Shown here: positions 1 to 64,000 of the stretch, piece after piece | How the letters are laid out: each line of letters begins with the position of its first letter | Position numbering within the stretch: the stretch's first letter is position 1 | DNA from: an uncultured Ruminiclostridium sp. | GTDB taxonomy: Bacteria > Bacillota > Clostridia > Oscillospirales > Ruminococcaceae | NCBI GenBank assembly: GCA_947629925.1 | Contig: CANRFO010000008.1 | Span: 14,722 to 78,721 of the forward strand | Length of the DNA stretch: 64,000 bases | Direction of reading: 5' to 3' | Translations under genes and position numbers: made by a program | Notes under the pieces: model-generated | What the model saw: the letters and a program-made list of their open reading frames with translations, nothing else | Database searches by the model: none | Told to the model about the DNA's origin: nothing

Positions 1-1
1 A

Positions 2-874
2 ATTGACGCGGAGGAATTTGAAAAGGCGTTCAAAGCGGCGTCCTCTGCCGAAAATCCCGACGAAAAGACAAAGCTCATATTAAGCGCAGTAAGCCTTTAT
101 TCAGGCGATTTCCTCTCAAAATCCGCCTATGAATCGTGGGTAGTGCCGCTCAACACATACTACCGCTCGGTGTACAGCAAAGCGGTGCGTATGGCGATAG
201 AGCTGCTCAGCAAGGCGGGCAAGCTCCACGACATCATCGCGATATGCAGCAAGGCTTCGGTCATAATCCCCTATGATGAATTTGTGCATTACAGCCATAT
301 CAAAGCTCTGGCGGAGCTTGGCGACTACGAGAGCGCGCAGAAGCAGTACGATAACGTTACGGCGCTGATGAAGAACAAGTTCGGCATAGCTCCCTCAAAG
401 GAGCTGGTGGAGCTGCATGACACGGCGCTTAAATCCCATATGAACAATCAGGCGTCCATCGAGGAGGTCATCACCGACCTTATGGAGCAGCAGCTGGTAC
501 CGGGGGCATTTTTCTGCGACTATCAGATCTTCAAGCACCTGTTCCAGCTTGAGTTCCGCGACGCGCAGAGAACAGGCGTATGTATAAATATCTGCCTGCT
601 CACGATATGCAACTCCGACGGCGAGCTTCCGCAGCAAAATCCTTTGAGCAAAGCCATGAACAGGCTTCAGGACTGTATCGCCCGCTCCCTCAGAGGCAGT
701 GATATATTCGCCCGTTACAGCATGAACCAGTATGTAATAATGCTGTTCAACACAAATGAACAGACGGGCGAGCTGGTAATGAAGCGTATAGAAAAAGCGT
801 TCAGACGTGAAAATACCAATCAGGGGATCGACCTTAAATATTCCTTCACGACTCCGAGAAACGCGCGCCTATAA
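2..874 (+). CDS. SARP-type transcriptional regulator (BTAD domain plus degenerate GGDEF-like C-terminus), 5'-truncated by the window edge
   Basis: Frame is open from base 2 (IDAEEFEKAF...LYSGDFLSKSAYESWVVPLNTYYRSVY), typical of BTAD; followed by TPR-like helices; C-terminal RGSDIFARYSMNQYVIML aligns with a GGDEF fold but lacks the GGDEF motif. Confidence 0.75.
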   Translation: MDAEEFEKAFKAASSAENPDEKTKLILSAVSLYSGDFLSKSAYESWVVPLNTYYRSVYSKAVRMAIELLSKAGKLHDIIAICSKASVIIPYDEFVHYSHIKALAELGDYESAQKQYDNVTALMKNKFGIAPSKELVELHDTALKSHMNNQASIEEVITDLMEQQLVPGAFFCDYQIFKHLFQLEFRDAQRTGVCINICLLTICNSDGELPQQNPLSKAMNRLQDCIARSLRGSDIFARYSMNQYVIMLFNTNEQTGELVMKRIEKAFRRENTNQGIDLKYSFTTPRNARL

Positions 875-894
875 AATAAAAAATGCGATAAATG

Positions 895-930
895 AAAAAA
901 CACAGGTTTCGGCAGAAAACCTGTGTTTTG
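895..930 (+). terminator. Intrinsic terminator hairpin after the regulator
   Basis: Inverted repeat aaaacacaggttt-cggcag-aaaacctgtgtttt followed by a T-rich tract. Confidence 0.7.
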
Positions 931-1165
931 TTTTTCAGCAGAACGGATAAATTTTTCGGGTTTGTTTTCCACACCGCCGTATTGTGCAGTATGACGATAT
1001 ATCCGCTTTGAATTTACGCACAATATATGGTGCAGAAAAAATTTTCCTTATGCAATATTTGCAAAATTCCGCAGTAAAAAACAAATTTTTTCGTCATATA
1101 TCGCCGCTTGTTTTTGTATATATTGCAAAGAAATCATAAAAAATAAAAAAATTTTTTATGAAATC

Positions 1166-1194
1166 TTGACAGATTGCACAAATCTTGATATAAT
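1166..1194 (+). promoter_or_regulatory. Sigma-A promoter for the ABC cluster
   Basis: TTGACA-17 bp-TATAAT with an extended TG; 9-bp direct repeat aaatcttga at 1161 and 1180 overlaps it. Confidence 0.8.
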
Positions 1195-1259
1195 AAAGTA
1201 AGCCTTGTGAAAGGTTTATGTTTGTTTTGCTTTAAAATCGGGAAAATAAACATAAAAAC

Positions 1260-2000
1260 ATGATTGTTTCAGGTGTACATATGTCTGTTCTTTTGAAAGC
1301 GGAAAACGTTTCAAGACAGTTTATCATAGGCGACGGAAGTACGGTGAACGCCCTTACGGGCATAAATCTGGAGGTGAACAGCGGGCAGCTCGTCTGCCTC
1401 AGAGGACGCTCCGGCTCCGGAAAGACCACGCTGATAAACATTCTCGGCGCGCTGGATAGACCCAGCGGTGGAAACGTTTACTTTGAGGAAAAGGATATAA
1501 CGGGGCTTTCCCCCTCCGAATGCGACAAGCTGAGAAGGTACAAGATGGCGTTCGTGTTCCAGTCGGTGGCGCTCATCTCAACAATGACCGCGTATGAAAA
1601 CGTTGAGTTTGCGCTGAGGCTGGCGGGCGTTCCGCTTTCCGAGCGAAGCGCAAGGGCAAAAGAATGTCTTACGAGAGTGGGACTTGAAAAGCGGATGTAT
1701 CACCGTCCGGGCGAGCTTTCAGGCGGCGAGCAGCAGCGTGTGGCGATTGCCCGCGCAGTTTGCCATAAGCCGAAGATAGTCTTTGCGGACGAACCTACGG
1801 CGGCGCTGGATACGCCTACGGGGCTGGCGGTGCTGAAGCTGTTCAGGGACCTTGTTAAAGACGGCGATCTTACCATAGTGATGACCACTCACGACCCTGC
1901 GATGATGGAGCTTGCCGACGTGGTTTACTCACTGGAGGACGGGGTCATTTCCTCTGCACAGTACAACGACATAGCTTCGGGAGGTGGGACCGATGCCTGA
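1260..2000 (+). CDS. ABC transporter ATP-binding protein, LolD/MacB type
   Basis: Walker [10 protein letters not shown], signature [14 protein letters not shown], Walker B FADEPT, H-loop TTHD; start may be ATG 1281. Confidence 0.9.
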
Positions 2001-2940
2001 AAAAGTGCTTCTGGCGCCCCCTGAGCATGTAATGGTGCGCTGCGAAAACTTAGTGAAGATATACAAGACCGACGAGATAGAGGTCATGGCGCTTCAAGGG
2101 CTTGACCTTACCGTTGAACGGGGCGAGCTCATGGGAATAGTCGGCTCCTCAGGTTCAGGAAAATCCACTTTGCTGAATATGCTCGGCGGACTGGATAAAC
2201 CCTCGGCGGGAACTATATTCGTGAACGGAAAGGATCTTCTGAAGTTCGGCGACAAGGAGCTTATCGCCTACATGAGAGACACGGTGGGCTTTGTGTGGCA
2301 GAATAACGCAAGAAACCTTATCCCGTACCTTACGGCTGTTCAGAACGTTGAGCTTCCGATGCTTCTGAAAGGCGTTCAGAACCGACGAAAACGCGCTGAG
2401 GAACTGTTGGACATGGTGGGGCTTTCCGCAAGGAAAAATTCCCTGCTGGGACAGATGTCGGGCGGTGAACAACAGCGTGTGGCAATAGCAATAGCCCTTT
2501 CAAACAATCCAAGCCTGCTCCTTGCAGACGAACCCACAGGCGCGGTGGACACCAAAACGGCGGCGCTCGTGCTTGACGTGTTCAAGCGGCTGAACCGAGA
2601 GCTTGGCGTCACGATAATAATAGTGACCCACGACGTCAACCTGTCTAAATCCATTGACCGCGTGGTTTCCATAAGGGACGGAAAGACCTCCACCGAAATG
2701 ATACGAAAACGGTCGCTGTCCGATATAGCTTCTCTGGACGATCTGTCCGAAATGAAGGACGAACCCGCAGGAGAAGAGCTGGCAGTGCTTGACCGAGCAG
2801 GCAGACTTCAGCTTCCCAAGGAATACCTTTCCGCGCTGGGCATAAAAGGCGGCGACAAGGTGAAGGTGGAGCTTGAGGACAACGGAATAGTCATAAGGAC
2901 CCGCTCATCAACTGTCCCTCCGCCTGACAGGGCGGAATAG
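1993..2940 (+). CDS. ABC ATPase, LolD/MacB type, with C-terminal AbrB/SpoVT-like swapped-hairpin domain
   Basis: [27 protein letters not shown]; C-terminus LDRAGRLQLPKEYLSALGIKGGDKVKVELEDNGIVIR is AbrB-like; ATG 1993 follows GGAGGT and overlaps the upstream stop. Confidence 0.85.
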   Translation: MPEKVLLAPPEHVMVRCENLVKIYKTDEIEVMALQGLDLTVERGELMGIVGSSGSGKSTLLNMLGGLDKPSAGTIFVNGKDLLKFGDKELIAYMRDTVGFVWQNNARNLIPYLTAVQNVELPMLLKGVQNRRKRAEELLDMVGLSARKNSLLGQMSGGEQQRVAIAIALSNNPSLLLADEPTGAVDTKTAALVLDVFKRLNRELGVTIIIVTHDVNLSKSIDRVVSIRDGKTSTEMIRKRSLSDIASLDDLSEMKDEPAGEELAVLDRAGRLQLPKEYLSALGIKGGDKVKVELEDNGIVIRTRSSTVPPPDRAE

Positions 2941-3016
2941 ATCCCGCAGAATGCGGCACTAAACTTCTCTGATACGACAAGGTCGTTAGATACACAAACC
3001 AAATTCATCAAGAAAG

Positions 3017-5974
3017 GTGGATAATATTTTGGCAAGTCTGAATATCAAGCTGAAAAAATCGCTGGCAGTCCTGCTGGCGGCAAGTATGATCACGGGCATA
3101 CCGCAGTTTCCCGTTTTTGCCGCCGACGACGGAACTGACACCGAACAGGAAGAATCCTCGATAAATCAGGATCTTGTTGTTGGCGTCAACCGCGACGATA
3201 CTTATGCCAATTACCTGAACTCCCATTCAGACGCGGCTCATCCCGATGCCGAGATAACGATAAACGGCGCGGACTTTGTTTCAAAGGAAGCCGACGATTC
3301 GGGCGTTGAACCTGATATAGAGGTCACCGATTTTCAGGGCGAAAGCAACGTTGCCGTCTGGTCCAACCACGGAGGCGTGCTGAACTACGAATTTAACGTG
3401 GCTGAAGAGGGACTTTACAATCTTGAGATGCTGTACTACACCATCGCGGGCAACAACACAGTCATCGAGATCTCCCTCAAGATAGACGGTGAATATCCCT
3501 TCTCTGCGGCAAAGACGTTCACTCTCGACCGTTACTGGAAGGATGAGACCGCCATCTACAAGGACAGCCGCGACAACGACGTACGTCCCGGTCAGACCGA
3601 GTATGACGCATGGGTAACATATCCTATAAAGGATAAGGAAGGTCTGTTCAACGAGCCTTACTTCTTCTGGCTCGAATCAGGAAAGCACACCCTTACCATT
3701 ACAGGTATAAAGTGCAACATCGGCCTTAAATCCATGACCTTTAAAAACTATGATCCCGTGCCTGAATATACAGCTCCTTCCCAGTCGGACATAGACGCTA
3801 CTCCCGCCCTTACAGGCGAGAACGAGATAGGAAGCAGCACCATTTTCCTTCAGGCTGAGAACAACCTTTATAAGACCGCTTCCACCCTGTATGCCACTAC
3901 CGACCGTACCGAGTGCAAGACCAGTCCCTCCCACCCCACCAAGCAGCGCTACAACACAATGGGGCAGGCTACATGGAACAAGTCCACTCAGTCGGTAACA
4001 TGGGAATACAATATTCCCGCTGACGGTTACTACACCTTCAGCTTCAAGGTAAGGCAGAACCAGATGCGCGGCTTCTACGCCAACCGAAGAGTGTATATCG
4101 ACGGCGTTGTTCCCAATACATATTACGACGACGTAATGTTCCCGTACAGCAACAACTGGTACGCTCAGGGAATCGAAGACGCTGACGGGAATCCTGTTTA
4201 CGTTTACCTTACCGCAGGCAAGCACACCATCACGATGGAAGCTATCCCCGGCGACATCGGCGAGGTAATGCAGAGACTTGACGACGTGGTATACGAGCTT
4301 AACTACTATTACAGACGTATACTCATGATAACAGGTCCTGAGCCTGACGAATACACCGACTACTATGTAGATACGGCTATCCCCGAGCTTCTCCCTTCAT
4401 TTGAGAGAATAATAGACAGACTGTATGAAGAAAAAGCCACTATCGAAAAACTGGGTACAGGTTCCGAGGCTTCTACCCTTGAAACCGTTGCGGTAATCCT
4501 TAACCGCTGCCTTGAGGACCCTGACGATATCCCCGAAATAGCTTCCACCCTGAAGGACTACATCGCTTCGCTTTCCGCATGGATGCGCGATTACCGCGAC
4601 CAGCCCCTTGAGATGGACTATATGGAGATCCTGACTTCTCATGAAAGCCCAGCAGTTCCCACAGGCAACTTCTTTGAAAACCTTGTGTTCGGCTTCAACG
4701 CTTTCATAGGCTCCTTCTTTGAGGATTACAACAGCATTTCCGAAAATGCTTCCGAAACCGCGCTGAACGTCTGGGTAGGTCTTGCCCGTGACCAGGCGAT
4801 GGCGATAAAGGAGCAGGTGGACAGTGACTTCAACGTAAATCACCAGGGAGTCACCGCTTCAATAAACCTTGTTGTAGGCGGTATCCTTGAAGCAACGCTG
4901 GCAGGAAAGGGACCTGAGATTGCGCTCTTTATCGGCGGCGACTTCCCGATACAGCTTGCCGCCCGTGACCTGCTGGTCGATCTTACCGAGTTCCCCGATT
5001 ATAAAGACGTCGTTTCCCGCTTCAGTCCCAACATAATGACGCTTTATACATATAATAAAGGCGTTTACGGTCTTCCCGTATCGCAGACGTTCCCGATGAT
5101 GTTCTACAGAACGGATATTCTGGGAGAGCTCAACATAGATGAGCCGCCTGAGACATGGACCGAGCTTATCGACATTATCAACGTGTTCCAGCGTTCTTAC
5201 CTTGACGTAGGTCTGCTTACACCTGCGGCGGTAACTACCACCTCGGTATTCGACGCAGGCGACACCTTCGTAATGCTGATGCTCCAGAGAGGGCTGAACA
5301 TTTACAACGACGACCTTACGAAGACCACATACGATCAGGAAGCAAGCCTTGAAGCTTTTGAAATGTGGACCAACTTCTACAATGTATACGCGCTGGATCA
5401 GACTTACGACGCATTCAGCCGTTTCAGAACAGGCGAGATGCCCATAGTCATACAGCCTTACACCTTCTACAATCAGCTTTCAGTTTCCGCACCTGAGATA
5501 AAGGGTCTGTGGGACTTCACGGTAGTTCCGGGAACTCCTCAGGAGGACGGCACGATAAATCATACCGTAAACTCTTCTTCCGCGGGCGCGCTGATATTTA
5601 CCAAGGTTTCCAATACCAACGCGGCATGGGATTTCATCAAATGGTTCACCTCCACGGAAGTGCAGGTTGAATACGGCAGAACGATAGAAGCTCTTATGGG
5701 CCCGATGGGACGTTTCGATACCGCAAACGTTGAAGCCATTCAGCAGCTTCCCTGGTCCACGTCGGAGATCGGCAAGATAACCGCTCAGATGAGCCAGACC
5801 AACGAGGTTCCTATCATACCCGCTTCCTACGCTACCACCCGTCACACCAAGAACGCGTTCAGAGCGGTGGTAAACGACGGTGATAACGCGAGATACGCTC
5901 TTACGAGCTACAACCGCGACATCAACACCGAGATCGAAAGAAAGAATAAGGAGCTTTCAACGTTCAGCTCTTAA
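3017..5974 (+). CDS. Large extracellular solute-binding protein (carbohydrate ABC type) with N-terminal beta-sandwich/CBM-like modules
   Basis: Signal peptide; repeated G-x-Y-x-L/F...GKHTLTI motifs; C-terminal sugar SBP motifs (YGLPVSQTFPMMFYRTDIL, PETWTEL, AWDFIKWFTS). Confidence 0.85.
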   Translation: MDNILASLNIKLKKSLAVLLAASMITGIPQFPVFAADDGTDTEQEESSINQDLVVGVNRDDTYANYLNSHSDAAHPDAEITINGADFVSKEADDSGVEPDIEVTDFQGESNVAVWSNHGGVLNYEFNVAEEGLYNLEMLYYTIAGNNTVIEISLKIDGEYPFSAAKTFTLDRYWKDETAIYKDSRDNDVRPGQTEYDAWVTYPIKDKEGLFNEPYFFWLESGKHTLTITGIKCNIGLKSMTFKNYDPVPEYTAPSQSDIDATPALTGENEIGSSTIFLQAENNLYKTASTLYATTDRTECKTSPSHPTKQRYNTMGQATWNKSTQSVTWEYNIPADGYYTFSFKVRQNQMRGFYANRRVYIDGVVPNTYYDDVMFPYSNNWYAQGIEDADGNPVYVYLTAGKHTITMEAIPGDIGEVMQRLDDVVYELNYYYRRILMITGPEPDEYTDYYVDTAIPELLPSFERIIDRLYEEKATIEKLGTGSEASTLETVAVILNRCLEDPDDIPEIASTLKDYIASLSAWMRDYRDQPLEMDYMEILTSHESPAVPTGNFFENLVFGFNAFIGSFFEDYNSISENASETALNVWVGLARDQAMAIKEQVDSDFNVNHQGVTASINLVVGGILEATLAGKGPEIALFIGGDFPIQLAARDLLVDLTEFPDYKDVVSRFSPNIMTLYTYNKGVYGLPVSQTFPMMFYRTDILGELNIDEPPETWTELIDIINVFQRSYLDVGLLTPAAVTTTSVFDAGDTFVMLMLQRGLNIYNDDLTKTTYDQEASLEAFEMWTNFYNVYALDQTYDAFSRFRTGEMPIVIQPYTFYNQLSVSAPEIKGLWDFTVVPGTPQEDGTINHTVNSSSAGALIFTKVSNTNAAWDFIKWFTSTEVQVEYGRTIEALMGPMGRFDTANVEAIQQLPWSTSEIGKITAQMSQTNEVPIIPASYATTRHTKNAFRAVVNDGDNARYALTSYNRDINTEIERKNKELSTFSS

Positions 5975-6028
5975 TACGAAAATCCAGAAAATAAAAAGTA
6001 TTCAATACTTTTGTGAGGAGGAATCAGA

Positions 6029-6976
6029 TTGGCAGCGAAAGCAGAAAACGTGAACCAGACACTGCACATCGAAGACAGCAAGTTCAAGTACACGCTTTAC
6101 CAGATGAAGCGCAGTAAGGGACTTTACCTGCTGATGGCGCCGTTCTTCATTCTGTTCGCGATATTTACCTTTGTACCCGTTATCCTGTCTCTGCCTATGG
6201 GCTTTACCAACTTCAACATGGTTCAGTTCCCTCAATGGGTAGGACTTGACAACTTCTACACTTTGTTCCTTGAGGACGAGGTCTTCCTCAAGGCTATCCA
6301 GAACACGCTTATATTCGCTATCGTCACCGGTCCTATCAGCTATATCCTTTGCTTCCTGCTGGCGTGGCTGATAAACGAAATGCCCGGTGCGCTGAAAACG
6401 ATATTTACCTTCGTATTTTACGCCCCCACCCTTGCGGGCAACATCTACACCACATGGCAGCTCATCTTCTCAGGCGATACCTACGGTATCATGAACGCAT
6501 ACCTTATCAAACTGGGTATCCTCAACGGCGCAAGACAGTGGCTCACCGACGCGAACTACATAATGGGCGTCGTTATCGTGGTCCAGCTCTGGATGTCCCT
6601 CGGCGCAGGCTTCCTTGCGCTGAGAGCAGGCTTGCAGGGTATCCCGAGAGACCGTTACGAAGCGGCGGCGGTCGAGGGCGTTAAAAACCGTATGCAGGAG
6701 CTTCTGATGGTAACAGTCCCTGCCATGGGACCGCAAATGCTGTTCGCAGCGGTAATGCAGATAGTTTCTTCCTTCACCGCAGGCGATGTGGGACGTTTCC
6801 TTACATCCTTCCCGTCGACAGACTACGCGGCGCATACGATAATGACACACGCTTATGACTACGGTTCGATCAGATTTGAAATGGGCTACGCTTCGGCGAT
6901 ATGCTTCGTTCTGTTCGCAGTCATGCTCCTTGCAAACTGGGGCATCAAAAAGCTGCTGGGCAGATACCTTGATTAA
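6029..6976 (+). CDS. Carbohydrate ABC transporter permease (MalF/UgpA-like)
   Basis: Multiple TM helices; EAA loop RYEAAAVEGV; WVGLDNF motif; TTG start after GAGGAG. Confidence 0.9.
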   Translation: MAAKAENVNQTLHIEDSKFKYTLYQMKRSKGLYLLMAPFFILFAIFTFVPVILSLPMGFTNFNMVQFPQWVGLDNFYTLFLEDEVFLKAIQNTLIFAIVTGPISYILCFLLAWLINEMPGALKTIFTFVFYAPTLAGNIYTTWQLIFSGDTYGIMNAYLIKLGILNGARQWLTDANYIMGVVIVVQLWMSLGAGFLALRAGLQGIPRDRYEAAAVEGVKNRMQELLMVTVPAMGPQMLFAAVMQIVSSFTAGDVGRFLTSFPSTDYAAHTIMTHAYDYGSIRFEMGYASAICFVLFAVMLLANWGIKKLLGRYLD

Positions 6977-7016
6977 ACCTCTTGAGTCAAACTAATAAAC
7001 TGAAAGGACGGTAGTC

Positions 7017-7880
7017 ATGAAAAGAGCAAGAAAATCCAGAAAAAAGTACGGCGGCTCAAGAGCGGGCGATATAGCGATCTTTGTCCTGCTGTTCCTCGTC
7101 GGACTGTTCATGCTGTTCCCGATTTACCTGTCGGTTGTGCAGTCATTGAAGCCTTCCCAGGAATTGTTCCTGTTCCCGCCTAAACTTTATGTAATGTCCC
7201 CCACGAGCCAGAACTTCACGGACCTGCTGAATACGGCTTCAAACATGTGGGTGCCTTTCTCCAGATACATCTTTAACTCGGTACTCGTTGCGGTAGTAGT
7301 AACGGTAGCTCAGCTCCTGTTTTCGTCCTCTGCGGCGTACGTTCTCGCCAAGGGCGAATTCCCGGGCAAAAAGACGCTGAACAAGGCGATAGAAGTTGCC
7401 CTGCTGTTCACCTCTTCCGTAATGTTCATCATGCAGTACATGGTAATGGCAGTTATGGGTCTTATCGATACATACCTCGCCATCACACTCCCCTACATAG
7501 CAACTCCTATGGGTCTGTTCCTGATGAGGCAGTTCATGGGGCAGATACCCGACGCGATGATAGAAGCCGCAAAGCTTGACGGCGCAGGTCATCTGCGTAT
7601 ATGCTGGCAAATAGTAATGCCGAACGTAAAGCCTGCCATACTCACTCTGATGATATTCGCTTTCCAAGGCGCATGGCAGATAAACGGCTACTCCTTTATA
7701 TACAGCGAAGAGCTTAAGCCTCTCCCCACCGTAATGCAGCAGATCTCCGCTGCAGGTATCGCCCGTGCGGGCGTCGCGGCGGCGGCAGTCGTAATAACAA
7801 TGATCCCTCCTATCGTGGTATTCCTTATCTGCCAGAGCAACGTTATGGAAACCATGGCGCAGAGCGGTCTGAAGGACTAA
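7017..7880 (+). CDS. Carbohydrate ABC transporter permease (MalG/UgpE-like)
   Basis: EAA loop IPDAMIEAAKLDGAG; multiple TM helices. Confidence 0.9.
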   Translation: MKRARKSRKKYGGSRAGDIAIFVLLFLVGLFMLFPIYLSVVQSLKPSQELFLFPPKLYVMSPTSQNFTDLLNTASNMWVPFSRYIFNSVLVAVVVTVAQLLFSSSAAYVLAKGEFPGKKTLNKAIEVALLFTSSVMFIMQYMVMAVMGLIDTYLAITLPYIATPMGLFLMRQFMGQIPDAMIEAAKLDGAGHLRICWQIVMPNVKPAILTLMIFAFQGAWQINGYSFIYSEELKPLPTVMQQISAAGIARAGVAAAAVVITMIPPIVVFLICQSNVMETMAQSGLKD

Positions 7881-7925
7881 TCCGGCAGCTCGCCAAAAAT
7901 CTATTCAAGAAAGGAATGAATATCA

Positions 7926-9452
7926 GTGCCGTTATTCAGAAAAATCGGTGCAGTCACGCTGACTGCGGCGGTGGCGGTAAGCTCACTGGCGTCTGTGGTT
8001 TCGGCAGACGAGGCGTACAGCGGCTATAACTACGACTGGTGGAACGATCCCGTTCCCTCTCAGAACGGCTACGTTGTAGACAGAGTCGTTACAGGCGTGG
8101 ATATGGGCGCAGGCGCTTTCAACGAGCTGAACGACATATTTGTCGATCAGGAGACGGGCAAAATTTATCTGGTGGATACCAACAACCAGAGAATCGTTAT
8201 AACCGATGAAAAAATGGAAACCTCCTCCGTTATGGATACGTTTACTTACAGCGACGAATTTACGGAGGAACAGAGCGTTATCAAAAAGACGACCCTTAAC
8301 AGCCCGAAAGGCATTTTCGTCACACATTACAAGGATAAAACGCTCATTTATATAGCTGACTCAATGAATGAAAGAGTTATCGGCTGCTACGAGGACGGAA
8401 GCATATTCCACGAATATACCAAGCCCTCCAGCGACCTTTACGAGTCGGATATATCCTTCCGCCCCACAAAAGTGGTAGTGGACAACGCTCTTAACGTTTA
8501 CGCAGTAATCCCGTCTATCACAAACGGTATCGTGCAGTTCAGCCAGACAGGAAATTTCAACGGCTACTATGGCGCGAACCGTGTGGAAACTACCGCGGAA
8601 GTTCTCCAGAATGCGTTTTACAGCCTGTTCATGAACCGTGAGCAGATGCGCGCAAGACAGAGAGCCGTAGCGATAGAGATAGCCAACTGCGACATCGACG
8701 ACGAAGGCTTTATCTATACCGTTACATCATCAAAAAGCGCAAACAAGGATATTTTGAAAAAGCTTAACCCCGCAGGCGAGAACATTTACCTGAACATGGG
8801 CTTTGACAATATGCAGTTCGGCGATGTTCCGATGTATTACAACGGAAGCAACTTTGCTTCACAGATAGACGACGTTGACGTTGATGAAAACGGAAACGTA
8901 TTCCTGCTGGACTTCACTAAAAAGAGAATATTCCAGTATTCCGACGAGCTTGACCTTGAGTTCATCTTTGGCGGCGACGGAAACCAGAAGGGACTTTTCA
9001 CTTCTCCCACAGCCATCGAGAACCTGAACAAGAAGGTATATGTTACCGACGGACGTAAAAATACCATAACCGTATTTAAGCTCACCGAGTTCGGCGGCAT
9101 GGTACAGAATGCGATAGAAATGTTCAACCGCGGACTTTATCAGGAAGCCAAGGAACCTTTCGAGGAGATCCTGCTCCGCGACGCTAACTACTGGTTCGCT
9201 TATGTGGGTCTCGGAAACGCTTACTATACTTCGGGCGATCACGAAAACGCCATGAAGTACTTCTACATGAACAGCAAGGGCGGTTACAACCGTGCCTTCA
9301 AGGAATACAGAATGGATATGATCCGTCAGTATTTCAACGTGTTCATGATAGTCGTGCTTATCATCATCGCTGTGGCGATAGTGATCTCAAGTATCAGAAA
9401 ACACAATAAAAAGAAAAAGCTTAAAGCGGCTAACGCCGCGAACGGGAGGTGA
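7926..9452 (+). CDS. Secreted/membrane-anchored NHL-repeat (beta-propeller) protein with TPR and C-terminal TM helix
   Basis: Signal peptide; NHL-like repeats (LNSPKGIFV..IYIADSMNERV, FTSPTAI..VYVTDG); TPR-like YQEAKEPFEEIL...AYVGLGNAYY; C-terminal TM plus basic tail. Confidence 0.75.
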   Translation: MPLFRKIGAVTLTAAVAVSSLASVVSADEAYSGYNYDWWNDPVPSQNGYVVDRVVTGVDMGAGAFNELNDIFVDQETGKIYLVDTNNQRIVITDEKMETSSVMDTFTYSDEFTEEQSVIKKTTLNSPKGIFVTHYKDKTLIYIADSMNERVIGCYEDGSIFHEYTKPSSDLYESDISFRPTKVVVDNALNVYAVIPSITNGIVQFSQTGNFNGYYGANRVETTAEVLQNAFYSLFMNREQMRARQRAVAIEIANCDIDDEGFIYTVTSSKSANKDILKKLNPAGENIYLNMGFDNMQFGDVPMYYNGSNFASQIDDVDVDENGNVFLLDFTKKRIFQYSDELDLEFIFGGDGNQKGLFTSPTAIENLNKKVYVTDGRKNTITVFKLTEFGGMVQNAIEMFNRGLYQEAKEPFEEILLRDANYWFAYVGLGNAYYTSGDHENAMKYFYMNSKGGYNRAFKEYRMDMIRQYFNVFMIVVLIIIAVAIVISSIRKHNKKKKLKAANAANGR

Positions 9453-10096
9453 CGGCAATGCGGTTTGATCTTGATATGCCTGCTTGGAAATGGCCGTTCT
9501 ATGTTGCAAGGCACCCCTTCGAGGGCTTTGAGGACGTAAGATGGAAAAAGGCTTATAACAGCAAGGTGGCGCTGGTCATCGTACTGTGCCTGTTCATCGT
9601 GACCGTTGCCGCTCGTCTTATGACAGGCTTCGTTTTCCAGACAAATTTTGAGAAAGTATTTAATATAGTTCCCCTGTTTTCAAGCTCAGTCCTGATCTTC
9701 TTCATCTGGGTAGTGGGCAACTGGTCGCTTTGTACGCTGTTCAACGGCGAAGGCAAAATGCAGCAGATAATGTGCGTTACAGCGTATGCGCTGGTTCCGT
9801 ACATAATCTCCCAAGTAGTTTACATCTTTGCCAGCAACATTCTGACAAGGCAGGAGGGCGCGATACTGACCTTTATCTCCTATATCGGCATAGTCTGGTC
9901 GGTGGTACTGGTCATATCGGCGATGAAAGCGGTGCATCAGTATTCGATGCCCAAGACGCTGTTGGCGATCCTCTTTACTCTGGTCGCAATGGTCATCATC
10001 GTTCTTGTTCTTATTCTGCTTATCTCTCTGTTCCAGCAGGTGGTAATGTTCGTTTACTCGATATACACCGAGCTGATGTACAGATTCAGTATGTAA
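9449..10096 (+). CDS. Yip1-family membrane protein
   Basis: PFYVARHPFEGF start, about 5 TM helices, GNWSLCTLFNGEG and TAYALVP motifs; 4-bp overlap with the upstream gene. Confidence 0.7.
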   Translation: MTAMRFDLDMPAWKWPFYVARHPFEGFEDVRWKKAYNSKVALVIVLCLFIVTVAARLMTGFVFQTNFEKVFNIVPLFSSSVLIFFIWVVGNWSLCTLFNGEGKMQQIMCVTAYALVPYIISQVVYIFASNILTRQEGAILTFISYIGIVWSVVLVISAMKAVHQYSMPKTLLAILFTLVAMVIIVLVLILLISLFQQVVMFVYSIYTELMYRFSM

Positions 10097-10134
10097 AACC
10101 GCTCAATATCTCATGAAAGGAGATAATCAACACG

Positions 10135-12510
10135 ATGCTAACATTCAGAAGAAAGCTGCTGGCAGCGCTTCTTGCGGCAACGATAGCGTTAAGCTCAGGT
10201 ATCGTATGGTCTGAAAACGCCGACGACACCGAACCCGCCGCGGAAGAAGCAGCCGAAGGCGGTCAGGAAGCGGAAGCTCCCGCCAATGACGCCGAAGGCA
10301 GCGGCGAAGAGGAGGAAGCTCCCGTTACCGAAGAGGAGGCGCTTGCCGCCATGACGGTATATGCTGAGGTCGATAACCTGAAGCTGTACGTCAACGAGGA
10401 GACCGCGATCTTCGCAGTTGAAAATACCGACGACGGATATATCTGGTGGTCAACTCCATACGATTATGAGAGCGACCCTATCGCAGGAAACGTACAGAAG
10501 CAGCTTATGGCTTCTGCAGTTTCCTTTAAGCCTATGGATGTGGAAAACGGTACTCTGCTCAATACCACCACATTCTCCTATGAAGGCTCGATCAAGAAAA
10601 AGGACTTCACCCTCCAGAAGATAGACAACGGCTTCAGACTTGATATGAATATTGCGTCAAACAATATTTCCATTCCCATCACCGTTGCTCTTGAACCCGG
10701 CGGAAGCGTTATCGCAAAGGTGCTTACCGATGAGATAAACGAATGGGTGATCGACGATCACGAGCTTCTCAAGGAATACAAACTGATAACGCTGAACTTC
10801 CTTCAGTCCTTCGGCGCAGGCAGAGCGGACGAGGACGGATATATGCTGATACCTGACGGTTCGGGCGCCGCTATCAATTTCAACAACGGAAAGACCTCGA
10901 CTCAGGTTTATCAGAGACCTATATACGGAAAAGACCTTGCGGTGAGCAAGACCTCCGCCGATCCCAAGACTGAGGATATTTACCTTCCTGTTCTCGGTAT
11001 CGTAAAGGATAACGACAACGGCGACGACGCCATGCTGGCGGTAGTTACCGAAGGCGACGCTTATGCTCAGATAAACGCTTCGGTAAGCGGTCAGGCTACC
11101 ACGTCAATAAACAGCGCATGGTTCAGCTTCGACTTCCGCGCGGTCGACCGTTACACTATCGGTACGAAAAAGCCTCTGGACGTTTTCCAGGCAGGCGATA
11201 TAAGGATAGACAGCATTGCGGTTCGTTACTACATAATGGCAAAGGACGAAATAAACGTCGCTGACCTTGCCGACACTTACCGCAACTACCTTATAAATGA
11301 AAAGGGGCTGCAAAAGCAGTCGATGGACGATTCAAACGCTCTTTATCTTACCACCATGGGCGGTACGATACTGAAACAGTCCGTTCTCGGCTTCCCCGTT
11401 GATATGCAGACCGTTGCCACCTCTTATGAGCAGGCTCAGGATATAATCAGTCAGCTCAACGGATTTGGCGTAGACGAAATGATCATCATTTACAACGACT
11501 TCAACGACAACGGCGTTACAGGAAAGATCTCCAACGGCGTGAACTATTCGGGAAAGCTTGGCGGAAAGAACGCATTCAATGACCTTTACGGATACATAAA
11601 GGAAAATAACTACGTTCTTTATCCCAGCATCGACATAATGGAATATGTGAGAAGCGGCTACGGTTATTCCTTCACGCTGAACAGCTCAAAGCGCATAACC
11701 AACGCTTACGCTACTCAGACAGCCTTCGAGCTTGCCTACGGTCAGCCCGATACAGACGTAAAGCCCACCTGGACGATACTTTCGCCTTACTACTGGCCCG
11801 ACCTGTTCAACAAGATCGTAAAATCCTTTAACGATGAGGGAATAGATACGATCTCACTGAATCAGGCTACCAGCGTTCTTTACAGCGACTTCGGCAGAAA
11901 GAACTTTGACGGCAAGGATCAGTTCGTTCGCGGCGACGCCATGAAGATACTCATTGACGGCTACAAACAGCTCAACGACGCAGGCATCTCCATGATCGCA
12001 CAGGAATGCAACGCTTACGCCCTGCCTTATGTCAAGGCGATAACCAACGTTCCTATGTACAGCTCGAACTACGACCTGTTCGACTATGACGTTCCTTTCT
12101 ACCAGATGGTAATCCACGGTTATATCCCATACAGCTCCAAGCCTATAAACGCAAGCTCCAATGCCGACGAGCTGCTGCTGCTCTCCCTGATGACAGGCGC
12201 AGGCGTTCACTATGAGCTTATGTACAATACCCCCGGCGAGTTCTCCGACAGCGAATACGACAAGTATTTCTACGCGAACTACTCAGGCTGGCTTGAAAAA
12301 GCTGCTGAGGATTACAAGCTGCTGAACGACATCATTTCCTCTTTCAGCACGCAGACTATCACAAAGTATGAGATCAAGGACAACAAGGTATACTCAGTCA
12401 CCTATTCTGACGGGACTGAGATAGAGGTAGACATAAATAACCTTACCTACACTGTAAACGGGCAGGAACACAGTCTTCCCGATAATCAACTGAAAGGAGA
12501 GGAAAACTGA
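10135..12510 (+). CDS. Secreted DUF5696-like protein
   Basis: Signal peptide, acidic linker, LYVNEETAIFAV/GYIWWSTP, GYMLIPDGSGAAINFNNGK, VPFYQMVIHGYIPY motifs typical of this cluster. Confidence 0.65.
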   Translation: MLTFRRKLLAALLAATIALSSGIVWSENADDTEPAAEEAAEGGQEAEAPANDAEGSGEEEEAPVTEEEALAAMTVYAEVDNLKLYVNEETAIFAVENTDDGYIWWSTPYDYESDPIAGNVQKQLMASAVSFKPMDVENGTLLNTTTFSYEGSIKKKDFTLQKIDNGFRLDMNIASNNISIPITVALEPGGSVIAKVLTDEINEWVIDDHELLKEYKLITLNFLQSFGAGRADEDGYMLIPDGSGAAINFNNGKTSTQVYQRPIYGKDLAVSKTSADPKTEDIYLPVLGIVKDNDNGDDAMLAVVTEGDAYAQINASVSGQATTSINSAWFSFDFRAVDRYTIGTKKPLDVFQAGDIRIDSIAVRYYIMAKDEINVADLADTYRNYLINEKGLQKQSMDDSNALYLTTMGGTILKQSVLGFPVDMQTVATSYEQAQDIISQLNGFGVDEMIIIYNDFNDNGVTGKISNGVNYSGKLGGKNAFNDLYGYIKENNYVLYPSIDIMEYVRSGYGYSFTLNSSKRITNAYATQTAFELAYGQPDTDVKPTWTILSPYYWPDLFNKIVKSFNDEGIDTISLNQATSVLYSDFGRKNFDGKDQFVRGDAMKILIDGYKQLNDAGISMIAQECNAYALPYVKAITNVPMYSSNYDLFDYDVPFYQMVIHGYIPYSSKPINASSNADELLLLSLMTGAGVHYELMYNTPGEFSDSEYDKYFYANYSGWLEKAAEDYKLLNDIISSFSTQTITKYEIKDNKVYSVTYSDGTEIEVDINNLTYTVNGQEHSLPDNQLKGEEN

Positions 12511-13670
12511 TGGCACCGCTTAATGAAAAAGAAAAAATGTCAGAAGAAGCTGCTGAAGTTACCGAGCAGGCTGTTGAAGCAGTAGAAACTGCCGAAGCGA
12601 CCGAGCAGGCTGTCGAGGCGGTAGAAGCTGCCGAAACAGAAGCAGTTGAAGCTGTAGGGCAGGACGCAGCCGCTGCCGTTGCAGAAAACGACGGCTACGC
12701 TAAACGCGGAGGCGGAAAAAAGCCCGATCAGAACAAAAAGACGCGCATTTCCTATGAGCGCAAAAAGAGGCTTTACGGCTACGGATTTATCATGCTGTGG
12801 CTTCTGGGAACTATTTACATGTTCATCATACCTATGGTAGAATCCATGAGATATTCCCTTTCCCATACCGAAATGGCAAGCGCCAGCGACTATATGACCT
12901 ATCCCGGCATGACAGGACCCGGTATTTACTGCGAATGGAACAACTTCGGCAACTACTATGACGAGTTCAACACCGACCAGAACTATGTGCCGAACCTTAT
13001 AGAATCGCTTAGCGCGATGCCCGGCGACACATTCATGATACTGGTATTCAGCTTGTTCATAGCTTTGCTCCTCAGCCAGAACTTCAAAGGCAGAGGTCTT
13101 GCCAGAGCGATATTCTTCATACCTGTTCTTGTTGCGACAGGACCTGTCCTGTCGGTAATCAACGGCGATATGGGAAGCCAGGGCATAGGCGACGCTTCAC
13201 AGTTCAGCTCATTGTTTGAGGTGGACATGGTAGACTCCTTCCTTGAGTTCATGGGCTTCGCAAACATAAGCCAGTCACTTGCCGACCAGCTTGGTCAGAT
13301 AGCCAGCGGTCTGTTCAACCTGATATGGCGCTGCGGTATCCAGACGATAATCTTCCTGTCAGCTTTGCAGCAGATCTCCACCTCCGCCAAGGAAGCGGCG
13401 CAGATGGAAGGCGCAACAGGCTGGGAATTCTTCTGGAAGATAACCTTCCCCACCATCAGCCCGATGATCCTTGTAAACCTGATCTATACCGTAATCGACT
13501 GCTTCATAGACTCGGCTAACCCTGTCATGAGCCAGGTTATGGATAAGGCTTCATCATGGGAATACGGCATAAGCGCTGCGATGGCGTGGACATACTTCCT
13601 TATTGTCGGTATCGCTCTCGGTATCATATCGGCGATCGTATCCAAGTTTATATTCTATCAGGTAGATTAA
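12510..13670 (+). CDS. Carbohydrate ABC permease with acidic N-terminal extension
   Basis: EAA loop AKEAAQMEGATGWEFFWKITFP; E/A-rich N-terminus containing a 39-bp tandem duplication. Confidence 0.85.
   Translation: MAPLNEKEKMSEEAAEVTEQAVEAVETAEATEQAVEAVEAAETEAVEAVGQDAAAAVAENDGYAKRGGGKKPDQNKKTRISYERKKRLYGYGFIMLWLLGTIYMFIIPMVESMRYSLSHTEMASASDYMTYPGMTGPGIYCEWNNFGNYYDEFNTDQNYVPNLIESLSAMPGDTFMILVFSLFIALLLSQNFKGRGLARAIFFIPVLVATGPVLSVINGDMGSQGIGDASQFSSLFEVDMVDSFLEFMGFANISQSLADQLGQIASGLFNLIWRCGIQTIIFLSALQQISTSAKEAAQMEGATGWEFFWKITFPTISPMILVNLIYTVIDCFIDSANPVMSQVMDKASSWEYGISAAMAWTYFLIVGIALGIISAIVSKFIFYQVD
12561..12638 (+). repeat. 39-bp imperfect tandem duplication (TEQAVEAVE-AE) inside the permease N-terminus
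   Basis: accgagcaggctgttgaagcagtagaaactgccgaagcg / accgagcaggctgtcgaggcggtagaagctgccgaaaca. Confidence 0.75.
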
Positions 13671-13683
13671 GGAGGGTTGATAA

Positions 13684-14931
13684 GTGGCTAAAAAAGATAA
13701 AGATATTAAAAAGGAAATACAGACCGCTGAAGCTGCTCCAGAAGCAGTCGAAGCAGTTGAAGCCGCCGCTGCCGATACAGTGCAGAAGGCGGAGAGTGCC
13801 GCCGATTCCCTCAAGGATACAGTGGTAAAAGTAAGCGACGATGACGCGAAGGTTCAGAAGGTATACACCAAGAAAGAGCTTAAAGAAATAGAAAAGAAGC
13901 AGAAAGAGCTTCACAAAAAGTACCATGTAAGCAACTGGGAAATACTGAAAAACTACCGTAACTATAACGACTCCGAAAAGCAGCATTATCGCTACATATT
14001 CGGCAGACGTGTGGCAGCGAAGGTATGGCCCATATTCAGATTCCTCATTCTGTTCGGACTCGGTTTCGTAATCATGTACCCTATTCTGTTCATGATCTCC
14101 GCCGCTATCCGTCCTCAGGCTGAGATGAACGACCCGTCTATCATGTGGATACCTAAGACCCTGAGATTTGAAAATATCTCTGAGGTCTGGGAAGCGATAC
14201 ATTATCCCACTCTTTTGTGGAACACCATTTCAGTAAACCTTATCTGCTCTGTTATTCAGGTCGTTACCTGCGCTATTACGGGCTACGGCTTTGCAAGATT
14301 CAAGTTCAAGGGCAGAGGCTTCCTGTTCGTTATCGTTATCCTTCAGATAATCGTTCCTACTCAGATAATCCTTATCCCTCAGTTCATGCAGTTCAGATAC
14401 TTTGATATTTTCGGTATCTTTGCCGCAATAACAGGTACGGGCGAGGGTCTGAACCTTACTGACCAGCCGTGGGCGCTGTACTTGCAGGCGATATGCGTAA
14501 ACGGTATCCGAGCAGGTCTGTTCATATTCATTTACAGGCAATTCTTCCGCGGGCTTCCCAAGGAGCTTGAGGACGCCGCTCACCTTGACGGCTGCGGACC
14601 TTTCTCAACATTCATACGCATAATGGTCCCCAACGCACGCTCTTCATTCCTTACAGTATTCGTATTCTCAATGGTATGGTACTGGAACGACTCATATGTA
14701 TCGGGAATGTTCTACAACGACGCGGACACTATCGCGCTGCAGGTATCCAACCTTTATTCAACCATTTCGTCGTGGCTTAACGGAGGTACTCCTACGGGTA
14801 TCCCTCAGGACTTCATGGTATGGATCGAAGCAGGATGTTTGCTGTCCCTCATACCTATCGTAATTATTTACTGCTTCTTGCAGAGGTACTTTATTGAAGG
14901 TATTGAGAGATCCGGTATCACAGGTATGTGA
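13684..14931 (+). CDS. Carbohydrate ABC permease with charged N-terminal extension
   Basis: EAA loop LPKELEDAAHLDGCG; FSMVWYWND; multiple TM helices. Confidence 0.9.
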   Translation: MAKKDKDIKKEIQTAEAAPEAVEAVEAAAADTVQKAESAADSLKDTVVKVSDDDAKVQKVYTKKELKEIEKKQKELHKKYHVSNWEILKNYRNYNDSEKQHYRYIFGRRVAAKVWPIFRFLILFGLGFVIMYPILFMISAAIRPQAEMNDPSIMWIPKTLRFENISEVWEAIHYPTLLWNTISVNLICSVIQVVTCAITGYGFARFKFKGRGFLFVIVILQIIVPTQIILIPQFMQFRYFDIFGIFAAITGTGEGLNLTDQPWALYLQAICVNGIRAGLFIFIYRQFFRGLPKELEDAAHLDGCGPFSTFIRIMVPNARSSFLTVFVFSMVWYWNDSYVSGMFYNDADTIALQVSNLYSTISSWLNGGTPTGIPQDFMVWIEAGCLLSLIPIVIIYCFLQRYFIEGIERSGITGM

Positions 14932-14945
14932 TTTTCGGCTCAAAG

Positions 14946-14974
14946 AAAAGGCTTGGTTTTTCCAAGCCTTTTTT
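14946..14974 (+). terminator. Intrinsic terminator of the ABC cluster
   Basis: aaaaggcttgg-ttttt-ccaagcctttttt. Confidence 0.8.
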
Positions 14975-15037
14975 GTTTTTGGGGATCGTGAGACGGGTGA
15001 TACTGAGAGGATTTCTTTTGGAAAAGAAATCCTCGTA

Positions 15038-15079
15038 GCCGCACTGACATAGGAAAAACACAGGTTTTCGCAGAAAACC
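15038..15079. repeat. REP-like short palindromic repeat, family B (inverted relative to the 25483 and 57856 copies)
   Basis: gccgcactgacataggaaaaacacaggttttc is nearly the reverse complement of 57870-57901. Confidence 0.65.
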
Positions 15080-15098
15080 GCGAAGCGCCGCAGGCTCG

Positions 15099-15187
15099 CA
15101 CAAAAGCGGCAGATACAAGGAAACGCTCTGCAGCAATCCTTGATGGATTGTAAGGAGTGTTGACGAAGTGGATGTCGTTTTTGTGGC
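15099..15187. repeat. ~90-bp dispersed structured element, family C, copy 1
   Basis: Aligns by eye with 22279-22376 (aaagcggcagata..aaacgctc..cttgayggatygta(a)aggagygytga..gtttttgyggc). Confidence 0.6.
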
Positions 15188-15341
15188 AGAGCTTGCGGCT
15201 GTGTTTTCCTGTGGCGGGGCGGCTGTGGGCTCTCCTTAGAAAACTGTGCGTAGGATTTACAGCTTTACCGTTAAAAACTATGTTGTGGAAAATATACGGC
15301 GGTTTATGTACTGCGCTATAACAAGGTAGTGCTTGTCAGGG

Positions 15342-15444
15342 GCGGCGAAGCCGCAGTCGGCGCTTTGCGCCGACCTGATGATTTTGCTTCGCAAAATCAT
15401 CACTTTTGTTCGGGCTGCGCCCGAACAAAAGGCGGCTTCGCCGC
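15342..15444. repeat. Multi-hairpin palindromic element, family A, copy 1
   Basis: gcggcgaagccgc + three perfect hairpins (loops ttt, ttc, tgc) + gcggcttcgccgc. Confidence 0.85.
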
Positions 15445-15561
15445 CCCGCTCCACGCACATCTTCCCTTAAACCCGCACCGCCTTATAAACCCATTAAATT
15501 CCCACCCCAAAAAGAAAAACGCTGACCGTGGGAACCACAGTCAGCGCAGATATGTACATGA

Positions 15562-15927
15562 TTATTCCTCAACTACCTCAGCTTCGGGAGCGTTCTTCTT
15601 AACGCTTTCGATACCGTTCAGGCAGCTGGGCTTAGCCTTGTAGCCCTCGCTGGTAGCGATTATCTCACCGTTGCGAGCCTTGAGTCTGAAACGATATTCG
15701 CCCTTCTTGTCCTGATAAACCTCAAATTTGGGGTGCTTGAGAGTTTCGTAGCCTTCAACGGTCTGATCCTCAACGCCGCCCTCGCAGCACTTGCGAACGC
15801 TTTCGATACCGTTCTTGCAAGCGGAATCGGTGGTGTACACCTCGCTGGTAGCGATAACTTCGCCGTTGCCTGCCTTCAGGTCGAACTTAACGCCTGTTGC
15901 AGTGTGCTTGATAACAAACTTGCCCAT
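15562..15927 (-). CDS. yegP: YegP-family (tandem DUF1508) protein
   Basis: Two copies of F-x-L-K-A-x-N-G-E-x-I-A-T-S-E-x-Y...C-x-N-G-I-E-S-V. Confidence 0.85.
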   Translation of the reverse strand: MGKFVIKHTATGVKFDLKAGNGEVIATSEVYTTDSACKNGIESVRKCCEGGVEDQTVEGYETLKHPKFEVYQDKKGEYRFRLKARNGEIIATSEGYKAKPSCLNGIESVKKNAPEAEVVEE

Positions 15928-16045
15928 GGTTTTTTCCTCCTGAATTTTAAAATTAAATATTGACCCGACTGTTCGGGAAAAGTACGAATTCTATTTATTA
16001 AATTATAACATATTTTCCGCAAAAAAGCAAGAAAAAACAACATAA

Positions 16046-16074
16046 TTGACAAAGGTATTTTGTTATGCTACAAT
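16046..16074 (+). promoter_or_regulatory. Sigma-A promoter for rmuC
   Basis: TTGACA-17 bp-TACAAT with an extended TG. Confidence 0.7.
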
Positions 16075-16108
16075 AATTACAGTTAATTTTCAGAATGAAG
16101 GAGCAGAA

Positions 16109-17410
16109 ATGGAGATCTTAGGAATAATTTTTTCGGCAGTTTCAATCATTATCAGCATTATCCTGCTGATAATCGTTATAAAAAACGGTAAGCCCTCAGG
16201 CGGCGGGGACAATTCCAAGGAGCTTGAGGTGATAAAGGACAGGCTTTCCACCCTTTCCACCGACCAGAAGGGAAGTCAGACGGAATTAAGGCGGGAAGTT
16301 TCCGACAACATAAAGGGCTTGTCCCAAATGCTCAGCGACAGCCAACGTCAGTCCGCAGACAATATGAATCAGCGGCTGGAATTGCTGGAGCACCGCTTGC
16401 AGGGCATAGAGAAAAACAACGTAGACGCCCTTTCCAAGGTAAACGAAACGGTAAACAAGCAGCTGCTTGAAATAAGGGAGGACAACGGCAAGCGCCTTGA
16501 CCAGATAAGGACCACCGTTGATGAAAAGCTGCAAAAGACCCTTGATGAGAGAATGACCCAGTCCTTCAAGACCGTAAGCGAGCGCCTTGAAGAGGTACAC
16601 AAGGGGCTCGGCGAAATGCAGAGCCTTGCGGCGGGAGTGGGGGATCTGAAAAAGATACTCTCCAACGTGAAAACAAGAGGTATTATGGGCGAAACTCAGC
16701 TTGAGGGTATTTTGTCCGAAATTCTTGCCCCCGAACAGTATGAAAAAGACGTTGCCACAATCCCTGACAGCAAGAACCGCGTCGAATTTGCAATAAAGCT
16801 CCCCGGCGACGGAGACGGAACTATCTATCTTCCCATAGACGCAAAATTCCCCGGCGATACATACCATGCGCTGAGAGACGCTTACGACAGCGGCGACAAG
16901 GACACGGTTGATGCGGCGAAAAAAGTCCTTGCCGAGCGGATACGAAACAGCGCAAAGGACATTCACGACAAATACATACAGCCCCCTCACACCACAGGTT
17001 TCGGAATAATGTTCCTGCCCTTTGAGGGGCTTTACGCCGAGGTGGTGAATATGGGGCTGGTAGAGGAGCTCCAGCAGAAATTTCAGGTGAACATAGCGGG
17101 ACCCTCCACAATGGCGGCAATGCTGAACTCTCTTTATATGGGCTTTCGCACCCTTGCGATACAAAAGCGCAGCGACGACGTATGGAAGGTGCTTTCAGGC
17201 GTCAAGGGTGAGTTTGAGAACTTTGAAAAGGTGCTTAAATCGGCGCAAATGCGTTCCCGTCAGCTTGACGACGATCTGGAAAAGCTGGTGGGCGTTCGCA
17301 CCCGTCAGATAAACAAATCCCTCAAAAGCGTTGAGACCCTTGAAGGCGGTCTGGACGGACTTGTAGCGATAATACAGGGAACGGACGAAACGGAAAATGA
17401 GGAAGAATAA
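16109..17410 (+). CDS. rmuC: DNA recombination protein RmuC
   Basis: N-terminal TM, coiled coil, LSNVKTRGIMGETQLE, LPIDAKFP, FGIMFLPFEGLYAE, IAGPSTMAAMLNSL; ATG 16109 after GAAGGAG. Confidence 0.92.
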   Translation: MEILGIIFSAVSIIISIILLIIVIKNGKPSGGGDNSKELEVIKDRLSTLSTDQKGSQTELRREVSDNIKGLSQMLSDSQRQSADNMNQRLELLEHRLQGIEKNNVDALSKVNETVNKQLLEIREDNGKRLDQIRTTVDEKLQKTLDERMTQSFKTVSERLEEVHKGLGEMQSLAAGVGDLKKILSNVKTRGIMGETQLEGILSEILAPEQYEKDVATIPDSKNRVEFAIKLPGDGDGTIYLPIDAKFPGDTYHALRDAYDSGDKDTVDAAKKVLAERIRNSAKDIHDKYIQPPHTTGFGIMFLPFEGLYAEVVNMGLVEELQQKFQVNIAGPSTMAAMLNSLYMGFRTLAIQKRSDDVWKVLSGVKGEFENFEKVLKSAQMRSRQLDDDLEKLVGVRTRQINKSLKSVETLEGGLDGLVAIIQGTDETENEEE

Positions 17411-17443
17411 AAAATGCCGTGGAGCAAATTCCACGGCGTTTTT
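17409..17443. terminator. Bidirectional terminator between rmuC and the acp gene
   Basis: aaaatgccgtgga-gcaaat-tccacggcgttttt between convergent genes. Confidence 0.75.
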
Positions 17444-17451
17444 ATGCCCTT

Positions 17452-17685
17452 TTACATACGTTCCTTAATTATATTCGCCATTTCCCCCACGTTTTTCATA
17501 CCGCTCACCTCGCCCATGGTAAAGCGCACGCCGAATTCGCTTTCCACAGCGTCTATCAGCGTGATGTGGTTCAGGCTGTCCCAGTCCTCGATGTCGTCGG
17601 CGGTGGTGTCCTCGTTCACGGTAATGCTTTCGTCGTCAAAAACATCTCTGAACACGCCGTTCAGTCTTTCGTATATCTCGTCCAT
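17452..17685 (-). CDS. Acyl carrier protein
   Basis: 77 aa, acidic, WDSLNHITLI phosphopantetheine attachment motif. Confidence 0.9.
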   Translation of the reverse strand: MDEIYERLNGVFRDVFDDESITVNEDTTADDIEDWDSLNHITLIDAVESEFGVRFTMGEVSGMKNVGEMANIIKERM

Positions 17686-17700
17686 AGCTCAAGCTCCCTT

Positions 17701-19464
17701 TCAGTTTATTTCAATATGTGAAGTTCGGTTTTCGTAAGGATCAATTGACAGCTCCCAGCGGGTATTTCCCTCGCCGTCCTCCTCCGTCTTTGTGAAACCG
17801 AAGTCCATATACAGATCCTTTACCATAGAATTTTTCGGAGTGGGGTAATAATGTCCCACCAGCTTAGTTATGCCCTGCTCCCTTGCCTTTTGAACAAGCA
17901 CGTCCAGCATAGCAAATTCCATTTCTCTTTTCAGCACACGGCAGCTCATCAGCCAAAGCTGAATATCAAGAACGTCGCCCTGCTTTTCCCCAATGACCAC
18001 GCTCACAATGCCGTTGTCGCCGTATTTGTCCGTAAGCCGCCCACAAAGGCGGATATAATTTTCACTTTTGTACACCTTTTCCATCTCGGCAGGGGAATAG
18101 CGTTTGGTGGTAAGATTAAACTGGTTGCTCTTGTTGGTGAGCTGGGTAACTCTTGCCAGATTGATAGGCGAAAAGTCCTCAATAACTGCTTTCATCTCAA
18201 GAAAATCCAGATATTCCCCGTAATCCTTGAAGGAGGACTGCGCCGCCGCCCTCTCGGCGTTCTGCTTGTACATCTCAACTCTGCGCAGGTCGTCGGCGGA
18301 GAAGTTCGTCACTTCAAAATATCCGCCCTTGTCAAGGGTCTTGATATAATTTTCAATGCCGTCCATAGGCGGGGTCTCTATCCCCATATCGCCCACTATC
18401 GCGCGCTCGGCGGGATTGTCGTCCACGAACACAATGCTTTCGGGGAGCAGGTCAAGCTCCTTTGCGGTCTGCTGAATGTTCAGGCTTTTAGGGTCCCAGT
18501 TCGCCTTTATCACGGTGAAATCGTCAGGGCGAAGAACGCCGTCAGGGTGTTCAAGTCCTGCAATTGCATTTTCACGGTCGTTTTTGGAGCATACTGTCAG
18601 CAGTACCCCAAGCTGTTTTTGCGCCTTGATGTAGGACTGAAACTCGCAGTACGCCTGCCCCAACGGTACTTCCTGCCCCAGAGCAAGGTTTTCAACTCCG
18701 TCGTCCCCCACAACGCCGCCCCAGAGGGTGTTGTCAAGGTCAAGGGCGAGGACCTTTTTGTTCTTTCCAAGGAGAGAAGCGAAAATTTTCGCCAGACTAA
18801 AGGCAAAATCAGGGAAAAACGGCACAGCCACCGCATACTTGTACATATTCCAGTACAGCGGGTCGGAAAACTTTTCCAGTCCCAAAGATGCGCTGAGGTA
18901 GTTTATATCGTGAATGTAAAAATCACTGTGCGCTGCGGCGTAATCGTAAAAACCGCCGTTCAGCCTTGTCACAAAGTTCACCCTGCCGTGAAAGTCGGCG
19001 CAGTCCTTGTTGCCCAGCAGCCTCCAGTACGGCATTTCCATATTGTTTTGTATAACGGGACAGGAAAGGTCCTCCCTCAGCTTATCCCACATCACGGTGA
19101 AATGCTCAAGCTGATTTTTCAGCAGACCGTCTACTTCCTCCTTGCTCATTGACATTTCGGGGAAAGCGGAAATATTTCTTGAAGTGGTGTGGATAAACAC
19201 AAAATCAGGCTGAAACTCACGCAGCTCGGCGCCGAACATTGCGTCCTGCCAGTATTGAGCGTATTCGCACTGGTAAAATTCCGCCTTTATCCCGTAATAA
19301 AGCAGGAAAAGCTCCAGCATATCCACGATTCCGTTGGTGGTGGAGCCGCCCAGCACCGCTATTTTCTTTTCGATTCGCTTGCTGCCGTCTGAAAGCAGAG
19401 CGCGCTTCAGCGACCGCTGCTTTTTCATTATTTCGGCGCTGTCAAAGGGATAAAAATTTGCCAT
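17701..19464 (-). CDS. FkbH-like HAD-IIIC phosphatase/glyceryl-ACP transferase
   Basis: HAD motif LDLDNTLWGGVVGDDG, VCSKND, VFVDDNPAER, QLTNKSNQFNLTTKRY, DKYGDNGIV, WLMSCRVLKR; N-terminal SGNH-like region. Confidence 0.88.
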   Translation of the reverse strand: MANFYPFDSAEIMKKQRSLKRALLSDGSKRIEKKIAVLGGSTTNGIVDMLELFLLYYGIKAEFYQCEYAQYWQDAMFGAELREFQPDFVFIHTTSRNISAFPEMSMSKEEVDGLLKNQLEHFTVMWDKLREDLSCPVIQNNMEMPYWRLLGNKDCADFHGRVNFVTRLNGGFYDYAAAHSDFYIHDINYLSASLGLEKFSDPLYWNMYKYAVAVPFFPDFAFSLAKIFASLLGKNKKVLALDLDNTLWGGVVGDDGVENLALGQEVPLGQAYCEFQSYIKAQKQLGVLLTVCSKNDRENAIAGLEHPDGVLRPDDFTVIKANWDPKSLNIQQTAKELDLLPESIVFVDDNPAERAIVGDMGIETPPMDGIENYIKTLDKGGYFEVTNFSADDLRRVEMYKQNAERAAAQSSFKDYGEYLDFLEMKAVIEDFSPINLARVTQLTNKSNQFNLTTKRYSPAEMEKVYKSENYIRLCGRLTDKYGDNGIVSVVIGEKQGDVLDIQLWLMSCRVLKREMEFAMLDVLVQKAREQGITKLVGHYYPTPKNSMVKDLYMDFGFTKTEEDGEGNTRWELSIDPYENRTSHIEIN

Positions 19465-19477
19465 GCCCTGCTCCTTT

Positions 19478-20626
19478 TTATTTTATAATGGCGTTCATGC
19501 AGGAACAATTCGCCCCCGCGGGAGTAAAAGTACACATAGCGAAAAGCAGGTCGGTAGCTCCTACCTCCTTGCAGAAGTCGGTAAGCTCCAGATCAAAATA
19601 TCTCAGATCCGTAACGTATATTTTTTCATAGCACTCTGTCAGGAAAGGGATAAGCGCGTTTCCGTAGCTTTCCTTGCAGACCACGAGGGTTTTTCCGTTT
19701 TTGCAGTCGGTATCTATCTCGGCTATGCAGATGTCAGTTCCCAAAAATGAAAGATAATATCCGCTTGCGTCGGGGTAAGTGAACAGGTGTCCCTGATAGC
19801 CGTTTTGGAATGAAGTGTCATAATAAGTGGTCGTAAGAGCGTCCGCATTAGGGGAAATGTAGAGGTCAAAGGGTTCAGGGTCGTTGTACAGATTTACGCT
19901 TTTGGAGTAGTTGTACATTGAGCCGACATAGCCTTCCTTAGTTACCTTTTCATACTCCGTAAGAGCGGGGAAAAGATCGTCGACTCCCGCAGTCTTTGCA
20001 AAGGCTTCAGCGGCGTAATAAGCGCCAAGCGGCTGCCAGTGGTGATCGGTGCGGGTGTATACAGGCTCTTCCTTGTGTTCCTCAAGTGCGCTGTAAGCGT
20101 CAACTGAAACAGCCTTTGAAAGCCCGTCGGCTATGTAGTCTATTTTTTCCTTCTGGCTTGCGGAATAACCGCTCACATCATCGGGAAGATAAAATTCCAC
20201 GGAGGTGGGGATTATCATACTGTATACATTAACGTCGGGAAGCTTTTCCGCCGCCTTCTCTACGCAGGAAACATAGTTATCGCAAAGCTCAAACGTTCCC
20301 CAGCAGCCCATAAGCCCCATATAATGACCGTTTCTTCCTATTATAAGAATGTTGTTTTCGCCGTATTCACGGTAATCATCGGGAACATTCCCGGGTTCTT
20401 CGGAGGGGGCGGGAGTTTCCTCAGGCTCGGTGGTGGTCGTGGTCACAGGAGTAGTGGTAGTTGCAACAGTTGTGGTGGTAGTGGTGGTAGTTATTGCCGC
20501 TTCGGTAGTAACGGAGGTATCGGCGGAGGTATTTTCAGGCTGAAGCTTTTCCGCCTCTGAACAGCCTGAAACGGCAAGCGCGGCGCACAGCACAACAGCG
20601 GCGCCGAAAAATTTATTTTTACGCAT
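19478..20626 (-). CDS. DHHW-family (AlgJ/AlgX-like) lipoprotein with Thr-rich linker
   Basis: Lipobox AVSGC; YTRTDHHWQPLGAYY; KESYGNA; poly-Thr stalk. Confidence 0.8.
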   Translation of the reverse strand: MRKNKFFGAAVVLCAALAVSGCSEAEKLQPENTSADTSVTTEAAITTTTTTTTVATTTTPVTTTTTEPEETPAPSEEPGNVPDDYREYGENNILIIGRNGHYMGLMGCWGTFELCDNYVSCVEKAAEKLPDVNVYSMIIPTSVEFYLPDDVSGYSASQKEKIDYIADGLSKAVSVDAYSALEEHKEEPVYTRTDHHWQPLGAYYAAEAFAKTAGVDDLFPALTEYEKVTKEGYVGSMYNYSKSVNLYNDPEPFDLYISPNADALTTTYYDTSFQNGYQGHLFTYPDASGYYLSFLGTDICIAEIDTDCKNGKTLVVCKESYGNALIPFLTECYEKIYVTDLRYFDLELTDFCKEVGATDLLFAMCTFTPAGANCSCMNAIIK

Positions 20627-20656
20627 TTTACAGCCTTTCTCGTTTTTAACCTGTTT

Positions 20657-22030
20657 TTATTGTGTTCTTATTTTTTCCATATACTTTTCACAGTTTACCC
20701 CTGCTGCTGAGAAGGTACACATTGAGAAAAGCAGGTCGGTGACGCCCTGTTCCTTAATAAATTCTACGGCGTTGATGTCAAAGTATCTTATATCGCAGAC
20801 GTATATCTCTTCAAAGCTGTTCATATAGAAGGGGATCTCGGCGTTGCCGTAGCTGTCCTTGAATACGACCAGCTTTCTGCCGTTATTCACGTCGGTGGTG
20901 ACCTTAACTATCTTTCTGTCTCCGCCCATAAACATGGAATAGGAATCGTTTACGGGCATATCTATAAAGAACGGCCATTTTTCAAATTCAATATTGAACG
21001 AGGTGTCGTAATAATCGGTGGTGTATTTGTTGGTGGGTTTATAATAGGTGAAGGTTTCGGGGTCGTTAAGCAGATCGCCGTCCTGCGTCGTGCTGTACAT
21101 ACTTCCCATGTATCCCTCAACATCGACCCGCTCAAGCTGAGAAATATCTGCAAAAGGAACATCAGCGGCTTTAGCAAAGGCTTCAGCGGCATAATAAGCG
21201 CCCAGCGGCTGCCAGTGGTAGTCGGTTCGCAGATATATCGGTTCCTGGGAGTGTTCGAGCAGGACGCTGTAACAGTCAACGTTTATTACCTTGTCGCTGA
21301 AATGATCCGCCATGTAGAAAATGTCGTCCTTCTGGGATGCGTTATACTGATCGTATTCATGGGGGATATAGTATTCGCCTGAGGTGGGAGCGGTCATTAC
21401 ATAAACCTGAACGTCGTCCCCCAGATCCTCCGCAAAGGCATTCACCTGCTCCACAAAAGTATCGCGGCTATATCCTCCGCCATACATACTGCACGCCCAG
21501 TAATGTCCGTCGCTGCGCTTCATAACGAGCTGACCGTTGGTCTGAACGCCTGGGGCTATCTCGTTTTTCGGGTCATAAGAGGTGGTTGTGGCTTCCGTAG
21601 TCTGTGACGCAGAGGTTTCGGTCGCTTCGGAAACGCTGCCAACACTGTTTTCGGATACGGGAGGCTCAGTGGCGGGAGAAGAAGCAGTGGTAACTATCTG
21701 GGCAGGTCCGCCGTGAACGGTCACGCCGCCAAAAGACACGCCCATATACTTCGTTATATTGGAAGAAATATTTTTAAACCCGTCTCTCCAAGGCACTGTG
21801 TCGTCAAACCACTCGGTCACTCCGTCGGTAAAATCTCCGCTGAAGAAATCGGCAACGGAAAACTCAGGGAATTTCGCCAGCTCTCTGCGCTCGATCTGCG
21901 ACTCGACAGGACGCTCAAAAACAAGAAGATATATGGTTATGCCTGCAAAAAGCAAGGCTACCGCCGCTATATTGGCTATTATCCACGGCGAAACGCCTTT
22001 TTTCTCTTTAAGATGTTTTCCTTTGCTCAT
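20657..22030 (-). CDS. DHHW-family (AlgJ/AlgX-like) membrane-anchored protein
   Basis: N-terminal TM; ERRELAKFPEFS..F..WFDDTVPWR; YLRTDYHWQPLGAYY; KDSYGNA; paralogous to the downstream gene. Confidence 0.8.
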   Translation of the reverse strand: MSKGKHLKEKKGVSPWIIANIAAVALLFAGITIYLLVFERPVESQIERRELAKFPEFSVADFFSGDFTDGVTEWFDDTVPWRDGFKNISSNITKYMGVSFGGVTVHGGPAQIVTTASSPATEPPVSENSVGSVSEATETSASQTTEATTTSYDPKNEIAPGVQTNGQLVMKRSDGHYWACSMYGGGYSRDTFVEQVNAFAEDLGDDVQVYVMTAPTSGEYYIPHEYDQYNASQKDDIFYMADHFSDKVINVDCYSVLLEHSQEPIYLRTDYHWQPLGAYYAAEAFAKAADVPFADISQLERVDVEGYMGSMYSTTQDGDLLNDPETFTYYKPTNKYTTDYYDTSFNIEFEKWPFFIDMPVNDSYSMFMGGDRKIVKVTTDVNNGRKLVVFKDSYGNAEIPFYMNSFEEIYVCDIRYFDINAVEFIKEQGVTDLLFSMCTFSAAGVNCEKYMEKIRTQ

Positions 22031-22127
22031 GTCAGGCTCCTTAACTCTTGTTCGGCGAACAACTTATGAAAATATGATTTCACTTTTCACGGAATGTATC
22101 ATAAAATCATTTGTTTTTTACCATACT

Positions 22128-22156
22128 ATTATACACCCGTTGCAATAAAACGTCAA
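22128..22156 (-). promoter_or_regulatory. Sigma-A promoter of the DHHW-FkbH-ACP operon
   Basis: Minus strand TTGACG-17 bp-TATAAT with an extended TG. Confidence 0.7.
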
Positions 22157-22278
22157 CAAATTACAAAAATAAAATTATTTCGTAAGAATTATACGTTTTA
22201 CGACATTACATATGAAATTCCCCCTTTCTTGAATAAATACGTTTTATCCTCCCCAAAGGTCAAAAAAAGAAAGGCTCT

Positions 22279-22376
22279 CCGCAAAAAAACGCGGAAAGCG
22301 GCAGATATGAAAACGCTCCCCCGATTCTTGACGGATCGTAAAGGAGCGCTGAAAAGTACGTTGATGTTTTTGCGGC
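22279..22376. repeat. ~90-bp dispersed structured element, family C, copy 2
   Basis: Aligns with 15099-15187 with compensatory base changes in the stems. Confidence 0.6.
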
Positions 22377-22383
22377 AAAGCTT

Positions 22384-22839
22384 TTATTTTTCTGCGGCGA
22401 ACCTGTCCCTCTGCTCAACGGCAAGACGGTCGCAGCGCTCGTTTTCCGCGTGGCCTGCGTGACCTTTTATCCAGCTGAACCTGACCTCGTGTATTTCAAG
22501 AAGCTTCAGCAGCCTTTCCCACAGATCCTTATTCAGCGCAGGCTTCTTGTCGCTTTTTATCCAGTTGTTTCTTTGCCAGCTTTTCGCCCAGCCCTTTTCA
22601 ATACCGTCCACAACATATTTTGAATCGGTCTGAAGAATTACTTTGCAAGGATATTTAAGCGCTTCAAGCCCCGCGATGACCCCTGAAAGCTCCATGCGGT
22701 TGTTGGTGGTGGCCGCTTCGCCGCCGAAAAGCTCCTTTTCACGTCCGTCACAGCGGAGTATCACGCCGTATCCGCCCGGGCCGGGATTTCCTGAGCAGGC
22801 GCCGTCTGAGAAAATATAAACAGTCTTTTTTTCAGGCAT
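22384..22839 (-). CDS. rnhA: Ribonuclease HI
   Basis: [31 protein letters not shown], KNxDLW-like [23 protein letters not shown]. Confidence 0.97.
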
Positions 22840-25234
22840 CTTGCTGTCCTTTCTTTATAAAGCCGAGGAATTTGTGGAATATTTTTCTTATAACATCCGC
22901 CGCTTTTGCGAGGAAGTTTATGATAGGCTCCGCCGCCTTTTCAAGCAGCAGCATCACAACAGCTCCTCCCACAAAAATTATCACCGCGGCAATAACGCTG
23001 TATAAGCCGATAGGCTTCAGACCGAATACAGAAGGCGCTGCAAGAGACGCTCCCGCAAATACGGCGATAAGCGCTGCAAGAAGCCCTGCCTTCCACGCTT
23101 TCATAGGCTTCATTATGCGAAACAGAGCGAAAAATCCCACCGCCGCCACGGTATAAAATGTAAGGGTAGACATTCCGTCCATGGGAAGGTCGGTATATTC
23201 CGACACAAGCACCGACGCTATGGCGCAGAACGCCACGGCTGCTCCCCTCGGAAAGGCAAGCTTGAAGATATTCCGTATAAAGCTGCCTTTTATTATGTCG
23301 GTGTTCGGCTCCAGCGCAAGGAAAAATCCGGGTATCCCTATGGTGGTGACGCTTATAAGGGTGAGCTGTATAGGCTGGAACGGATAAGGAAGCGGGAGGA
23401 ACACGAATATAAGCGCCAGCAGGAACGAATATATCGTTTTTGTAAGGAACAAGGTCCCGCTTCGCTGAATGTTGTTTACAGAGCGGCGGCCCTCAGCTAC
23501 GATCTTAGGCATAGAGGCAAAGTTGCTGTCCAGAAGCACAAGATTGGAAACGCTCCTTGCGGCGTCGCTCCCCGACTGCATAGCAATTGAGCAGTCCGCC
23601 TCTTTAAGCGCCAGAACGTCGTTTACGCCGTCGCCTGTCATTCCTACGGTGTGGCCCTGCTTTTTCAGTGCCTTTACAATAGCAAGCTTTTTGTCGGGGG
23701 TAACTCTTCCGAAAACGGAGTATTTTTTCACCGCCTCGTCGATCTCGTCAACTGACAGCAAAGAAGCGTCCACCGCCATCTCAGCGTTTTTTACCCCCGC
23801 TCTTCCCGCTATCCTTGAAACGGTCACAGGATTGTCCCCTGAGATTATTTTTATATCCACCCCTTGCTTCTCGAAAAATTCAAGCGTCTGCGGCGCTTCC
23901 TTTCTGATAATGTCACCGATAAAGATAAGGGCGGCGGGGACAATGCCTTCGGGAAGCTCATGGCCTGCAAGCCTGTTTTCAGAGTACGCCGCCAGCAATA
24001 CTCTCACACCCTCGCTCTGAGCCGCTTCGCACTGTTCCTTTACCAAAGGATAATTCTCTTTCAGCACAAATTCAGGCGCGCCCAGTATGACGCAGCCTTT
24101 TTCAAAGCCTGCGCCGCTCCATTTTCTCGCAGATGAAAACGGGCAGGTAAAGAGCGCCGACGCATTCCCTCCGCTCCAGCGGTCTTTTACGGCGTTCATC
24201 GTGGGGTTATCGTCGCTCATGCAGGAAGCAAACGCTTCCATAGCCCTGTCCAGAGGAAAATCATCTTTTAAGAGCCGCGTATCCTCCACCTGCATTATTC
24301 CTTCGGTTATCGTTCCCGTTTTGTCAAGGCAAAGGGTGTCGACTCTCGCCAGCGTTTCCGAACAATACATATCCTGCGCCAGAGTTTTGTGAGAGGCAAG
24401 GCGCAGTACGCTCACAGCCATGACCACGCTTGCCAGAAGATAAAGTCCTTCGGGTATCATTCCGATAAGCGCCGCCACCGTGCTGACCACCGCTCGGTCA
24501 AGGCTTTGCCCCGACAAAAGGATAGAGTTTATGAAAAGCCCGACAGCCATCGGCACGATGCATACGGCTATCACTTTTATTATCCTGTCCAAGGACTTCA
24601 GCATAACGCTGTTTTTCTTTTTGATGTATTTTGCGCCTGAGGTTATCTTTGAAGCAAAGTTATCCTGTCCCACGCGAACGACCTGCGCCTTGACGTGTCC
24701 GCTCACCACAAAGCTGCCTGATAAAAGCTCGTCCCCCTCCTGCTTTAAAACGGGGTCGCTTTCCCCTGTGATAAGGCTCTCGTTCACCTCGCACTCGCCC
24801 TGCAAAAGAACGCAGTCGGCGCAGATCTGCCGCCCTGAGGAGAGCAGGACCACGTCTCCCAGCACTATCTCCTCCATAGTTATCTGAACGGATCGCCCGT
24901 CTCTTAAGACCGTGACCTTGGGGGCGGAGATGAGGCTGAGCTTGTCTATCGTTTTTTTCGCCCTTATTTCCTGCACTATACCTATGACGGTGTTGCAGAT
25001 TATAACGCCCAGAAAAAGGCAGTTCTTGAACGACCCTGTAAGCAGTACCAAAACGCCCAGCACTACGTTCACAAAGTTAAAGAAGGTGAATACGTTAGAG
25101 CGGATTATCTCGCTTACGCTTTTGGTGGGAGTATCGGTGTCGCCGTTTATTTTTCCCTCGGCAGCCAGCCTTGCAGCCTCCTGCGAGGATAAGCCGTTTT
25201 CAATAAGCTCGTCTTTTTCCGCCGTGACGCCCAC
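22832..25234 (-). CDS. Cation-translocating P-type ATPase (CtpE-like)
   Basis: [20 protein letters not shown] phosphorylation motif, [17 protein letters not shown]; substrate not assignable. Confidence 0.92.
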
Positions 25235-25301
25235 CGCCTTTCGTTTTGAAATTCTGCATTAATTAAAATGTTTTCCTTTTTTAGAAGGTTGAGGTAAAAA
25301 A

Positions 25302-25441
25302 TCCTCTTTAAGCCGTTTGAGGTTATTATAACATAAAGAGAGCTTTTGCGAAGCAAATGCGATTCCTCTTAAACGTTAAAATGTTCTCAAACATCAAAAT
25401 AAATCTATTCCTCTTTAAGCTGTTTGAGGTTATTATAACAC
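25302..25441 (-). repeat. ~108-bp promoter-hairpin repeat, about 1.3 copies (same family as the 44075-44624 array)
   Basis: tcctctttaagccgtttgaggttattataacataaagagagcttttgcgaagcaaatgcgattcctcttaaacgttaaaatgttctcaaacatc... nearly identical to the 44 kb units; period 107 bp. Confidence 0.9.
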
Positions 25442-25482
25442 AAAAACCCCGATTTGTAAACAAAAACGGCGGGAAACCTTCA

Positions 25483-25528
25483 GCCGCGCCTACATGGGAA
25501 AACACAGATCTTCCTATGTCAGGGCGGC
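25483..25528. repeat. REP-like repeat, family B, nested in a terminator loop
   Basis: gccgcgcctacatgggaaaacacagatcttcctatgtcagggcggc enclosed by the stem aaaaacggcgggaaa...tttcccgccgcttttt (25462-25545). Confidence 0.65.
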
Positions 25529-25551
25529 TTTTCCCGCCGCTTTTTCATCTG

Positions 25552-27123
25552 TCAATACTCAAATTCATCAAACACGATTCTGCTGCTTCCGTCCTCGTTG
25601 AATACTTCATTGCGCCATGTGAAGTCCCTGCACACGTCGTGGAAATACCTTATATCCTGCGTATCGGTAATATAATTGATACTGCAATAATAAGAATCCA
25701 TTACGGAGCTCTCCCTATATGCCATGCTCATATCTTTGTCAAGCGTTATTCCGTCCTTCAGATCCAAAAGAACTATATGCATATAATAATACGGCTTGTG
25801 CTCTTCCACACAGTTTTGCAAATCCTGCCATTCGTCGGTCACAGACGGCCTGTTCATATATTTATAGACATAGTCCCGAACATATCGGACCTGTTCGGGG
25901 TCGGTGATATAGAACGTTTCCATCCTATCGCGGACATATCTGCACTCATCTCCGTTTTCGTCAGTCCACTCTTCATGCTTCCGTGCGTCACCTGCGATGA
26001 CGTCCTCCGAATATACACTGCGGATGATCTCGACCCGTACAGCGTCTGTCTGAATAGGAGTGATATAATAGGGAAGACAGTTGTTCACAACAAAATATAT
26101 GCCTGCCACTACAACGACGTATCCCGCGGCAAAAATAAACAAGTATCTTATTTTATGGAACGCGGCGCGAAAATCCTTTTCAAGAAGCATATTCAGCACC
26201 ACGAACAGCACGACTATTATTATGGCGCTTAAAATTATATTCGACCAGATGTTTTGGAAGTTATCATAATAGAAAGACTTGCAGGTCGCGATAAACGCCG
26301 TGACAAACATTATCATATACTGCAAAATATATCTCGTCTTGGGAAAAGCCACGGCAAGCGTAGTTTCTCCTTTGCGGTACCTGTACATGACGAACGCCAG
26401 AACAAGCTCTGCCGCCGTTAAAATAAGATATGCAGGTAAATATGCAAAATCATTTACGGTAAGGAAGTAGGCGCTTGACAAGGGCATAAATGAGTAAGAT
26501 ACCGAGAATGCCAAACTATCATAAGCTGAACTGTCTAATGCTCGCCAGCCCAGATTGATGGCGCCGAACAGCAGCACAAAGGTAAAGACGTTCATGAGCG
26601 CCAAGGTGAGTATGGCACTCAGACCTGAACCGCTGAACATTATCGCAAAGGTCATGGAGGCGTAAACTATGATGTATACCAATATCGCCTGCCACATTCC
26701 CGAAAACAGTGAAACGTTCTGAACACCCGCCACGGAGCAGAACAGTACAAAAATTATCCGAGTAATAATGTAAGGCACTGTGAATATGAAAAGTCCCGAT
26801 ATGCTGTAACCGATAAAATACTGTCCCCGCTTTATGGGCATAGAGTTGTAAAAGTCGCTTTGTCGGCGGCTGTATACAAATCCGAACAGCATAAGGGGAA
26901 TGATGATACCCGCCAGCAGCGCAGAAAAGCCCGAAATGAACGTTATGCTCTGATTCATCATGTCAGGTATACTCTCAGCGGAATGTACCTTTTCGTTAAA
27001 CACCTGTAATATGGCCAATAACGGCGCAATTATATCCAGCCCCAGAACGAAAAGTCCCAGAAGCACAAAATTGTTTTTTACTCCGAAATACGCCGTGCGG
27101 ATACATTTTCTTGCATATTCCAT
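25552..27123 (-). CDS. ABC transporter permease (YtrC-like, multi-TM with C-terminal soluble domain)
   Basis: Many TM helices, FGFVYSRRQSDFYNSMPIKRGQYF motif; directly follows the ABC ATPase. Confidence 0.75.
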   Translation of the reverse strand: MEYARKCIRTAYFGVKNNFVLLGLFVLGLDIIAPLLAILQVFNEKVHSAESIPDMMNQSITFISGFSALLAGIIIPLMLFGFVYSRRQSDFYNSMPIKRGQYFIGYSISGLFIFTVPYIITRIIFVLFCSVAGVQNVSLFSGMWQAILVYIIVYASMTFAIMFSGSGLSAILTLALMNVFTFVLLFGAINLGWRALDSSAYDSLAFSVSYSFMPLSSAYFLTVNDFAYLPAYLILTAAELVLAFVMYRYRKGETTLAVAFPKTRYILQYMIMFVTAFIATCKSFYYDNFQNIWSNIILSAIIIVVLFVVLNMLLEKDFRAAFHKIRYLFIFAAGYVVVVAGIYFVVNNCLPYYITPIQTDAVRVEIIRSVYSEDVIAGDARKHEEWTDENGDECRYVRDRMETFYITDPEQVRYVRDYVYKYMNRPSVTDEWQDLQNCVEEHKPYYYMHIVLLDLKDGITLDKDMSMAYRESSVMDSYYCSINYITDTQDIRYFHDVCRDFTWRNEVFNEDGSSRIVFDEFEY

Positions 27124-28053
27124 TTATTCCGCCTCCTTTTCATTATCGTCCATAAGTCCGCTGCTTTCCAGCTTGTAGGTGAAAACTTCCTCCAATGTCA
27201 GCGGGACCGCCTCAACATAAGAAAGTCCGCAGGATTCCGAAGCAGCTATGACCTTCAGCATTTTCTCCACCTCGGACGGGTCGCCGTCGGCGATGAACGT
27301 CATCATTCTTCCGCTTGAGGTAAGGCGGAAGGGATTCAGCGATTCAAGTGAAACACCGCTGCTGTCCCCGTCAAACAGCACCTGATACTTATTCACGCTT
27401 CCTCTCAGGCCGTCCACATCCGCGCTTATCACCAGCTTTCCTTTATGTATAAGCACTATGCGGTCGCAGATGTCCTCCATCTCCCTCAGATTGTGCGAGG
27501 ACATAAGGATAGTTGCGTCGTTGTCCATTATCTCCTCGATGAAAATGCGCTTTGCTTTTTCTCTTGTGAGCGGGTCAAGCCCGTCAAAGGTCTCGTCGCA
27601 AAGAAGATATTTCGCTCCGCAGGACAATGCCGCGGCAATATCGCTCTGCCTTCTCATGCCCTTGGAAAATCCCGACATTCGCACGTCGGTTTTAAGCCCG
27701 AACCTTTCCGCGAGCTGATAGAATTTCTTCACCGAAAATCTTTCCCTTAGCGAAGAATAGGTGGAAGCAAGGCGTTTGAGCGTCATCCCGGGCTGATAGA
27801 ACTGGTCGTCGCTGATATAGGATATGTTCGCCTTGACGCTGTTGTTTTCGTAAACAGTCTCTCCGTCCACCAGCACGGAACCGCTGTCCTGACGGTATAT
27901 CCCCGCCGCTATGCGCAGAAGCGTTGATTTTCCCGCTCCGTTCGTTCCTATAAGCCCCACTATGCTCCTGTCGGGGATATCTATGGATACGTCGTCCAGA
28001 GACTGCACCTTTGATTCGCTGAAATATTTGCTCAGATTTTTTATCTCAATCAT
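27124..28053 (-). CDS. ABC transporter ATP-binding protein (YtrB-like)
   Basis: GTNGAGKST, FSKGMRRQ, LCDETFDGLDP, SSHNL. Confidence 0.9.
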   Translation of the reverse strand: MIEIKNLSKYFSESKVQSLDDVSIDIPDRSIVGLIGTNGAGKSTLLRIAAGIYRQDSGSVLVDGETVYENNSVKANISYISDDQFYQPGMTLKRLASTYSSLRERFSVKKFYQLAERFGLKTDVRMSGFSKGMRRQSDIAAALSCGAKYLLCDETFDGLDPLTREKAKRIFIEEIMDNDATILMSSHNLREMEDICDRIVLIHKGKLVISADVDGLRGSVNKYQVLFDGDSSGVSLESLNPFRLTSSGRMMTFIADGDPSEVEKMLKVIAASESCGLSYVEAVPLTLEEVFTYKLESSGLMDDNEKEAE

Positions 28054-28084
28054 TTTTTACCCCTTTCTCGGCTATAAAGCCGCG

Positions 28085-28450
28085 TTATTCATCAAACACT
28101 TCCCTAACGATGGCAAGCAGGCGTTCTTTCGTGATACCGAGCTTTTTTGCCTCCGCCACCGTTTCGGACAGCTTTTTTTCCGTCTTTTTCATCTGCTCGC
28201 CCCGTGCCGCGGAAAGGTCGGAGCTTATGAACGAACCTTTTCCCGCAACGCTGTACACGATGCCTATACGTTCAAGCTCGTTGTAGGCGCGTGCGATAGT
28301 GTTGGGATTTATCCCGAGCTGCACCGCGAGCTGCCGCACCGACGGGAGCTGACAGTCTGGAGCAAGCTCCCCCGAAAGCACCATTTCGGTTATGTTCGCA
28401 GTGAGCTGCTCGTAAATCGGACGCTTGTCCTTGTAATCTACGGTAATCAT
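28085..28450 (-). CDS. GntR-family regulator, YtrA subfamily
   Basis: 121 aa, PIYEQL..LPSVRQLAVQLGINPNTIARAYNELE...GKGSFI; precedes the ABC genes. Confidence 0.92.
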   Translation of the reverse strand: MITVDYKDKRPIYEQLTANITEMVLSGELAPDCQLPSVRQLAVQLGINPNTIARAYNELERIGIVYSVAGKGSFISSDLSAARGEQMKKTEKKLSETVAEAKKLGITKERLLAIVREVFDE

Positions 28451-28495
28451 TCTGCCTCCTTGTCTGCCTGACCTGATGGTTACAGGCGATTTATA

Positions 28496-28520
28496 AGTGT
28501 ACTAATACAAATAATACAGT
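28496..28520. promoter_or_regulatory. YtrA-type operator
   Basis: AGTGTA-N13-TACAGT, one mismatch from the B. subtilis YtrA site AGTGTA-N13-TACACT, just downstream of the promoter. Confidence 0.7.
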
Positions 28521-28532
28521 TGTTACAGTCAT

Positions 28533-28561
28533 ATTATAGCAACAGCCTGATGATTTGTCAA
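28533..28561 (-). promoter_or_regulatory. Sigma-A promoter of the gntR-ABC operon
   Basis: Perfect TTGACA-17 bp-TATAAT on the minus strand. Confidence 0.85.
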
Positions 28562-28610
28562 GGGGTTTTTGAAAAAAATAAACGCTGAACAAAAATGTTC
28601 AGCGTAAAAA

Positions 28611-29279
28611 TCACTTTATCTCCCAGTTTATCTCCACTGCGCCGCTGTTTCTCAGGAAGGTGTTTGCCTTTGAGAAGTGCCTGCAGCCGAAAAATCCGTT
28701 GTAGGCGGAAAGGGGGCTTGGGTGGGCGGCGGTGAGGACAAGGTGGTTCGGATTTGTGATGAGCCGCGCTTTTTCCTTTGCATTGGCGCCCCAAAGAAGA
28801 TACACCACGGGAGTCGTCTTCATATTCACCTTTTCGATGACCGCGTCTGTAAACTGTTCCCAGCCGCGTCCCCTGTGGCTGTTGGGCTGACTCATGCGCA
28901 CCGTAAGAACAGCGTTCAGCAGCAGCACGCCCTGCTTCGCCCAAGAGGTAAGCTCCCCGTGAGGAGGCGGTTCAATGCCCAGATCCTGCTTCAGCTCAGC
29001 GTAAATATTTTTCAGCGACGGTGGAACGGGACAGCCTTTCTTCACCGAAAAAGCAAGCCCGTGAGCTTGTCCCGGCTGATGATAAGGGTCCTGCCCGATT
29101 ATGACCACGCGGATATTATCATAGTCGGCGTAGCGCAGGGAGTTGAATATATCCTTCATAGGCGGGAACACGGTGTTTTCGGCGTATTCCTTTTTGAGAA
29201 ATTCCCTGAGCTCGATGTAGTAAGGCTTTTCAAATTCCTCGGCGAGCCTTGCGTCCCAGCTGTTTCCTATATTTACCAT
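28611..29279 (-). CDS. ung: Uracil-DNA glycosylase, family 1
   Basis: VVIIGQDPYH, AHGLAFSV, VPPSLKNIY, GVLLLNAVLTV, HPSPLS. Confidence 0.97.
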   Translation of the reverse strand: MVNIGNSWDARLAEEFEKPYYIELREFLKKEYAENTVFPPMKDIFNSLRYADYDNIRVVIIGQDPYHQPGQAHGLAFSVKKGCPVPPSLKNIYAELKQDLGIEPPPHGELTSWAKQGVLLLNAVLTVRMSQPNSHRGRGWEQFTDAVIEKVNMKTTPVVYLLWGANAKEKARLITNPNHLVLTAAHPSPLSAYNGFFGCRHFSKANTFLRNSGAVEINWEIK

Positions 29280-29815
29280 CAGGGATCTACCTCAAAAACA
29301 TATGCGGCAGGCTGCTTCTTTACGCTTTCGTCAGAGGAGACCTTTCCTATATAAAGACCTGCGAAGATACCGCAAAGCACTGACAGTATAAATATCACGA
29401 TACCGCAAAAAACCACGGCAGACAATGAGCAGGTCCTTTTTACCTTTTCGGGCTTAGCGGCGGGAGCATAGTGCCGAGCGGGGTCATAGCCGTAATGATT
29501 TGCGGCATAATTATTTCGCGGAGGCTCCGTATTCTGCGCAGGAGCAGGCTCTGCGTTCTCAGGCGCAGCTTCCTCCGCGCTTTCCTTTGCTTCTTCAGTC
29601 TGAGGCGAAGCAGGCTCTTCCGTTTTTTCCGTTTCTTCGGCGGGAGCGGTCTCGCTTTCCTCAGCGCTTTCTTCGGCAAACGCCTTTTCTTCAGCCGGAA
29701 CTTCCACAGGCTCCTCCTTCTTTTCCTCCGTCACGGACAGCGGGTTAAACTCTCCGCATATCCCGCAGTATTTGTCGGTCGGTAAGATCTCGTTTCCGCA
29801 ATTAGTGCATTTCAT
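29279..29815 (-). CDS. Zinc-ribbon membrane protein
   Basis: N-terminal CTNCG...YCGICG, acidic low-complexity linker, C-terminal TM helix. Confidence 0.7.
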   Translation of the reverse strand: MKCTNCGNEILPTDKYCGICGEFNPLSVTEEKKEEPVEVPAEEKAFAEESAEESETAPAEETEKTEEPASPQTEEAKESAEEAAPENAEPAPAQNTEPPRNNYAANHYGYDPARHYAPAAKPEKVKRTCSLSAVVFCGIVIFILSVLCGIFAGLYIGKVSSDESVKKQPAAYVFEVDP

Positions 29816-29937
29816 TATCGTTTTTTCCTTTCGGTAAAGTTATTTTTCAGTAAATTTATAACGCCTGCTCTTTTCGCGGAACAAAGCTCCCGCAATTTAG
29901 CGGCGGCGTCAGTCCCTTAAGGAAGGCGGTGCGTACC

Positions 29938-30039
29938 GCGGCGAAGCCGCCGTTGTTCCGGCTGCGCCGGGACAACGGAACGGATTTGCGTGCAAATCCG
30001 TTCGTTTGACAGCGAAGCTGTCAAACGCGGCTTCGCCGC
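29938..30039. repeat. Multi-hairpin palindromic element, family A, copy 2 (inverted flank)
   Basis: gcggcgaagccgc + three hairpins (loops tgc, gt, gaa) + gcggcttcgccgc. Confidence 0.85.
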
Positions 30040-30122
30040 TTGCAGGCGTGCTTATTTTCCGCAGTTCTTCCTCGGTTATACCGCGGGAGCTTTCCTTCTT
30101 CGGAAAGAGCAGTTATTTTAAT

Positions 30123-30935
30123 TTATTCCTTTGCGGTAAGCTCTTTTTTCATGTCCGTTCTTGCAAAATCGAACAGATATTGCTGAGCTATGCCCGCATA
30201 CTCCCCGACGCAGGCGGGAAGCCCGTCAGGGTAATAATAAGAGATGACTCTTTTTATCCACACATCTTTCGGAACGGCGGAAAGTCGGTGCAGTCCGAAC
30301 AGCAGAACACAATCCGCCACCTTATCCCCTACGCCCTTTATCACCTTGAGCGCTTCCCTTGCCTCGTCATCGGGAAGCAGAGCTATTTTTTCAAAATCCA
30401 CCTCGCCGCTGTTCACCTTCTGCGCCGCATCGATTATGTACTTTGCCCTGAAGCCCGATCTCAGCGGGGACAGATCGTCGGGTGACAGCGCGGCAAGCTT
30501 TTCGGCGGAAGGAAACGAGTACCCGCCCCTCACCTGATCGCCGAAGTTTTCGCAAAGCCGCTGTATTATCCCCGTTATGCGCTTTATATTGTTGTTCTGA
30601 GAAATAATGAAGCTGATAAGCGTTTCAAAGGGCTCCTGCCTCAGCACTCTTATTCCGCGTCCGCGGCAGGCGGCTTCAAGAGTCTTGTCCTCGGAAAAGG
30701 CTTTTATAAGCCCGCCGTAATCAAGCTCCGTATCAAAATAATCCTGCCAGAAGCGAACGTCGTCCTCTTCCGCATCAAGAAGCGTTATGCCGTTCTTTTC
30801 CTGCCTTAGTTTGACGTATCTTCCTCCTGCCATGCCTTCAAAGATATTATCGTCCGTTTCGGCGAAGCGAAAGCACTGACCGCAGAAAAGCGTCTGTTTC
30901 AAATCGAGGAAGTCTGCCCCGATAAAAAAATCCAT
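30123..30935 (-). CDS. 8-oxoguanine DNA glycosylase (Ogg1/AlkA HhH-GPD family)
   Basis: TLFCGQCFRF, VLRQEPFETLISFIISQNNNIKRI, GFRAKYI, IKGVGDKVADCVLLF..PKDVWI. Confidence 0.9.
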   Translation of the reverse strand: MDFFIGADFLDLKQTLFCGQCFRFAETDDNIFEGMAGGRYVKLRQEKNGITLLDAEEDDVRFWQDYFDTELDYGGLIKAFSEDKTLEAACRGRGIRVLRQEPFETLISFIISQNNNIKRITGIIQRLCENFGDQVRGGYSFPSAEKLAALSPDDLSPLRSGFRAKYIIDAAQKVNSGEVDFEKIALLPDDEAREALKVIKGVGDKVADCVLLFGLHRLSAVPKDVWIKRVISYYYPDGLPACVGEYAGIAQQYLFDFARTDMKKELTAKE

Positions 30936-31035
30936 AAAAATTTTCGCCTTCCACTTGATATTTTAACAATATTATAATACAATAATAGTTAATAAGCAAG
31001 AAAATTCACAAAATTTTCAGCGGAGGAACCTAAAA

Positions 31036-31728
31036 ATGCGAGAAAGCATACTTACCATTCCCGTAAACGACGTATTCGGACCGAGAGAAGGCTGTCCCAT
31101 ATGCCGCCTCAGGGACGAGATAGAGGCGCATATCTGCGAATACATAATGGGCGCGGCGATGATGGAGCCTGATGTGCGCATAGAAACAAATAAGCTGGGC
31201 TTTTGCCATACTCACTACAATATGCTTTTACAGCAGAACAACCGTCTTTCCCTCGCCCTTATGCTCAGCACCCATATGGCGGAAGCCGAAAAAGAGCTTT
31301 TCGGCTCCAAGCTTCCGTTCGGAAAAGGCAAAAAGCTTGAGCAGTCAGGAAGTACCTGCTTCGTTTGCAGCAAGGTGAACTGGGGCATAGGTCATACTCT
31401 TGAAACAGTATTCAAAATGTACTCCACCGAGCCTGAGTTCAAAAAGCTGTTCAACCGTCAGGAATATATCTGTATCCCTCACTATAAACTGCTTATGCAG
31501 TCAGGCGCCGCTCAGATGTCAAAGGGAGATTTCGCGTCTTTCAAAAAGGACCTTGAAACGCTTGTTGACAGCTATATGAAGTCGCTTAACACAGACGTTG
31601 ATGAATTTTGTCAGAGCTTTGACTACCGCAACGCGGGAAAACTGCACAACGCCGAAATGGAACATGTGCGCACCTCGGTCACAAGAGCGATAGAGTTTTT
31701 AACAGGGCGAAAGCCCATTGAAAAGTAG
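31036..31728 (+). CDS. DUF6062-like Cys-rich conserved protein
   Basis: TIPVNDVF..GCPICRL, GFCHTH, CFVC, CIPH motifs. Confidence 0.6.
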   Translation: MRESILTIPVNDVFGPREGCPICRLRDEIEAHICEYIMGAAMMEPDVRIETNKLGFCHTHYNMLLQQNNRLSLALMLSTHMAEAEKELFGSKLPFGKGKKLEQSGSTCFVCSKVNWGIGHTLETVFKMYSTEPEFKKLFNRQEYICIPHYKLLMQSGAAQMSKGDFASFKKDLETLVDSYMKSLNTDVDEFCQSFDYRNAGKLHNAEMEHVRTSVTRAIEFLTGRKPIEK

Positions 31729-31827
31729 CAGGCGATGAAACTTTTCAAAAAAATTTATTGACTGCTTTTATGGATAATTATGCCGTTTTTTCAGCATAAC
31801 AGCTTTTTGAAAGGAAGGTAAAATAAA

Positions 31828-32049
31828 ATGTTTGATCTGCTTGCAGAAATGATCGAAAACGTAAATACAGGTACCACCCTGAACATAGTCCCCTTCGCAA
31901 TAGCGGGAGGGATCCTGCTGGTCCTTATCATAGTGGCGGTCATAGCTTCTCAGAGCAAAAGCAAGAAAAAGAAAAAGAAAAAGAAAAATAAGACCAAGAA
32001 CACAAGCGACAAGGCAAAGAGCGATCCCGAAACCGAAAACAAGGAGTAA
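31828..32049 (+). CDS. Small single-TM protein with poly-Lys tail
   Basis: Strong RBS GAAAGGAAGG; one hydrophobic helix followed by KSKSKKKKKKKK; terminator downstream. Confidence 0.65.
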   Translation: MFDLLAEMIENVNTGTTLNIVPFAIAGGILLVLIIVAVIASQSKSKKKKKKKKNKTKNTSDKAKSDPETENKE

Positions 32050-32123
32050 ACGGGATAAGTAAAAAGCTTCTCGGCGGGAACCTTCAATGTTCCCGCCTTG
32101 CTTTTATAAACTGATTTAGGACG

Positions 32124-33677
32124 GTGACGGTTTTGACATATGTGGTTTCAACTGCTCAGATGAAAAACGCTGAGAATATGGCGGAAAAGGCGGGAACGAG
32201 CCTTGCCGCCCTTATGCAGAACGCCGCGCGGTGCAGCTTCCGCTTTATCGAAGAGCGTTTCGGCGGCGTTAAGGGCAAACGCTTTGCCCTGCTTTGCGGA
32301 AGCGGGAACAACGGCGGAGATGGCGTGGAGCTTGCCGCGATACTGAAAAGTCACGGCGGAAACGCCACAGTTATTTTCACAGGGAAAGCCCCTGACACAA
32401 AGGTCGCTGCCGACTGCGCGGAAAGGCGCCGCGAGGCGGGCGTGGAGGACGCTCCGTTTTTGTTTTACGACGGCAATGAGGAAAAGGCAAAAAAGCTCAT
32501 CCAAAACGCTCACTTTATAATCGACTGTGTTTTCGGAACAGGTTTTCACGGCGAGCTGCCTGAAAAAATATCGGAGCTTTTCGCCCGGATAAATCGCCGC
32601 CGTAAGCAGAGCAGGATTTCCCTCGATATTCCAAGCGGAATAAACGGCGACAGCGGATATGTGTGCAAAAACGCCTTCAGACCCAATATCACACTTGTTC
32701 TCGGCGCGATGAAAACGGGGCTTTTCAATCACCCCGCAAACGACGTCTGCGGCGAGATAAAGGTCCTTGACATAGGGATAAGCGACCGCTGCTATACCCG
32801 CGCCGACGGGATAGTGACACCGCCCGCCGTAAAAAAATTTATCCCGCGCCGACTTCGCAATTCCAACAAGGGAAGCTTCGGGAAGCTCCTTAACATAGCG
32901 GGAAGCGAAAAATATATCGGAGCCGCTCAGCTTTCCTCAAAAGCCGCCCTGAGAACGGGAGCGGGCTATGTGACTCTCGCATCGGCAGAAAAAGTCATCT
33001 CTTATATCGCCTCAGCGGTGCCTGAATGTCTTTTCGTGCCTTTAAAATGCGCCGCCCACGGCGGAATGGACAAAAGCGAAGCCGCAAAAGCGGCGGAGCT
33101 GACGGCCTCCGCCACCGCAGTGACCATCGGCTGCGGAATGAGCGACACCGAGGATACCCGCGAAATAGTGAGGGCCGTGCTGAAAACGGGAAAATGTCCC
33201 GTAGTTATCGACGCAGACGGAATAAACTGCTTGAAGGATAATATATATGAACTGAAGGACTATGGCCGTCCGATAATACTTACCCCTCACCCGGGAGAAT
33301 TTGCGCGGCTGCTGAAAATTTCCGCCGCGGAGGTACAAGCAGGCAGGATAAAGCTTGCCAAAGAGCTTTCCACCGCAACGGGAGCTGTAATTCTGCTTAA
33401 AGGCGTGAATACCGTGATTGCTTCGCCTGACGGCAGAACGGCGGTAAATCCCACGGGAAATCCCGCCCTTGCCAAGGCGGGGACAGGCGATGTTCTCACG
33501 GGGATGATCGGCGCGCTTTGCGCCGAAGGCGTTGAGCCGTTCGCCGCCGCTGTCCTCGGCGCGTATCTTCACGGGCAAAGCGCAGACGAGCTTGTGACGC
33601 GCATGGCGCCCTCGTCGGTGACTGCAAGCGACGTGGCGGACAATCTGGGCAAGGTCATGTTTGACGGTCAAATATAA
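32124..33677 (+). CDS. nnr: Bifunctional NAD(P)HX epimerase/dehydratase
   Basis: LMQNAAR, CGSGNNGGDG, IDCVFGTGF, SLDIPSG, NKGSFGK, VIDADG, LTPHPGEFARL, LAKAGTGDVLTG. Confidence 0.93.
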   Translation: MTVLTYVVSTAQMKNAENMAEKAGTSLAALMQNAARCSFRFIEERFGGVKGKRFALLCGSGNNGGDGVELAAILKSHGGNATVIFTGKAPDTKVAADCAERRREAGVEDAPFLFYDGNEEKAKKLIQNAHFIIDCVFGTGFHGELPEKISELFARINRRRKQSRISLDIPSGINGDSGYVCKNAFRPNITLVLGAMKTGLFNHPANDVCGEIKVLDIGISDRCYTRADGIVTPPAVKKFIPRRLRNSNKGSFGKLLNIAGSEKYIGAAQLSSKAALRTGAGYVTLASAEKVISYIASAVPECLFVPLKCAAHGGMDKSEAAKAAELTASATAVTIGCGMSDTEDTREIVRAVLKTGKCPVVIDADGINCLKDNIYELKDYGRPIILTPHPGEFARLLKISAAEVQAGRIKLAKELSTATGAVILLKGVNTVIASPDGRTAVNPTGNPALAKAGTGDVLTGMIGALCAEGVEPFAAAVLGAYLHGQSADELVTRMAPSSVTASDVADNLGKVMFDGQI

Positions 33678-33696
33678 AAGTCCCTCAGGAGGACTT

Positions 33697-34254
33697 ATGA
33701 AATTTTCCAAAGCGCTTATACTTGCCGCATTTTCAGCGGCGGCCGCGCTGACCTTTTCCGCTTGCAGCGCAGGCGGGCTTCTGTCGCCGAAGGCTCCGGA
33801 GCTGAACAAAAAATTTGAGATGACGGCGGAGGTGACCTGCGGAAACAGCTCGTTTACGGCAAACTTTTCCCGCCTGAATGTAGGAAGCTGGGAGGTGACC
33901 GTGACGGATCCCTATGAGGTACAGGGGCTTTCTTTCGCATATTCGGGCGGAACGGCAAGCGCCTCATTTGACGGGATCGCCGCGGAGCAGCTCACTGCCG
34001 ACTTTGCCTCGTCGCCTGCGGGGAAGGTCATCTCCGCCGTTGAAAACGCTGTTCAGGACAAAACCGCCTCGGTATCCTTTTCCGACGACGGCTTGATAGT
34101 GCAGTCGGGCGAATGTATCATGGCGTTTTCCGAGGGAAGCTCCGTCCCATCGGCGCTCGACCTGCCGCAAAGCCGCATTTCCGCAAAGATAACGGATTTT
34201 AAGGTGACAGGTGAGATCTTCCCTGACGGAGTTGACGTGATCGTGAATGAATAA
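33697..34254 (+). CDS. Putative lipoprotein
   Basis: ATG after GGAGG; lipobox LTFSAC; beta-rich body. Confidence 0.7.
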   Translation: MKFSKALILAAFSAAAALTFSACSAGGLLSPKAPELNKKFEMTAEVTCGNSSFTANFSRLNVGSWEVTVTDPYEVQGLSFAYSGGTASASFDGIAAEQLTADFASSPAGKVISAVENAVQDKTASVSFSDDGLIVQSGECIMAFSEGSSVPSALDLPQSRISAKITDFKVTGEIFPDGVDVIVNE

Positions 34255-34292
34255 AAGATACGGTGTCATAAAAATGACACCGTATTTTTTCA
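34254..34292. terminator. Bidirectional terminator
   Basis: aaaagatacggtgtcat-aaaa-atgacaccgtatttttt between convergent genes. Confidence 0.75.
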
Positions 34293-36686
34293 GCTTATCT
34301 TTTCCACCTTGGCGAAATTCGCCATTATCTTTTTGGTACCCACCTTGTCAAAGGCGATCTCCAGCAGATTGTCGTTTCCCATGGGAGTAACGTTCAGCAC
34401 CGTGCCGTCGCCGAAAACACGGTGATTTATCCTGTCGCCGCTCGCAAAGACCTGAGCGTGCGCCGCCGATATTCTCGCCGCCATCTTTTCCGCCTTGGCG
34501 TGCCGCGTTTCCTGCTGCAAGTAGCCGCTTTTGACAGGATGCTGCGGCTTTTGTATATATGTATGCATGGTGTGGTCGGTAAACAGAACGTCCTTTTCGG
34601 GCATTTCGGTCACAAAGCGGGAAACTCTGTTCCTCTGTGTGTTGCCGAAGAGCAGCCTTTGCCTTGTGTGAGTTATGAAAAGGCGTTTTTTTGCTCTTGT
34701 CACCGCGACATACGCAAGTCTTCTCTCTTCCTCGGTCTCGTTCATATCGACCTGCGCCCTGTAAGAAGGAAAAATGTTTTCCTCCGCTCCGATAATAAAC
34801 ACGTTCTCAAACTCAAGCCCTTTCGCCCCGTGCATTGTCATAAGGGTGACCTTGTCCTCGTCTGTATCGTAGCTGTCAAGGTCGGTTATAAGGGCAATAT
34901 TTTCCAGATAATCGGAAAGAGTATGATCCTCGTTTTCCTCCATAAAGGTTATCATGCCCGACTTCAGCTCCTGTATGTTCTCAAGTCGGACTGCTCCCTC
35001 GTCCCCCTGCATTTTCAGCATATTCTCATATCCCGTGGCGGCAAGGATATCGTCTATCATGCAGTCAAGAGGTCTTTCGTCGTCCTCGCCCAGCTCCCTG
35101 AACATTCTTCCCAGCGGTTCAAGTATCTTTGTTTTCTTGGAAAGATCCTGAAACTCGTCGGAACGCTCCATTACCTCGACAGGCGTTATCCCCAGTCCGT
35201 CGGCTATACGGAAGATCTCCGCCTGAGTGGCGTCGCCTATGCCTCTCTTAGGCTCGTTTATAATGCGGCTCAGGCGCACCGTGTCGGAGTTGTTGTTTAT
35301 AACGCTCATATACGCCAGCATATCCTTGATCTCCTTGCGATCGTAGAACTTGGTCCCGCCCACGATACGATAAGGGATACCCGACTTTGCCATGGAAAGC
35401 TCAGGGTTGCGGGACATGGCGTTTATGCGGTAAAGCACTGCGCAGTCCCTGAACTGACCGCCCTGCTCCTTAAAATCAAGAATGGTCTTTGATACGAAAT
35501 CCGCTTCTTCCGTTTCGTTCTGAAACAGATCCAGCTTTATCTTTTCGCCCTCGCCAAGATCGCTCCAGAGAGCTTTTCCCTTGCGCTGGGTGTTGTTGCT
35601 GATGACGGCGTTCGCAGCGTCAAGTATGGTTTCGGTGGAGCGGTAATTCTGCTCCAGCTTTACCACCTTTGCGCCAAATTCCTTTTCAAAGCTGAGGATA
35701 TTTTCTATCGTTGCTCCTCTGAAACGGTAGATACTCTGATCCTCGTCCCCTACCACGCAAAGGTTCCCGCTTCCCTTTGCCAAAAGGGAAATAAGTCTGT
35801 ACTGCGCCGTATTGGTATCCTGATACTCGTCCACCATTATGTAGTCGAAGCTTTTCTGCCATCTTTCAAGCACGGCGGCGTCACTTTCAAAAAGCTCCAC
35901 CGTTTTCATGATTATGTCATCGAAATCAAGAGCGTTGGCGTTTTTAAGTCGGCGCTGATACTCGATGTATATGTCTTTGACCTTTTCAAGCCTGAAATCC
36001 GCACGACCGTTATCCGCCATTACGGAAAAATCCTGCGGAGTTATCAGCTGATCCTTGGCGCGGCTTATCCTGCTCTGAAATTCTTTGGGGCTGAAAGCCT
36101 TGTCGGAGATGTTAAGGTCTTTCATAACGTCCTTTATCACTCGCAGGCTGTCGTCGGTGTCGTATATTGTAAATGAGCTTTTATATCCCAGCGCTTCTAT
36201 CCCGCGCCGCAGTATCCTGACGCAGGCGGAGTGGAACGTTCCCGCGAAAACATCGCCTCCGCCGGGAGCGTTCATGTTTTGCAGACGCTCTTTCAGCTCC
36301 GCCGCCGCCTTGTTGGTAAAAGTCACCGCCATGACCCGCCAAGGCGCGGCTTTTTCATATCCCAGCAGTGCGGACAGCCGTCCTGTGCTGCTTATATTTA
36401 TTTCTGCGCTGCCGTCGGCAAATTCCCTGAGGAATTTTTCATCGTCGTCTGATATCTGCCGCTCAAAATCCGTATTGTAGCTTTTCCCGAACAGCAGCAG
36501 ATTTGCTATCCTGTTGCAGAGAACGGTGGTCTTTCCGCTGCCCGCTCCCGCAATTATCAGCACCGCTCCTTCGGTCTGATATATCGCCTCGCGCTGTTTT
36601 TCGTTCGTCCTGATGAAAAATCTGTCTATGCACTTTCTTTTTATCTTGTTAAAATCCTTCATGTTGTCCTTTTCCTTATCTTTCAC
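34290..36686 (-). CDS. pcrA: ATP-dependent DNA helicase PcrA/UvrD
   Basis: AGAGSGKTT, VTFTNKAA, GTFHS, DFDD, VDEYQDTN, VGDEDQSIYRFRGA, QNYRST, HGAKGLEF, EERRLAYVAVTRA, C-terminal Tudor-like domain. Confidence 0.96.
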   Translation of the reverse strand: MKDKEKDNMKDFNKIKRKCIDRFFIRTNEKQREAIYQTEGAVLIIAGAGSGKTTVLCNRIANLLLFGKSYNTDFERQISDDDEKFLREFADGSAEINISSTGRLSALLGYEKAAPWRVMAVTFTNKAAAELKERLQNMNAPGGGDVFAGTFHSACVRILRRGIEALGYKSSFTIYDTDDSLRVIKDVMKDLNISDKAFSPKEFQSRISRAKDQLITPQDFSVMADNGRADFRLEKVKDIYIEYQRRLKNANALDFDDIIMKTVELFESDAAVLERWQKSFDYIMVDEYQDTNTAQYRLISLLAKGSGNLCVVGDEDQSIYRFRGATIENILSFEKEFGAKVVKLEQNYRSTETILDAANAVISNNTQRKGKALWSDLGEGEKIKLDLFQNETEEADFVSKTILDFKEQGGQFRDCAVLYRINAMSRNPELSMAKSGIPYRIVGGTKFYDRKEIKDMLAYMSVINNNSDTVRLSRIINEPKRGIGDATQAEIFRIADGLGITPVEVMERSDEFQDLSKKTKILEPLGRMFRELGEDDERPLDCMIDDILAATGYENMLKMQGDEGAVRLENIQELKSGMITFMEENEDHTLSDYLENIALITDLDSYDTDEDKVTLMTMHGAKGLEFENVFIIGAEENIFPSYRAQVDMNETEEERRLAYVAVTRAKKRLFITHTRQRLLFGNTQRNRVSRFVTEMPEKDVLFTDHTMHTYIQKPQHPVKSGYLQQETRHAKAEKMAARISAAHAQVFASGDRINHRVFGDGTVLNVTPMGNDNLLEIAFDKVGTKKIMANFAKVEKIS

Positions 36687-36719
36687 TCAAAAGGGGCGGT
36701 ACACCGCCCCTCAGGTTCT

Positions 36720-37634
36720 TCAGTTCCCGTTAGTCCCCGCCGCCGTATTTCTCGCTGCGCTCACTGTATCCGAATCAAGCGCCACGAAAGGATTTACGCC
36801 GTCGGACACCACCTGCGGCAGCTGTCCGTTCCACCTGTCTACCTTGAGATATTCTATATAGTTGGGGGAGCTTTGCAACTGCTCCTGTATCACCTTGATA
36901 GCGTCAGCCTCCGCTTCGGCGGCTATGCGCTTTGAGTCGGCGTCCGCCTGTGCGGCGATGACTACCTGCTTTGCCTCCTCCTGCTTTTCCTTGGTCTTGT
37001 TTTCCATTTTCAGAGCGTCCTGCTCGGCGATGACCTTTGCCTGAATGGATTCCTCAAATGCGGAGTCAAAGCTCAGGTTCTCTATCGCAAACGCAGTTAC
37101 CACAATGCCGTAATCGTCCAGGATCTCGGTGAGGGAATTCTGTATCTCCGTGGTAACGTCCGCCCTCGACTGTACAAGCTGTTCAGCCTTTACCTTGCCG
37201 ATCGCGTCCTTTGCTATCTTCTGCACGTTGGGCACCAGCAGCTTTGTTTCCACGTTGGAAACGCCGATATTCCTGATTATATTGCTGAGCATTGAGCTGT
37301 CGTAGCAGTAGTTCACTTTAAGCTGCAATTCGTTCACCGATTGTGTGTCGCTGGTGTAAGCGTCAGTGGTGACAGCGTATACCTGTTCCCTTATATCTAC
37401 CTGCACTATATCCTCGATAAAGGGAATGTGAAAATTAAGTCCCGCAGTCAGGTTGTCCCGCTCTATCTTTCCGAAACGGTACTTTACCCCTACATAGCCC
37501 TCGTTCACTATGGTGAACGAGCTGCCCAGCAGTATTGCCACAAATACCAGAATGATTATCACAAGCACCCATTTTCCCACATGTTTGCCGTTTACGGGCT
37601 TTACGTCGCCTGTGCTGAATTTTACTTCCGCCAT
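36720..37634 (-). CDS. SPFH/prohibitin (band 7) family membrane protein
   Basis: N-terminal TM, SSFTIVNEGYVGVKYRFGK, GLNFHIPFIE, coiled-coil AQADADSKRIAAEAEADA. Confidence 0.9.
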   Translation of the reverse strand: MAEVKFSTGDVKPVNGKHVGKWVLVIIILVFVAILLGSSFTIVNEGYVGVKYRFGKIERDNLTAGLNFHIPFIEDIVQVDIREQVYAVTTDAYTSDTQSVNELQLKVNYCYDSSMLSNIIRNIGVSNVETKLLVPNVQKIAKDAIGKVKAEQLVQSRADVTTEIQNSLTEILDDYGIVVTAFAIENLSFDSAFEESIQAKVIAEQDALKMENKTKEKQEEAKQVVIAAQADADSKRIAAEAEADAIKVIQEQLQSSPNYIEYLKVDRWNGQLPQVVSDGVNPFVALDSDTVSAARNTAAGTNGN

Positions 37635-37662
37635 TTTGTTTTCTCCTTTCGTTTTACAGCAT

Positions 37663-40600
37663 TTATTTTACATTAAGAAGCTCCGAATACTCGTCTTTTA
37701 TCTCTACGGAAACAGGCTCGCTCGCTTGTGCGGCGTTCTTCACCGCGTGGGACAGCATGAGCTTGATACGGTTTATCTGATTTACCTCCGACGCGCCGGG
37801 GTCGTAGTCCACTGCGATTATGTTAGACAGGGGATTTCTGCGGCGAAGCTCGCCTATAACACCCTTGCCCGTAACGTGATTCGGCAGGCAGGCGAAAGGC
37901 TGCATACAAATGATGTTGTTTACTCCGCTGTGCATAAGCTCAACCATCTCGGCGGTAAGGAACCAGCCCTCTCCCGCGATATTGCCTGTGGAAACTATGC
38001 CGTCAACCAGCTTCCTCATTTCGGAAACCTTCATAAAGCTGCCGAATTTCGTTCCCTTTACCGCCTCAAGATACGGCTTTTCAAGCCATTCAAGCATTGA
38101 TATCAGCTTGTTTTGCAGGAAATATCTCGTCCCCGAAACGGTGAGAAGCTCACGCCTTGTGTTGGCGTGGTCGAGTATGAAGTAGATAAATCCCATAAGG
38201 TCTGGGACTACCGCTTCCGCTCCCTCAGACTCCACAAGGTCAACGACAAAATTGTTCGCAACGGGGTGGTATTTTACCAGAATTTCCCCTACGATACCGA
38301 CTCTGGGCTTTTGCAGGTCGAATACGGGCAGAGCGTCAAAGTCCTTTACGATAGCGGCGATGTTCCTGCCGTATTCCTTGAAGCTCAGCTTTTTAAGGGA
38401 CGTTTTCAGCTTTTCGTTCCATTCCTTATACAGTCTGTCGGCGCTGCCCTTTTCCACCTCGTACGGTCTTACCCTGTACAGACAGCGGCTTAGTACATCG
38501 CCGTAAACCACCGCCATAAGCGCTCTCACTACCAGCGCAGGGGTGTACTTGAAGCCGGGGTTTTTCTCCATTCCCACCAGATTTATTGAAATAATGGGGA
38601 CTTGGGGATAGCCACCCTCTTTAAGCGCTTTCTTTATCATTCCCACATAGTTTGTGGCACGGCAGGCGCCGCCTGTCTGGGTTATCATAACGGAAGTGTT
38701 GTTCACGTCGTATTTTCCGCTGTTCAGCGCCGCCATAAGAGAGCCGACTGTGAGTATCGTGGGATAGCAGGCGTCGTTGTTGACGTATTTCAGTCCCTCG
38801 TCCACTATCTCCTTAGTATAGTCTTTCAGAATAACGACATTATATCCCGAATATCTGAACGCCTGCTCCAAAAGCTCAAAATGTATCGGCGACATCTGGG
38901 GAGCAAGTATAGTATGGGTCTTTTTGCTTTCCTTTGTGAAATAAGGCTGACGGTGATAGCCGTCATATTTTTCCTCGCTGTGATAGCCGTCGCGGCGGCG
39001 CTCCTCGGAAACTGAGATAAGGGAACGCAGGCGTATCCTCGCCGCTCCAAGGTTGTTCACCTCGTCTATCTTCAGAACGGTGTAAAGCCGTCCGTAGCCC
39101 TGCATTATCTCCTGAACCTGGTCGGTGGTGATGGCGTCAAGACCGCAGCCGAAACTGTTCAGCTGCACAAGCTCAAGATATTCACGCTCGCCCACGACGG
39201 CGGCGGAGTTGTACAGCCTGTTGTGATACATCCACTGGTCGACCACACGGATAGGTCTTGCCAGCTTGTCAACGCCTAGATGTGCCACGCTGTCCTCAGT
39301 CAGCACCGCAAAGCCGTATCCGTTTATCATTTCGGGAATGCCGTGATTTATCTCAGGGTCAAGGTGATAGGGTCTGCCTGCCAGAACGATACCTTTTTGT
39401 CCCGTTTCCTCCAGCATTTTCAGAACTTCCTCGCCCTTTGCACGAATGTCCGCCTTGAACCTTGCGTCCTCCTCATAGGCGGCGGCAAGGGCAAGTCCTA
39501 TCTCCTCGCCGTGTATGCCAAGGGGCAGAAATTCCTCCGTCAGCCTTTCCGCCATTCTCTCCTTGTCGTAAATGGGGAGGAACGGGTTCATAAAGCTTAT
39601 CTCTTTATCTCTAAGCTGAGGGATAGAATTTTTGATGACCTCGCTGTAAGTCGCAACGACAGGGCAGTTGTAGTGATTGTCCCCCTTGCCGCCGCAGTCC
39701 ATTTCATAGGGCAGGGCGGGGAAGAATATCATATCCGCTCCGTTTTCGATGAGCCATACCACGTGTCCGTGGGACAGCTTTGCGGGATAGCACACTGATT
39801 CGCTGGGCATAGTTTCAATTCCCAGCTCGTAAATTTCACGGGAGGAATCAGGTGACAGCAGAACGCTGTAACCCAGCTTTGTGAACAGCGTGAACCAGAA
39901 CGGGTAATTCTCATACATACCCAGAACTCTCGGCAGTCCCACAACGCCCCGCTTTGCCTCCTCCTTGGGAGTGGGGGTATATTCAAACAATCTCTTGTAC
40001 TTATAATCAAACAGGTTGGGCAGGTCAGATTTTTTCGTGCCAAGCCCTGCGCCTCGCTCACAGCGGTTGTTGGTGATGAATCTTGTGCCGTCGCCGAATT
40101 TGCTGATGGTGAGCAGGCAGTTGTTGCTGCACCGCCCGCACCTTGCGGTGGATTTTGTGATAGAGAAATTCTCCAGCTTGTCGGCGGTGGCTATCGTCGA
40201 GCCCTCGCCGTCGTCCCTGTTCATGGCGATAAGGGCGCTGCCGTAAGCTCCCATAAGTCCCGCCTTGTCGGGGCGCACCGCCTCACGCCCGCAGGTAAGC
40301 TCGAACGCTCTCAGCACGGAGTTGTTCATAAACGTTCCGCCCTGAACAATTATCTTCTCCCCCATATCCTTGGGGTCACGAATTTTTATTACCTTGAACA
40401 GCGCATTTTTAACAACTGAATAGCTTAACCCCGCCGAAATGTCCGCAACGCTTGCGCCCTCTTTCTGCGCCTGCTTTACACGGCTGTTCATAAACACCGT
40501 ACAGCGGGAGCCGAGATCAACGGGGTGCTCGGCGGTAAGTCCCAGCTGCGCAAATTCAGCGCTGGTCATTCCCAGAGCGGAGGCAAAATTCTCAATAAAG

Positions 40601-41940
40601 CTGCCGCAGCCGCTGGAGCAAGCCTCGTTCAGCAGAATGCTCTGTATCTCCCCGTTCTTTACGCGGATACACTTCATATCCTGCCCGCCGATGTCAAGGA
40701 TAAACTCGACACCGGGTAACATTCTCTCCGCCGCCTTATAGTGCGCCATAGTTTCAATTTCGCCAAAGTCGGTTTTCAGCGCCGCCTTTATCAAATGCTC
40801 GCCATAGCCTGTGGCGGTGGCTTTCGCTATGTATGCGCCCTCAGGCATAAGGCTGTAAATCTCCTGCAATATCCCGATGACGGACTTCAGCGGGTCGCCC
40901 ATATTGTTGTTGTAGTGGGAGTAGAGTATCTCTCCCTTTTCGTTTATCAGCGCAGCCTTTGTGGTGGTGGAGCCTGCGTCTATGCCGAGATAGCATTTTC
41001 CCTTGTGGGAAGAAAGGTCAGCGGTGGGGATAACGGCTTTTGCGTGTCTTTCCATAAACTCCGCTTTGTCCGCCTCGTCCTTGAACAGGGGAGCAAGTCT
41101 TTCCACCTCGTGAGTTTCAACGCTTGAAAGGTTGTCTATCCTGCTTTTCAGCTCTTCAAGGGAAATTTCCCCTCTGCTGTCGGACAGCGCCGCGCCCATA
41201 GCAACGAACAGGTTTGCGTCCTCAGGGAAAATAATGTCCTCAGGCTGTAAATTCAAGGTGACGATAAATCTTTTTCTCAGCTCGGAAAGATAGTGGAGCG
41301 GTCCGCCTAAAAACGCCACCTTGCCCCTTATAGGCTTTCCGCAGGCAAGCCCGCTGATAGTCTGATTGACTACCGACTGAAAGACCGAAGCCGCAACGTC
41401 GCTGCGCTTTGCGCCGTCGTTTAACAGCGGCTGTATGTCAGACTTTGCAAACACACCGCAGCGTGACGCTATGGGATAGATAGTCTCCGCGTCCTTTGCA
41501 AGCTCGTTCAGCCCTGTTATATCTGTGTTCAGCAGCGCCGCCATCTGGTCGATGAACGCTCCCGTGCCGCCTGCGCAGGTGCCGTTCATACGCTGTTCTA
41601 TGCCGCCTCTTAAATAGGTTATCTTTGCGTCCTCGCCGCCAAGCTCGATAGCAACGTCAGTTTCGGGTATCAGCTTTTCAATGGCTACCGCTCCTGCGGT
41701 AACTTCCTGAACAAAAGGAATACCCAGCCATTTTGCGGCGTTTATGCCGCCGCTTCCCGTAACTGCGGCGGTGGCGTTTTCGCCCTTTATTTTTTCTATG
41801 CCCTCCAGCAGCACCTCCGCCAAAGTTTTCTTTATGTCGGAATAGTGCCGCTGATATTTTTTATGTACTGTCTTTCCGTTATCGTCGAGAATGACGATTT
41901 TTACCGTTGTAGAGCCAACGTCAAGCCCGATATGGAACAT
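37663..41940 (-). CDS. CoA-substrate-specific enzyme activase / 2-hydroxyacyl-CoA dehydratase-family fusion
   Basis: Two ASKHA activase domains ([20 protein letters not shown]; [20 protein letters not shown]) followed by DUF2229/HgdB-like regions ([28 protein letters not shown]). Confidence 0.85.
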
Positions 41941-42152
41941 ACCCTCATATCCTTTCCTTTGTAAAACGGAGAATATTTATGAAATCTCATAATTCGTCTA
42001 TTGTATTATACACTATTTAAAATAAAAAATCAATCGTTTAAAAGCGGGTTGCAAATTTTTCCGTTTTTTATCACTTTTGAGATTGACGTAACGGAGATGT
42101 ATCTGTATAATAAACAGTGTAAAAGATTTTGCCGCAAAAGCGAGGGAATGAT

Positions 42153-43025
42153 ATGCGCACGGAGCTTTCCCCATGTCAGATGATAGAAAGAAGCATAACA
42201 AAAAAATACCGCAAGGAGCTTTGGAACCCGTTCGTGGAAGCTGTAAAGCGGTATGGACTTATACAGGAGGGCGACAGGATAGCCGTCTGCATTTCGGGAG
42301 GAAAAGACTCCATGCTGATGGCGAAGCTGATGCAAATGCTGAAAAGGATAACCGAAGTGCCTTTCGAACTTACTTTTCTTGTAATGGACCCGGGCTATAA
42401 CGAGGAAAACCGCAAAAAGGCCGAGGACAACGCGAAGCTTCTTGAGATACCCATAACTGTCTTTGAGACCAATATTTTTAACGTAGCCTACAACACAAAA
42501 AAATCCCCCTGTTTTCTCTGCGCGAAGATGAGAAGGGGACATCTGTACAATAAGGCTAAGGAGTTGGGCTGCAACAAAATAGCCTTGGGACATCATTTCA
42601 ACGACGTCATTGAAACAACGGTAATGGGAATGTTTTACAGCTCACAGCTCCAGGCGATGATACCCAAGCTTCACAGCAGGCATTTTGAAGGCATGGAGCT
42701 TATCCGCCCGCTTTACTGCGTCCGCGAGGAGGACATTCTGGCGTGGGCGGAATACAACGGGCTTCAGTTTATCCGCTGCGCCTGCCGCTTCACCGAAAAC
42801 AGCGCCAACAGTCACGACGGCATAGGCGACTCAAAGCGGCAGGAGATAAAAATGCTGATAAAAGAGCTTCGCAAAAATAATTCCTATATAGAAAAAAGCA
42901 TTTTCAACAGTCTGCACACCCTTAACCTGAACACCTTCCCCGGCTACAAGGAAAACGGCGTTCTGCATTCTTTCCTTGAAAAATATGACGAAGATGTTCC
43001 CAACTTTGAGGACGATGAAAAATGA
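42153..43025 (+). CDS. ttcA: TtcA-family tRNA 2-thiocytidine biosynthesis protein
   Basis: PP-loop SGGKDS, PCFLCAKMRRG, ALGHHFND, LIRPL, CACR. Confidence 0.8.
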   Translation: MRTELSPCQMIERSITKKYRKELWNPFVEAVKRYGLIQEGDRIAVCISGGKDSMLMAKLMQMLKRITEVPFELTFLVMDPGYNEENRKKAEDNAKLLEIPITVFETNIFNVAYNTKKSPCFLCAKMRRGHLYNKAKELGCNKIALGHHFNDVIETTVMGMFYSSQLQAMIPKLHSRHFEGMELIRPLYCVREEDILAWAEYNGLQFIRCACRFTENSANSHDGIGDSKRQEIKMLIKELRKNNSYIEKSIFNSLHTLNLNTFPGYKENGVLHSFLEKYDEDVPNFEDDEK

Positions 43026-43029
43026 ACGC

Positions 43030-43074
43030 AAAAATGACCCCGCAGTCCTGAAAACTGCGGGGTCTGCTTTTTTC
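43030..43074. terminator. Bidirectional terminator
   Basis: gaccccgcagt-cctgaaa-actgcggggtc flanked by A/T tracts between convergent genes. Confidence 0.7.
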
Positions 43075-43995
43075 TCAATAAAGCGGAGTGTAAAATTCCT
43101 GCGCCCAGTAATAGCCGAAGCCCTGATTCGTGTCGTTGGGCAGGTAAATACAGCCTACTCCAAGATAGCGGTACTCGCTGCTGAGAATGGCTTCACGGTG
43201 TCCCATGGTACTTCCCATCCACGCGTTTACCACTTCCTGCGGCGTTCTCTGACCTGCGGCGATATTTTCGCCTGTTGCGCTGTAATCCAGACCCACGTCA
43301 TAGATAACGCTGTAACTGTTCCGTCCGTCGGGGCGGGTATGACCGTAATGCCCCGATATTTCCTTTGCGCGTATAACGGCGGCATTGGTGAGCGCGTCAA
43401 GCTTCTCATAAGCGGGAAGCCCATATTCCGCTCTTATCTGATTTACAAGGACAAATACCTGCTCGGCAAAATCTCCGCTCTGAGCAGGAGGCTGAGTTTC
43501 GGGAGCCTTTGTGGTGGTGGTAGTCGTAACAGGCGGCGCCGCAGTTGTGGTGGTAGTAACTGGCGGAGCTGTTGTAGTGGTAGTAACAGGCGGAGCAGTT
43601 GTTGTGGTAGTTATCGGCGGAGCCGTTGTAGTCGTAGTGGTAACAGGCGGCGCTGTTGTGGTAGTGGTGGTAACAGATGAAGTCGTTGTATCCTCAGACG
43701 GAACGGTGGTTATAGATTTAGGCACCGTTGTCATTATATTGGCATATACTTTCGGAGTGGTTTCGGACGTAGTTTTATCTGTGCTTTCAAGCTCCGCGGC
43801 TTCAGTTTCCTCCTCGGCGGAGACTTCGGCAGCGGGAGCTTCTTGCGCATCCTCGGTTTCCGCCGCGACCGTTACCGTGCCTGCGGCGCTGAGCCGCGAA
43901 GCGTCTTCAGGATCGCGCCCGCTGTTTGAACAGCCTGACAAAAATAAAGCCGCTGCGGTGAAAAAAGAAAGAAAGGCTTTTGCTTTTCGTGTCAT
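43075..43995 (-). CDS. CAP (SCP-like) domain lipoprotein with Thr/Pro-rich stalk
   Basis: Start MTRKAK after AAGGAG; lipobox LFLSGC; about 5 x TTTTT(T)APPV; CAP motifs LVNQIRAEYGL, HTRPDG, GENIAAGQ, WMGSTMGHREAIL, YWAQEF. Confidence 0.85.
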   Translation of the reverse strand: MTRKAKAFLSFFTAAALFLSGCSNSGRDPEDASRLSAAGTVTVAAETEDAQEAPAAEVSAEEETEAAELESTDKTTSETTPKVYANIMTTVPKSITTVPSEDTTTSSVTTTTTTAPPVTTTTTTAPPITTTTTAPPVTTTTTAPPVTTTTTAAPPVTTTTTTKAPETQPPAQSGDFAEQVFVLVNQIRAEYGLPAYEKLDALTNAAVIRAKEISGHYGHTRPDGRNSYSVIYDVGLDYSATGENIAAGQRTPQEVVNAWMGSTMGHREAILSSEYRYLGVGCIYLPNDTNQGFGYYWAQEFYTPLY

Positions 43996-44074
43996 AACAT
44001 ATCTCCTTGATAAAAGGTATGAACGTATATATTCATCGATGCGGTAAATAAATTCATTGTTATACGGGTATATA

Positions 44075-44624
44075 TTATTATAACATAAGAAGAGCATTTT
44101 GCCTCGCAAAATGCGATTCCTCTTAAATGTTAAAATGTTCTCAAACATCAGGATAATATATTCCTATTTAATCCGTTTGAGGTTATTATAACATAAGAAG
44201 AGCTTTTGCGAAGCAAATGCGATTCCTCTTAAATGTTAAAATGTTCTCAAACATCAGGATAATATATTCCTATTTAATCCGTTTGAGGTTATTATAACAT
44301 AAAAAGAGCTTTTTGCGAAGCAAAATGCGATTCCTCTGAACCGTTACAATGTTCTCAAACATTAAAATAAAATTATTCCTCTTTCCGCTGTTTGAGGTTA
44401 TTATAACATAAGGAGAGCATTTTGCCTCGCAAAATGCGATTCCTCTGGATCGTTAAAATGACCTCAAACGTTAAAATAATATATTCCTATTTAATCCGTT
44501 TGAGGTTATTATAACATAAGAAGAGCTTTTTGCGAAGCAAAATGCGATTCCTCTGGATCGTTAAAATGACCTCAAACGTTAAAATAATATATTCCTCTTT
44601 AAGCTGTTTGAGGTTATTATAACA
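44075..44624 (-). repeat. Tandem array of five ~108-bp units plus a terminal partial unit
   Basis: ttattataaca recurs at 44075, 44183, 44289, 44398, 44506 and 44614; each unit is a long imperfect hairpin tipped by gcgaagc or gcctcgc and carries TGTTATAAT on the minus strand. Confidence 0.92.
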
Positions 44625-44714
44625 CATTTATCGCGGTAACTTCAAGTAAAATATTGGAAAAAGCAAAAAATCGGCGATTTACCCGAAAAAATTGAGCAAA
44701 TTGCCGATTATAGA

Positions 44715-46199
44715 TCAAAGATTAGTGTAGCCCAGCAGTGCCTTGTCTACTTCCTTTGCGCACTCGCGCCCCTCTTTTATCGCCCATACCACCAGTGACT
44801 GCCCTCTGTGCATATCGCCGCAGGTAAAGACTTTTGGAACGTTTGTGGAATATTTTCCCGCTTCTGTCTTGACGTTGCTCCTGCCGTCAGTTTCAACGCC
44901 GAAAGCCTTTGTGACATAGCTCTCGCTGCCAAGAAATCCCGCCGCTATAAGCACCAGATTAGCAGGAACGGTGTATTCGCTGTCCTTTATCTCTTTCATT
45001 ACCGTTCTGCCCGTCTTTTTATCAACGGAGGGCTCCAGCTTCACAAGCACAAGCTGTTTCAGATTGCCCCGCTTGTCTTTCACAAATTCCTTCACCGTGG
45101 TCTGATAAACTCTCGGGTCTGCGCCGAAAACGGCCGCCGCCTCTTCCTGACCGTAGTCGGTCTTGCACACCCTCGCCCACTGAGGCCAAGGATTGTTTTC
45201 CGCCCTTTCATCGGGGAGCTTCGGCATCATCTCAAGCTGCAAAACGCTTTTTGCACCGTGGCGTACGGAAGTCCCAACGCAGTCGTTGCCCGTGTCGCCG
45301 CCGCCGATTATAACCACGTGCTTATTTTTTGCGCTGATGAATGTCCCCTCCGCAAGGTCCTTGTCCAACAGGCTCTTTGTGGTGGAGGTGAGAAAATCCA
45401 CCGCAAAGTAAATTCCCTTTGCGTCGCGTCCCTCTGCTGAAATATCACGGGGCTGTGACGCTCCGCAGGCGAGGATAACTATGTCGAAATCCTTCAGCAG
45501 CTTTTCCGCCTCAACGTTTTCACCCACGTTTTTCCCCGTTTCAAAGAGGACGCCCTCTTCTTTCATTATCTCTATGCGCCGTTCTATGATGTGCTTTTCA
45601 AGCTTCATATTGGGTATACCGTACATCAGCAGACCTCCCACCCTGTCGCTCCTCTCAAAGACAGTGACAGAATGTCCCCGCTGATTGAGCTGGTCCGCCG
45701 CCGCAAGCCCCGACGGGCCTGAGCCTATGACGGCTATCTTCTTGCCCGTTCTGACAGCGGGGATATGAGCCTTTGCTATACCCTGCTCGTAGGCGTATTC
45801 AACGATGCCGTATTCGTTCTGCTTTACCGTTACGGGGTCATCGTGAACGCCGCAGGTGCAGGCAGCCTCGCAAAGCGCAGGGCATACTCTACCTGTAAAT
45901 TCGGGGAAATTGTTGGTCTTTCTCAGACGGTTGTACGCCTGCTCCCAGTTTCCTGTGTAAATAAGGTCGTTCCATTCGGGGATAAGGTTGTTCAGCGGGC
46001 AGCCGCTTACCATTCCGCCTATCACCATTCCCGACTGGCAGAAAGGAACGCCGCACGCCATACATCTTGCGCCCTGCTCCTGCTGTTTTTCACGGGACAG
46101 GGGGATATGGAACTCGTCAAAATTTTCTATTCGCTCCTCTGGAGCGACAGCCTCCGCGTTCTCACGCTGAAATTCAAGAAATCCCGTAGGCTTTCCCAT
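44715..46199 (-). CDS. gltD: Glutamate synthase small subunit
   Basis: MGKPTGF, RCMACGVPFC, GCPLNNLIPEWN, GRVCPALCE, GSGPSGL, GGGDTGNDC, GDMHRGQSLVVWAI. Confidence 0.97.
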   Translation of the reverse strand: MGKPTGFLEFQRENAEAVAPEERIENFDEFHIPLSREKQQEQGARCMACGVPFCQSGMVIGGMVSGCPLNNLIPEWNDLIYTGNWEQAYNRLRKTNNFPEFTGRVCPALCEAACTCGVHDDPVTVKQNEYGIVEYAYEQGIAKAHIPAVRTGKKIAVIGSGPSGLAAADQLNQRGHSVTVFERSDRVGGLLMYGIPNMKLEKHIIERRIEIMKEEGVLFETGKNVGENVEAEKLLKDFDIVILACGASQPRDISAEGRDAKGIYFAVDFLTSTTKSLLDKDLAEGTFISAKNKHVVIIGGGDTGNDCVGTSVRHGAKSVLQLEMMPKLPDERAENNPWPQWARVCKTDYGQEEAAAVFGADPRVYQTTVKEFVKDKRGNLKQLVLVKLEPSVDKKTGRTVMKEIKDSEYTVPANLVLIAAGFLGSESYVTKAFGVETDGRSNVKTEAGKYSTNVPKVFTCGDMHRGQSLVVWAIKEGRECAKEVDKALLGYTNL

Positions 46200-46200
46200 A

Positions 46201-49200
46201 TCAGTTTGCCCCCTTTCCGTTTACAATGCTGTAAAACGCTTCTATCTGCGCCTGCTCCTCCGTCATGCCCTTTTCCTCAAAGCTGAGTATGGCGGTGGTC
46301 ATCTTTTTGTAGTCGTGAGGGATAATGCGCTTGAATTTCGGCAGATATTCCTCAAAATTGTCAAGTATCATTTTTCCCTTTTGGGAATTTGTAGCGGCAA
46401 CGTGCTGTTCGATAAGCTCCTTCAGCTCGATTATGTCGTACTTTTCCTTTACCTCGCCGCTGCTTACCATTTCCTTGTTCAATTTCATATACAGATCTCT
46501 GTCCTCGTCAAGAACGTAAGCGATACCGCCGCTCATACCTGCGGCAAAGTTTTTGCCCGTCTTTCCCAGAACAACTACCCGTCCGCCTGTCATATATTCG
46601 CAGCCGTGGTCGCCCACGCCCTCAACTACCGCCACGGCGCCGCTGTTCCTTACGCAGAAACGCTCGCCCGCAACGCCGTTGATGAACGCCTTTCCGCTGG
46701 TAGCGCCGTAAAGGGCAACGTTGCCGATTATGATGTTGTCCTCCGCCTTGAAGGTACATTCAGCGGGAGGATAAACCACTAACTTTCCGCCTGAAAGACC
46801 CTTTCCGAAATAGTCGTTGCTGTCCCCCACAAGCTCAAGCGTCAGACCGTTTGGAATGAATGCGCCGAAGCTCTGACCGCCTGCGCCGTGACAGATAACT
46901 TTAAAGGTATCGTCAGGCAGGGAATCGCCGAATTTTCTCGTTATCTCACTGCCGAGGATAGTGCCCAGAGTGCGGTCGGTGTTCTTTATCTTTATATTCA
47001 CGGTCTTAGGCTTTCCGCTTTTCAGGGAAGAGGAAAATTCCTTAAGCAGTACCTTTTCGTCCACCGTGTTTTCAAGGTTGAAATCGAAAAGCTGTTTTTC
47101 GTGATATTTTACTTCCTCGGAGGTAAATTCCTCGTCGGGGCTGATTATCTTTGACAAATCAAGCTCTGAGCCGTGGCTGTCAAGCCCGCTTTTTCTCTTT
47201 AACAGGTCGTTTCTTCCCACAAGCTCGTCAACGGTGCGGATACCAAGCCTTGCCATATATTCACGCAGCTCCTGCGCCACGAATTTCATAAAGTTTATGA
47301 CGTATTCGGGCTTGCCCGCAAAGCGCTTTCTCAGCTCGGGATTTTGCGTAGCCACGCCGAAAGGACAGGTATCAAGGTTGCACACTCTCATCATAACGCA
47401 GCCCAAGGTTACTAGCGGAGCAGTAGCAAAGCCGTATTCCTCCGCGCCAAGCAGAGCCGCCACAAGCACGTCACGCCCTGTCATCAGCTTGCCGTCCGTT
47501 TCGATGACTACCTTATTTCTCAGCCCGTTCATAATCAGGGTCTGGTGCGCCTCCGCAAGACCAAGCTCCCAAGGCAGTCCCGCATTGTAAATGGAGTTTC
47601 TGGGAGCGGCGCCTGTGCCGCCGTCAAAGCCGCTTATGAGAATTACCGCCGCGCCCGCTTTGGCAACGCCTGCGGCGACTGTTCCGACGCCGCACTCAGA
47701 TACAAGCTTAACGCTTATCCTTGCGTCCTTGTTGGCATTTTTCAGGTCGTAAATAAGCTGAGCCAAGTCCTCTATTGAGTAAATGTCGTGATGAGGAGGC
47801 GGGGAGATAAGTCCCACGCCGGGAGTGGAATGTCTTGTCTTAGCTATCCATGGGTAGACCTTTTTGCCCGGGAGATGTCCGCCCTCACCGGGCTTTGCCC
47901 CCTGCGCCATTTTTATCTGTATCTCCTCAGCGCAGGTGAGATATTTTGAGGTAACGCCGAAACGTCCCGACGCCACCTGCTTTATTGCGGAACAGCGGTC
48001 GTCCTTTGTCCCTCTGCTTTCAAGGCGGTCAAGACTTTCGCCGCCCTCGCCCGAATTGGAACGCCCGTGGAGGGTGTTCATGGCTATCGCAAGGGTCTCG
48101 TGCGCCTCCTGAGAAATAGAGCCGTAGCTCATCGCTCCCGTCTTGAAACGGCGGACAATGCTGTCAACACTTTCCACTTCGTTTATATCTATGCCCTTTT
48201 CGGGGAAGTTAAAGTCCATCAGCCCGCGGAGATTTACAGGCGCCATCTCCTCGTTTATCAGCTTTGAATATTGCTTGTAAAGCTGATAATCGCCCGTTCT
48301 CACCGCCTGCTGGAGCAGGTATATGGTCTGAGGATTGTACAGGTGTTCCTCCTTACAGCTTCTGAACTTGTGACTGCCCCTGCTGTCCAGCGCCTCGTCA
48401 ACGCCCAGCCCCAGCGGGTCGAACGCCATTGTGTGAAGTCTGTCTACGTTGCGCTCAATATCTTTCAACGTAACGCCCTGAACACGGCTGACTGTGCCTG
48501 TGAAGTAGGTGTCTATGACTTCCTTGCTGATACCGATAGCCTCAAATATCTGTGAGCCCTGATAGGACTGTATGGTGCTGATACCCATTTTTGACGCTAT
48601 CTTGACGATCCCATGGAGAACGGCGCTGTCGTAGTCATTTACTGCGGCGTAATAGTCCTTGTCAAGCAGGTCTCTTGAAATAAGGCTTTGTATCGCTTCC
48701 TGTGCAAGATAGGGGTTTACTGCGCTTGCACCGTAGCCTAAAAGCGTTGCAAAGTGGTGTACTTCTCTGGGTTCACCGCTTTCCAGAATCACCGCAAGGG
48801 AAGTCCTCTTTTTGGTAACGACAAGGTGCTGATGCAAAGCGGAAACTGCAAGCAGTGAGGGTATGGCAACGTGGTTCTCATCAACGCCTCTGTCGGACAG
48901 GATAAGTATGCTTGCCCCCTCGCTGTGGGCTTTGTCCGCCTCAAGGTTCAGCCTGTTCAGCGCCTTTTTCAGCGAAGTGTTTTTATAATAAAGTATGGGA
49001 ATGACTGCCACCTTAAAGCCGGGGATATGCATATTCTTTATCTTCAGCATATCGGTGTTGGTGAGAATGGGGTTCTTTATCTTGATTACCTGACAATTCT
49101 CGGGGCGCTCCTCAAGAATGTTACCGTCCTCGCCGATGTATACGGTGGTGGAGGTAACTATCTCCTCTCTTATAGCGTCGATAGGCGGGTTGGTCACCTG

Positions 49201-50745
49201 AGCGAAAAGCTGTTTGAAGTAGTTGAACAGCGGCTGAGGCTGGTCGGAAAGAGCGGCAAGAGGACTGTCCGTACCCATAGCGGCAATGCTCTCAGAGCCT
49301 GTCTTTGCCATAGGCAGGATACTTGTCATAACGTCCTCGTATGTATAGCCGAAGGCTTTCATCAGACGCTTGCGCTCGGCGTACTCGTGGTCGTCCACCT
49401 TGATGTTGGGTATTTTAAGGTCGGAAAGCTGCACCAGATTGCTGTCCAGCCACTCGCCGTAGGGCTGTCTTGAGGCGTAGCTCTCTTTCAGCTCGTTGTC
49501 GTCGATAACCCTTCCCTGAACGGTATCAACAAGGAGCATTTTGCCGGGGCGGAGCCTTTCCTTTTCAACAATGGACTGCGGGTCTATCTCCAAAGCTCCC
49601 ACCTCGGAGGAGAGAATGAGAAAACCGTCCTTTGTGATGTAGTAGCGGGAGGGGCGCAGACCGTTTCTGTCCAGAACAGCGCCCATAATGTCGCCGTCGC
49701 AGAACAGTATTGATGCGGGACCGTCCCACGGCTCCATCATCGTGGCGTAATACTGATAGAAATCACGCTTTGTCTTGCTGATAGTCTCGTTGTTGTCCCA
49801 AGGCTCGGGTATGGTTATCATAACGGCAAGGGGAAGGTCCATACCGCTCATTACCAGAAATTCAAGGGTGTTGTCCAGCATGGCGGAGTCACTGCCCTCG
49901 GTGTTCACAACGGGGAGAACCTTGTCAAGGTCGCCCTTTAAATGCTCGGACTTCATAGTTTCCTCACGGGCGAGCATTTTGTCGGCGTTGCCCTTTATGG
50001 TGTTTATCTCGCCGTTATGTACTATCATTCTGTACGGATGGGCTCTCTGCCAGCTGGGATTTGTGTTGGTGGAGAAACGGGAATGTACCATAGCGATAGC
50101 GGTCTCGTAGTCCTTGTCCTGAAGATCGGGGAAAAACCTTCTCAGATCCTGCACAAGGAACATTCCCTTATATACGATAGTGCGGCTTGACAGGGAAACG
50201 ACGTAAGTGTCCTCGTTGCTCTGCTCGAAAACGCGCCTTGCAACGTACAGCTTGCGGTCGAAGTCAAGGCCCCTGCGCACGTCGGCGGGACGCTTGATAA
50301 AGCACTGCATAATGCAGGGCATACATTCCACCGCCCGCTGACCCAGCACCTCGGGAACAGACGGCACCTGCCGCCAGCCCAGCACTTCAAGCCCTTCCTT
50401 GTCGGCGATTATCTCAAACATCTTCTTCGCCTGATTGCGGGCCAGCTCGTTCTGCGGGAAGAAGAACATTCCCACGCCGTAATCCCGTTCGCCGCCAAGC
50501 TCTATGCCTATCTTTGCCGCTGTTTTCTTAAAGAATTTGTGGGAAATTTGCAGCAGTATTCCCACGCCGTCGCCTGTTTTGCCCTCGGCGTCCTTTCCTG
50601 CTCTGTGTTCCAGCGTTTCAACTATGGTCAAGGCGTTTTCCACCGCCTTGTGGGATTTTTTGCCCTTGATGTTCACCACTGCGCCGATACCGCAGTTGTC
50701 GTGTTCAAATTCGGGTGAATACAGGGTATTTTTTTGCGTTTCCAT
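46201..50745 (-). CDS. gltB: Glutamate synthase large subunit
   Basis: EHDNCGIG, HSRFSTNT, HNGEINT, EPWDGPA, AMSYGSIS, IKMAQGAKPGEGG, SPPPHHDIYSIEDL, CVMMRVCNLDTCP, GERFCVRNSG. Confidence 0.98.
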   Translation of the reverse strand: METQKNTLYSPEFEHDNCGIGAVVNIKGKKSHKAVENALTIVETLEHRAGKDAEGKTGDGVGILLQISHKFFKKTAAKIGIELGGERDYGVGMFFFPQNELARNQAKKMFEIIADKEGLEVLGWRQVPSVPEVLGQRAVECMPCIMQCFIKRPADVRRGLDFDRKLYVARRVFEQSNEDTYVVSLSSRTIVYKGMFLVQDLRRFFPDLQDKDYETAIAMVHSRFSTNTNPSWQRAHPYRMIVHNGEINTIKGNADKMLAREETMKSEHLKGDLDKVLPVVNTEGSDSAMLDNTLEFLVMSGMDLPLAVMITIPEPWDNNETISKTKRDFYQYYATMMEPWDGPASILFCDGDIMGAVLDRNGLRPSRYYITKDGFLILSSEVGALEIDPQSIVEKERLRPGKMLLVDTVQGRVIDDNELKESYASRQPYGEWLDSNLVQLSDLKIPNIKVDDHEYAERKRLMKAFGYTYEDVMTSILPMAKTGSESIAAMGTDSPLAALSDQPQPLFNYFKQLFAQVTNPPIDAIREEIVTSTTVYIGEDGNILEERPENCQVIKIKNPILTNTDMLKIKNMHIPGFKVAVIPILYYKNTSLKKALNRLNLEADKAHSEGASILILSDRGVDENHVAIPSLLAVSALHQHLVVTKKRTSLAVILESGEPREVHHFATLLGYGASAVNPYLAQEAIQSLISRDLLDKDYYAAVNDYDSAVLHGIVKIASKMGISTIQSYQGSQIFEAIGISKEVIDTYFTGTVSRVQGVTLKDIERNVDRLHTMAFDPLGLGVDEALDSRGSHKFRSCKEEHLYNPQTIYLLQQAVRTGDYQLYKQYSKLINEEMAPVNLRGLMDFNFPEKGIDINEVESVDSIVRRFKTGAMSYGSISQEAHETLAIAMNTLHGRSNSGEGGESLDRLESRGTKDDRCSAIKQVASGRFGVTSKYLTCAEEIQIKMAQGAKPGEGGHLPGKKVYPWIAKTRHSTPGVGLISPPPHHDIYSIEDLAQLIYDLKNANKDARISVKLVSECGVGTVAAGVAKAGAAVILISGFDGGTGAAPRNSIYNAGLPWELGLAEAHQTLIMNGLRNKVVIETDGKLMTGRDVLVAALLGAEEYGFATAPLVTLGCVMMRVCNLDTCPFGVATQNPELRKRFAGKPEYVINFMKFVAQELREYMARLGIRTVDELVGRNDLLKRKSGLDSHGSELDLSKIISPDEEFTSEEVKYHEKQLFDFNLENTVDEKVLLKEFSSSLKSGKPKTVNIKIKNTDRTLGTILGSEITRKFGDSLPDDTFKVICHGAGGQSFGAFIPNGLTLELVGDSNDYFGKGLSGGKLVVYPPAECTFKAEDNIIIGNVALYGATSGKAFINGVAGERFCVRNSGAVAVVEGVGDHGCEYMTGGRVVVLGKTGKNFAAGMSGGIAYVLDEDRDLYMKLNKEMVSSGEVKEKYDIIELKELIEQHVAATNSQKGKMILDNFEEYLPKFKRIIPHDYKKMTTAILSFEEKGMTEEQAQIEAFYSIVNGKGAN

Positions 50746-51145
50746 AAGCCGCCCCTTTCCTTATTGTGTCGATATGCTATAATTATAACACTGTATAAAG
50801 AAAAAAGCAAGATTTATTTTCAAATCTTGCAAAATTTGTCCGTTTTTTGGTGTAGATATTTTGGAGAAAATCGGTGTTTCATTTGTAGATTTTTTACAAA
50901 AGGCACGGCAGACAGAACTTTTTGGGACAATGGTCGGGAGAAATTTGCGGGATTTGTGGGAGAAGTATTTGCAGAAATATTTTTAAAAAGGAAAATTTTG
51001 CAGGATAGGTGGGGCTAACTTGCAAGTGTGATATGAGAAATTTAAATTTTTACGTCTGCGCTGTTTGCGGGCGGGGCGATAACTTAGGCAAGCGCCTGCT
51101 CACACGGTGCGGAAGGGAAGAAGTGCGCTGTTTAAAGTGTTGTGC

Positions 51146-51240
51146 GCGGCGAAGCCGCCGACGCCGAAGGCGTCGGGCAGGACTTGCGGAGCAAGTCCTG
51201 CCGTTTGGAGCGCTCCGCGCTCCAAACGCGGCTTCGCCGC
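51146..51240. repeat. Multi-hairpin palindromic element, family A, copy 3
   Basis: gcggcgaagccgc + three perfect hairpins (loops gaa, gga, tcc) + gcggcttcgccgc; right flank shares cgcacatcttccc...cccacc.caaaaagaaaaa with copy 1. Confidence 0.85.
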
Positions 51241-51365
51241 CCCTCCGCCCGCACATCTTCCCTCCTGCGCACTGCACTGCAATTTGCCAAATCCCCACCA
51301 CAAAAAGAAAAAACAAAAAAGCGTTCTGCTCCAAGCAAAACGCTTTTTTCATATTAACACAACCG

Positions 51366-52739
51366 TCAACTATCAGCTGCCAATTTCCCGCTGTCAACCA
51401 CCTCATTATACTTCTTCTTCATTCCATGCATTTTTATATTATAGATGATAACCAAGAACACCGTCGCCGCCGACCACGCCACAGGCGACGCAAAGCACGC
51501 CGCGTCAAATCCGAACACGGGCACGAACCCCAGCGATACCACCGCTCTTGCGATAAGCTCGCTTGCTCCCGCCATCATAGGGAGCAGTGAAAATCCCAGC
51601 CCCTGCAAGCCGTTGCGGGTGATGAACAGTATGGAAAGCACAGGATAGAATATGGCGTTTATCCCGATAAAGTACACCGCCTGGCTGATGACCTCCGTTT
51701 CCTCGGCGTCAACGAACAGCAGACACAGCGGACCGCTGAATATCCACACCACCGTCGCCGCCGCAAGAGAGTAGATAAGCCCGCAGGCAAATGCACGGTG
51801 CATTCCCTGAGTTATGCGGGGTATCTTTCCTGCGCCTAAATTCTGCCCGCCGTAGGTCGCCATAGTGATACCCAGCGTTTCCATAGGCGCCACCATCATA
51901 TTCTGCATTTTGCTGGCGGCAGTTACGGCGGCAACGTACACCTTGCCCAGACTGTTAACTGCGCTTTGCAGCAGGATAGAGCCGATAGCGGTTATGGAAA
52001 ACTGAAGTCCCATAGGGACGCTTATCCTTGTCAGCGCCAATATCCGATTTCCCGAAAAGGCAAGCTCCCCCTTTTCAAAGCGGAGTATAGGGTAGCTCCT
52101 TCTCATATAAATAAGGCAGAGAACGCCCGAGATGCCTTGAGAAATGACCGTTGCCCAGCCTGCTCCCGCCACGCCCATATTAAATACTATTATAAATAAA
52201 AGGTCAAGCCCTATATTGATTATTGAGGAAAGTATGAGAAAGTACAGCGGCGTTCTGCTGTCCCCCATAGCGCGGAGTATCCCCGCCATAAGATTGTACA
52301 TCATTGTGACGCATATCCCGCCGAAGATGACAACTATGTAATCGTAAGCAAGGTCGATTATGTCGGCGGGCGTCTGCATTATCTGCAAAAGGGGATAGCA
52401 CAGCGATACCGCCAGCGCCGTCACGATAACGGTAGTTATGGCGCAAAGGTAAATGGCATTTGCTATCATTTTTCTCATTTCGGAATAATTCCCGCCGCCG
52501 AAGTGCTGGGCGGGTAGTATGCAGGAGCCGCTGGTTATCCCTGTTGTGAAGCCGATGATGAGAAAGCTCACCGAACCTGTCGAGCCCACCGCCGCCAGGG
52601 AATCCACGTCTATGAACTTGCCCACGATTATGGTATCAACCATGCTGTAAAGCTGCTGAAACAGGTTACCCAAAAGCATAGGCAGGCAAAAGCCCAGTAT
52701 CAGGGACAAGGGTTTTCCGTGGGTCATTTCCTTTACCAT
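51366..52739 (-). CDS. MATE-family efflux transporter
   Basis: PMLLGNLFQQLYSMVDTIIVG, LRAMGDSRTPL, NIGLDLLFI..GVAGAGWAT, GQNLGAG; about 12 TM helices. Confidence 0.93.
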   Translation of the reverse strand: MVKEMTHGKPLSLILGFCLPMLLGNLFQQLYSMVDTIIVGKFIDVDSLAAVGSTGSVSFLIIGFTTGITSGSCILPAQHFGGGNYSEMRKMIANAIYLCAITTVIVTALAVSLCYPLLQIMQTPADIIDLAYDYIVVIFGGICVTMMYNLMAGILRAMGDSRTPLYFLILSSIINIGLDLLFIIVFNMGVAGAGWATVISQGISGVLCLIYMRRSYPILRFEKGELAFSGNRILALTRISVPMGLQFSITAIGSILLQSAVNSLGKVYVAAVTAASKMQNMMVAPMETLGITMATYGGQNLGAGKIPRITQGMHRAFACGLIYSLAAATVVWIFSGPLCLLFVDAEETEVISQAVYFIGINAIFYPVLSILFITRNGLQGLGFSLLPMMAGASELIARAVVSLGFVPVFGFDAACFASPVAWSAATVFLVIIYNIKMHGMKKKYNEVVDSGKLAADS

Positions 52740-52967
52740 AGCGCCGTCTCCTTTCAATATATTGTGTCTGCGATCGTCTTTATACTATTTTACATATTTT
52801 TTCCTTTTTTGCAATAGTTTTCTTGCCGTTTCTCGGCTTTTCGTGTATAATAAATTTGTAATATTTTACCATTGTCCTTGATTATAACAAAAAAGTTTCA
52901 GCAATACAGTGAAAAAATTATAGTGAAATTCTACAAAATTTTCCTTATAAAATTTCTAAAAATGATA

Positions 52968-52996
52968 TTGCAAAATACATCATATAGTGGTATAAT
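52968..52996 (+). promoter_or_regulatory. Sigma-A promoter with an NrdR-box-like sequence in its spacer
   Basis: TTGCAA-17 bp-TATAAT; 52975-52990 atacatcatatagtgg matches the NrdR consensus acaCwAtATaTwGtgt at 12 of 16 positions. Confidence 0.55.
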
Positions 52997-53069
52997 ACAA
53001 AACGGACAACAAAATAAGCTTGTTACCAAATAAAATTTTATAAATTCAAAATACGGAAAGGAAAACAAA

Positions 53070-53375
53070 ATGGTTAAAGTAAATGTTATCGGCGGCGTTC
53101 TTACCGACGCAGAAAAAGAAGCTTATGTACAGAGAGCAAGAACTCTTTATCCCGAAAAGCGCATCAGCGAAATGAATATCACCGTTGTTGACGATAATTA
53201 CGTTGATATAGAGTATCATTACGACACAACGCCCTTCCAGCGTATCCGCCGTATCACGGGATACCTTGTAGGTACACTTGACCGTTTTAACGACGCAAAG
53301 CGCGCTGAAGTAGGCGACAGAGTAAAGCACAGCGTTACCGTTTCCAATTTTGAAGATGTTTATATGGACGCGTGA
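53070..53375 (+). CDS. Stand-alone NrdD C-terminal glycyl-radical domain protein
   Basis: 101 aa, strong RBS; RIRRITGYLVGTLDRFNDAKRAEVGDRVKH matches the class III RNR glycyl-radical loop; no Cys, no catalytic barrel; monocistronic. Confidence 0.8.
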   Translation: MVKVNVIGGVLTDAEKEAYVQRARTLYPEKRISEMNITVVDDNYVDIEYHYDTTPFQRIRRITGYLVGTLDRFNDAKRAEVGDRVKHSVTVSNFEDVYMDA

Positions 53376-53422
53376 TAGGCTGTCAGAAGTAAAGTTTTGA
53401 TTTTTCCCCCTAATGCATAATT

Positions 53423-53460
53423 AAAAAAACACAGGTTTTTCATGAAAACCTGTGTTTTTT
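53423..53460. terminator. Bidirectional terminator (family-B core)
   Basis: aaaaaaacacaggttttt-catg-aaaacctgtgtttttt between convergent genes. Confidence 0.75.
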
Positions 53461-53482
53461 ATGTCCGATGATTTCAGTCAGC

Positions 53483-54307
53483 TCAGAAGATCAGCTCAGG
53501 GTCAAGGATATCAAGTCGGAATAATGCTTCCAGCAGCCATGCGTCCTCACATTCGTCCCGCCACTGTTCGGGTATCTCCTTGTACGGCTGAAGCGTGGGG
53601 CAAGGCGCGCCTTCCTGCCATGCGTTGAGATGCTCGTGATAAGGCGCTCCCGGGTCTCTCGTGAACACGATCGACAGGTTGCCGCCGTTATTTTCCAGTT
53701 CCTCAACTGTAACGTTTATCCTGCCGTTTATCCCGTTATAGGCGCCGTTTTCGCCGCCCATTTCGCCTGCGCCTGTCCAGCCTGCTCCTTCAAGATAAAC
53801 CATGTCTACCACTGCGTATTGGTCTGCGGTGCCGCCTGCTATGACATAATTTTCGTACCCCGTGTCCTCGTTGACGTAAGAGTAGATATAAGGCGTCTGC
53901 CTGTCTATAAGGTCGGTGATGTCGATCCTTGTGTTTTCGATGCTGAAGTACAGTCTGCCGTCCTCAAGGGTGAGCAGGTCGGAATAATCTTCATTTTTTA
54001 CGTTCAGTTCATAGCCGTAAGCTCCGCCGTGCTGTTCGTATTCAAAAACAGTGCCTGTGGCGGAGGTGATCGTATGCTTCGGAAACTGAGCTTTCGCCAC
54101 GACCGTTCCCGTCATGGCGAGCGCCGCCGCTGCCGCTGCCGCTATCATCACCTTGGACAGCGGCTTTACCTTGGTCTTTTTCGCAGGCTTTACCTGCTCC
54201 ATAACGGTTTTCAGGACTTTTTCGGTATCCGCTCCCGCTTCGCCCTCAAGGTTGAACTCGTTGTCCGTGTAGTTGTCCATAAGTCGGGAAATATTTATTT
54301 CTTTCAT
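53483..54307 (-). CDS. ECF partner (putative anti-sigma factor) 4, single TM
   Basis: N-terminal ISRLMDNYTDNEF, basic patch, Ala-rich TM, extracytoplasmic domain; ATGA-coupled to the sigma gene. Confidence 0.7.
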   Translation of the reverse strand: MKEINISRLMDNYTDNEFNLEGEAGADTEKVLKTVMEQVKPAKKTKVKPLSKVMIAAAAAAALAMTGTVVAKAQFPKHTITSATGTVFEYEQHGGAYGYELNVKNEDYSDLLTLEDGRLYFSIENTRIDITDLIDRQTPYIYSYVNEDTGYENYVIAGGTADQYAVVDMVYLEGAGWTGAGEMGGENGAYNGINGRINVTVEELENNGGNLSIVFTRDPGAPYHEHLNAWQEGAPCPTLQPYKEIPEQWRDECEDAWLLEALFRLDILDPELIF

Positions 54308-54840
54308 TCTGTGTAACCCTCCTTCTCAAGAATATCTTTCAGCTTCTCCCTGCCTCTGCAAAGCCATGCCTTGGCAGTAGACAGATTTATCTGCATTTCT
54401 TCGGCGGCTTCTTTTACCGTCTGCCCGTAGTAATAGTGCCGCACGAAAAGCTCCCTGTGAGGCTTTTCAAGCTGTGACAGCGCTTTTTCCAGCAGTATCG
54501 CGGCGTCGGTATGCTCTGCCGCTTCTTCAACGCTCCGCTCCTCAATAAATATCACGCCTTCCTCTAAAGGAAGATCCTCGTGCAGGCCGCGAAGCCTGAC
54601 AAAAGCCTTGTTGCGGGCGACTGAGCCTAAAAAGCCCTTTATCTTTCCCTCCTGAAGCTTCCCGCGGCTGTTCCATGCCACAAGAAAGACTTCGGAGGTA
54701 AGCTCCTCGCAGTCCTCCGTCCTGCCGCCCAATATGCGCCTTATTATTGAGGAGACATACGCCGTGTAGCGTCTTATAAGCTCCTCAAGCGCGGCAGTAT
54801 CGCCTTTTTGCAGAGCTTTCAGAAGCTCCTGCTCGGTCAC
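54304..54840 (-). CDS. ECF sigma-70 factor 4
   Basis: Region 2 DCEELTSEVFLVAW..FLGSVARNKA; region 4 RELFVRHYYYGQTVKEAAEEMQINLSTAKAWLCRGREKLK; GTG start after AGGAGG. Confidence 0.92.
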   Translation of the reverse strand: MTEQELLKALQKGDTAALEELIRRYTAYVSSIIRRILGGRTEDCEELTSEVFLVAWNSRGKLQEGKIKGFLGSVARNKAFVRLRGLHEDLPLEEGVIFIEERSVEEAAEHTDAAILLEKALSQLEKPHRELFVRHYYYGQTVKEAAEEMQINLSTAKAWLCRGREKLKDILEKEGYTE

Positions 54841-55004
54841 GGCGTTCACCTCCTGATACGCTTGCTTCTGAAGTACTTCTGTTATAATATCACATTTTTG
54901 AGGCTTTTGGTTGCAAATGTGCGAAAAATTTCAAAAATCACCTCCGCTGTAAAAGGGAACGCCGCTTTTCTGATTCGGTTTCGGCTTTCCTTTTTTGCAA
55001 AACA

Positions 55005-55033
55005 AAAAGCCTGTAAAAAATTACAGGCTTTAA
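55005..55033 (-). terminator. Terminator between ECF pairs 3 and 4
   Basis: aaaagcctgt-aaaaaatt-acaggctttt. Confidence 0.7.
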
Positions 55034-55056
55034 AATTATTCTTTTAAATAACTGTA

Positions 55057-55737
55057 TCAGTCATTGATATATATGCTGACGGTCCCGTCCTCGTTCTCAA
55101 CGCGGGTAACGGAATCCTCATCCACAACCTTAAGCTCCAGCTCCTGTCCGTCCTCGGTGACGAGCTTGCCGTTTTCAAAGTTGTAGGTCACTGTTTTCTC
55201 AGCGGAAACGACGTCGCCGTTCACGGTGTAGGTCACGTTATCATCAAGCGAACCCTCGTATTGGATCTCGATGTCGTCGCTGTCTATTTCGCTGTTGCTT
55301 TCCAGCGATCCGTCGTATCGGATCCTGACGTCATAGTCGTCTGCTGTAATATCGCTGTCATACAGTATCTTTATGTCGTCGCTGTCCACCTCCTGAATTT
55401 CAAGCACGTTTCCGTCCTCGTCAATGATCTTTCCGTCATCAACGAAGGTGTAGGTCTTGAGCGCCTCGGAAGAAACGGCTTTTCCGTCCACGGTATAAGT
55501 TACCCATACTTCATGCACAGCGGTGGCGGCGGCGGAGACCGCTCCAGTCAGCGCAGCTGCCGCAGCGACAGCTATAAGCGCCTTGAACAGCGGCTTTACC
55601 TTTGTTTTCTTCTTGGGGCTTATTCGCTCCGTAACGGCTTTTATCGCCTTTTCGGCGTCCACCGTCTGCTGCCCCTCAAGAAACAGCTCGTTATCCGTAT
55701 AATCATTCATAAGCTCTGAAATTTTTAATTCTTTCAT
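55057..55737 (-). CDS. ECF partner (putative anti-sigma factor) 3, single TM, internally duplicated acidic domain
   Basis: KISELMNDYTDNEL, Ala-rich TM; two copies of VTYTV(D/N)G..V S..TY.F..GK...EDG..LE...VD. Confidence 0.7.
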   Translation of the reverse strand: MKELKISELMNDYTDNELFLEGQQTVDAEKAIKAVTERISPKKKTKVKPLFKALIAVAAAAALTGAVSAAATAVHEVWVTYTVDGKAVSSEALKTYTFVDDGKIIDEDGNVLEIQEVDSDDIKILYDSDITADDYDVRIRYDGSLESNSEIDSDDIEIQYEGSLDDNVTYTVNGDVVSAEKTVTYNFENGKLVTEDGQELELKVVDEDSVTRVENEDGTVSIYIND

Positions 55738-56261
55738 ACTGTGTAACCTTCTTTCTCAAGAATATCTTTCAGCTTTTCCCTGCCTCTGCAAAGCCATGTT
55801 TTGGCGGTGGAAAGGTTCAGCTCCATTTCCTTTGCCGCTTCACAGAGCGTCTGCCCGTAGTAATAATGCCGCACAAACAGCTCACGCTGTTTTGTCTCAA
55901 GCTGTGACAGCGCCTTTTCTATCAGCAGGGCGGTGTCTACGTTCTCGCTTTCCTCCGTCCTGTCAAGAACTATTATATCCTCCTCCAGCGGCAGGCTTTC
56001 ATGCCTTGTCTTCAGCAGGTTGAACGCCTTGTTCCTCGCCACCGTTCCCAGCCAGCTTTTAAGCTTTCCCTCCTGAAGAATGCTGCGGTTCTCCCACGCG
56101 GCGGTGAAAACGTCGTAGGTCAGCTCCTCGCAATCCTCGGCGCTCCCTCGTACTATCCTGCCGACTATGGAGGAAACATAGCGGATATAGCGGCGGATAA
56201 GTTCTTCAAGAGCGGCTGTTTCTCCTTTGTGAAGAGAAGCTATCAGTTCCTCCTCGCTCAA
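55734..56261 (-). CDS. ECF sigma-70 factor 3
   Basis: DCEELTYDVFTAAW..WLGTVARNKA; RELFVRHYYYGQTLCEAAKEMELNLSTAKTWLCRGREKLK; TTG start 56261 after AAGGAGG. Confidence 0.92.
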   Translation of the reverse strand: MSEEELIASLHKGETAALEELIRRYIRYVSSIVGRIVRGSAEDCEELTYDVFTAAWENRSILQEGKLKSWLGTVARNKAFNLLKTRHESLPLEEDIIVLDRTEESENVDTALLIEKALSQLETKQRELFVRHYYYGQTLCEAAKEMELNLSTAKTWLCRGREKLKDILEKEGYTV

Positions 56262-56362
56262 GCGCAGTCCCTCCTTTCGCGGAATGTTTCCGAAGTACTT
56301 CTGTATATAATAACAATCGGGAAAGGCAAAAAGTTTCAAAAGAAAAAATTTTTCAAAAAAAT

Positions 56363-56388
56363 AACAGCCTGTGAAAATCACAGGCTGT
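56363..56388 (-). terminator. Terminator between ECF pairs 2 and 3
   Basis: acagcctgtga-aaa-tcacaggctgt with an A-tract on the plus strand. Confidence 0.65.
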
Positions 56389-56420
56389 CGGAAAAATTAT
56401 GGGATCTGAACCGCGCCGAA

Positions 56421-57218
56421 TCAGGGAAGCAGCGCAGGGTCAATCATATCAACGCTCAGCATCGCGTTGAGCAGCCAAGCGTCCATGCACTCGTCGCGCC
56501 AATTGTCGGGAACGTCGGTGGAGGTCACCTGACCGTCGGAAAATACGATGAAGTGTGAATGATAAGGCCAACCGCCCTCTACGGGGTGGACCTCGCCGTT
56601 TTCTCTCACATAGCTCTTTCTGAAGGATATACGCACTACATCTTCTTCAACGTCTGCTGATACGGCGTTTCCGTCTATGCTGTCCATGCAGCCGTATCCG
56701 CTCCAGCCGATACCGTCAAGGTAGGAAAAGTCTACCATGCAGTATTCTTCGGGAGTTCCGCCAAGAACGATATAGCTCTTTCTTCCAGTGTCCGCATTGG
56801 TGTAGGCGTAGATATAAGGCGTTTGGTTGTCGATAAGGTCGGTGACGTCGGTGGTATTGTCCCCTAATCTGAATATCAGTCTTCCGTCCTCAAGAGTTAA
56901 TATGTCGGCTTGATTTCCCGCGGTCGCTGATATGTTGTATCCGTCCTCATGCACCTCATAGTTATAGATAGAGCCTGAGGCGTCGGAAAGCTGTCCGCTG
57001 ATCACCGCTGCCGCCGCTGTCGCTCCCACGGCAAGCGCTGCCGCTGCCGCCACTGCAATCATTATCTTTGCCGCGGGCTTTATTTTGGTCTTCTTCCCGC
57101 TTACGTTCTCGATAACGTTTTCTTTGATCTTGTCCATATTTACCTCGCTTTCTTCATCAATGAAAAATTCATTGTCGGTATAGTTATCCATAAGCTGAGA
57201 TATTTTTATTTCCGTCAT
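56421..57218 (-). CDS. ECF partner (putative anti-sigma factor) 2, single TM
   Basis: KISQLMDNYTDNEFF, Ala-rich TM, EDGRL..DVTDLIDNQTPYIY..YIVLGGT domain. Confidence 0.7.
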   Translation of the reverse strand: MTEIKISQLMDNYTDNEFFIDEESEVNMDKIKENVIENVSGKKTKIKPAAKIMIAVAAAAALAVGATAAAAVISGQLSDASGSIYNYEVHEDGYNISATAGNQADILTLEDGRLIFRLGDNTTDVTDLIDNQTPYIYAYTNADTGRKSYIVLGGTPEEYCMVDFSYLDGIGWSGYGCMDSIDGNAVSADVEEDVVRISFRKSYVRENGEVHPVEGGWPYHSHFIVFSDGQVTSTDVPDNWRDECMDAWLLNAMLSVDMIDPALLP

Positions 57219-57748
57219 AATGAATAACCTCCCTTTTCAAGTGTTTCTTTCAGCTTTTCCCTTCCGCGGGAAAGCCATGTCTTTGCGGTGGAAAAATTCA
57301 GCTTCATTTCCTCCGCCGCCTCTTTGACGGTCTCGCCGTAGTAATAGTGCCTTACGAACAGCTCCCGCTGTTTCGGCTCAAGCTGTTGGAGCGCCTCGTT
57401 CAGGAGCGCAGCAGTGTCCGCCTGCTCCGCCGCTTCCATCGGGTCTTCCCCGCTGAAAAGCAGATCCTCCTCAAGAGGAAGCTCTTCCTTCGCGCTTCGC
57501 AGGAAGTTGAACGCCCTGTTTCGGGCGATAGCGCCCAGATAGGCTTTAAGGTTCCCCTCCCGCAGCTCGCTCCTGTTGTTCCATACGGCGACAAAAACGT
57601 CCTGCGTCAGTTCCTCGCAGTCGCACGAACGCCCGCGCAATATTCTCGCAAGAACGGAATAAACGTACCTGCCGTAGCTGTCCATAAGCTGTTCAAGGGC
57701 TTTTATGTCGCCCCTTTTCAGCCTCGGGACTATCTCACGTCCGCCCAT
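57215..57748 (-). CDS. ECF sigma-70 factor 2
   Basis: DCEELTQDVFVAVW..YLGAIARNRA; RELFVRHYYYGETVKEAAEEMKLNFSTAKTWLSRGREKLK. Confidence 0.92.
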   Translation of the reverse strand: MGGREIVPRLKRGDIKALEQLMDSYGRYVYSVLARILRGRSCDCEELTQDVFVAVWNNRSELREGNLKAYLGAIARNRAFNFLRSAKEELPLEEDLLFSGEDPMEAAEQADTAALLNEALQQLEPKQRELFVRHYYYGETVKEAAEEMKLNFSTAKTWLSRGREKLKETLEKGGYSL

Positions 57749-57855
57749 TGACTGCTCCTTTCATATGATGAAGTCGGCTTCATATATCATAACACATTTT
57801 TTGGGAAAAGGGTTGCATTTTATAAAAAAATTCAAAAAATAAAAAGGCTGTTTAT

Positions 57856-57901
57856 AGCCGCCCCGCCATAGGAAAACCTGTGTTTTCCTATATCAGTGCG
57901 G
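57856..57901. repeat. REP-like repeat, family B, nested in a terminator loop
   Basis: gccgccccgccataggaaaacctgtgttttcctatatcagtgcggc enclosed by aaaaggctgt...acagcctttt. Confidence 0.65.
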
Positions 57902-57945
57902 CTTTTCACAGCCTTTTCAAAAGCATTTTAATTTTTATAATTCCA

Positions 57946-58620
57946 TCATCTGTTCACTGAAAATTCCATTATCTGTTCAATGTCCAGTCCCACGAGCCTG
58001 CCCTCGCTTTGAAGCTGTTTCATTCCGTTTATCTCCCAGTCATACATTTCCAAACGGTCGTTGGGGCCAATAGTTCTGACTGCGTAACTCATACCCCATT
58101 CACCGTCAAAAAGAGTATAGGAATCATAACCGTATTCATTAGGCGTTCCGCCTATAACTATATAGTTTTCGGCATTGTCAACATCAGCGGGTTGGTCGTG
58201 ACATTTGTAGATATAAGGCGTTTCCTCATCTATAAGGTCAGTTATGTCTGTCTTGCCGCCGTCAGCCGTTAAATAAAGCCTTCCGTTTTCCTCCAGCACA
58301 ACTGCCTCCATGTTGGTATTTGAGCTGTGGTGATACTTATATTCGTTGCCATTCACGTCTATATAGTAACCGTGATCCGTGCCGTCAAGACCGGTAAAAA
58401 TTATACGCTGTGCCGCCGCGCCCATTACAGCGGTCAAAGCCGCTGCTGCCGCTACCGCGGCTATTATTATCTTTTTCGCGGGCTTGCCGCGTTTTTTCAC
58501 ATTTTTCAGTACAATATCCTTTATCTCCTCGTTCTGCACTTCGGTTTCTCCCTCTATGCAGAACTCATTGTCGGTGTAATCGTCTAAAAGCTCACTTATT
58601 TTCACAGTTTTGCTCTCCAT
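57946..58620 (-). CDS. ECF partner (putative anti-sigma factor) 1, single TM
   Basis: KISELLDDYTDNEF, Ala-rich TM, ENGRL..DITDLIDEETPYIY..YIVIGGT domain. Confidence 0.7.
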   Translation of the reverse strand: MESKTVKISELLDDYTDNEFCIEGETEVQNEEIKDIVLKNVKKRGKPAKKIIIAAVAAAAALTAVMGAAAQRIIFTGLDGTDHGYYIDVNGNEYKYHHSSNTNMEAVVLEENGRLYLTADGGKTDITDLIDEETPYIYKCHDQPADVDNAENYIVIGGTPNEYGYDSYTLFDGEWGMSYAVRTIGPNDRLEMYDWEINGMKQLQSEGRLVGLDIEQIMEFSVNR

Positions 58621-59155
58621 AGTCGTAACCCTCCTTCAGTAAAATTTCTTTCAAAGTCTGCCGCCCTCGGCAAAGCCTTGTTTTTGCGGCGGAAAGGGAA
58701 AGTCCCAAAGCGTCCGCCGCCTCCGCCACGCTTTGCCCGTAATAGTAATGCCGCAGGAAAAGCTCTTTCGTGATCGGCTCAAGGCCGTTTACCGCCCTGT
58801 TCACAAGAAGTGCAGTCTCTTTTCGCTCCACCGCCTCGCAGGGCTGTTCGCCCTCGTCGAAAATTATCATATCCTCTTCAAGGGGAAGCTCCTCCCGCTC
58901 GTTTCTCAGCTTGTTGAAAGCCTTGTTGCGGGCGGCGGCGCCGAGATAGCCTTTCAGATTTTCAGCCCTCAGCTTTTCCCTGTTTTCCCAGACGGCAAGG
59001 AAAACGTCTGCCGAAAGCTCTCTGCAATCCTCGTTCCTGCCGCGGAGTATGCGGGAGATGACTGATGAAACGTATGCTCCGTATCTGTCGATAAGCTGCT
59101 CAAGGGCTTTTGTCTTCCCTTTCTTCAGTCCGTTCACTATGTCGCCGTCGGTCAT
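58592..59155 (-). CDS. ECF sigma-70 factor 1
   Basis: DCRELSADVFLAVW..YLGAAARNKA; KELFLRHYYYGQSVAEAADALGLSLSAAKTRLCRGRQTLK. Confidence 0.92.
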   Translation of the reverse strand: MTDGDIVNGLKKGKTKALEQLIDRYGAYVSSVISRILRGRNEDCRELSADVFLAVWENREKLRAENLKGYLGAAARNKAFNKLRNEREELPLEEDMIIFDEGEQPCEAVERKETALLVNRAVNGLEPITKELFLRHYYYGQSVAEAADALGLSLSAAKTRLCRGRQTLKEILLKEGYDYGEQNCENK

Positions 59156-59367
59156 TTTCCTGCCTCCTTTCGTTTTATGTTAAGGCTGAACGTTCGTCCT
59201 TCATTTATCATAACACATTTTCGGGGAAAAGGTTACATAATATTTTTTGAGCAAAAAGAATGGCTTTGGCAAAAACTGCCAAAGCCAAAGGAAAAGGGTG
59301 CAGGTATCTTAAAGCATATTTGCTTTAAGGCATATTTTATTTATGTTCTACACATTTCTCCGCCGTA

Positions 59368-61461
59368 TCAGTTTACGCTGAACAGCAGGTCGGAATAAGT
59401 GGGGATAGGCCAGTAATCTGCTCCTACAACAGTTTCAAGCTCATCTGCTACCGCTCTCAATGACTGCATTGAAGCAAACACGGTGTCATGGAAGAACTTT
59501 GCGTTCTCCATAACGTCAGTGATTGCGTGAGCCTTTGCGATAAGCTCTTCAAGCTCCTTGATATGAGCGTTCAGGCTGTCTGCAAGGGAGATGACCTTCT
59601 GCGCAAGCTCGGTCTCTGCGCCCGCCTTGAATCCTGCCGCTTTCTTGGAGGCAACTGCGTCGCAGATGTCCTTTTCAAACTTCAGGACTGCGGGGAGTAT
59701 CTGGCGCTTTGCCATGTCAACGGTGGTCTGAGCCTCGATGTTCAGCACCTTTTCGTAGTTTTCAAGGAGAGTTTCCGTTCTTGAATGTATCTCTATCTCG
59801 CTGAATACCTTATGCTTTGTGAACAGCTTTACGTTCGCCTCGTCCTCGAAGTGAGGAACTGCGTCCACGGTGGAAACAAGGTTGGGAAGTCCTCTCTTCT
59901 TTGCCTCCTCTATCCAGCTTGCGTCATAGCCGTTGCCGTTGAAGATTATCCTCTTATGCTCGGTGAAGGTCTTGATGAGCAGGGCGTTCAGCGCAGACTT
60001 GAAGTCGGGAGCTTTTTCCAGTTCGTCTGCAAATTCGCACAGTGCGTCCGCAACGATGGTGTTAAGTACGATGTTGGGTCCCGCTATGTTAAGAGTAGAG
60101 CCTACGCTCCTGAACTCGAACTTGTTGCCTGTGAATGCGAAAGGAGAAGTCCTGTTTCTGTCGGTGGTGTCCTTGGGGAAGGTGGGGAGAGTGGATACGC
60201 CGATGTCAAACTGCTTGTGCAGGTCTTTCGTGTGGCTGCCGCTTACCAGAGCCTCGATAACGTCGGTCAGCTCTTCGCCTAAGAATACGGAGATTATTGC
60301 GGGAGGAGCCTCGTTTGCGCCAAGTCTGTGGTCGTTGCCTGCGCTGGCTACGGAAAGTCTGAGCAGGTCGGCGTGTTCGTCAACCGCCTTGATTATCGCC
60401 GCAAGGAATGTAAGGAACTGCGCGTTCTCGATAGGAGAATCGCCGGGGTTCAGCAGGTTCTGTCCGTCGTTGGTGGACAAAGCCCAGTTGTCGTGCTTGC
60501 CTGAGCCGTTAACGCCTGCAAAAGGCTTTTCGTGGAGCAGGCAGGCAAGGCCGTGCTTTTTCGCTACCTTCTGCATAAGCTCCATTGTGAGCTGATTGTG
60601 GTCGGCGGCAAGGTTGGCGTTCTCAAATACGGGCGCGCATTCGTGCTGTGCGGGAGCGACCTCGTTATGCTTGGTCTTGGAGGGAACGCCCAAATTCCAC
60701 AGCGTTCTGTCAAGATCCTTCATATAGTCGCTTACTCTCTGCTTTATAGTGCCGAAGTAGTGGTCTTCAAGCTCCTGACCTTTAGGAGGCGCCGCGCCGA
60801 AAAGGGTGCGTCCTGTGAAGATAAGGTCCTTTCTCTTGCTGTAAAGCGCCTCATCCACAAGGAAATATTCCTGCTCAGCGCCAACGGTTGCAACTACTCT
60901 CTTGGTAGTCATATTCCCGAACAGGCGGAGTATACGCAGCGCCTGATTTGAAACTGCGTCCATAGAGCGGAGCAGAGGGGTCTTTTTGTCCAGCGCCTCG
61001 CCTGAGTATGAGCAGAACGCAGTGGGTATATAAAGGGTGTTATCCTTTACGAAAGCGTATGAAGTGGGATCCCATGCGGTATAGCCTCTCGCCTCGAAGG
61101 TGGCTCTCAGTCCGCCTGAGGGGAATGAAGACGCGTCAGGCTCGCCCTTGATAAGCTCCTTGCCTGAAAATTCCATTATAACGGTGCCGCCCTTCTGGGG
61201 GTTGATAAAGCTGTCGTGCTTTTCGGCGGTTATTCCCGTCATAGGCTGGAACCAGTGGGTGTAGTGAGTGGCGCCCTTTTCGATAGCCCAATCTTTCATA
61301 GCGTGGGCAACAACTGCGGCAACGGAGCTGTCAAGCTCGGTGCCCGACTCGATAGTGTCCATCAGCGCCTTGTAGGTGCCCTTTGGCAGGCGCTCTCTCA
61401 TTGTTTCGGCGTTAAAGGAATCGCAGCCGAAATTTTCTCTTACGTCATAATTTTCTGACAT
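59368..61461 (-). CDS. glnA: Glutamine synthetase type III
   Basis: [91 protein letters not shown]. Confidence 0.97.
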
Positions 61462-61480
61462 TTCCCTTTTCCTCCTGAAT

Positions 61481-61531
61481 AAAAAAATGGGCGTTCTGAC
61501 AACACGAAACTGTCAAAACGCCTTTGTTTTG
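61481..61531 (-). terminator. Leader terminator/attenuator upstream of glnA
   Basis: Minus strand ggcgttttgaca-9 nt-tgtcagaacgcc-atttttttatt directly before the RBS; 5' arm overlaps the alternative hairpin caaaac-AAAGGC-gttttg. Confidence 0.65.
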
Positions 61532-61540
61532 CTTGATTTT

Positions 61541-61569
61541 ATTTTACAATATATGCATTCTTTTGTCAA
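61541..61569 (-). promoter_or_regulatory. Sigma-A promoter of glnA
   Basis: TTGACA-17 bp-TAAAAT on the minus strand. Confidence 0.75.
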
Positions 61570-61718
61570 TTGGTGATATGTTACAAAATTCTTATTTTTG
61601 CAGGATTTTTTTGTGAAACTTGCAAAAATAAGATGCCGCAGGAGAATTTCTTTCCCACTTGATTTTTTCCTCCTGTTCTGCTATACTTTACTTAATAACA
61701 TCTTTTGAGGGAACGGTT

Positions 61719-62507
61719 ATGGACGGATTTGATTTTTCCGCAAGAAAGCGGGTAGTTATAAAGGTGGGGACATCAACCCTCGCCTATAAAACGGGGAACA
61801 TAAACCTGCGCCGCACAAAGCGGCTGGTGGAAACGCTCAGCGATCTGAAAAACGCAGGTCACGACGTTATTCTGGTGACGTCGGGAGCAGTGGGCGTCGG
61901 CGCGGGAAGTCTGGGGCTTACCCAAAAGCCGAAGGAGATCCCGCTGAAGCAGGCCTGCGCCGCTATCGGGCAAAGCAGGCTGATGAGCTTTTACCGCTCG
62001 GAATTTGCAAGATACAACCACACGGTCGCCCAGATACTTGCCACCCGCGACGTTTTCAGCAACAAAACTCGGCGGGAAAATATCTACAACACTATGCACA
62101 CTCTGCTCTCTATGGGAGTAATTCCCATAATCAACGCCAACGACAGCGTTTCGGTGGAGCAGCTGGACTTTGACGAGAACGACACGCTGTCCGCGCTGAT
62201 AGCTGAGGTGTGCGAAGCGGATCTTTTAGTGATACTCACCGACGTGGACGGGCTTTACGACAAAAATCCCGCCCTGCCCGACGCAAAATTCATTCCCGTA
62301 GTGAACAGGATAACCGACAGTATGATAGCTTCCGCAGGCGAAAAGGGCAGCGAGCTTGCCAGCGGCGGTATGCTCACAAAGTTAGAGGCGGCGCAGATAG
62401 CGGGAGACGCAGACATTCCCACCGCCATAATCAAAGGGGAAAACCCCGATATTCTGTACGATCTGTTTGAGAACAAGGCAAAATGCACTTTGTTCGATTT
62501 GAAATGA
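61719..62507 (+). CDS. proB: Glutamate 5-kinase (no PUA domain)
   Basis: VVIKVGTSTL, LVTSGAVGVG, KQACAAIGQ, IPIINAND, NDTLSA, LTDVDGLYDKNP, GGMLTKL. Confidence 0.96.
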   Translation: MDGFDFSARKRVVIKVGTSTLAYKTGNINLRRTKRLVETLSDLKNAGHDVILVTSGAVGVGAGSLGLTQKPKEIPLKQACAAIGQSRLMSFYRSEFARYNHTVAQILATRDVFSNKTRRENIYNTMHTLLSMGVIPIINANDSVSVEQLDFDENDTLSALIAEVCEADLLVILTDVDGLYDKNPALPDAKFIPVVNRITDSMIASAGEKGSELASGGMLTKLEAAQIAGDADIPTAIIKGENPDILYDLFENKAKCTLFDLK

Positions 62508-62517
62508 AAGGATAAGT

Positions 62518-63762
62518 ATGAACTATCTTGAAGAGCTTGGCGCTAATGCCAAAAAAGCGGAAAAAGCAATGCGGGGAATTTCCTCCGCCCAAAAGGACAA
62601 CGCCCTTGAGGAAATTGCAAAGGCGCTGGAGGAAAATCAGGCGCTTATCATCAGCGAAAACGAAAAAGATCTGGAAAACGCCGTTAAAAAGGAAATGTCA
62701 AAGGCTATGCAGGACAGACTGAAGCTGGACGAAAAGCGGATAAAGGGTATGGCGGACGGCGTTCGCAAGCTGATTTCCCTCCCTGACCCTGTGGGGCGAG
62801 TTCTGGGCGGACACGAGCTGCCAAACGGACTGAAGATAGTCAAGAAAAGCGTTCCTCTCGGAGTGGTGGGAATTATTTTCGAGTCAAGACCAAACGTTAC
62901 CGTTGACGCTGCGGCTATCTGCCTTAAATCGGGGAATGTTTCAGTCCTGCGGGGCGGCAGCGACGCCATAAACAGCAACAAGTGCCTTGTGGAGATAATG
63001 AGGACTGCGGTAAAAAAGGCGGGGCTTGACGAAAACGCAGTGAGCCTTGTCACCGACACCTCAAGGGAAACGGCAGGAGAATTTATGAAGCTGAACCGCT
63101 ATATCGATGTGCTGATACCGAGAGGGGGCGGCGGGCTTATCCATACGGTAGTGAACAATGCAACGATACCCGTTATCCAAACGGGAGAGGGAAACTGCTC
63201 AGTCTATGTGGACAGCTCGGCGGACATTGAAAAGGCGGTTAATATCGTTGACAACGGCAAAACTCAGCGCCCCTCGGTGTGCAACGCCATTGAAAATCTG
63301 ATAGTTCACAAGGATATTGCGGAGCCGTTCTTAAAAGCTCTTAACGAGAAGTGGCAGGGCAAGGTGAAAATTCTTGGAGATGAAACTGCCGCAAAATATA
63401 TAAAGGTAGACGGAATTGCCGCAAGCGAGGATTACGCCACGGAATTTCTCGACTACACAATTGCGGTGAAGACCGTTGAAAGCACGGACGAGGCGATAGA
63501 TTTCATCAACGCCTACGGCACTAAGCACAGCGAGTGCATTGTGACGGAAAGTCTTGCCAATGCGGAAAAATTTCAGCGTGAGGTGGACGCCGCCGCAGTA
63601 TACGTCAATGCGTCAACACGCTTTACAGACGGCGGAGAGTTCGGAATGGGAGCAGAGATAGGAATTTCCACCCAGAAGCTCCACGCAAGAGGTCCTATGG
63701 GACTGGAGGAAATGACCACTTATAAGTATCTGATAAACGGCTGCGGTCAGATAAGAAGCTGA
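62518..63762 (+). CDS. proA: Gamma-glutamyl phosphate reductase
   Basis: VPLGVVGIIFESRPNVT, LRGGSDA, LIPRGG, QRPSVCNA, NASTRFTDGGEFGMGAEIGISTQKLHARGPMGL. Confidence 0.97.
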   Translation: MNYLEELGANAKKAEKAMRGISSAQKDNALEEIAKALEENQALIISENEKDLENAVKKEMSKAMQDRLKLDEKRIKGMADGVRKLISLPDPVGRVLGGHELPNGLKIVKKSVPLGVVGIIFESRPNVTVDAAAICLKSGNVSVLRGGSDAINSNKCLVEIMRTAVKKAGLDENAVSLVTDTSRETAGEFMKLNRYIDVLIPRGGGGLIHTVVNNATIPVIQTGEGNCSVYVDSSADIEKAVNIVDNGKTQRPSVCNAIENLIVHKDIAEPFLKALNEKWQGKVKILGDETAAKYIKVDGIAASEDYATEFLDYTIAVKTVESTDEAIDFINAYGTKHSECIVTESLANAEKFQREVDAAAVYVNASTRFTDGGEFGMGAEIGISTQKLHARGPMGLEEMTTYKYLINGCGQIRS

Positions 63763-63771
63763 GGAGAAAAA

Positions 63772-64000
63772 ATGAGGAAAAACGACCGAATAAGAATAAA
63801 AAAGGAAAAACGGGAAAAAGCTCCCGGCAGGATACTTGATTCTCTTGAGGGAAGCGTTACCGACGTTGAAGAGGAGCTTGAAGCCTCTGAGGGACAGCAG
63901 GAGGCATTTGACCCCTATGCGCCTGTGACAAAGAACAGAAAAAGCTTTTTTGTCGCGGGGCTTCTCATAATAATCTTAGCGGTAGTGGGACTTGTCACCG
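63772..64000 (+). CDS. Hypothetical membrane protein, 3'-truncated by the window edge
   Basis: ATG after GAGGAG; open frame MRKNDRIRIKK...SFFVAGLLIIILAVVGLVT ending in a TM-like segment. Confidence 0.6.
   Translation, partial: MRKNDRIRIKKEKREKAPGRILDSLEGSVTDVEEELEASEGQQEAFDPYAPVTKNRKSFFVAGLLIIILAVVGLVT

Follow-up and report, generated by a model that had tools for sequence, protein, structure and literature searches.

A stand-alone protein carrying the NrdD glycyl-radical loop as a candidate spare part for class III ribonucleotide reductase

Results

Gene and expression signals at the locus

The locus considered here lies in a 64-kb stretch of DNA (hereafter the window) and comprises a single short gene with its expression signals, the coordinates of which are collected in Table 1. 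The initial annotation had described a monocistronic 101-aa gene with a promoter, ribosome-binding site and terminator of its own, and each of these elements was recovered: the open reading frame is present, a promoter-like site with a 17-nt spacer and an extended -10 element scores 10/12 in a promoter scan, GGAAAGGA precedes the start codon, and a hairpin folds downstream. A consensus terminator scan gave no match at the 3' side of the gene, and the hairpin came out instead by folding of 53405-53470, as a 15-bp stem-loop followed by a U run (-19.9 kcal/mol, z = -7.4, 0/200 shuffles equally stable); Rfam returned sub-threshold matches only, on the terminator hairpin. Likewise, no nrdD or nrdG remnant had been seen nearby, and tblastn with NrdD, NrdG and NrdR found no other match in the window.

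Transcription of the gene is indicated by three metatranscriptome RNA runs, in which the sole assembled transcript contigs across a 2.5-kb stretch lie over the 101-aa gene; these contigs cover 53060-53407 and depart from the window at five places, every one of them a third codon position. Two orthologous loci (L007 and L008) encode proteins of 76-80% identity, and in the three loci the block of promoter and NrdR box is unchanged, whereas the flanks diverge. The dN/dS of the window gene against these orthologues (0.095 and 0.108) indicates purifying selection. These values were taken from the equal-length comparisons with L007 and L008 because saturation and a one-residue indel artificially raise the N-domain estimate over all loci (ungapped and anchored, median 0.55).

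Table 1. Features of the small gene and its surroundings, in window coordinates.
Feature	Position	Strand	Remarks
-35 hexamer TTGCAA	52968..52973	+	promoter scan; hexamer identical in orthologous loci L007 and L008
Candidate NrdR box 1, ATACATCATATAGTGG	52975..52990	+	12/16 to ACACWATATATWGTGT; in promoter spacer, abuts -10; kept in L007 and L008
-10 hexamer TATAAT with upstream TG (extended -10; TGgTATAAT)	52991..52996	+	promoter scan
Weak candidate NrdR box 2, CAACAAAATAAGCTTG	53007..53022	+	8/16 to consensus, 32 bp after box 1
Ribosome-binding site GGAAAGGA	53055..53062	+	ends 7 nt before ATG; read off the sequence
CDS, 101 aa plus stop	53070..53375	+	ATG start; autonomous NrdD-type glycyl-radical protein; monocistronic
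N-terminal family-specific domain, residues 1-52, predicted beta-alpha-beta-beta	53070..53225	+	AF2 model, alignment
NrdD glycyl-radical loop F56-H87 (FQRIRRITGYLVGTLDRFNDAKRAEVGDRVKH)	53235..53330	+	Pfam, NCBIfam and PDB 8P23 matches
GGA codon, Gly64, predicted radical glycine of RITGY motif	53259..53261	+	gapless alignment to P. copri ITGY
C-terminal acidic/aromatic tail SVTVSNFEDVYMDA	53331..53372	+	kept in the subclade of the window protein and among MGE/phage-like fusion proteins
Bidirectional intrinsic terminator hairpin	53426..53458	.	A run before, U run after; common to convergent gene 53483-54307

The glycyl-radical loop and the N-terminal domain

The C-terminal half of the protein had been recognized as the glycyl-radical loop of NrdD, and on this point the matches in Pfam, NCBIfam and PDB all agree. 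Residues 55-87 correspond to the last 31 positions (532-562 of 562) of Pfam NRDD PF13597, at 29.1 bits against a gathering score of 26.2, while the NCBIfam NrdD equivalogs match over their last ~36 positions at 28-43 bits against cut-offs of 326-764 (the NrdD profiles compared, PF13597, TIGR02487 and NF005497, are 562 to 746 positions long). Residues 56-87 further align without gaps to 707-738 of the Prevotella copri NrdD in PDB 8P23. The C-terminal glycyl-radical motif of NrdD, RxxGY...RVxH, is present in the protein and invariant across the family, and 18/32 loop positions, Gly64 among them, are invariant in a 28-sequence alignment. A Pfam scan at E<=1 returned PF13597 and a spurious Pinin match only, and no PF01228 Gly_radical, the motif being RITGY rather than RVSGY.

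The absence of Zn-binding Cys noted in the initial annotation extends to the entire protein, which contains no Cys at all and hence lacks the C-terminal Cys4 Zn ribbon. A catalytic barrel is also absent, as had been claimed, in that matches are confined to the extreme C-terminus of the NrdD profiles, and the finger-loop Cys is missing as well. The small protein alone cannot reduce nucleotides. In the NrdDs of E. coli and T4, generation of the radical in cis depends on the Zn ribbon; the split systems considered below keep this ribbon on NrdD.

The predicted N-terminal domain is modelled by AF2 at a pLDDT of about 76-83 over residues 1-50, the loop region being modelled with low confidence (pLDDT 41-59), and E15, Y19, R22, P28 and D41 are invariant within the domain in the same 28-sequence alignment. 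The earlier description of this half as unrelated holds in the sense of no detectable homology: the loop alone aligns when the family alignment is compared with NrdD profile to profile, an N-domain profile of 236 sequences reaches E = 0.14 over 5 columns against 120 NrdD C-termini, and Foldseek of the AF2 model against PDB gave no match at E<=0.001. A derivation of the domain from the last beta-alpha-beta of NrdD, suggested by an alignment made by eye and by a tblastn extension in L073, was dropped.

Size and spread of the family

Among the matches listed there are at least 120 homologues of 88-167 aa, with 57-99% identity over 83-100% of the query length, and a profile search recovered 2622 cluster representatives at E<=1e-3, nearly all of the best 150 being 84-140 aa long. 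Genomes of at least 597 species contain a member, as do at least 552 viral contigs. By full-length similarity, possession of the N-domain with its five invariant residues as well as the loop, and a length of about 85-105 aa, the window protein falls within the family as defined. The initial annotation had proposed dN/dS and conservation as a check; with a dN/dS of about 0.1 and, as judged from these comparisons, whole-length conservation in hundreds of species, sporadic homologues not under selection do not describe the family. PHROGs, Pfam and NCBIfam hold no dedicated family for the small protein, and in databases its members are named 'hypothetical' or mis-named as full ribonucleotide reductase (RNR). 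Among annotated phages and plasmids the small gene was found only on unannotated faecal contigs, the loops elsewhere being those of full NrdD.

Candidate NrdR sites

An NrdR-box-like site (12/16) had been noted in the promoter spacer; its score was reproduced, and enrichment across the family backs it as a candidate site. Scores of 12/16 or better occur at only 6 positions in the entire window. The weaker second candidate is similar to the box 2 (CCACAAAATAA...) that relatives carry, and lies at the canonical offset of 31-32 bp, and the layout of a box followed by TATAAT recurs in many relatives. The best upstream box scores at least 13/16 in 51% of 72 stand-alone loci versus 1.1% of 266 intergenic controls, and at least 12/16 in 69% versus 6%; nrdD promoters of the same data set carry NrdR boxes at 14-16/16. 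Box pairs in the stand-alone family loci show a spacing peak at 31-33 bp, with a full pair in 25/72, which matches the published architecture of the NrdR operator, in which the promoter region holds two 16-bp boxes with a linker of 15-16 bp between them (PMC13584703).

Association with nrdD in relatives

In a low-GC clade of Clostridia the small gene is found in the order nrdD-small-nrdG-nrdR (L021, L087/88, L089, L092-L094 and L096-L098), and the same order occurs, flanked by phage genes, in 17 of the best 80 viral loci. Five of these operons (L021, L087, L089, L092 and L093) place the small gene beside a complete NrdD with a near-identical loop of its own. The loops of small protein and neighbouring NrdD are identical at 32/32 positions in L021 and L089 and at 30/32 in L087, and yet are separated by 6-9 synonymous codon differences; variable loop positions track the partner NrdD, with 3/120 permutations as good, in a comparison of five operons only. 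A Ruminococcus flavefaciens isolate (run X45; one isolate) carries the small gene as a stand-alone gene, as in the window, plus a full NrdD with its own loop, which lies on a second contig of equal depth that reads ...CGRKEHSNNVG, the loop and the start of nrdG. The core of that NrdD loop differs from the loop of the small gene at third codon positions only.

Other NrdDs lack the loop. In one clade 24/120 of the NrdDs among the matches listed are without RxxGY, and in 4/4 bacterial operons examined (L094 and L096-L098) a small loop gene lies directly downstream; there and in the phage loci this gene is a member of the window gene's family, with nrdG next. The loop-less NrdDs still have the Zn ribbon as well as the Cys of the MGCR finger loop, with a dN/dS of 0.15-0.2. 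In phages the glycine loop is missing from NrdD in all 9 loci whose C-terminus was read, with ...RRIK or ...RRLK as the terminus in 5/9, immediately ahead of the glycine position, and different tails in the others. The NrdD of Ruthenibacterium lactatiformans (759 aa) is loop-less in 120/120 sequences among the matches listed, and in this species (L099) a 53-aa loop peptide that lacks the N-domain directly follows nrdD and is itself followed by nrdG; this peptide occurs on at least 1000 contigs. A search seeded with a 'Subdoligranulum' NrdD returned, among the matches listed, only the 120 near-identical R. lactatiformans sequences and no Ruminococcus-type link. In the split cases found, the small gene always follows nrdD directly, in many instances with an overlap at the nrdD stop codon, and none is stand-alone.

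Neither the homologue search nor the source metagenome yielded the nrdD of the organism that carries the window. In the latter, another contig with the loop (34 kb, ...GGVGFERIR...loop...SV stop) has a depth of 13 versus 8.9 and could not be assigned to the same organism.

Discussion

Taken as a whole, NrdR boxes, linkage to nrdD and nrdG, matching of the loops and loss of the loop from NrdD are comparative evidence that ties the family to class III RNR. It appears likely that class III RNR is widely a two-polypeptide system, in which the glycyl radical may reside on a small subunit of ~50-100 aa. This subunit would be obligatory where NrdD is loop-less (R. lactatiformans, Clostridium sp. CAG:465 / Christensenellales-like gut lineages and a group of gut phages) and would act as a GrcA-like spare in lineages with a loop-bearing NrdD (Ruminococcus and probably the organism of the window). 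The initial annotation had put forward two alternatives, a GrcA-like spare part and a split NrdD of which this protein is the small half; supply of the loop in trans is supported, and both states occur in relatives.

For the window gene itself, the reading that is somewhat favored is a GrcA-like back-up radical domain for NrdD, with co-repression by NrdR, activation by NrdG and docking in the barrel. This model proposes that the small protein presents the NrdD glycyl-radical loop, with Gly64, on a separate polypeptide behind a family-specific domain of 52 residues, and that its gene would be repressed by NrdR along with the ribonucleotide reductase genes. The NrdD activase NrdG would then place the radical on Gly64, whereupon the loop may enter the barrel of the class III RNR catalytic subunit, replacing the C-terminal loop of that subunit, and could there generate the active-site thiyl radical; the N-domain may be docking-like. 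Where oxygen has severed the loop of NrdD at the radical glycine, or that loop has for another reason not been activated, synthesis of dNTPs could thus be restored. A back-up role is the most likely one in this organism because the gene stands alone as it does in R. flavefaciens, whose NrdD keeps its loop, and by that analogy we infer that the organism's own nrdD likewise keeps the loop.

An alternate scenario, considered rather unlikely, is that of a split enzyme: NrdD would have lost its loop in this organism, and the 101-aa protein would serve as an obligate small subunit, an essential and sole source of the glycyl radical encoded away from nrdD. In its favor, phages and related lineages commonly have split NrdDs, co-regulation by NrdR would hold an unlinked subunit in step with nrdD, and the nrdD of the organism was not seen. 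However, the small gene sits right after nrdD in every split case found, with no stand-alone example, and R. flavefaciens, the only checkable genome of the stand-alone type, has a loop-bearing NrdD. It is also conceivable, though improbable, that the protein is a regulator or decoy, which competes with NrdD for NrdG or stores a radical and so tunes NrdD activation outside the catalytic enzyme. Presence of the activase recognition loop, co-regulation and co-location with nrdG, and an N-domain that has no assigned role would all fit, but such a function leaves unexplained the purifying selection and intact active site of the glycine-less NrdDs, each one examined lying beside a small loop gene, as well as the phages that carry a loop-less nrdD together with the small gene.

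That the known GrcA-type spare parts serve pyruvate formate-lyase (PFL) only might suggest that the protein is a spare part or cofactor for that or some other glycyl-radical enzyme. This is highly improbable, as the loop is the NrdD-specific RITGYLVG...RVKH, matching PF13597 and not PF01228, linkage is to nrdD, nrdG, nrdR and NrdR boxes, and the loop can be identical to that of the neighboring NrdD. Least probable of all is that the gene is an annotation artefact or a functionless leftover from partial duplication of nrdD, as might be supposed from the fact that only about 35 residues resemble a known protein and from the 'hypothetical' or wrong full-RNR names in the sources. Such an origin is already contradicted by the conservation and expression data, in that the full length is conserved in hundreds of species at a dN/dS of about 0.1, and the gene is transcribed and has a conserved promoter, operator and terminator of its own.

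Oxygen cuts glycyl-radical enzymes irreversibly at the radical glycine, and the sole remedy for such cleavage is, to our knowledge, GrcA/YfiD for PFL. In the literature no earlier description was found of supply of the NrdD loop by a separate polypeptide, whether as a back-up or as the sole copy. According to a June 2026 review, spare parts are known only for formate lyases, and the review lists spare parts for other glycyl-radical enzymes explicitly as an open question. For the enzyme on which strict anaerobes depend for all their DNA precursors, the family may provide a concrete and widespread spare-part candidate; if true, it would be the first spare part or trans-acting radical subunit outside the formate-lyases, and one that phages carry to service NrdD. 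The combination of loop-less NrdD, small loop protein and NrdG in cultured R. lactatiformans and in phages amounts to a truncated NrdD with its spare part, so that trans-complementation is directly testable. Annotation of class III RNR is affected as well, since small proteins go under the name of the full enzyme or as 'hypothetical' and loop-less NrdDs are called complete. In addition, the family may bear on the recovery of oxygen-sensitive gut commensals after oxygen exposure and on phage auxiliary metabolism, and would extend the NrdR regulon by a family of small genes.

Comparison with known systems

The closest parallels are GrcA/YfiD of E. coli and Y06I of phage T4, autonomous glycyl radical cofactors that serve as spare parts for PFL. 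Like these, the window protein is small and stand-alone; its C-terminal part is a second copy of the glycyl-radical domain found in a large enzyme, its N-terminal part has no counterpart in that enzyme, its gene lies apart from the enzyme gene under its own regulation, and phage-encoded versions exist; by analogy, the proposed action would also be the same, namely activation by the activase of the enzyme followed by a swap for the oxygen-cleaved loop. However, GrcA/YfiD belongs to PF01228 (IPR011140), with homology to PFL and an RVSGY motif, whereas the window protein has a PF13597 C-terminus with RITGY, and the target is PFL in the former and would be class III RNR in the latter. The N-terminal part of GrcA/YfiD is disordered, whereas that of the window protein is predicted to fold as beta-alpha-beta-beta. 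Regulation by NrdR, as suggested by the boxes, would further set the window family apart from GrcA, as would loss of the enzyme's own loop in many lineages, where the small protein appears obligatory; we know of no report of a comparable loss with an obligatory spare for PFL/GrcA.

With NrdD itself (PF13597, TIGR02487; PDB 8P23) the small protein shares the loop, residues 56-87 of the family being up to 32/32 identical to the adjacent NrdD, but it is without the ATP-cone, the alpha/beta barrel (ten-stranded in NrdD), the finger-loop Cys and the Zn ribbon. The split class II enzyme NrdJa/NrdJb offers a precedent for a C-terminal functional module of an RNR as a separate polypeptide. However, it belongs to another RNR class and has no homology to the small protein, and the part split off is a Zn-finger and IscU-like re-reduction module rather than the radical site. 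The nrdD coding sequence also comes in pieces in T4-like and Aeromonas phages, through an intron or fragmentation (e.g., phiAS4), but there a single gene is interrupted within the catalytic body, whereas in the window family the loop is found again in a small gene of its own, which adds a further domain, and a degenerate ...ERIRRI still remains at the end of the NrdD stub.

Results

The small gene and its protein

Full-length dN/dS values of 0.095 and 0.108 against the orthologues in L007 and L008, together with transcripts that were assembled in three RNA runs on the small gene only (53060-53407 is covered in run X21, and the neighbouring genes have no transcript contigs in these runs), indicate that the gene is real; the five sites at which transcript contigs differ from the window all lie at third codon positions. 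The promoter, RBS and terminator of its own that the initial annotation had given it were recovered, the terminator hairpin, missed by a simple terminator scan, through folding (-19.9 kcal/mol, z = -7.4, 0 of 200 shuffles equally stable).

The NrdD glycyl-radical loop that had been read in the C-terminal half is borne out: residues 55-87 correspond to the extreme C-terminus of NrdD in three NrdD references, match Pfam NRDD at 29.1 bits (gathering score 26.2; profile positions 532-562 of 562) and the C-terminal end of the NCBIfam NrdD equivalogs, and the loop matches residues 707-738 of P. copri NrdD (PDB 8P23). Within the loop (F56-H87), Gly64 and 17 other residues are invariant in a 28-sequence alignment, in which the N-terminal half is conserved as well (E15, Y19, R22, P28, D41). 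AF2 predicts beta1-alpha1-beta2-beta3 over residues 3-51 (pLDDT about 76-83) and models the loop with low certainty. No relatives of this N-domain were detectable in NrdD, PDB, Pfam, NCBIfam or PHROGs, in keeping with the earlier view of it as unrelated to NrdD; likewise, the protein is entirely without Cys, Zn-binding or other, and tblastn, with Pfam searches of large ORFs, found no nrdD, nrdG or nrdR in the 64-kb window, and thus no nrdD or nrdG remnant nearby. The tail ...NFEDVYMDA is kept in the window's subclade, and QQ[NE]FEDVY[VIM]D also occurs in the longer P0126, P0127, P0169 and P0185, fusions in which unrelated N-terminal regions with an MGE- or phage-like look precede the family domain.

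The family is very large and uncurated. A word-indexed search gave at least 120 relatives (88-167 aa, 57-99% identity over 83-100% of the query); most of the 120 listed are from Ruminococcus and Oscillospiraceae, and their names read 'hypothetical' or, in error, 'anaerobic ribonucleoside-triphosphate reductase'. Among 1.84 billion cluster representatives, a profile search gave 2622 matches at E<=1e-3, of which 1524 reached E<=1e-10, the top 150 nearly all 84-140 aa long and aligned end to end. With each GTDB species represented by a single genome, a member was placed in at least 597 species, among them the isolates R. flavefaciens FD-1 and ATCC 19208 and Ruminococcaceae FB2012. The conservation and purifying selection on which the initial annotation had let its proposal depend are both found.

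Directly downstream of the gene lie four tandem gene pairs, in each of which an ECF-type sigma factor (Sigma70_r2/r4) precedes a putative anti-sigma factor, a protein of 224-274 aa that has no Pfam match and is hydrophobic over a central stretch. The nitrogen-assimilation genes flanking the region (a 494-aa glutamate synthase small-subunit-like protein, a 697-aa type III glutamine synthetase and a 1514-aa ORF that reads as a putative glutamate synthase large subunit) are ordinary and unrelated to the small gene.

Features of the small gene and its surroundings, in window coordinates
Feature	Position	Strand	Basis
ORF, ATG start, 101 aa	53070..53375	+	read from sequence
Promoter TTGCAA-17 nt-TATAAT, extended -10 TG	52968-52996	+	promoter scan
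RBS GGAAAGGA, end 7 nt 5' of ATG	upstream of 53070	+	read from sequence
Terminator hairpin, 15 bp, with U run, downstream of ORF	53426-53458		folding
Tail ...NFEDVYMDA	53331-53372		
NrdR-box-like site (box 1), 12/16	52975-52990		
Box 2 candidate CAACAAAATAAGCTTG, 8/16	53007		
13/16 site GCACAATATATGGTGC	1018-1033		
ABC-transporter ATPase gene	1260-2000		
13/16 site TTTCAATATATTGTGT	52752-52767		
MATE efflux gene	51366-52757		
Four tandem sigma-factor gene pairs	53483-59155	-	
Nitrogen-assimilation genes	44715-50745 and 59368-61461		

Gene order with nrdD and nrdG

No nrd gene lies within 10 kb of the small gene in 79 of 80 genome loci; the exception, L021, carries a complete nrdD of 779 aa, then the 94-aa small gene, nrdG and nrdR. 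Further operons, reached via contigs encoding relatives of the L021 NrdD, repeat this order in L087/88, L089, L092, L093, L094, L096, L097 and L098, and L090 and L095 have nrdD-nrdG with the small gene absent. Family members are also encoded on at least 552 viral contigs (IMG/VR), and 17 of the best 80 of these carry nrdD-small-nrdG flanked by conserved phage genes (phrog_4291, phrog_62 helicase, phrog_3953 exonuclease). Such gut phages (about 30-67 kb; L113, L122-L130, L140, L142, L150, L151, L167, L168, L170) have an nrdD without ATP-cone, and their phrog_4291 is polymerase-like; in the other 63 of the best 80 viral matches, no nrdD lies near the small gene.

In operons whose NrdD retains its loop, comparison of this loop with that of the adjacent small protein gives full identity over 32 residues in L021 and L089 and agreement at 30 of 32 positions in L087. 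Recent gene conversion as the source of this identity was ruled out, since the partner loops differ by 6-9 synonymous codons. The few loop positions that vary do so together with the partner; with five operons compared, only 3 of 120 permutations match this as well. In the Clostridium sp. CAG:1219-like operon, a Pfam-less ORF with an N-terminal hydrophobic segment (217 aa, L087 5333-5986; 244 aa, L088 5333-6067) lies between nrdD and the small gene. Operon-type loci often have short tails rich in Cys (SECNCD, ECSCAEF, DCSCF, KCDCDNK, SVCC; L021 4640-4983, L092, L093, L094) at the end of both NrdD and the small protein, and these tails recall the redox-active Cys pairs at the C-terminus of other RNR classes.

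NrdDs without their own loop

The strongest evidence for a link between the small protein and NrdD is natural loss of the loop in cis. The RxxGY motif is missing in 24 of 120 listed NrdDs of the L021-related clade, which stop soon after a degenerate ...ER[IL][RK]R with at least five different tails. In all four that were checked (P0360, which has 254 member sequences and represents the Clostridium sp. CAG:465 lineage, P0275, P0341 and P0378), the small gene lies directly downstream, followed by nrdG, and the NrdD keeps the MGCR finger-loop cysteine, the Zn-ribbon CxxCG and NHPVD; dN/dS of loop-less NrdDs (0.15-0.2) equals that of loop-bearing ones. The loop is likewise absent from phage NrdD C-termini in 9 of 9 loci read, five ending in ...RRIK or ...RRLK right before the expected TGY and the rest in other tails, and the nrdD stop lies within the small gene at several phage loci.

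A reduced form occurs in L099 (PLSDB OY725842.1, 3601-6659), where downstream of a 759-aa loop-less nrdD come a 53-aa ORF (MAQIETNIEAKNGKGVGFERIRRITGYLVGTLDRFNDAKRAEEHDRVKHGMQH), which has an RBS of its own and is essentially the loop alone without N-domain, and then nrdG. The record bears the name Subdoligranulum variabile 'plasmid 8', but as its NrdD is 100% identical to that of Ruthenibacterium lactatiformans, it seems to be a piece of chromosome under a wrong label. In R. lactatiformans, a cultured gut bacterium, all 120 listed NrdD matches are 759 aa and loop-less (P0391-P0510), and at least 1000 contigs, one of them a 4.42-Mb genome, carry the 53-aa peptide (EHL75629.1 and others; P0511). 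As a selected, loop-less NrdD stood beside a Gly-carrying small gene and the activase gene in every case examined, and would otherwise be hard to explain, the loop probably acts in trans. Oxygen cuts the E. coli NrdD chain at the radical Gly, and the natural stubs ending ...RRI thus resemble, by analogy, the oxygen-cleaved product.

Stand-alone genomes

In X45, a run of an R. flavefaciens isolate (3.9 Mb), two contigs mapped on the stand-alone gene of L076: the small gene's own (depth 403.7) and an 87-kb contig (depth 402.4) matching in the loop only (10161-10267). On the latter, the loop is preceded by ...(C)GRKEHSNNVG, the end of an NrdD Zn ribbon (compare L089), and followed by ...TAAATGAATATCAGGATTGCCGG, a stop and MNIRIAG, an nrdG-type start; the two loops differ at eight internal sites, all third codon positions. 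From this order on a contig of equal depth, R. flavefaciens appears to have a complete NrdD that keeps a matching loop, a GrcA-like arrangement. With that arrangement seen in a single isolate, the window's protein is rather likely to be a spare part beside a complete NrdD, the window organism's nrdD not being among the sequences retrieved; that it is instead the obligate subunit of a split NrdD, as the loop-less NrdDs illustrate, seems unlikely. In the rabbit-gut metagenome from which the window comes (X1/X2 on window 53250-53330), a 34-kb contig has a second loop-coding sequence (depth 13 versus 8.9 for the window's contig), with ...SGGVGFERIR before the loop and the end ...SV stop; it is probably another organism's nrdD or mini-peptide, and possibly the window organism's own nrdD.

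NrdR boxes

The NrdR-box-like site (12/16) initially annotated in the promoter is present, and only six positions in the whole window score at least 12/16. L007 and L008 share the block TTGCAA...ACAxCATATAGTGGTATAAT without change, their flanks having diverged. In the 170 nt upstream of 72 stand-alone family genes, compared with 266 intergenic controls from the same loci, the best box scored at least 12/16 in 69% versus 6%, at least 13/16 in 51% versus 1.1%, and at least 14/16 in 22% versus 0%. Box-to-box distances peak at 31-33 bp, the published spacing of NrdR operators, in which two 16-bp boxes are joined by a 15-16-bp linker (PMC13584703). A clear pair occurs in 25 of the 72 loci; box 1 then typically adjoins the -10, and box 2 covers the start site. 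The window is arranged likewise, with a weak box 2 candidate, and nrdD promoters in the same data set have boxes of 14-16/16. Two further NrdR-box-like sites in the window (13/16), without obvious partner box, lie upstream of an ABC-transporter ATPase gene and at the start of a MATE efflux gene, the latter 223 bp upstream of box 1.

Discussion

The core of the initial interpretation, an NrdD loop supplied by a separate polypeptide, is supported by the loop-less NrdDs with their small genes and by the complete NrdD of R. flavefaciens. On sequence grounds, the family is rated a candidate autonomous glycyl-radical cofactor for class III RNR, with phage-borne copies and a probable additional obligate 'split-enzyme' form. 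In the proposed mechanism NrdG would activate the glycine of the small protein, the protein would dock, and its role may be oxygen repair; parts played by the N-domain and the FEDVY tail are likewise inferred. Two cultured species, R. lactatiformans and R. flavefaciens, are at hand for work on this mechanism.

Searches of full-text literature outside subscription journals found no separate glycyl-radical subunit or spare part described for class III RNR, in line with the initial annotation, which knew of no experimental description. YfiD and Y06I are the only validated spare parts according to a 2021 JBC paper, and a June 2026 review limits spare parts among GREs to the formate lyases, the existence of others being 'yet to be determined'. 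The small protein is not an RNR catalytic subunit, as it has no barrel and no Zn ribbon and matches only 31-36 profile positions of NrdD, and split class II NrdJa/NrdJb and interrupted phage nrdD genes are loose precedents only. Although PF01228 is unmatched, and the protein is therefore not a member of the GrcA/YfiD family, its proposed mode of action would be like that of GrcA/YfiD and T4 Y06I.
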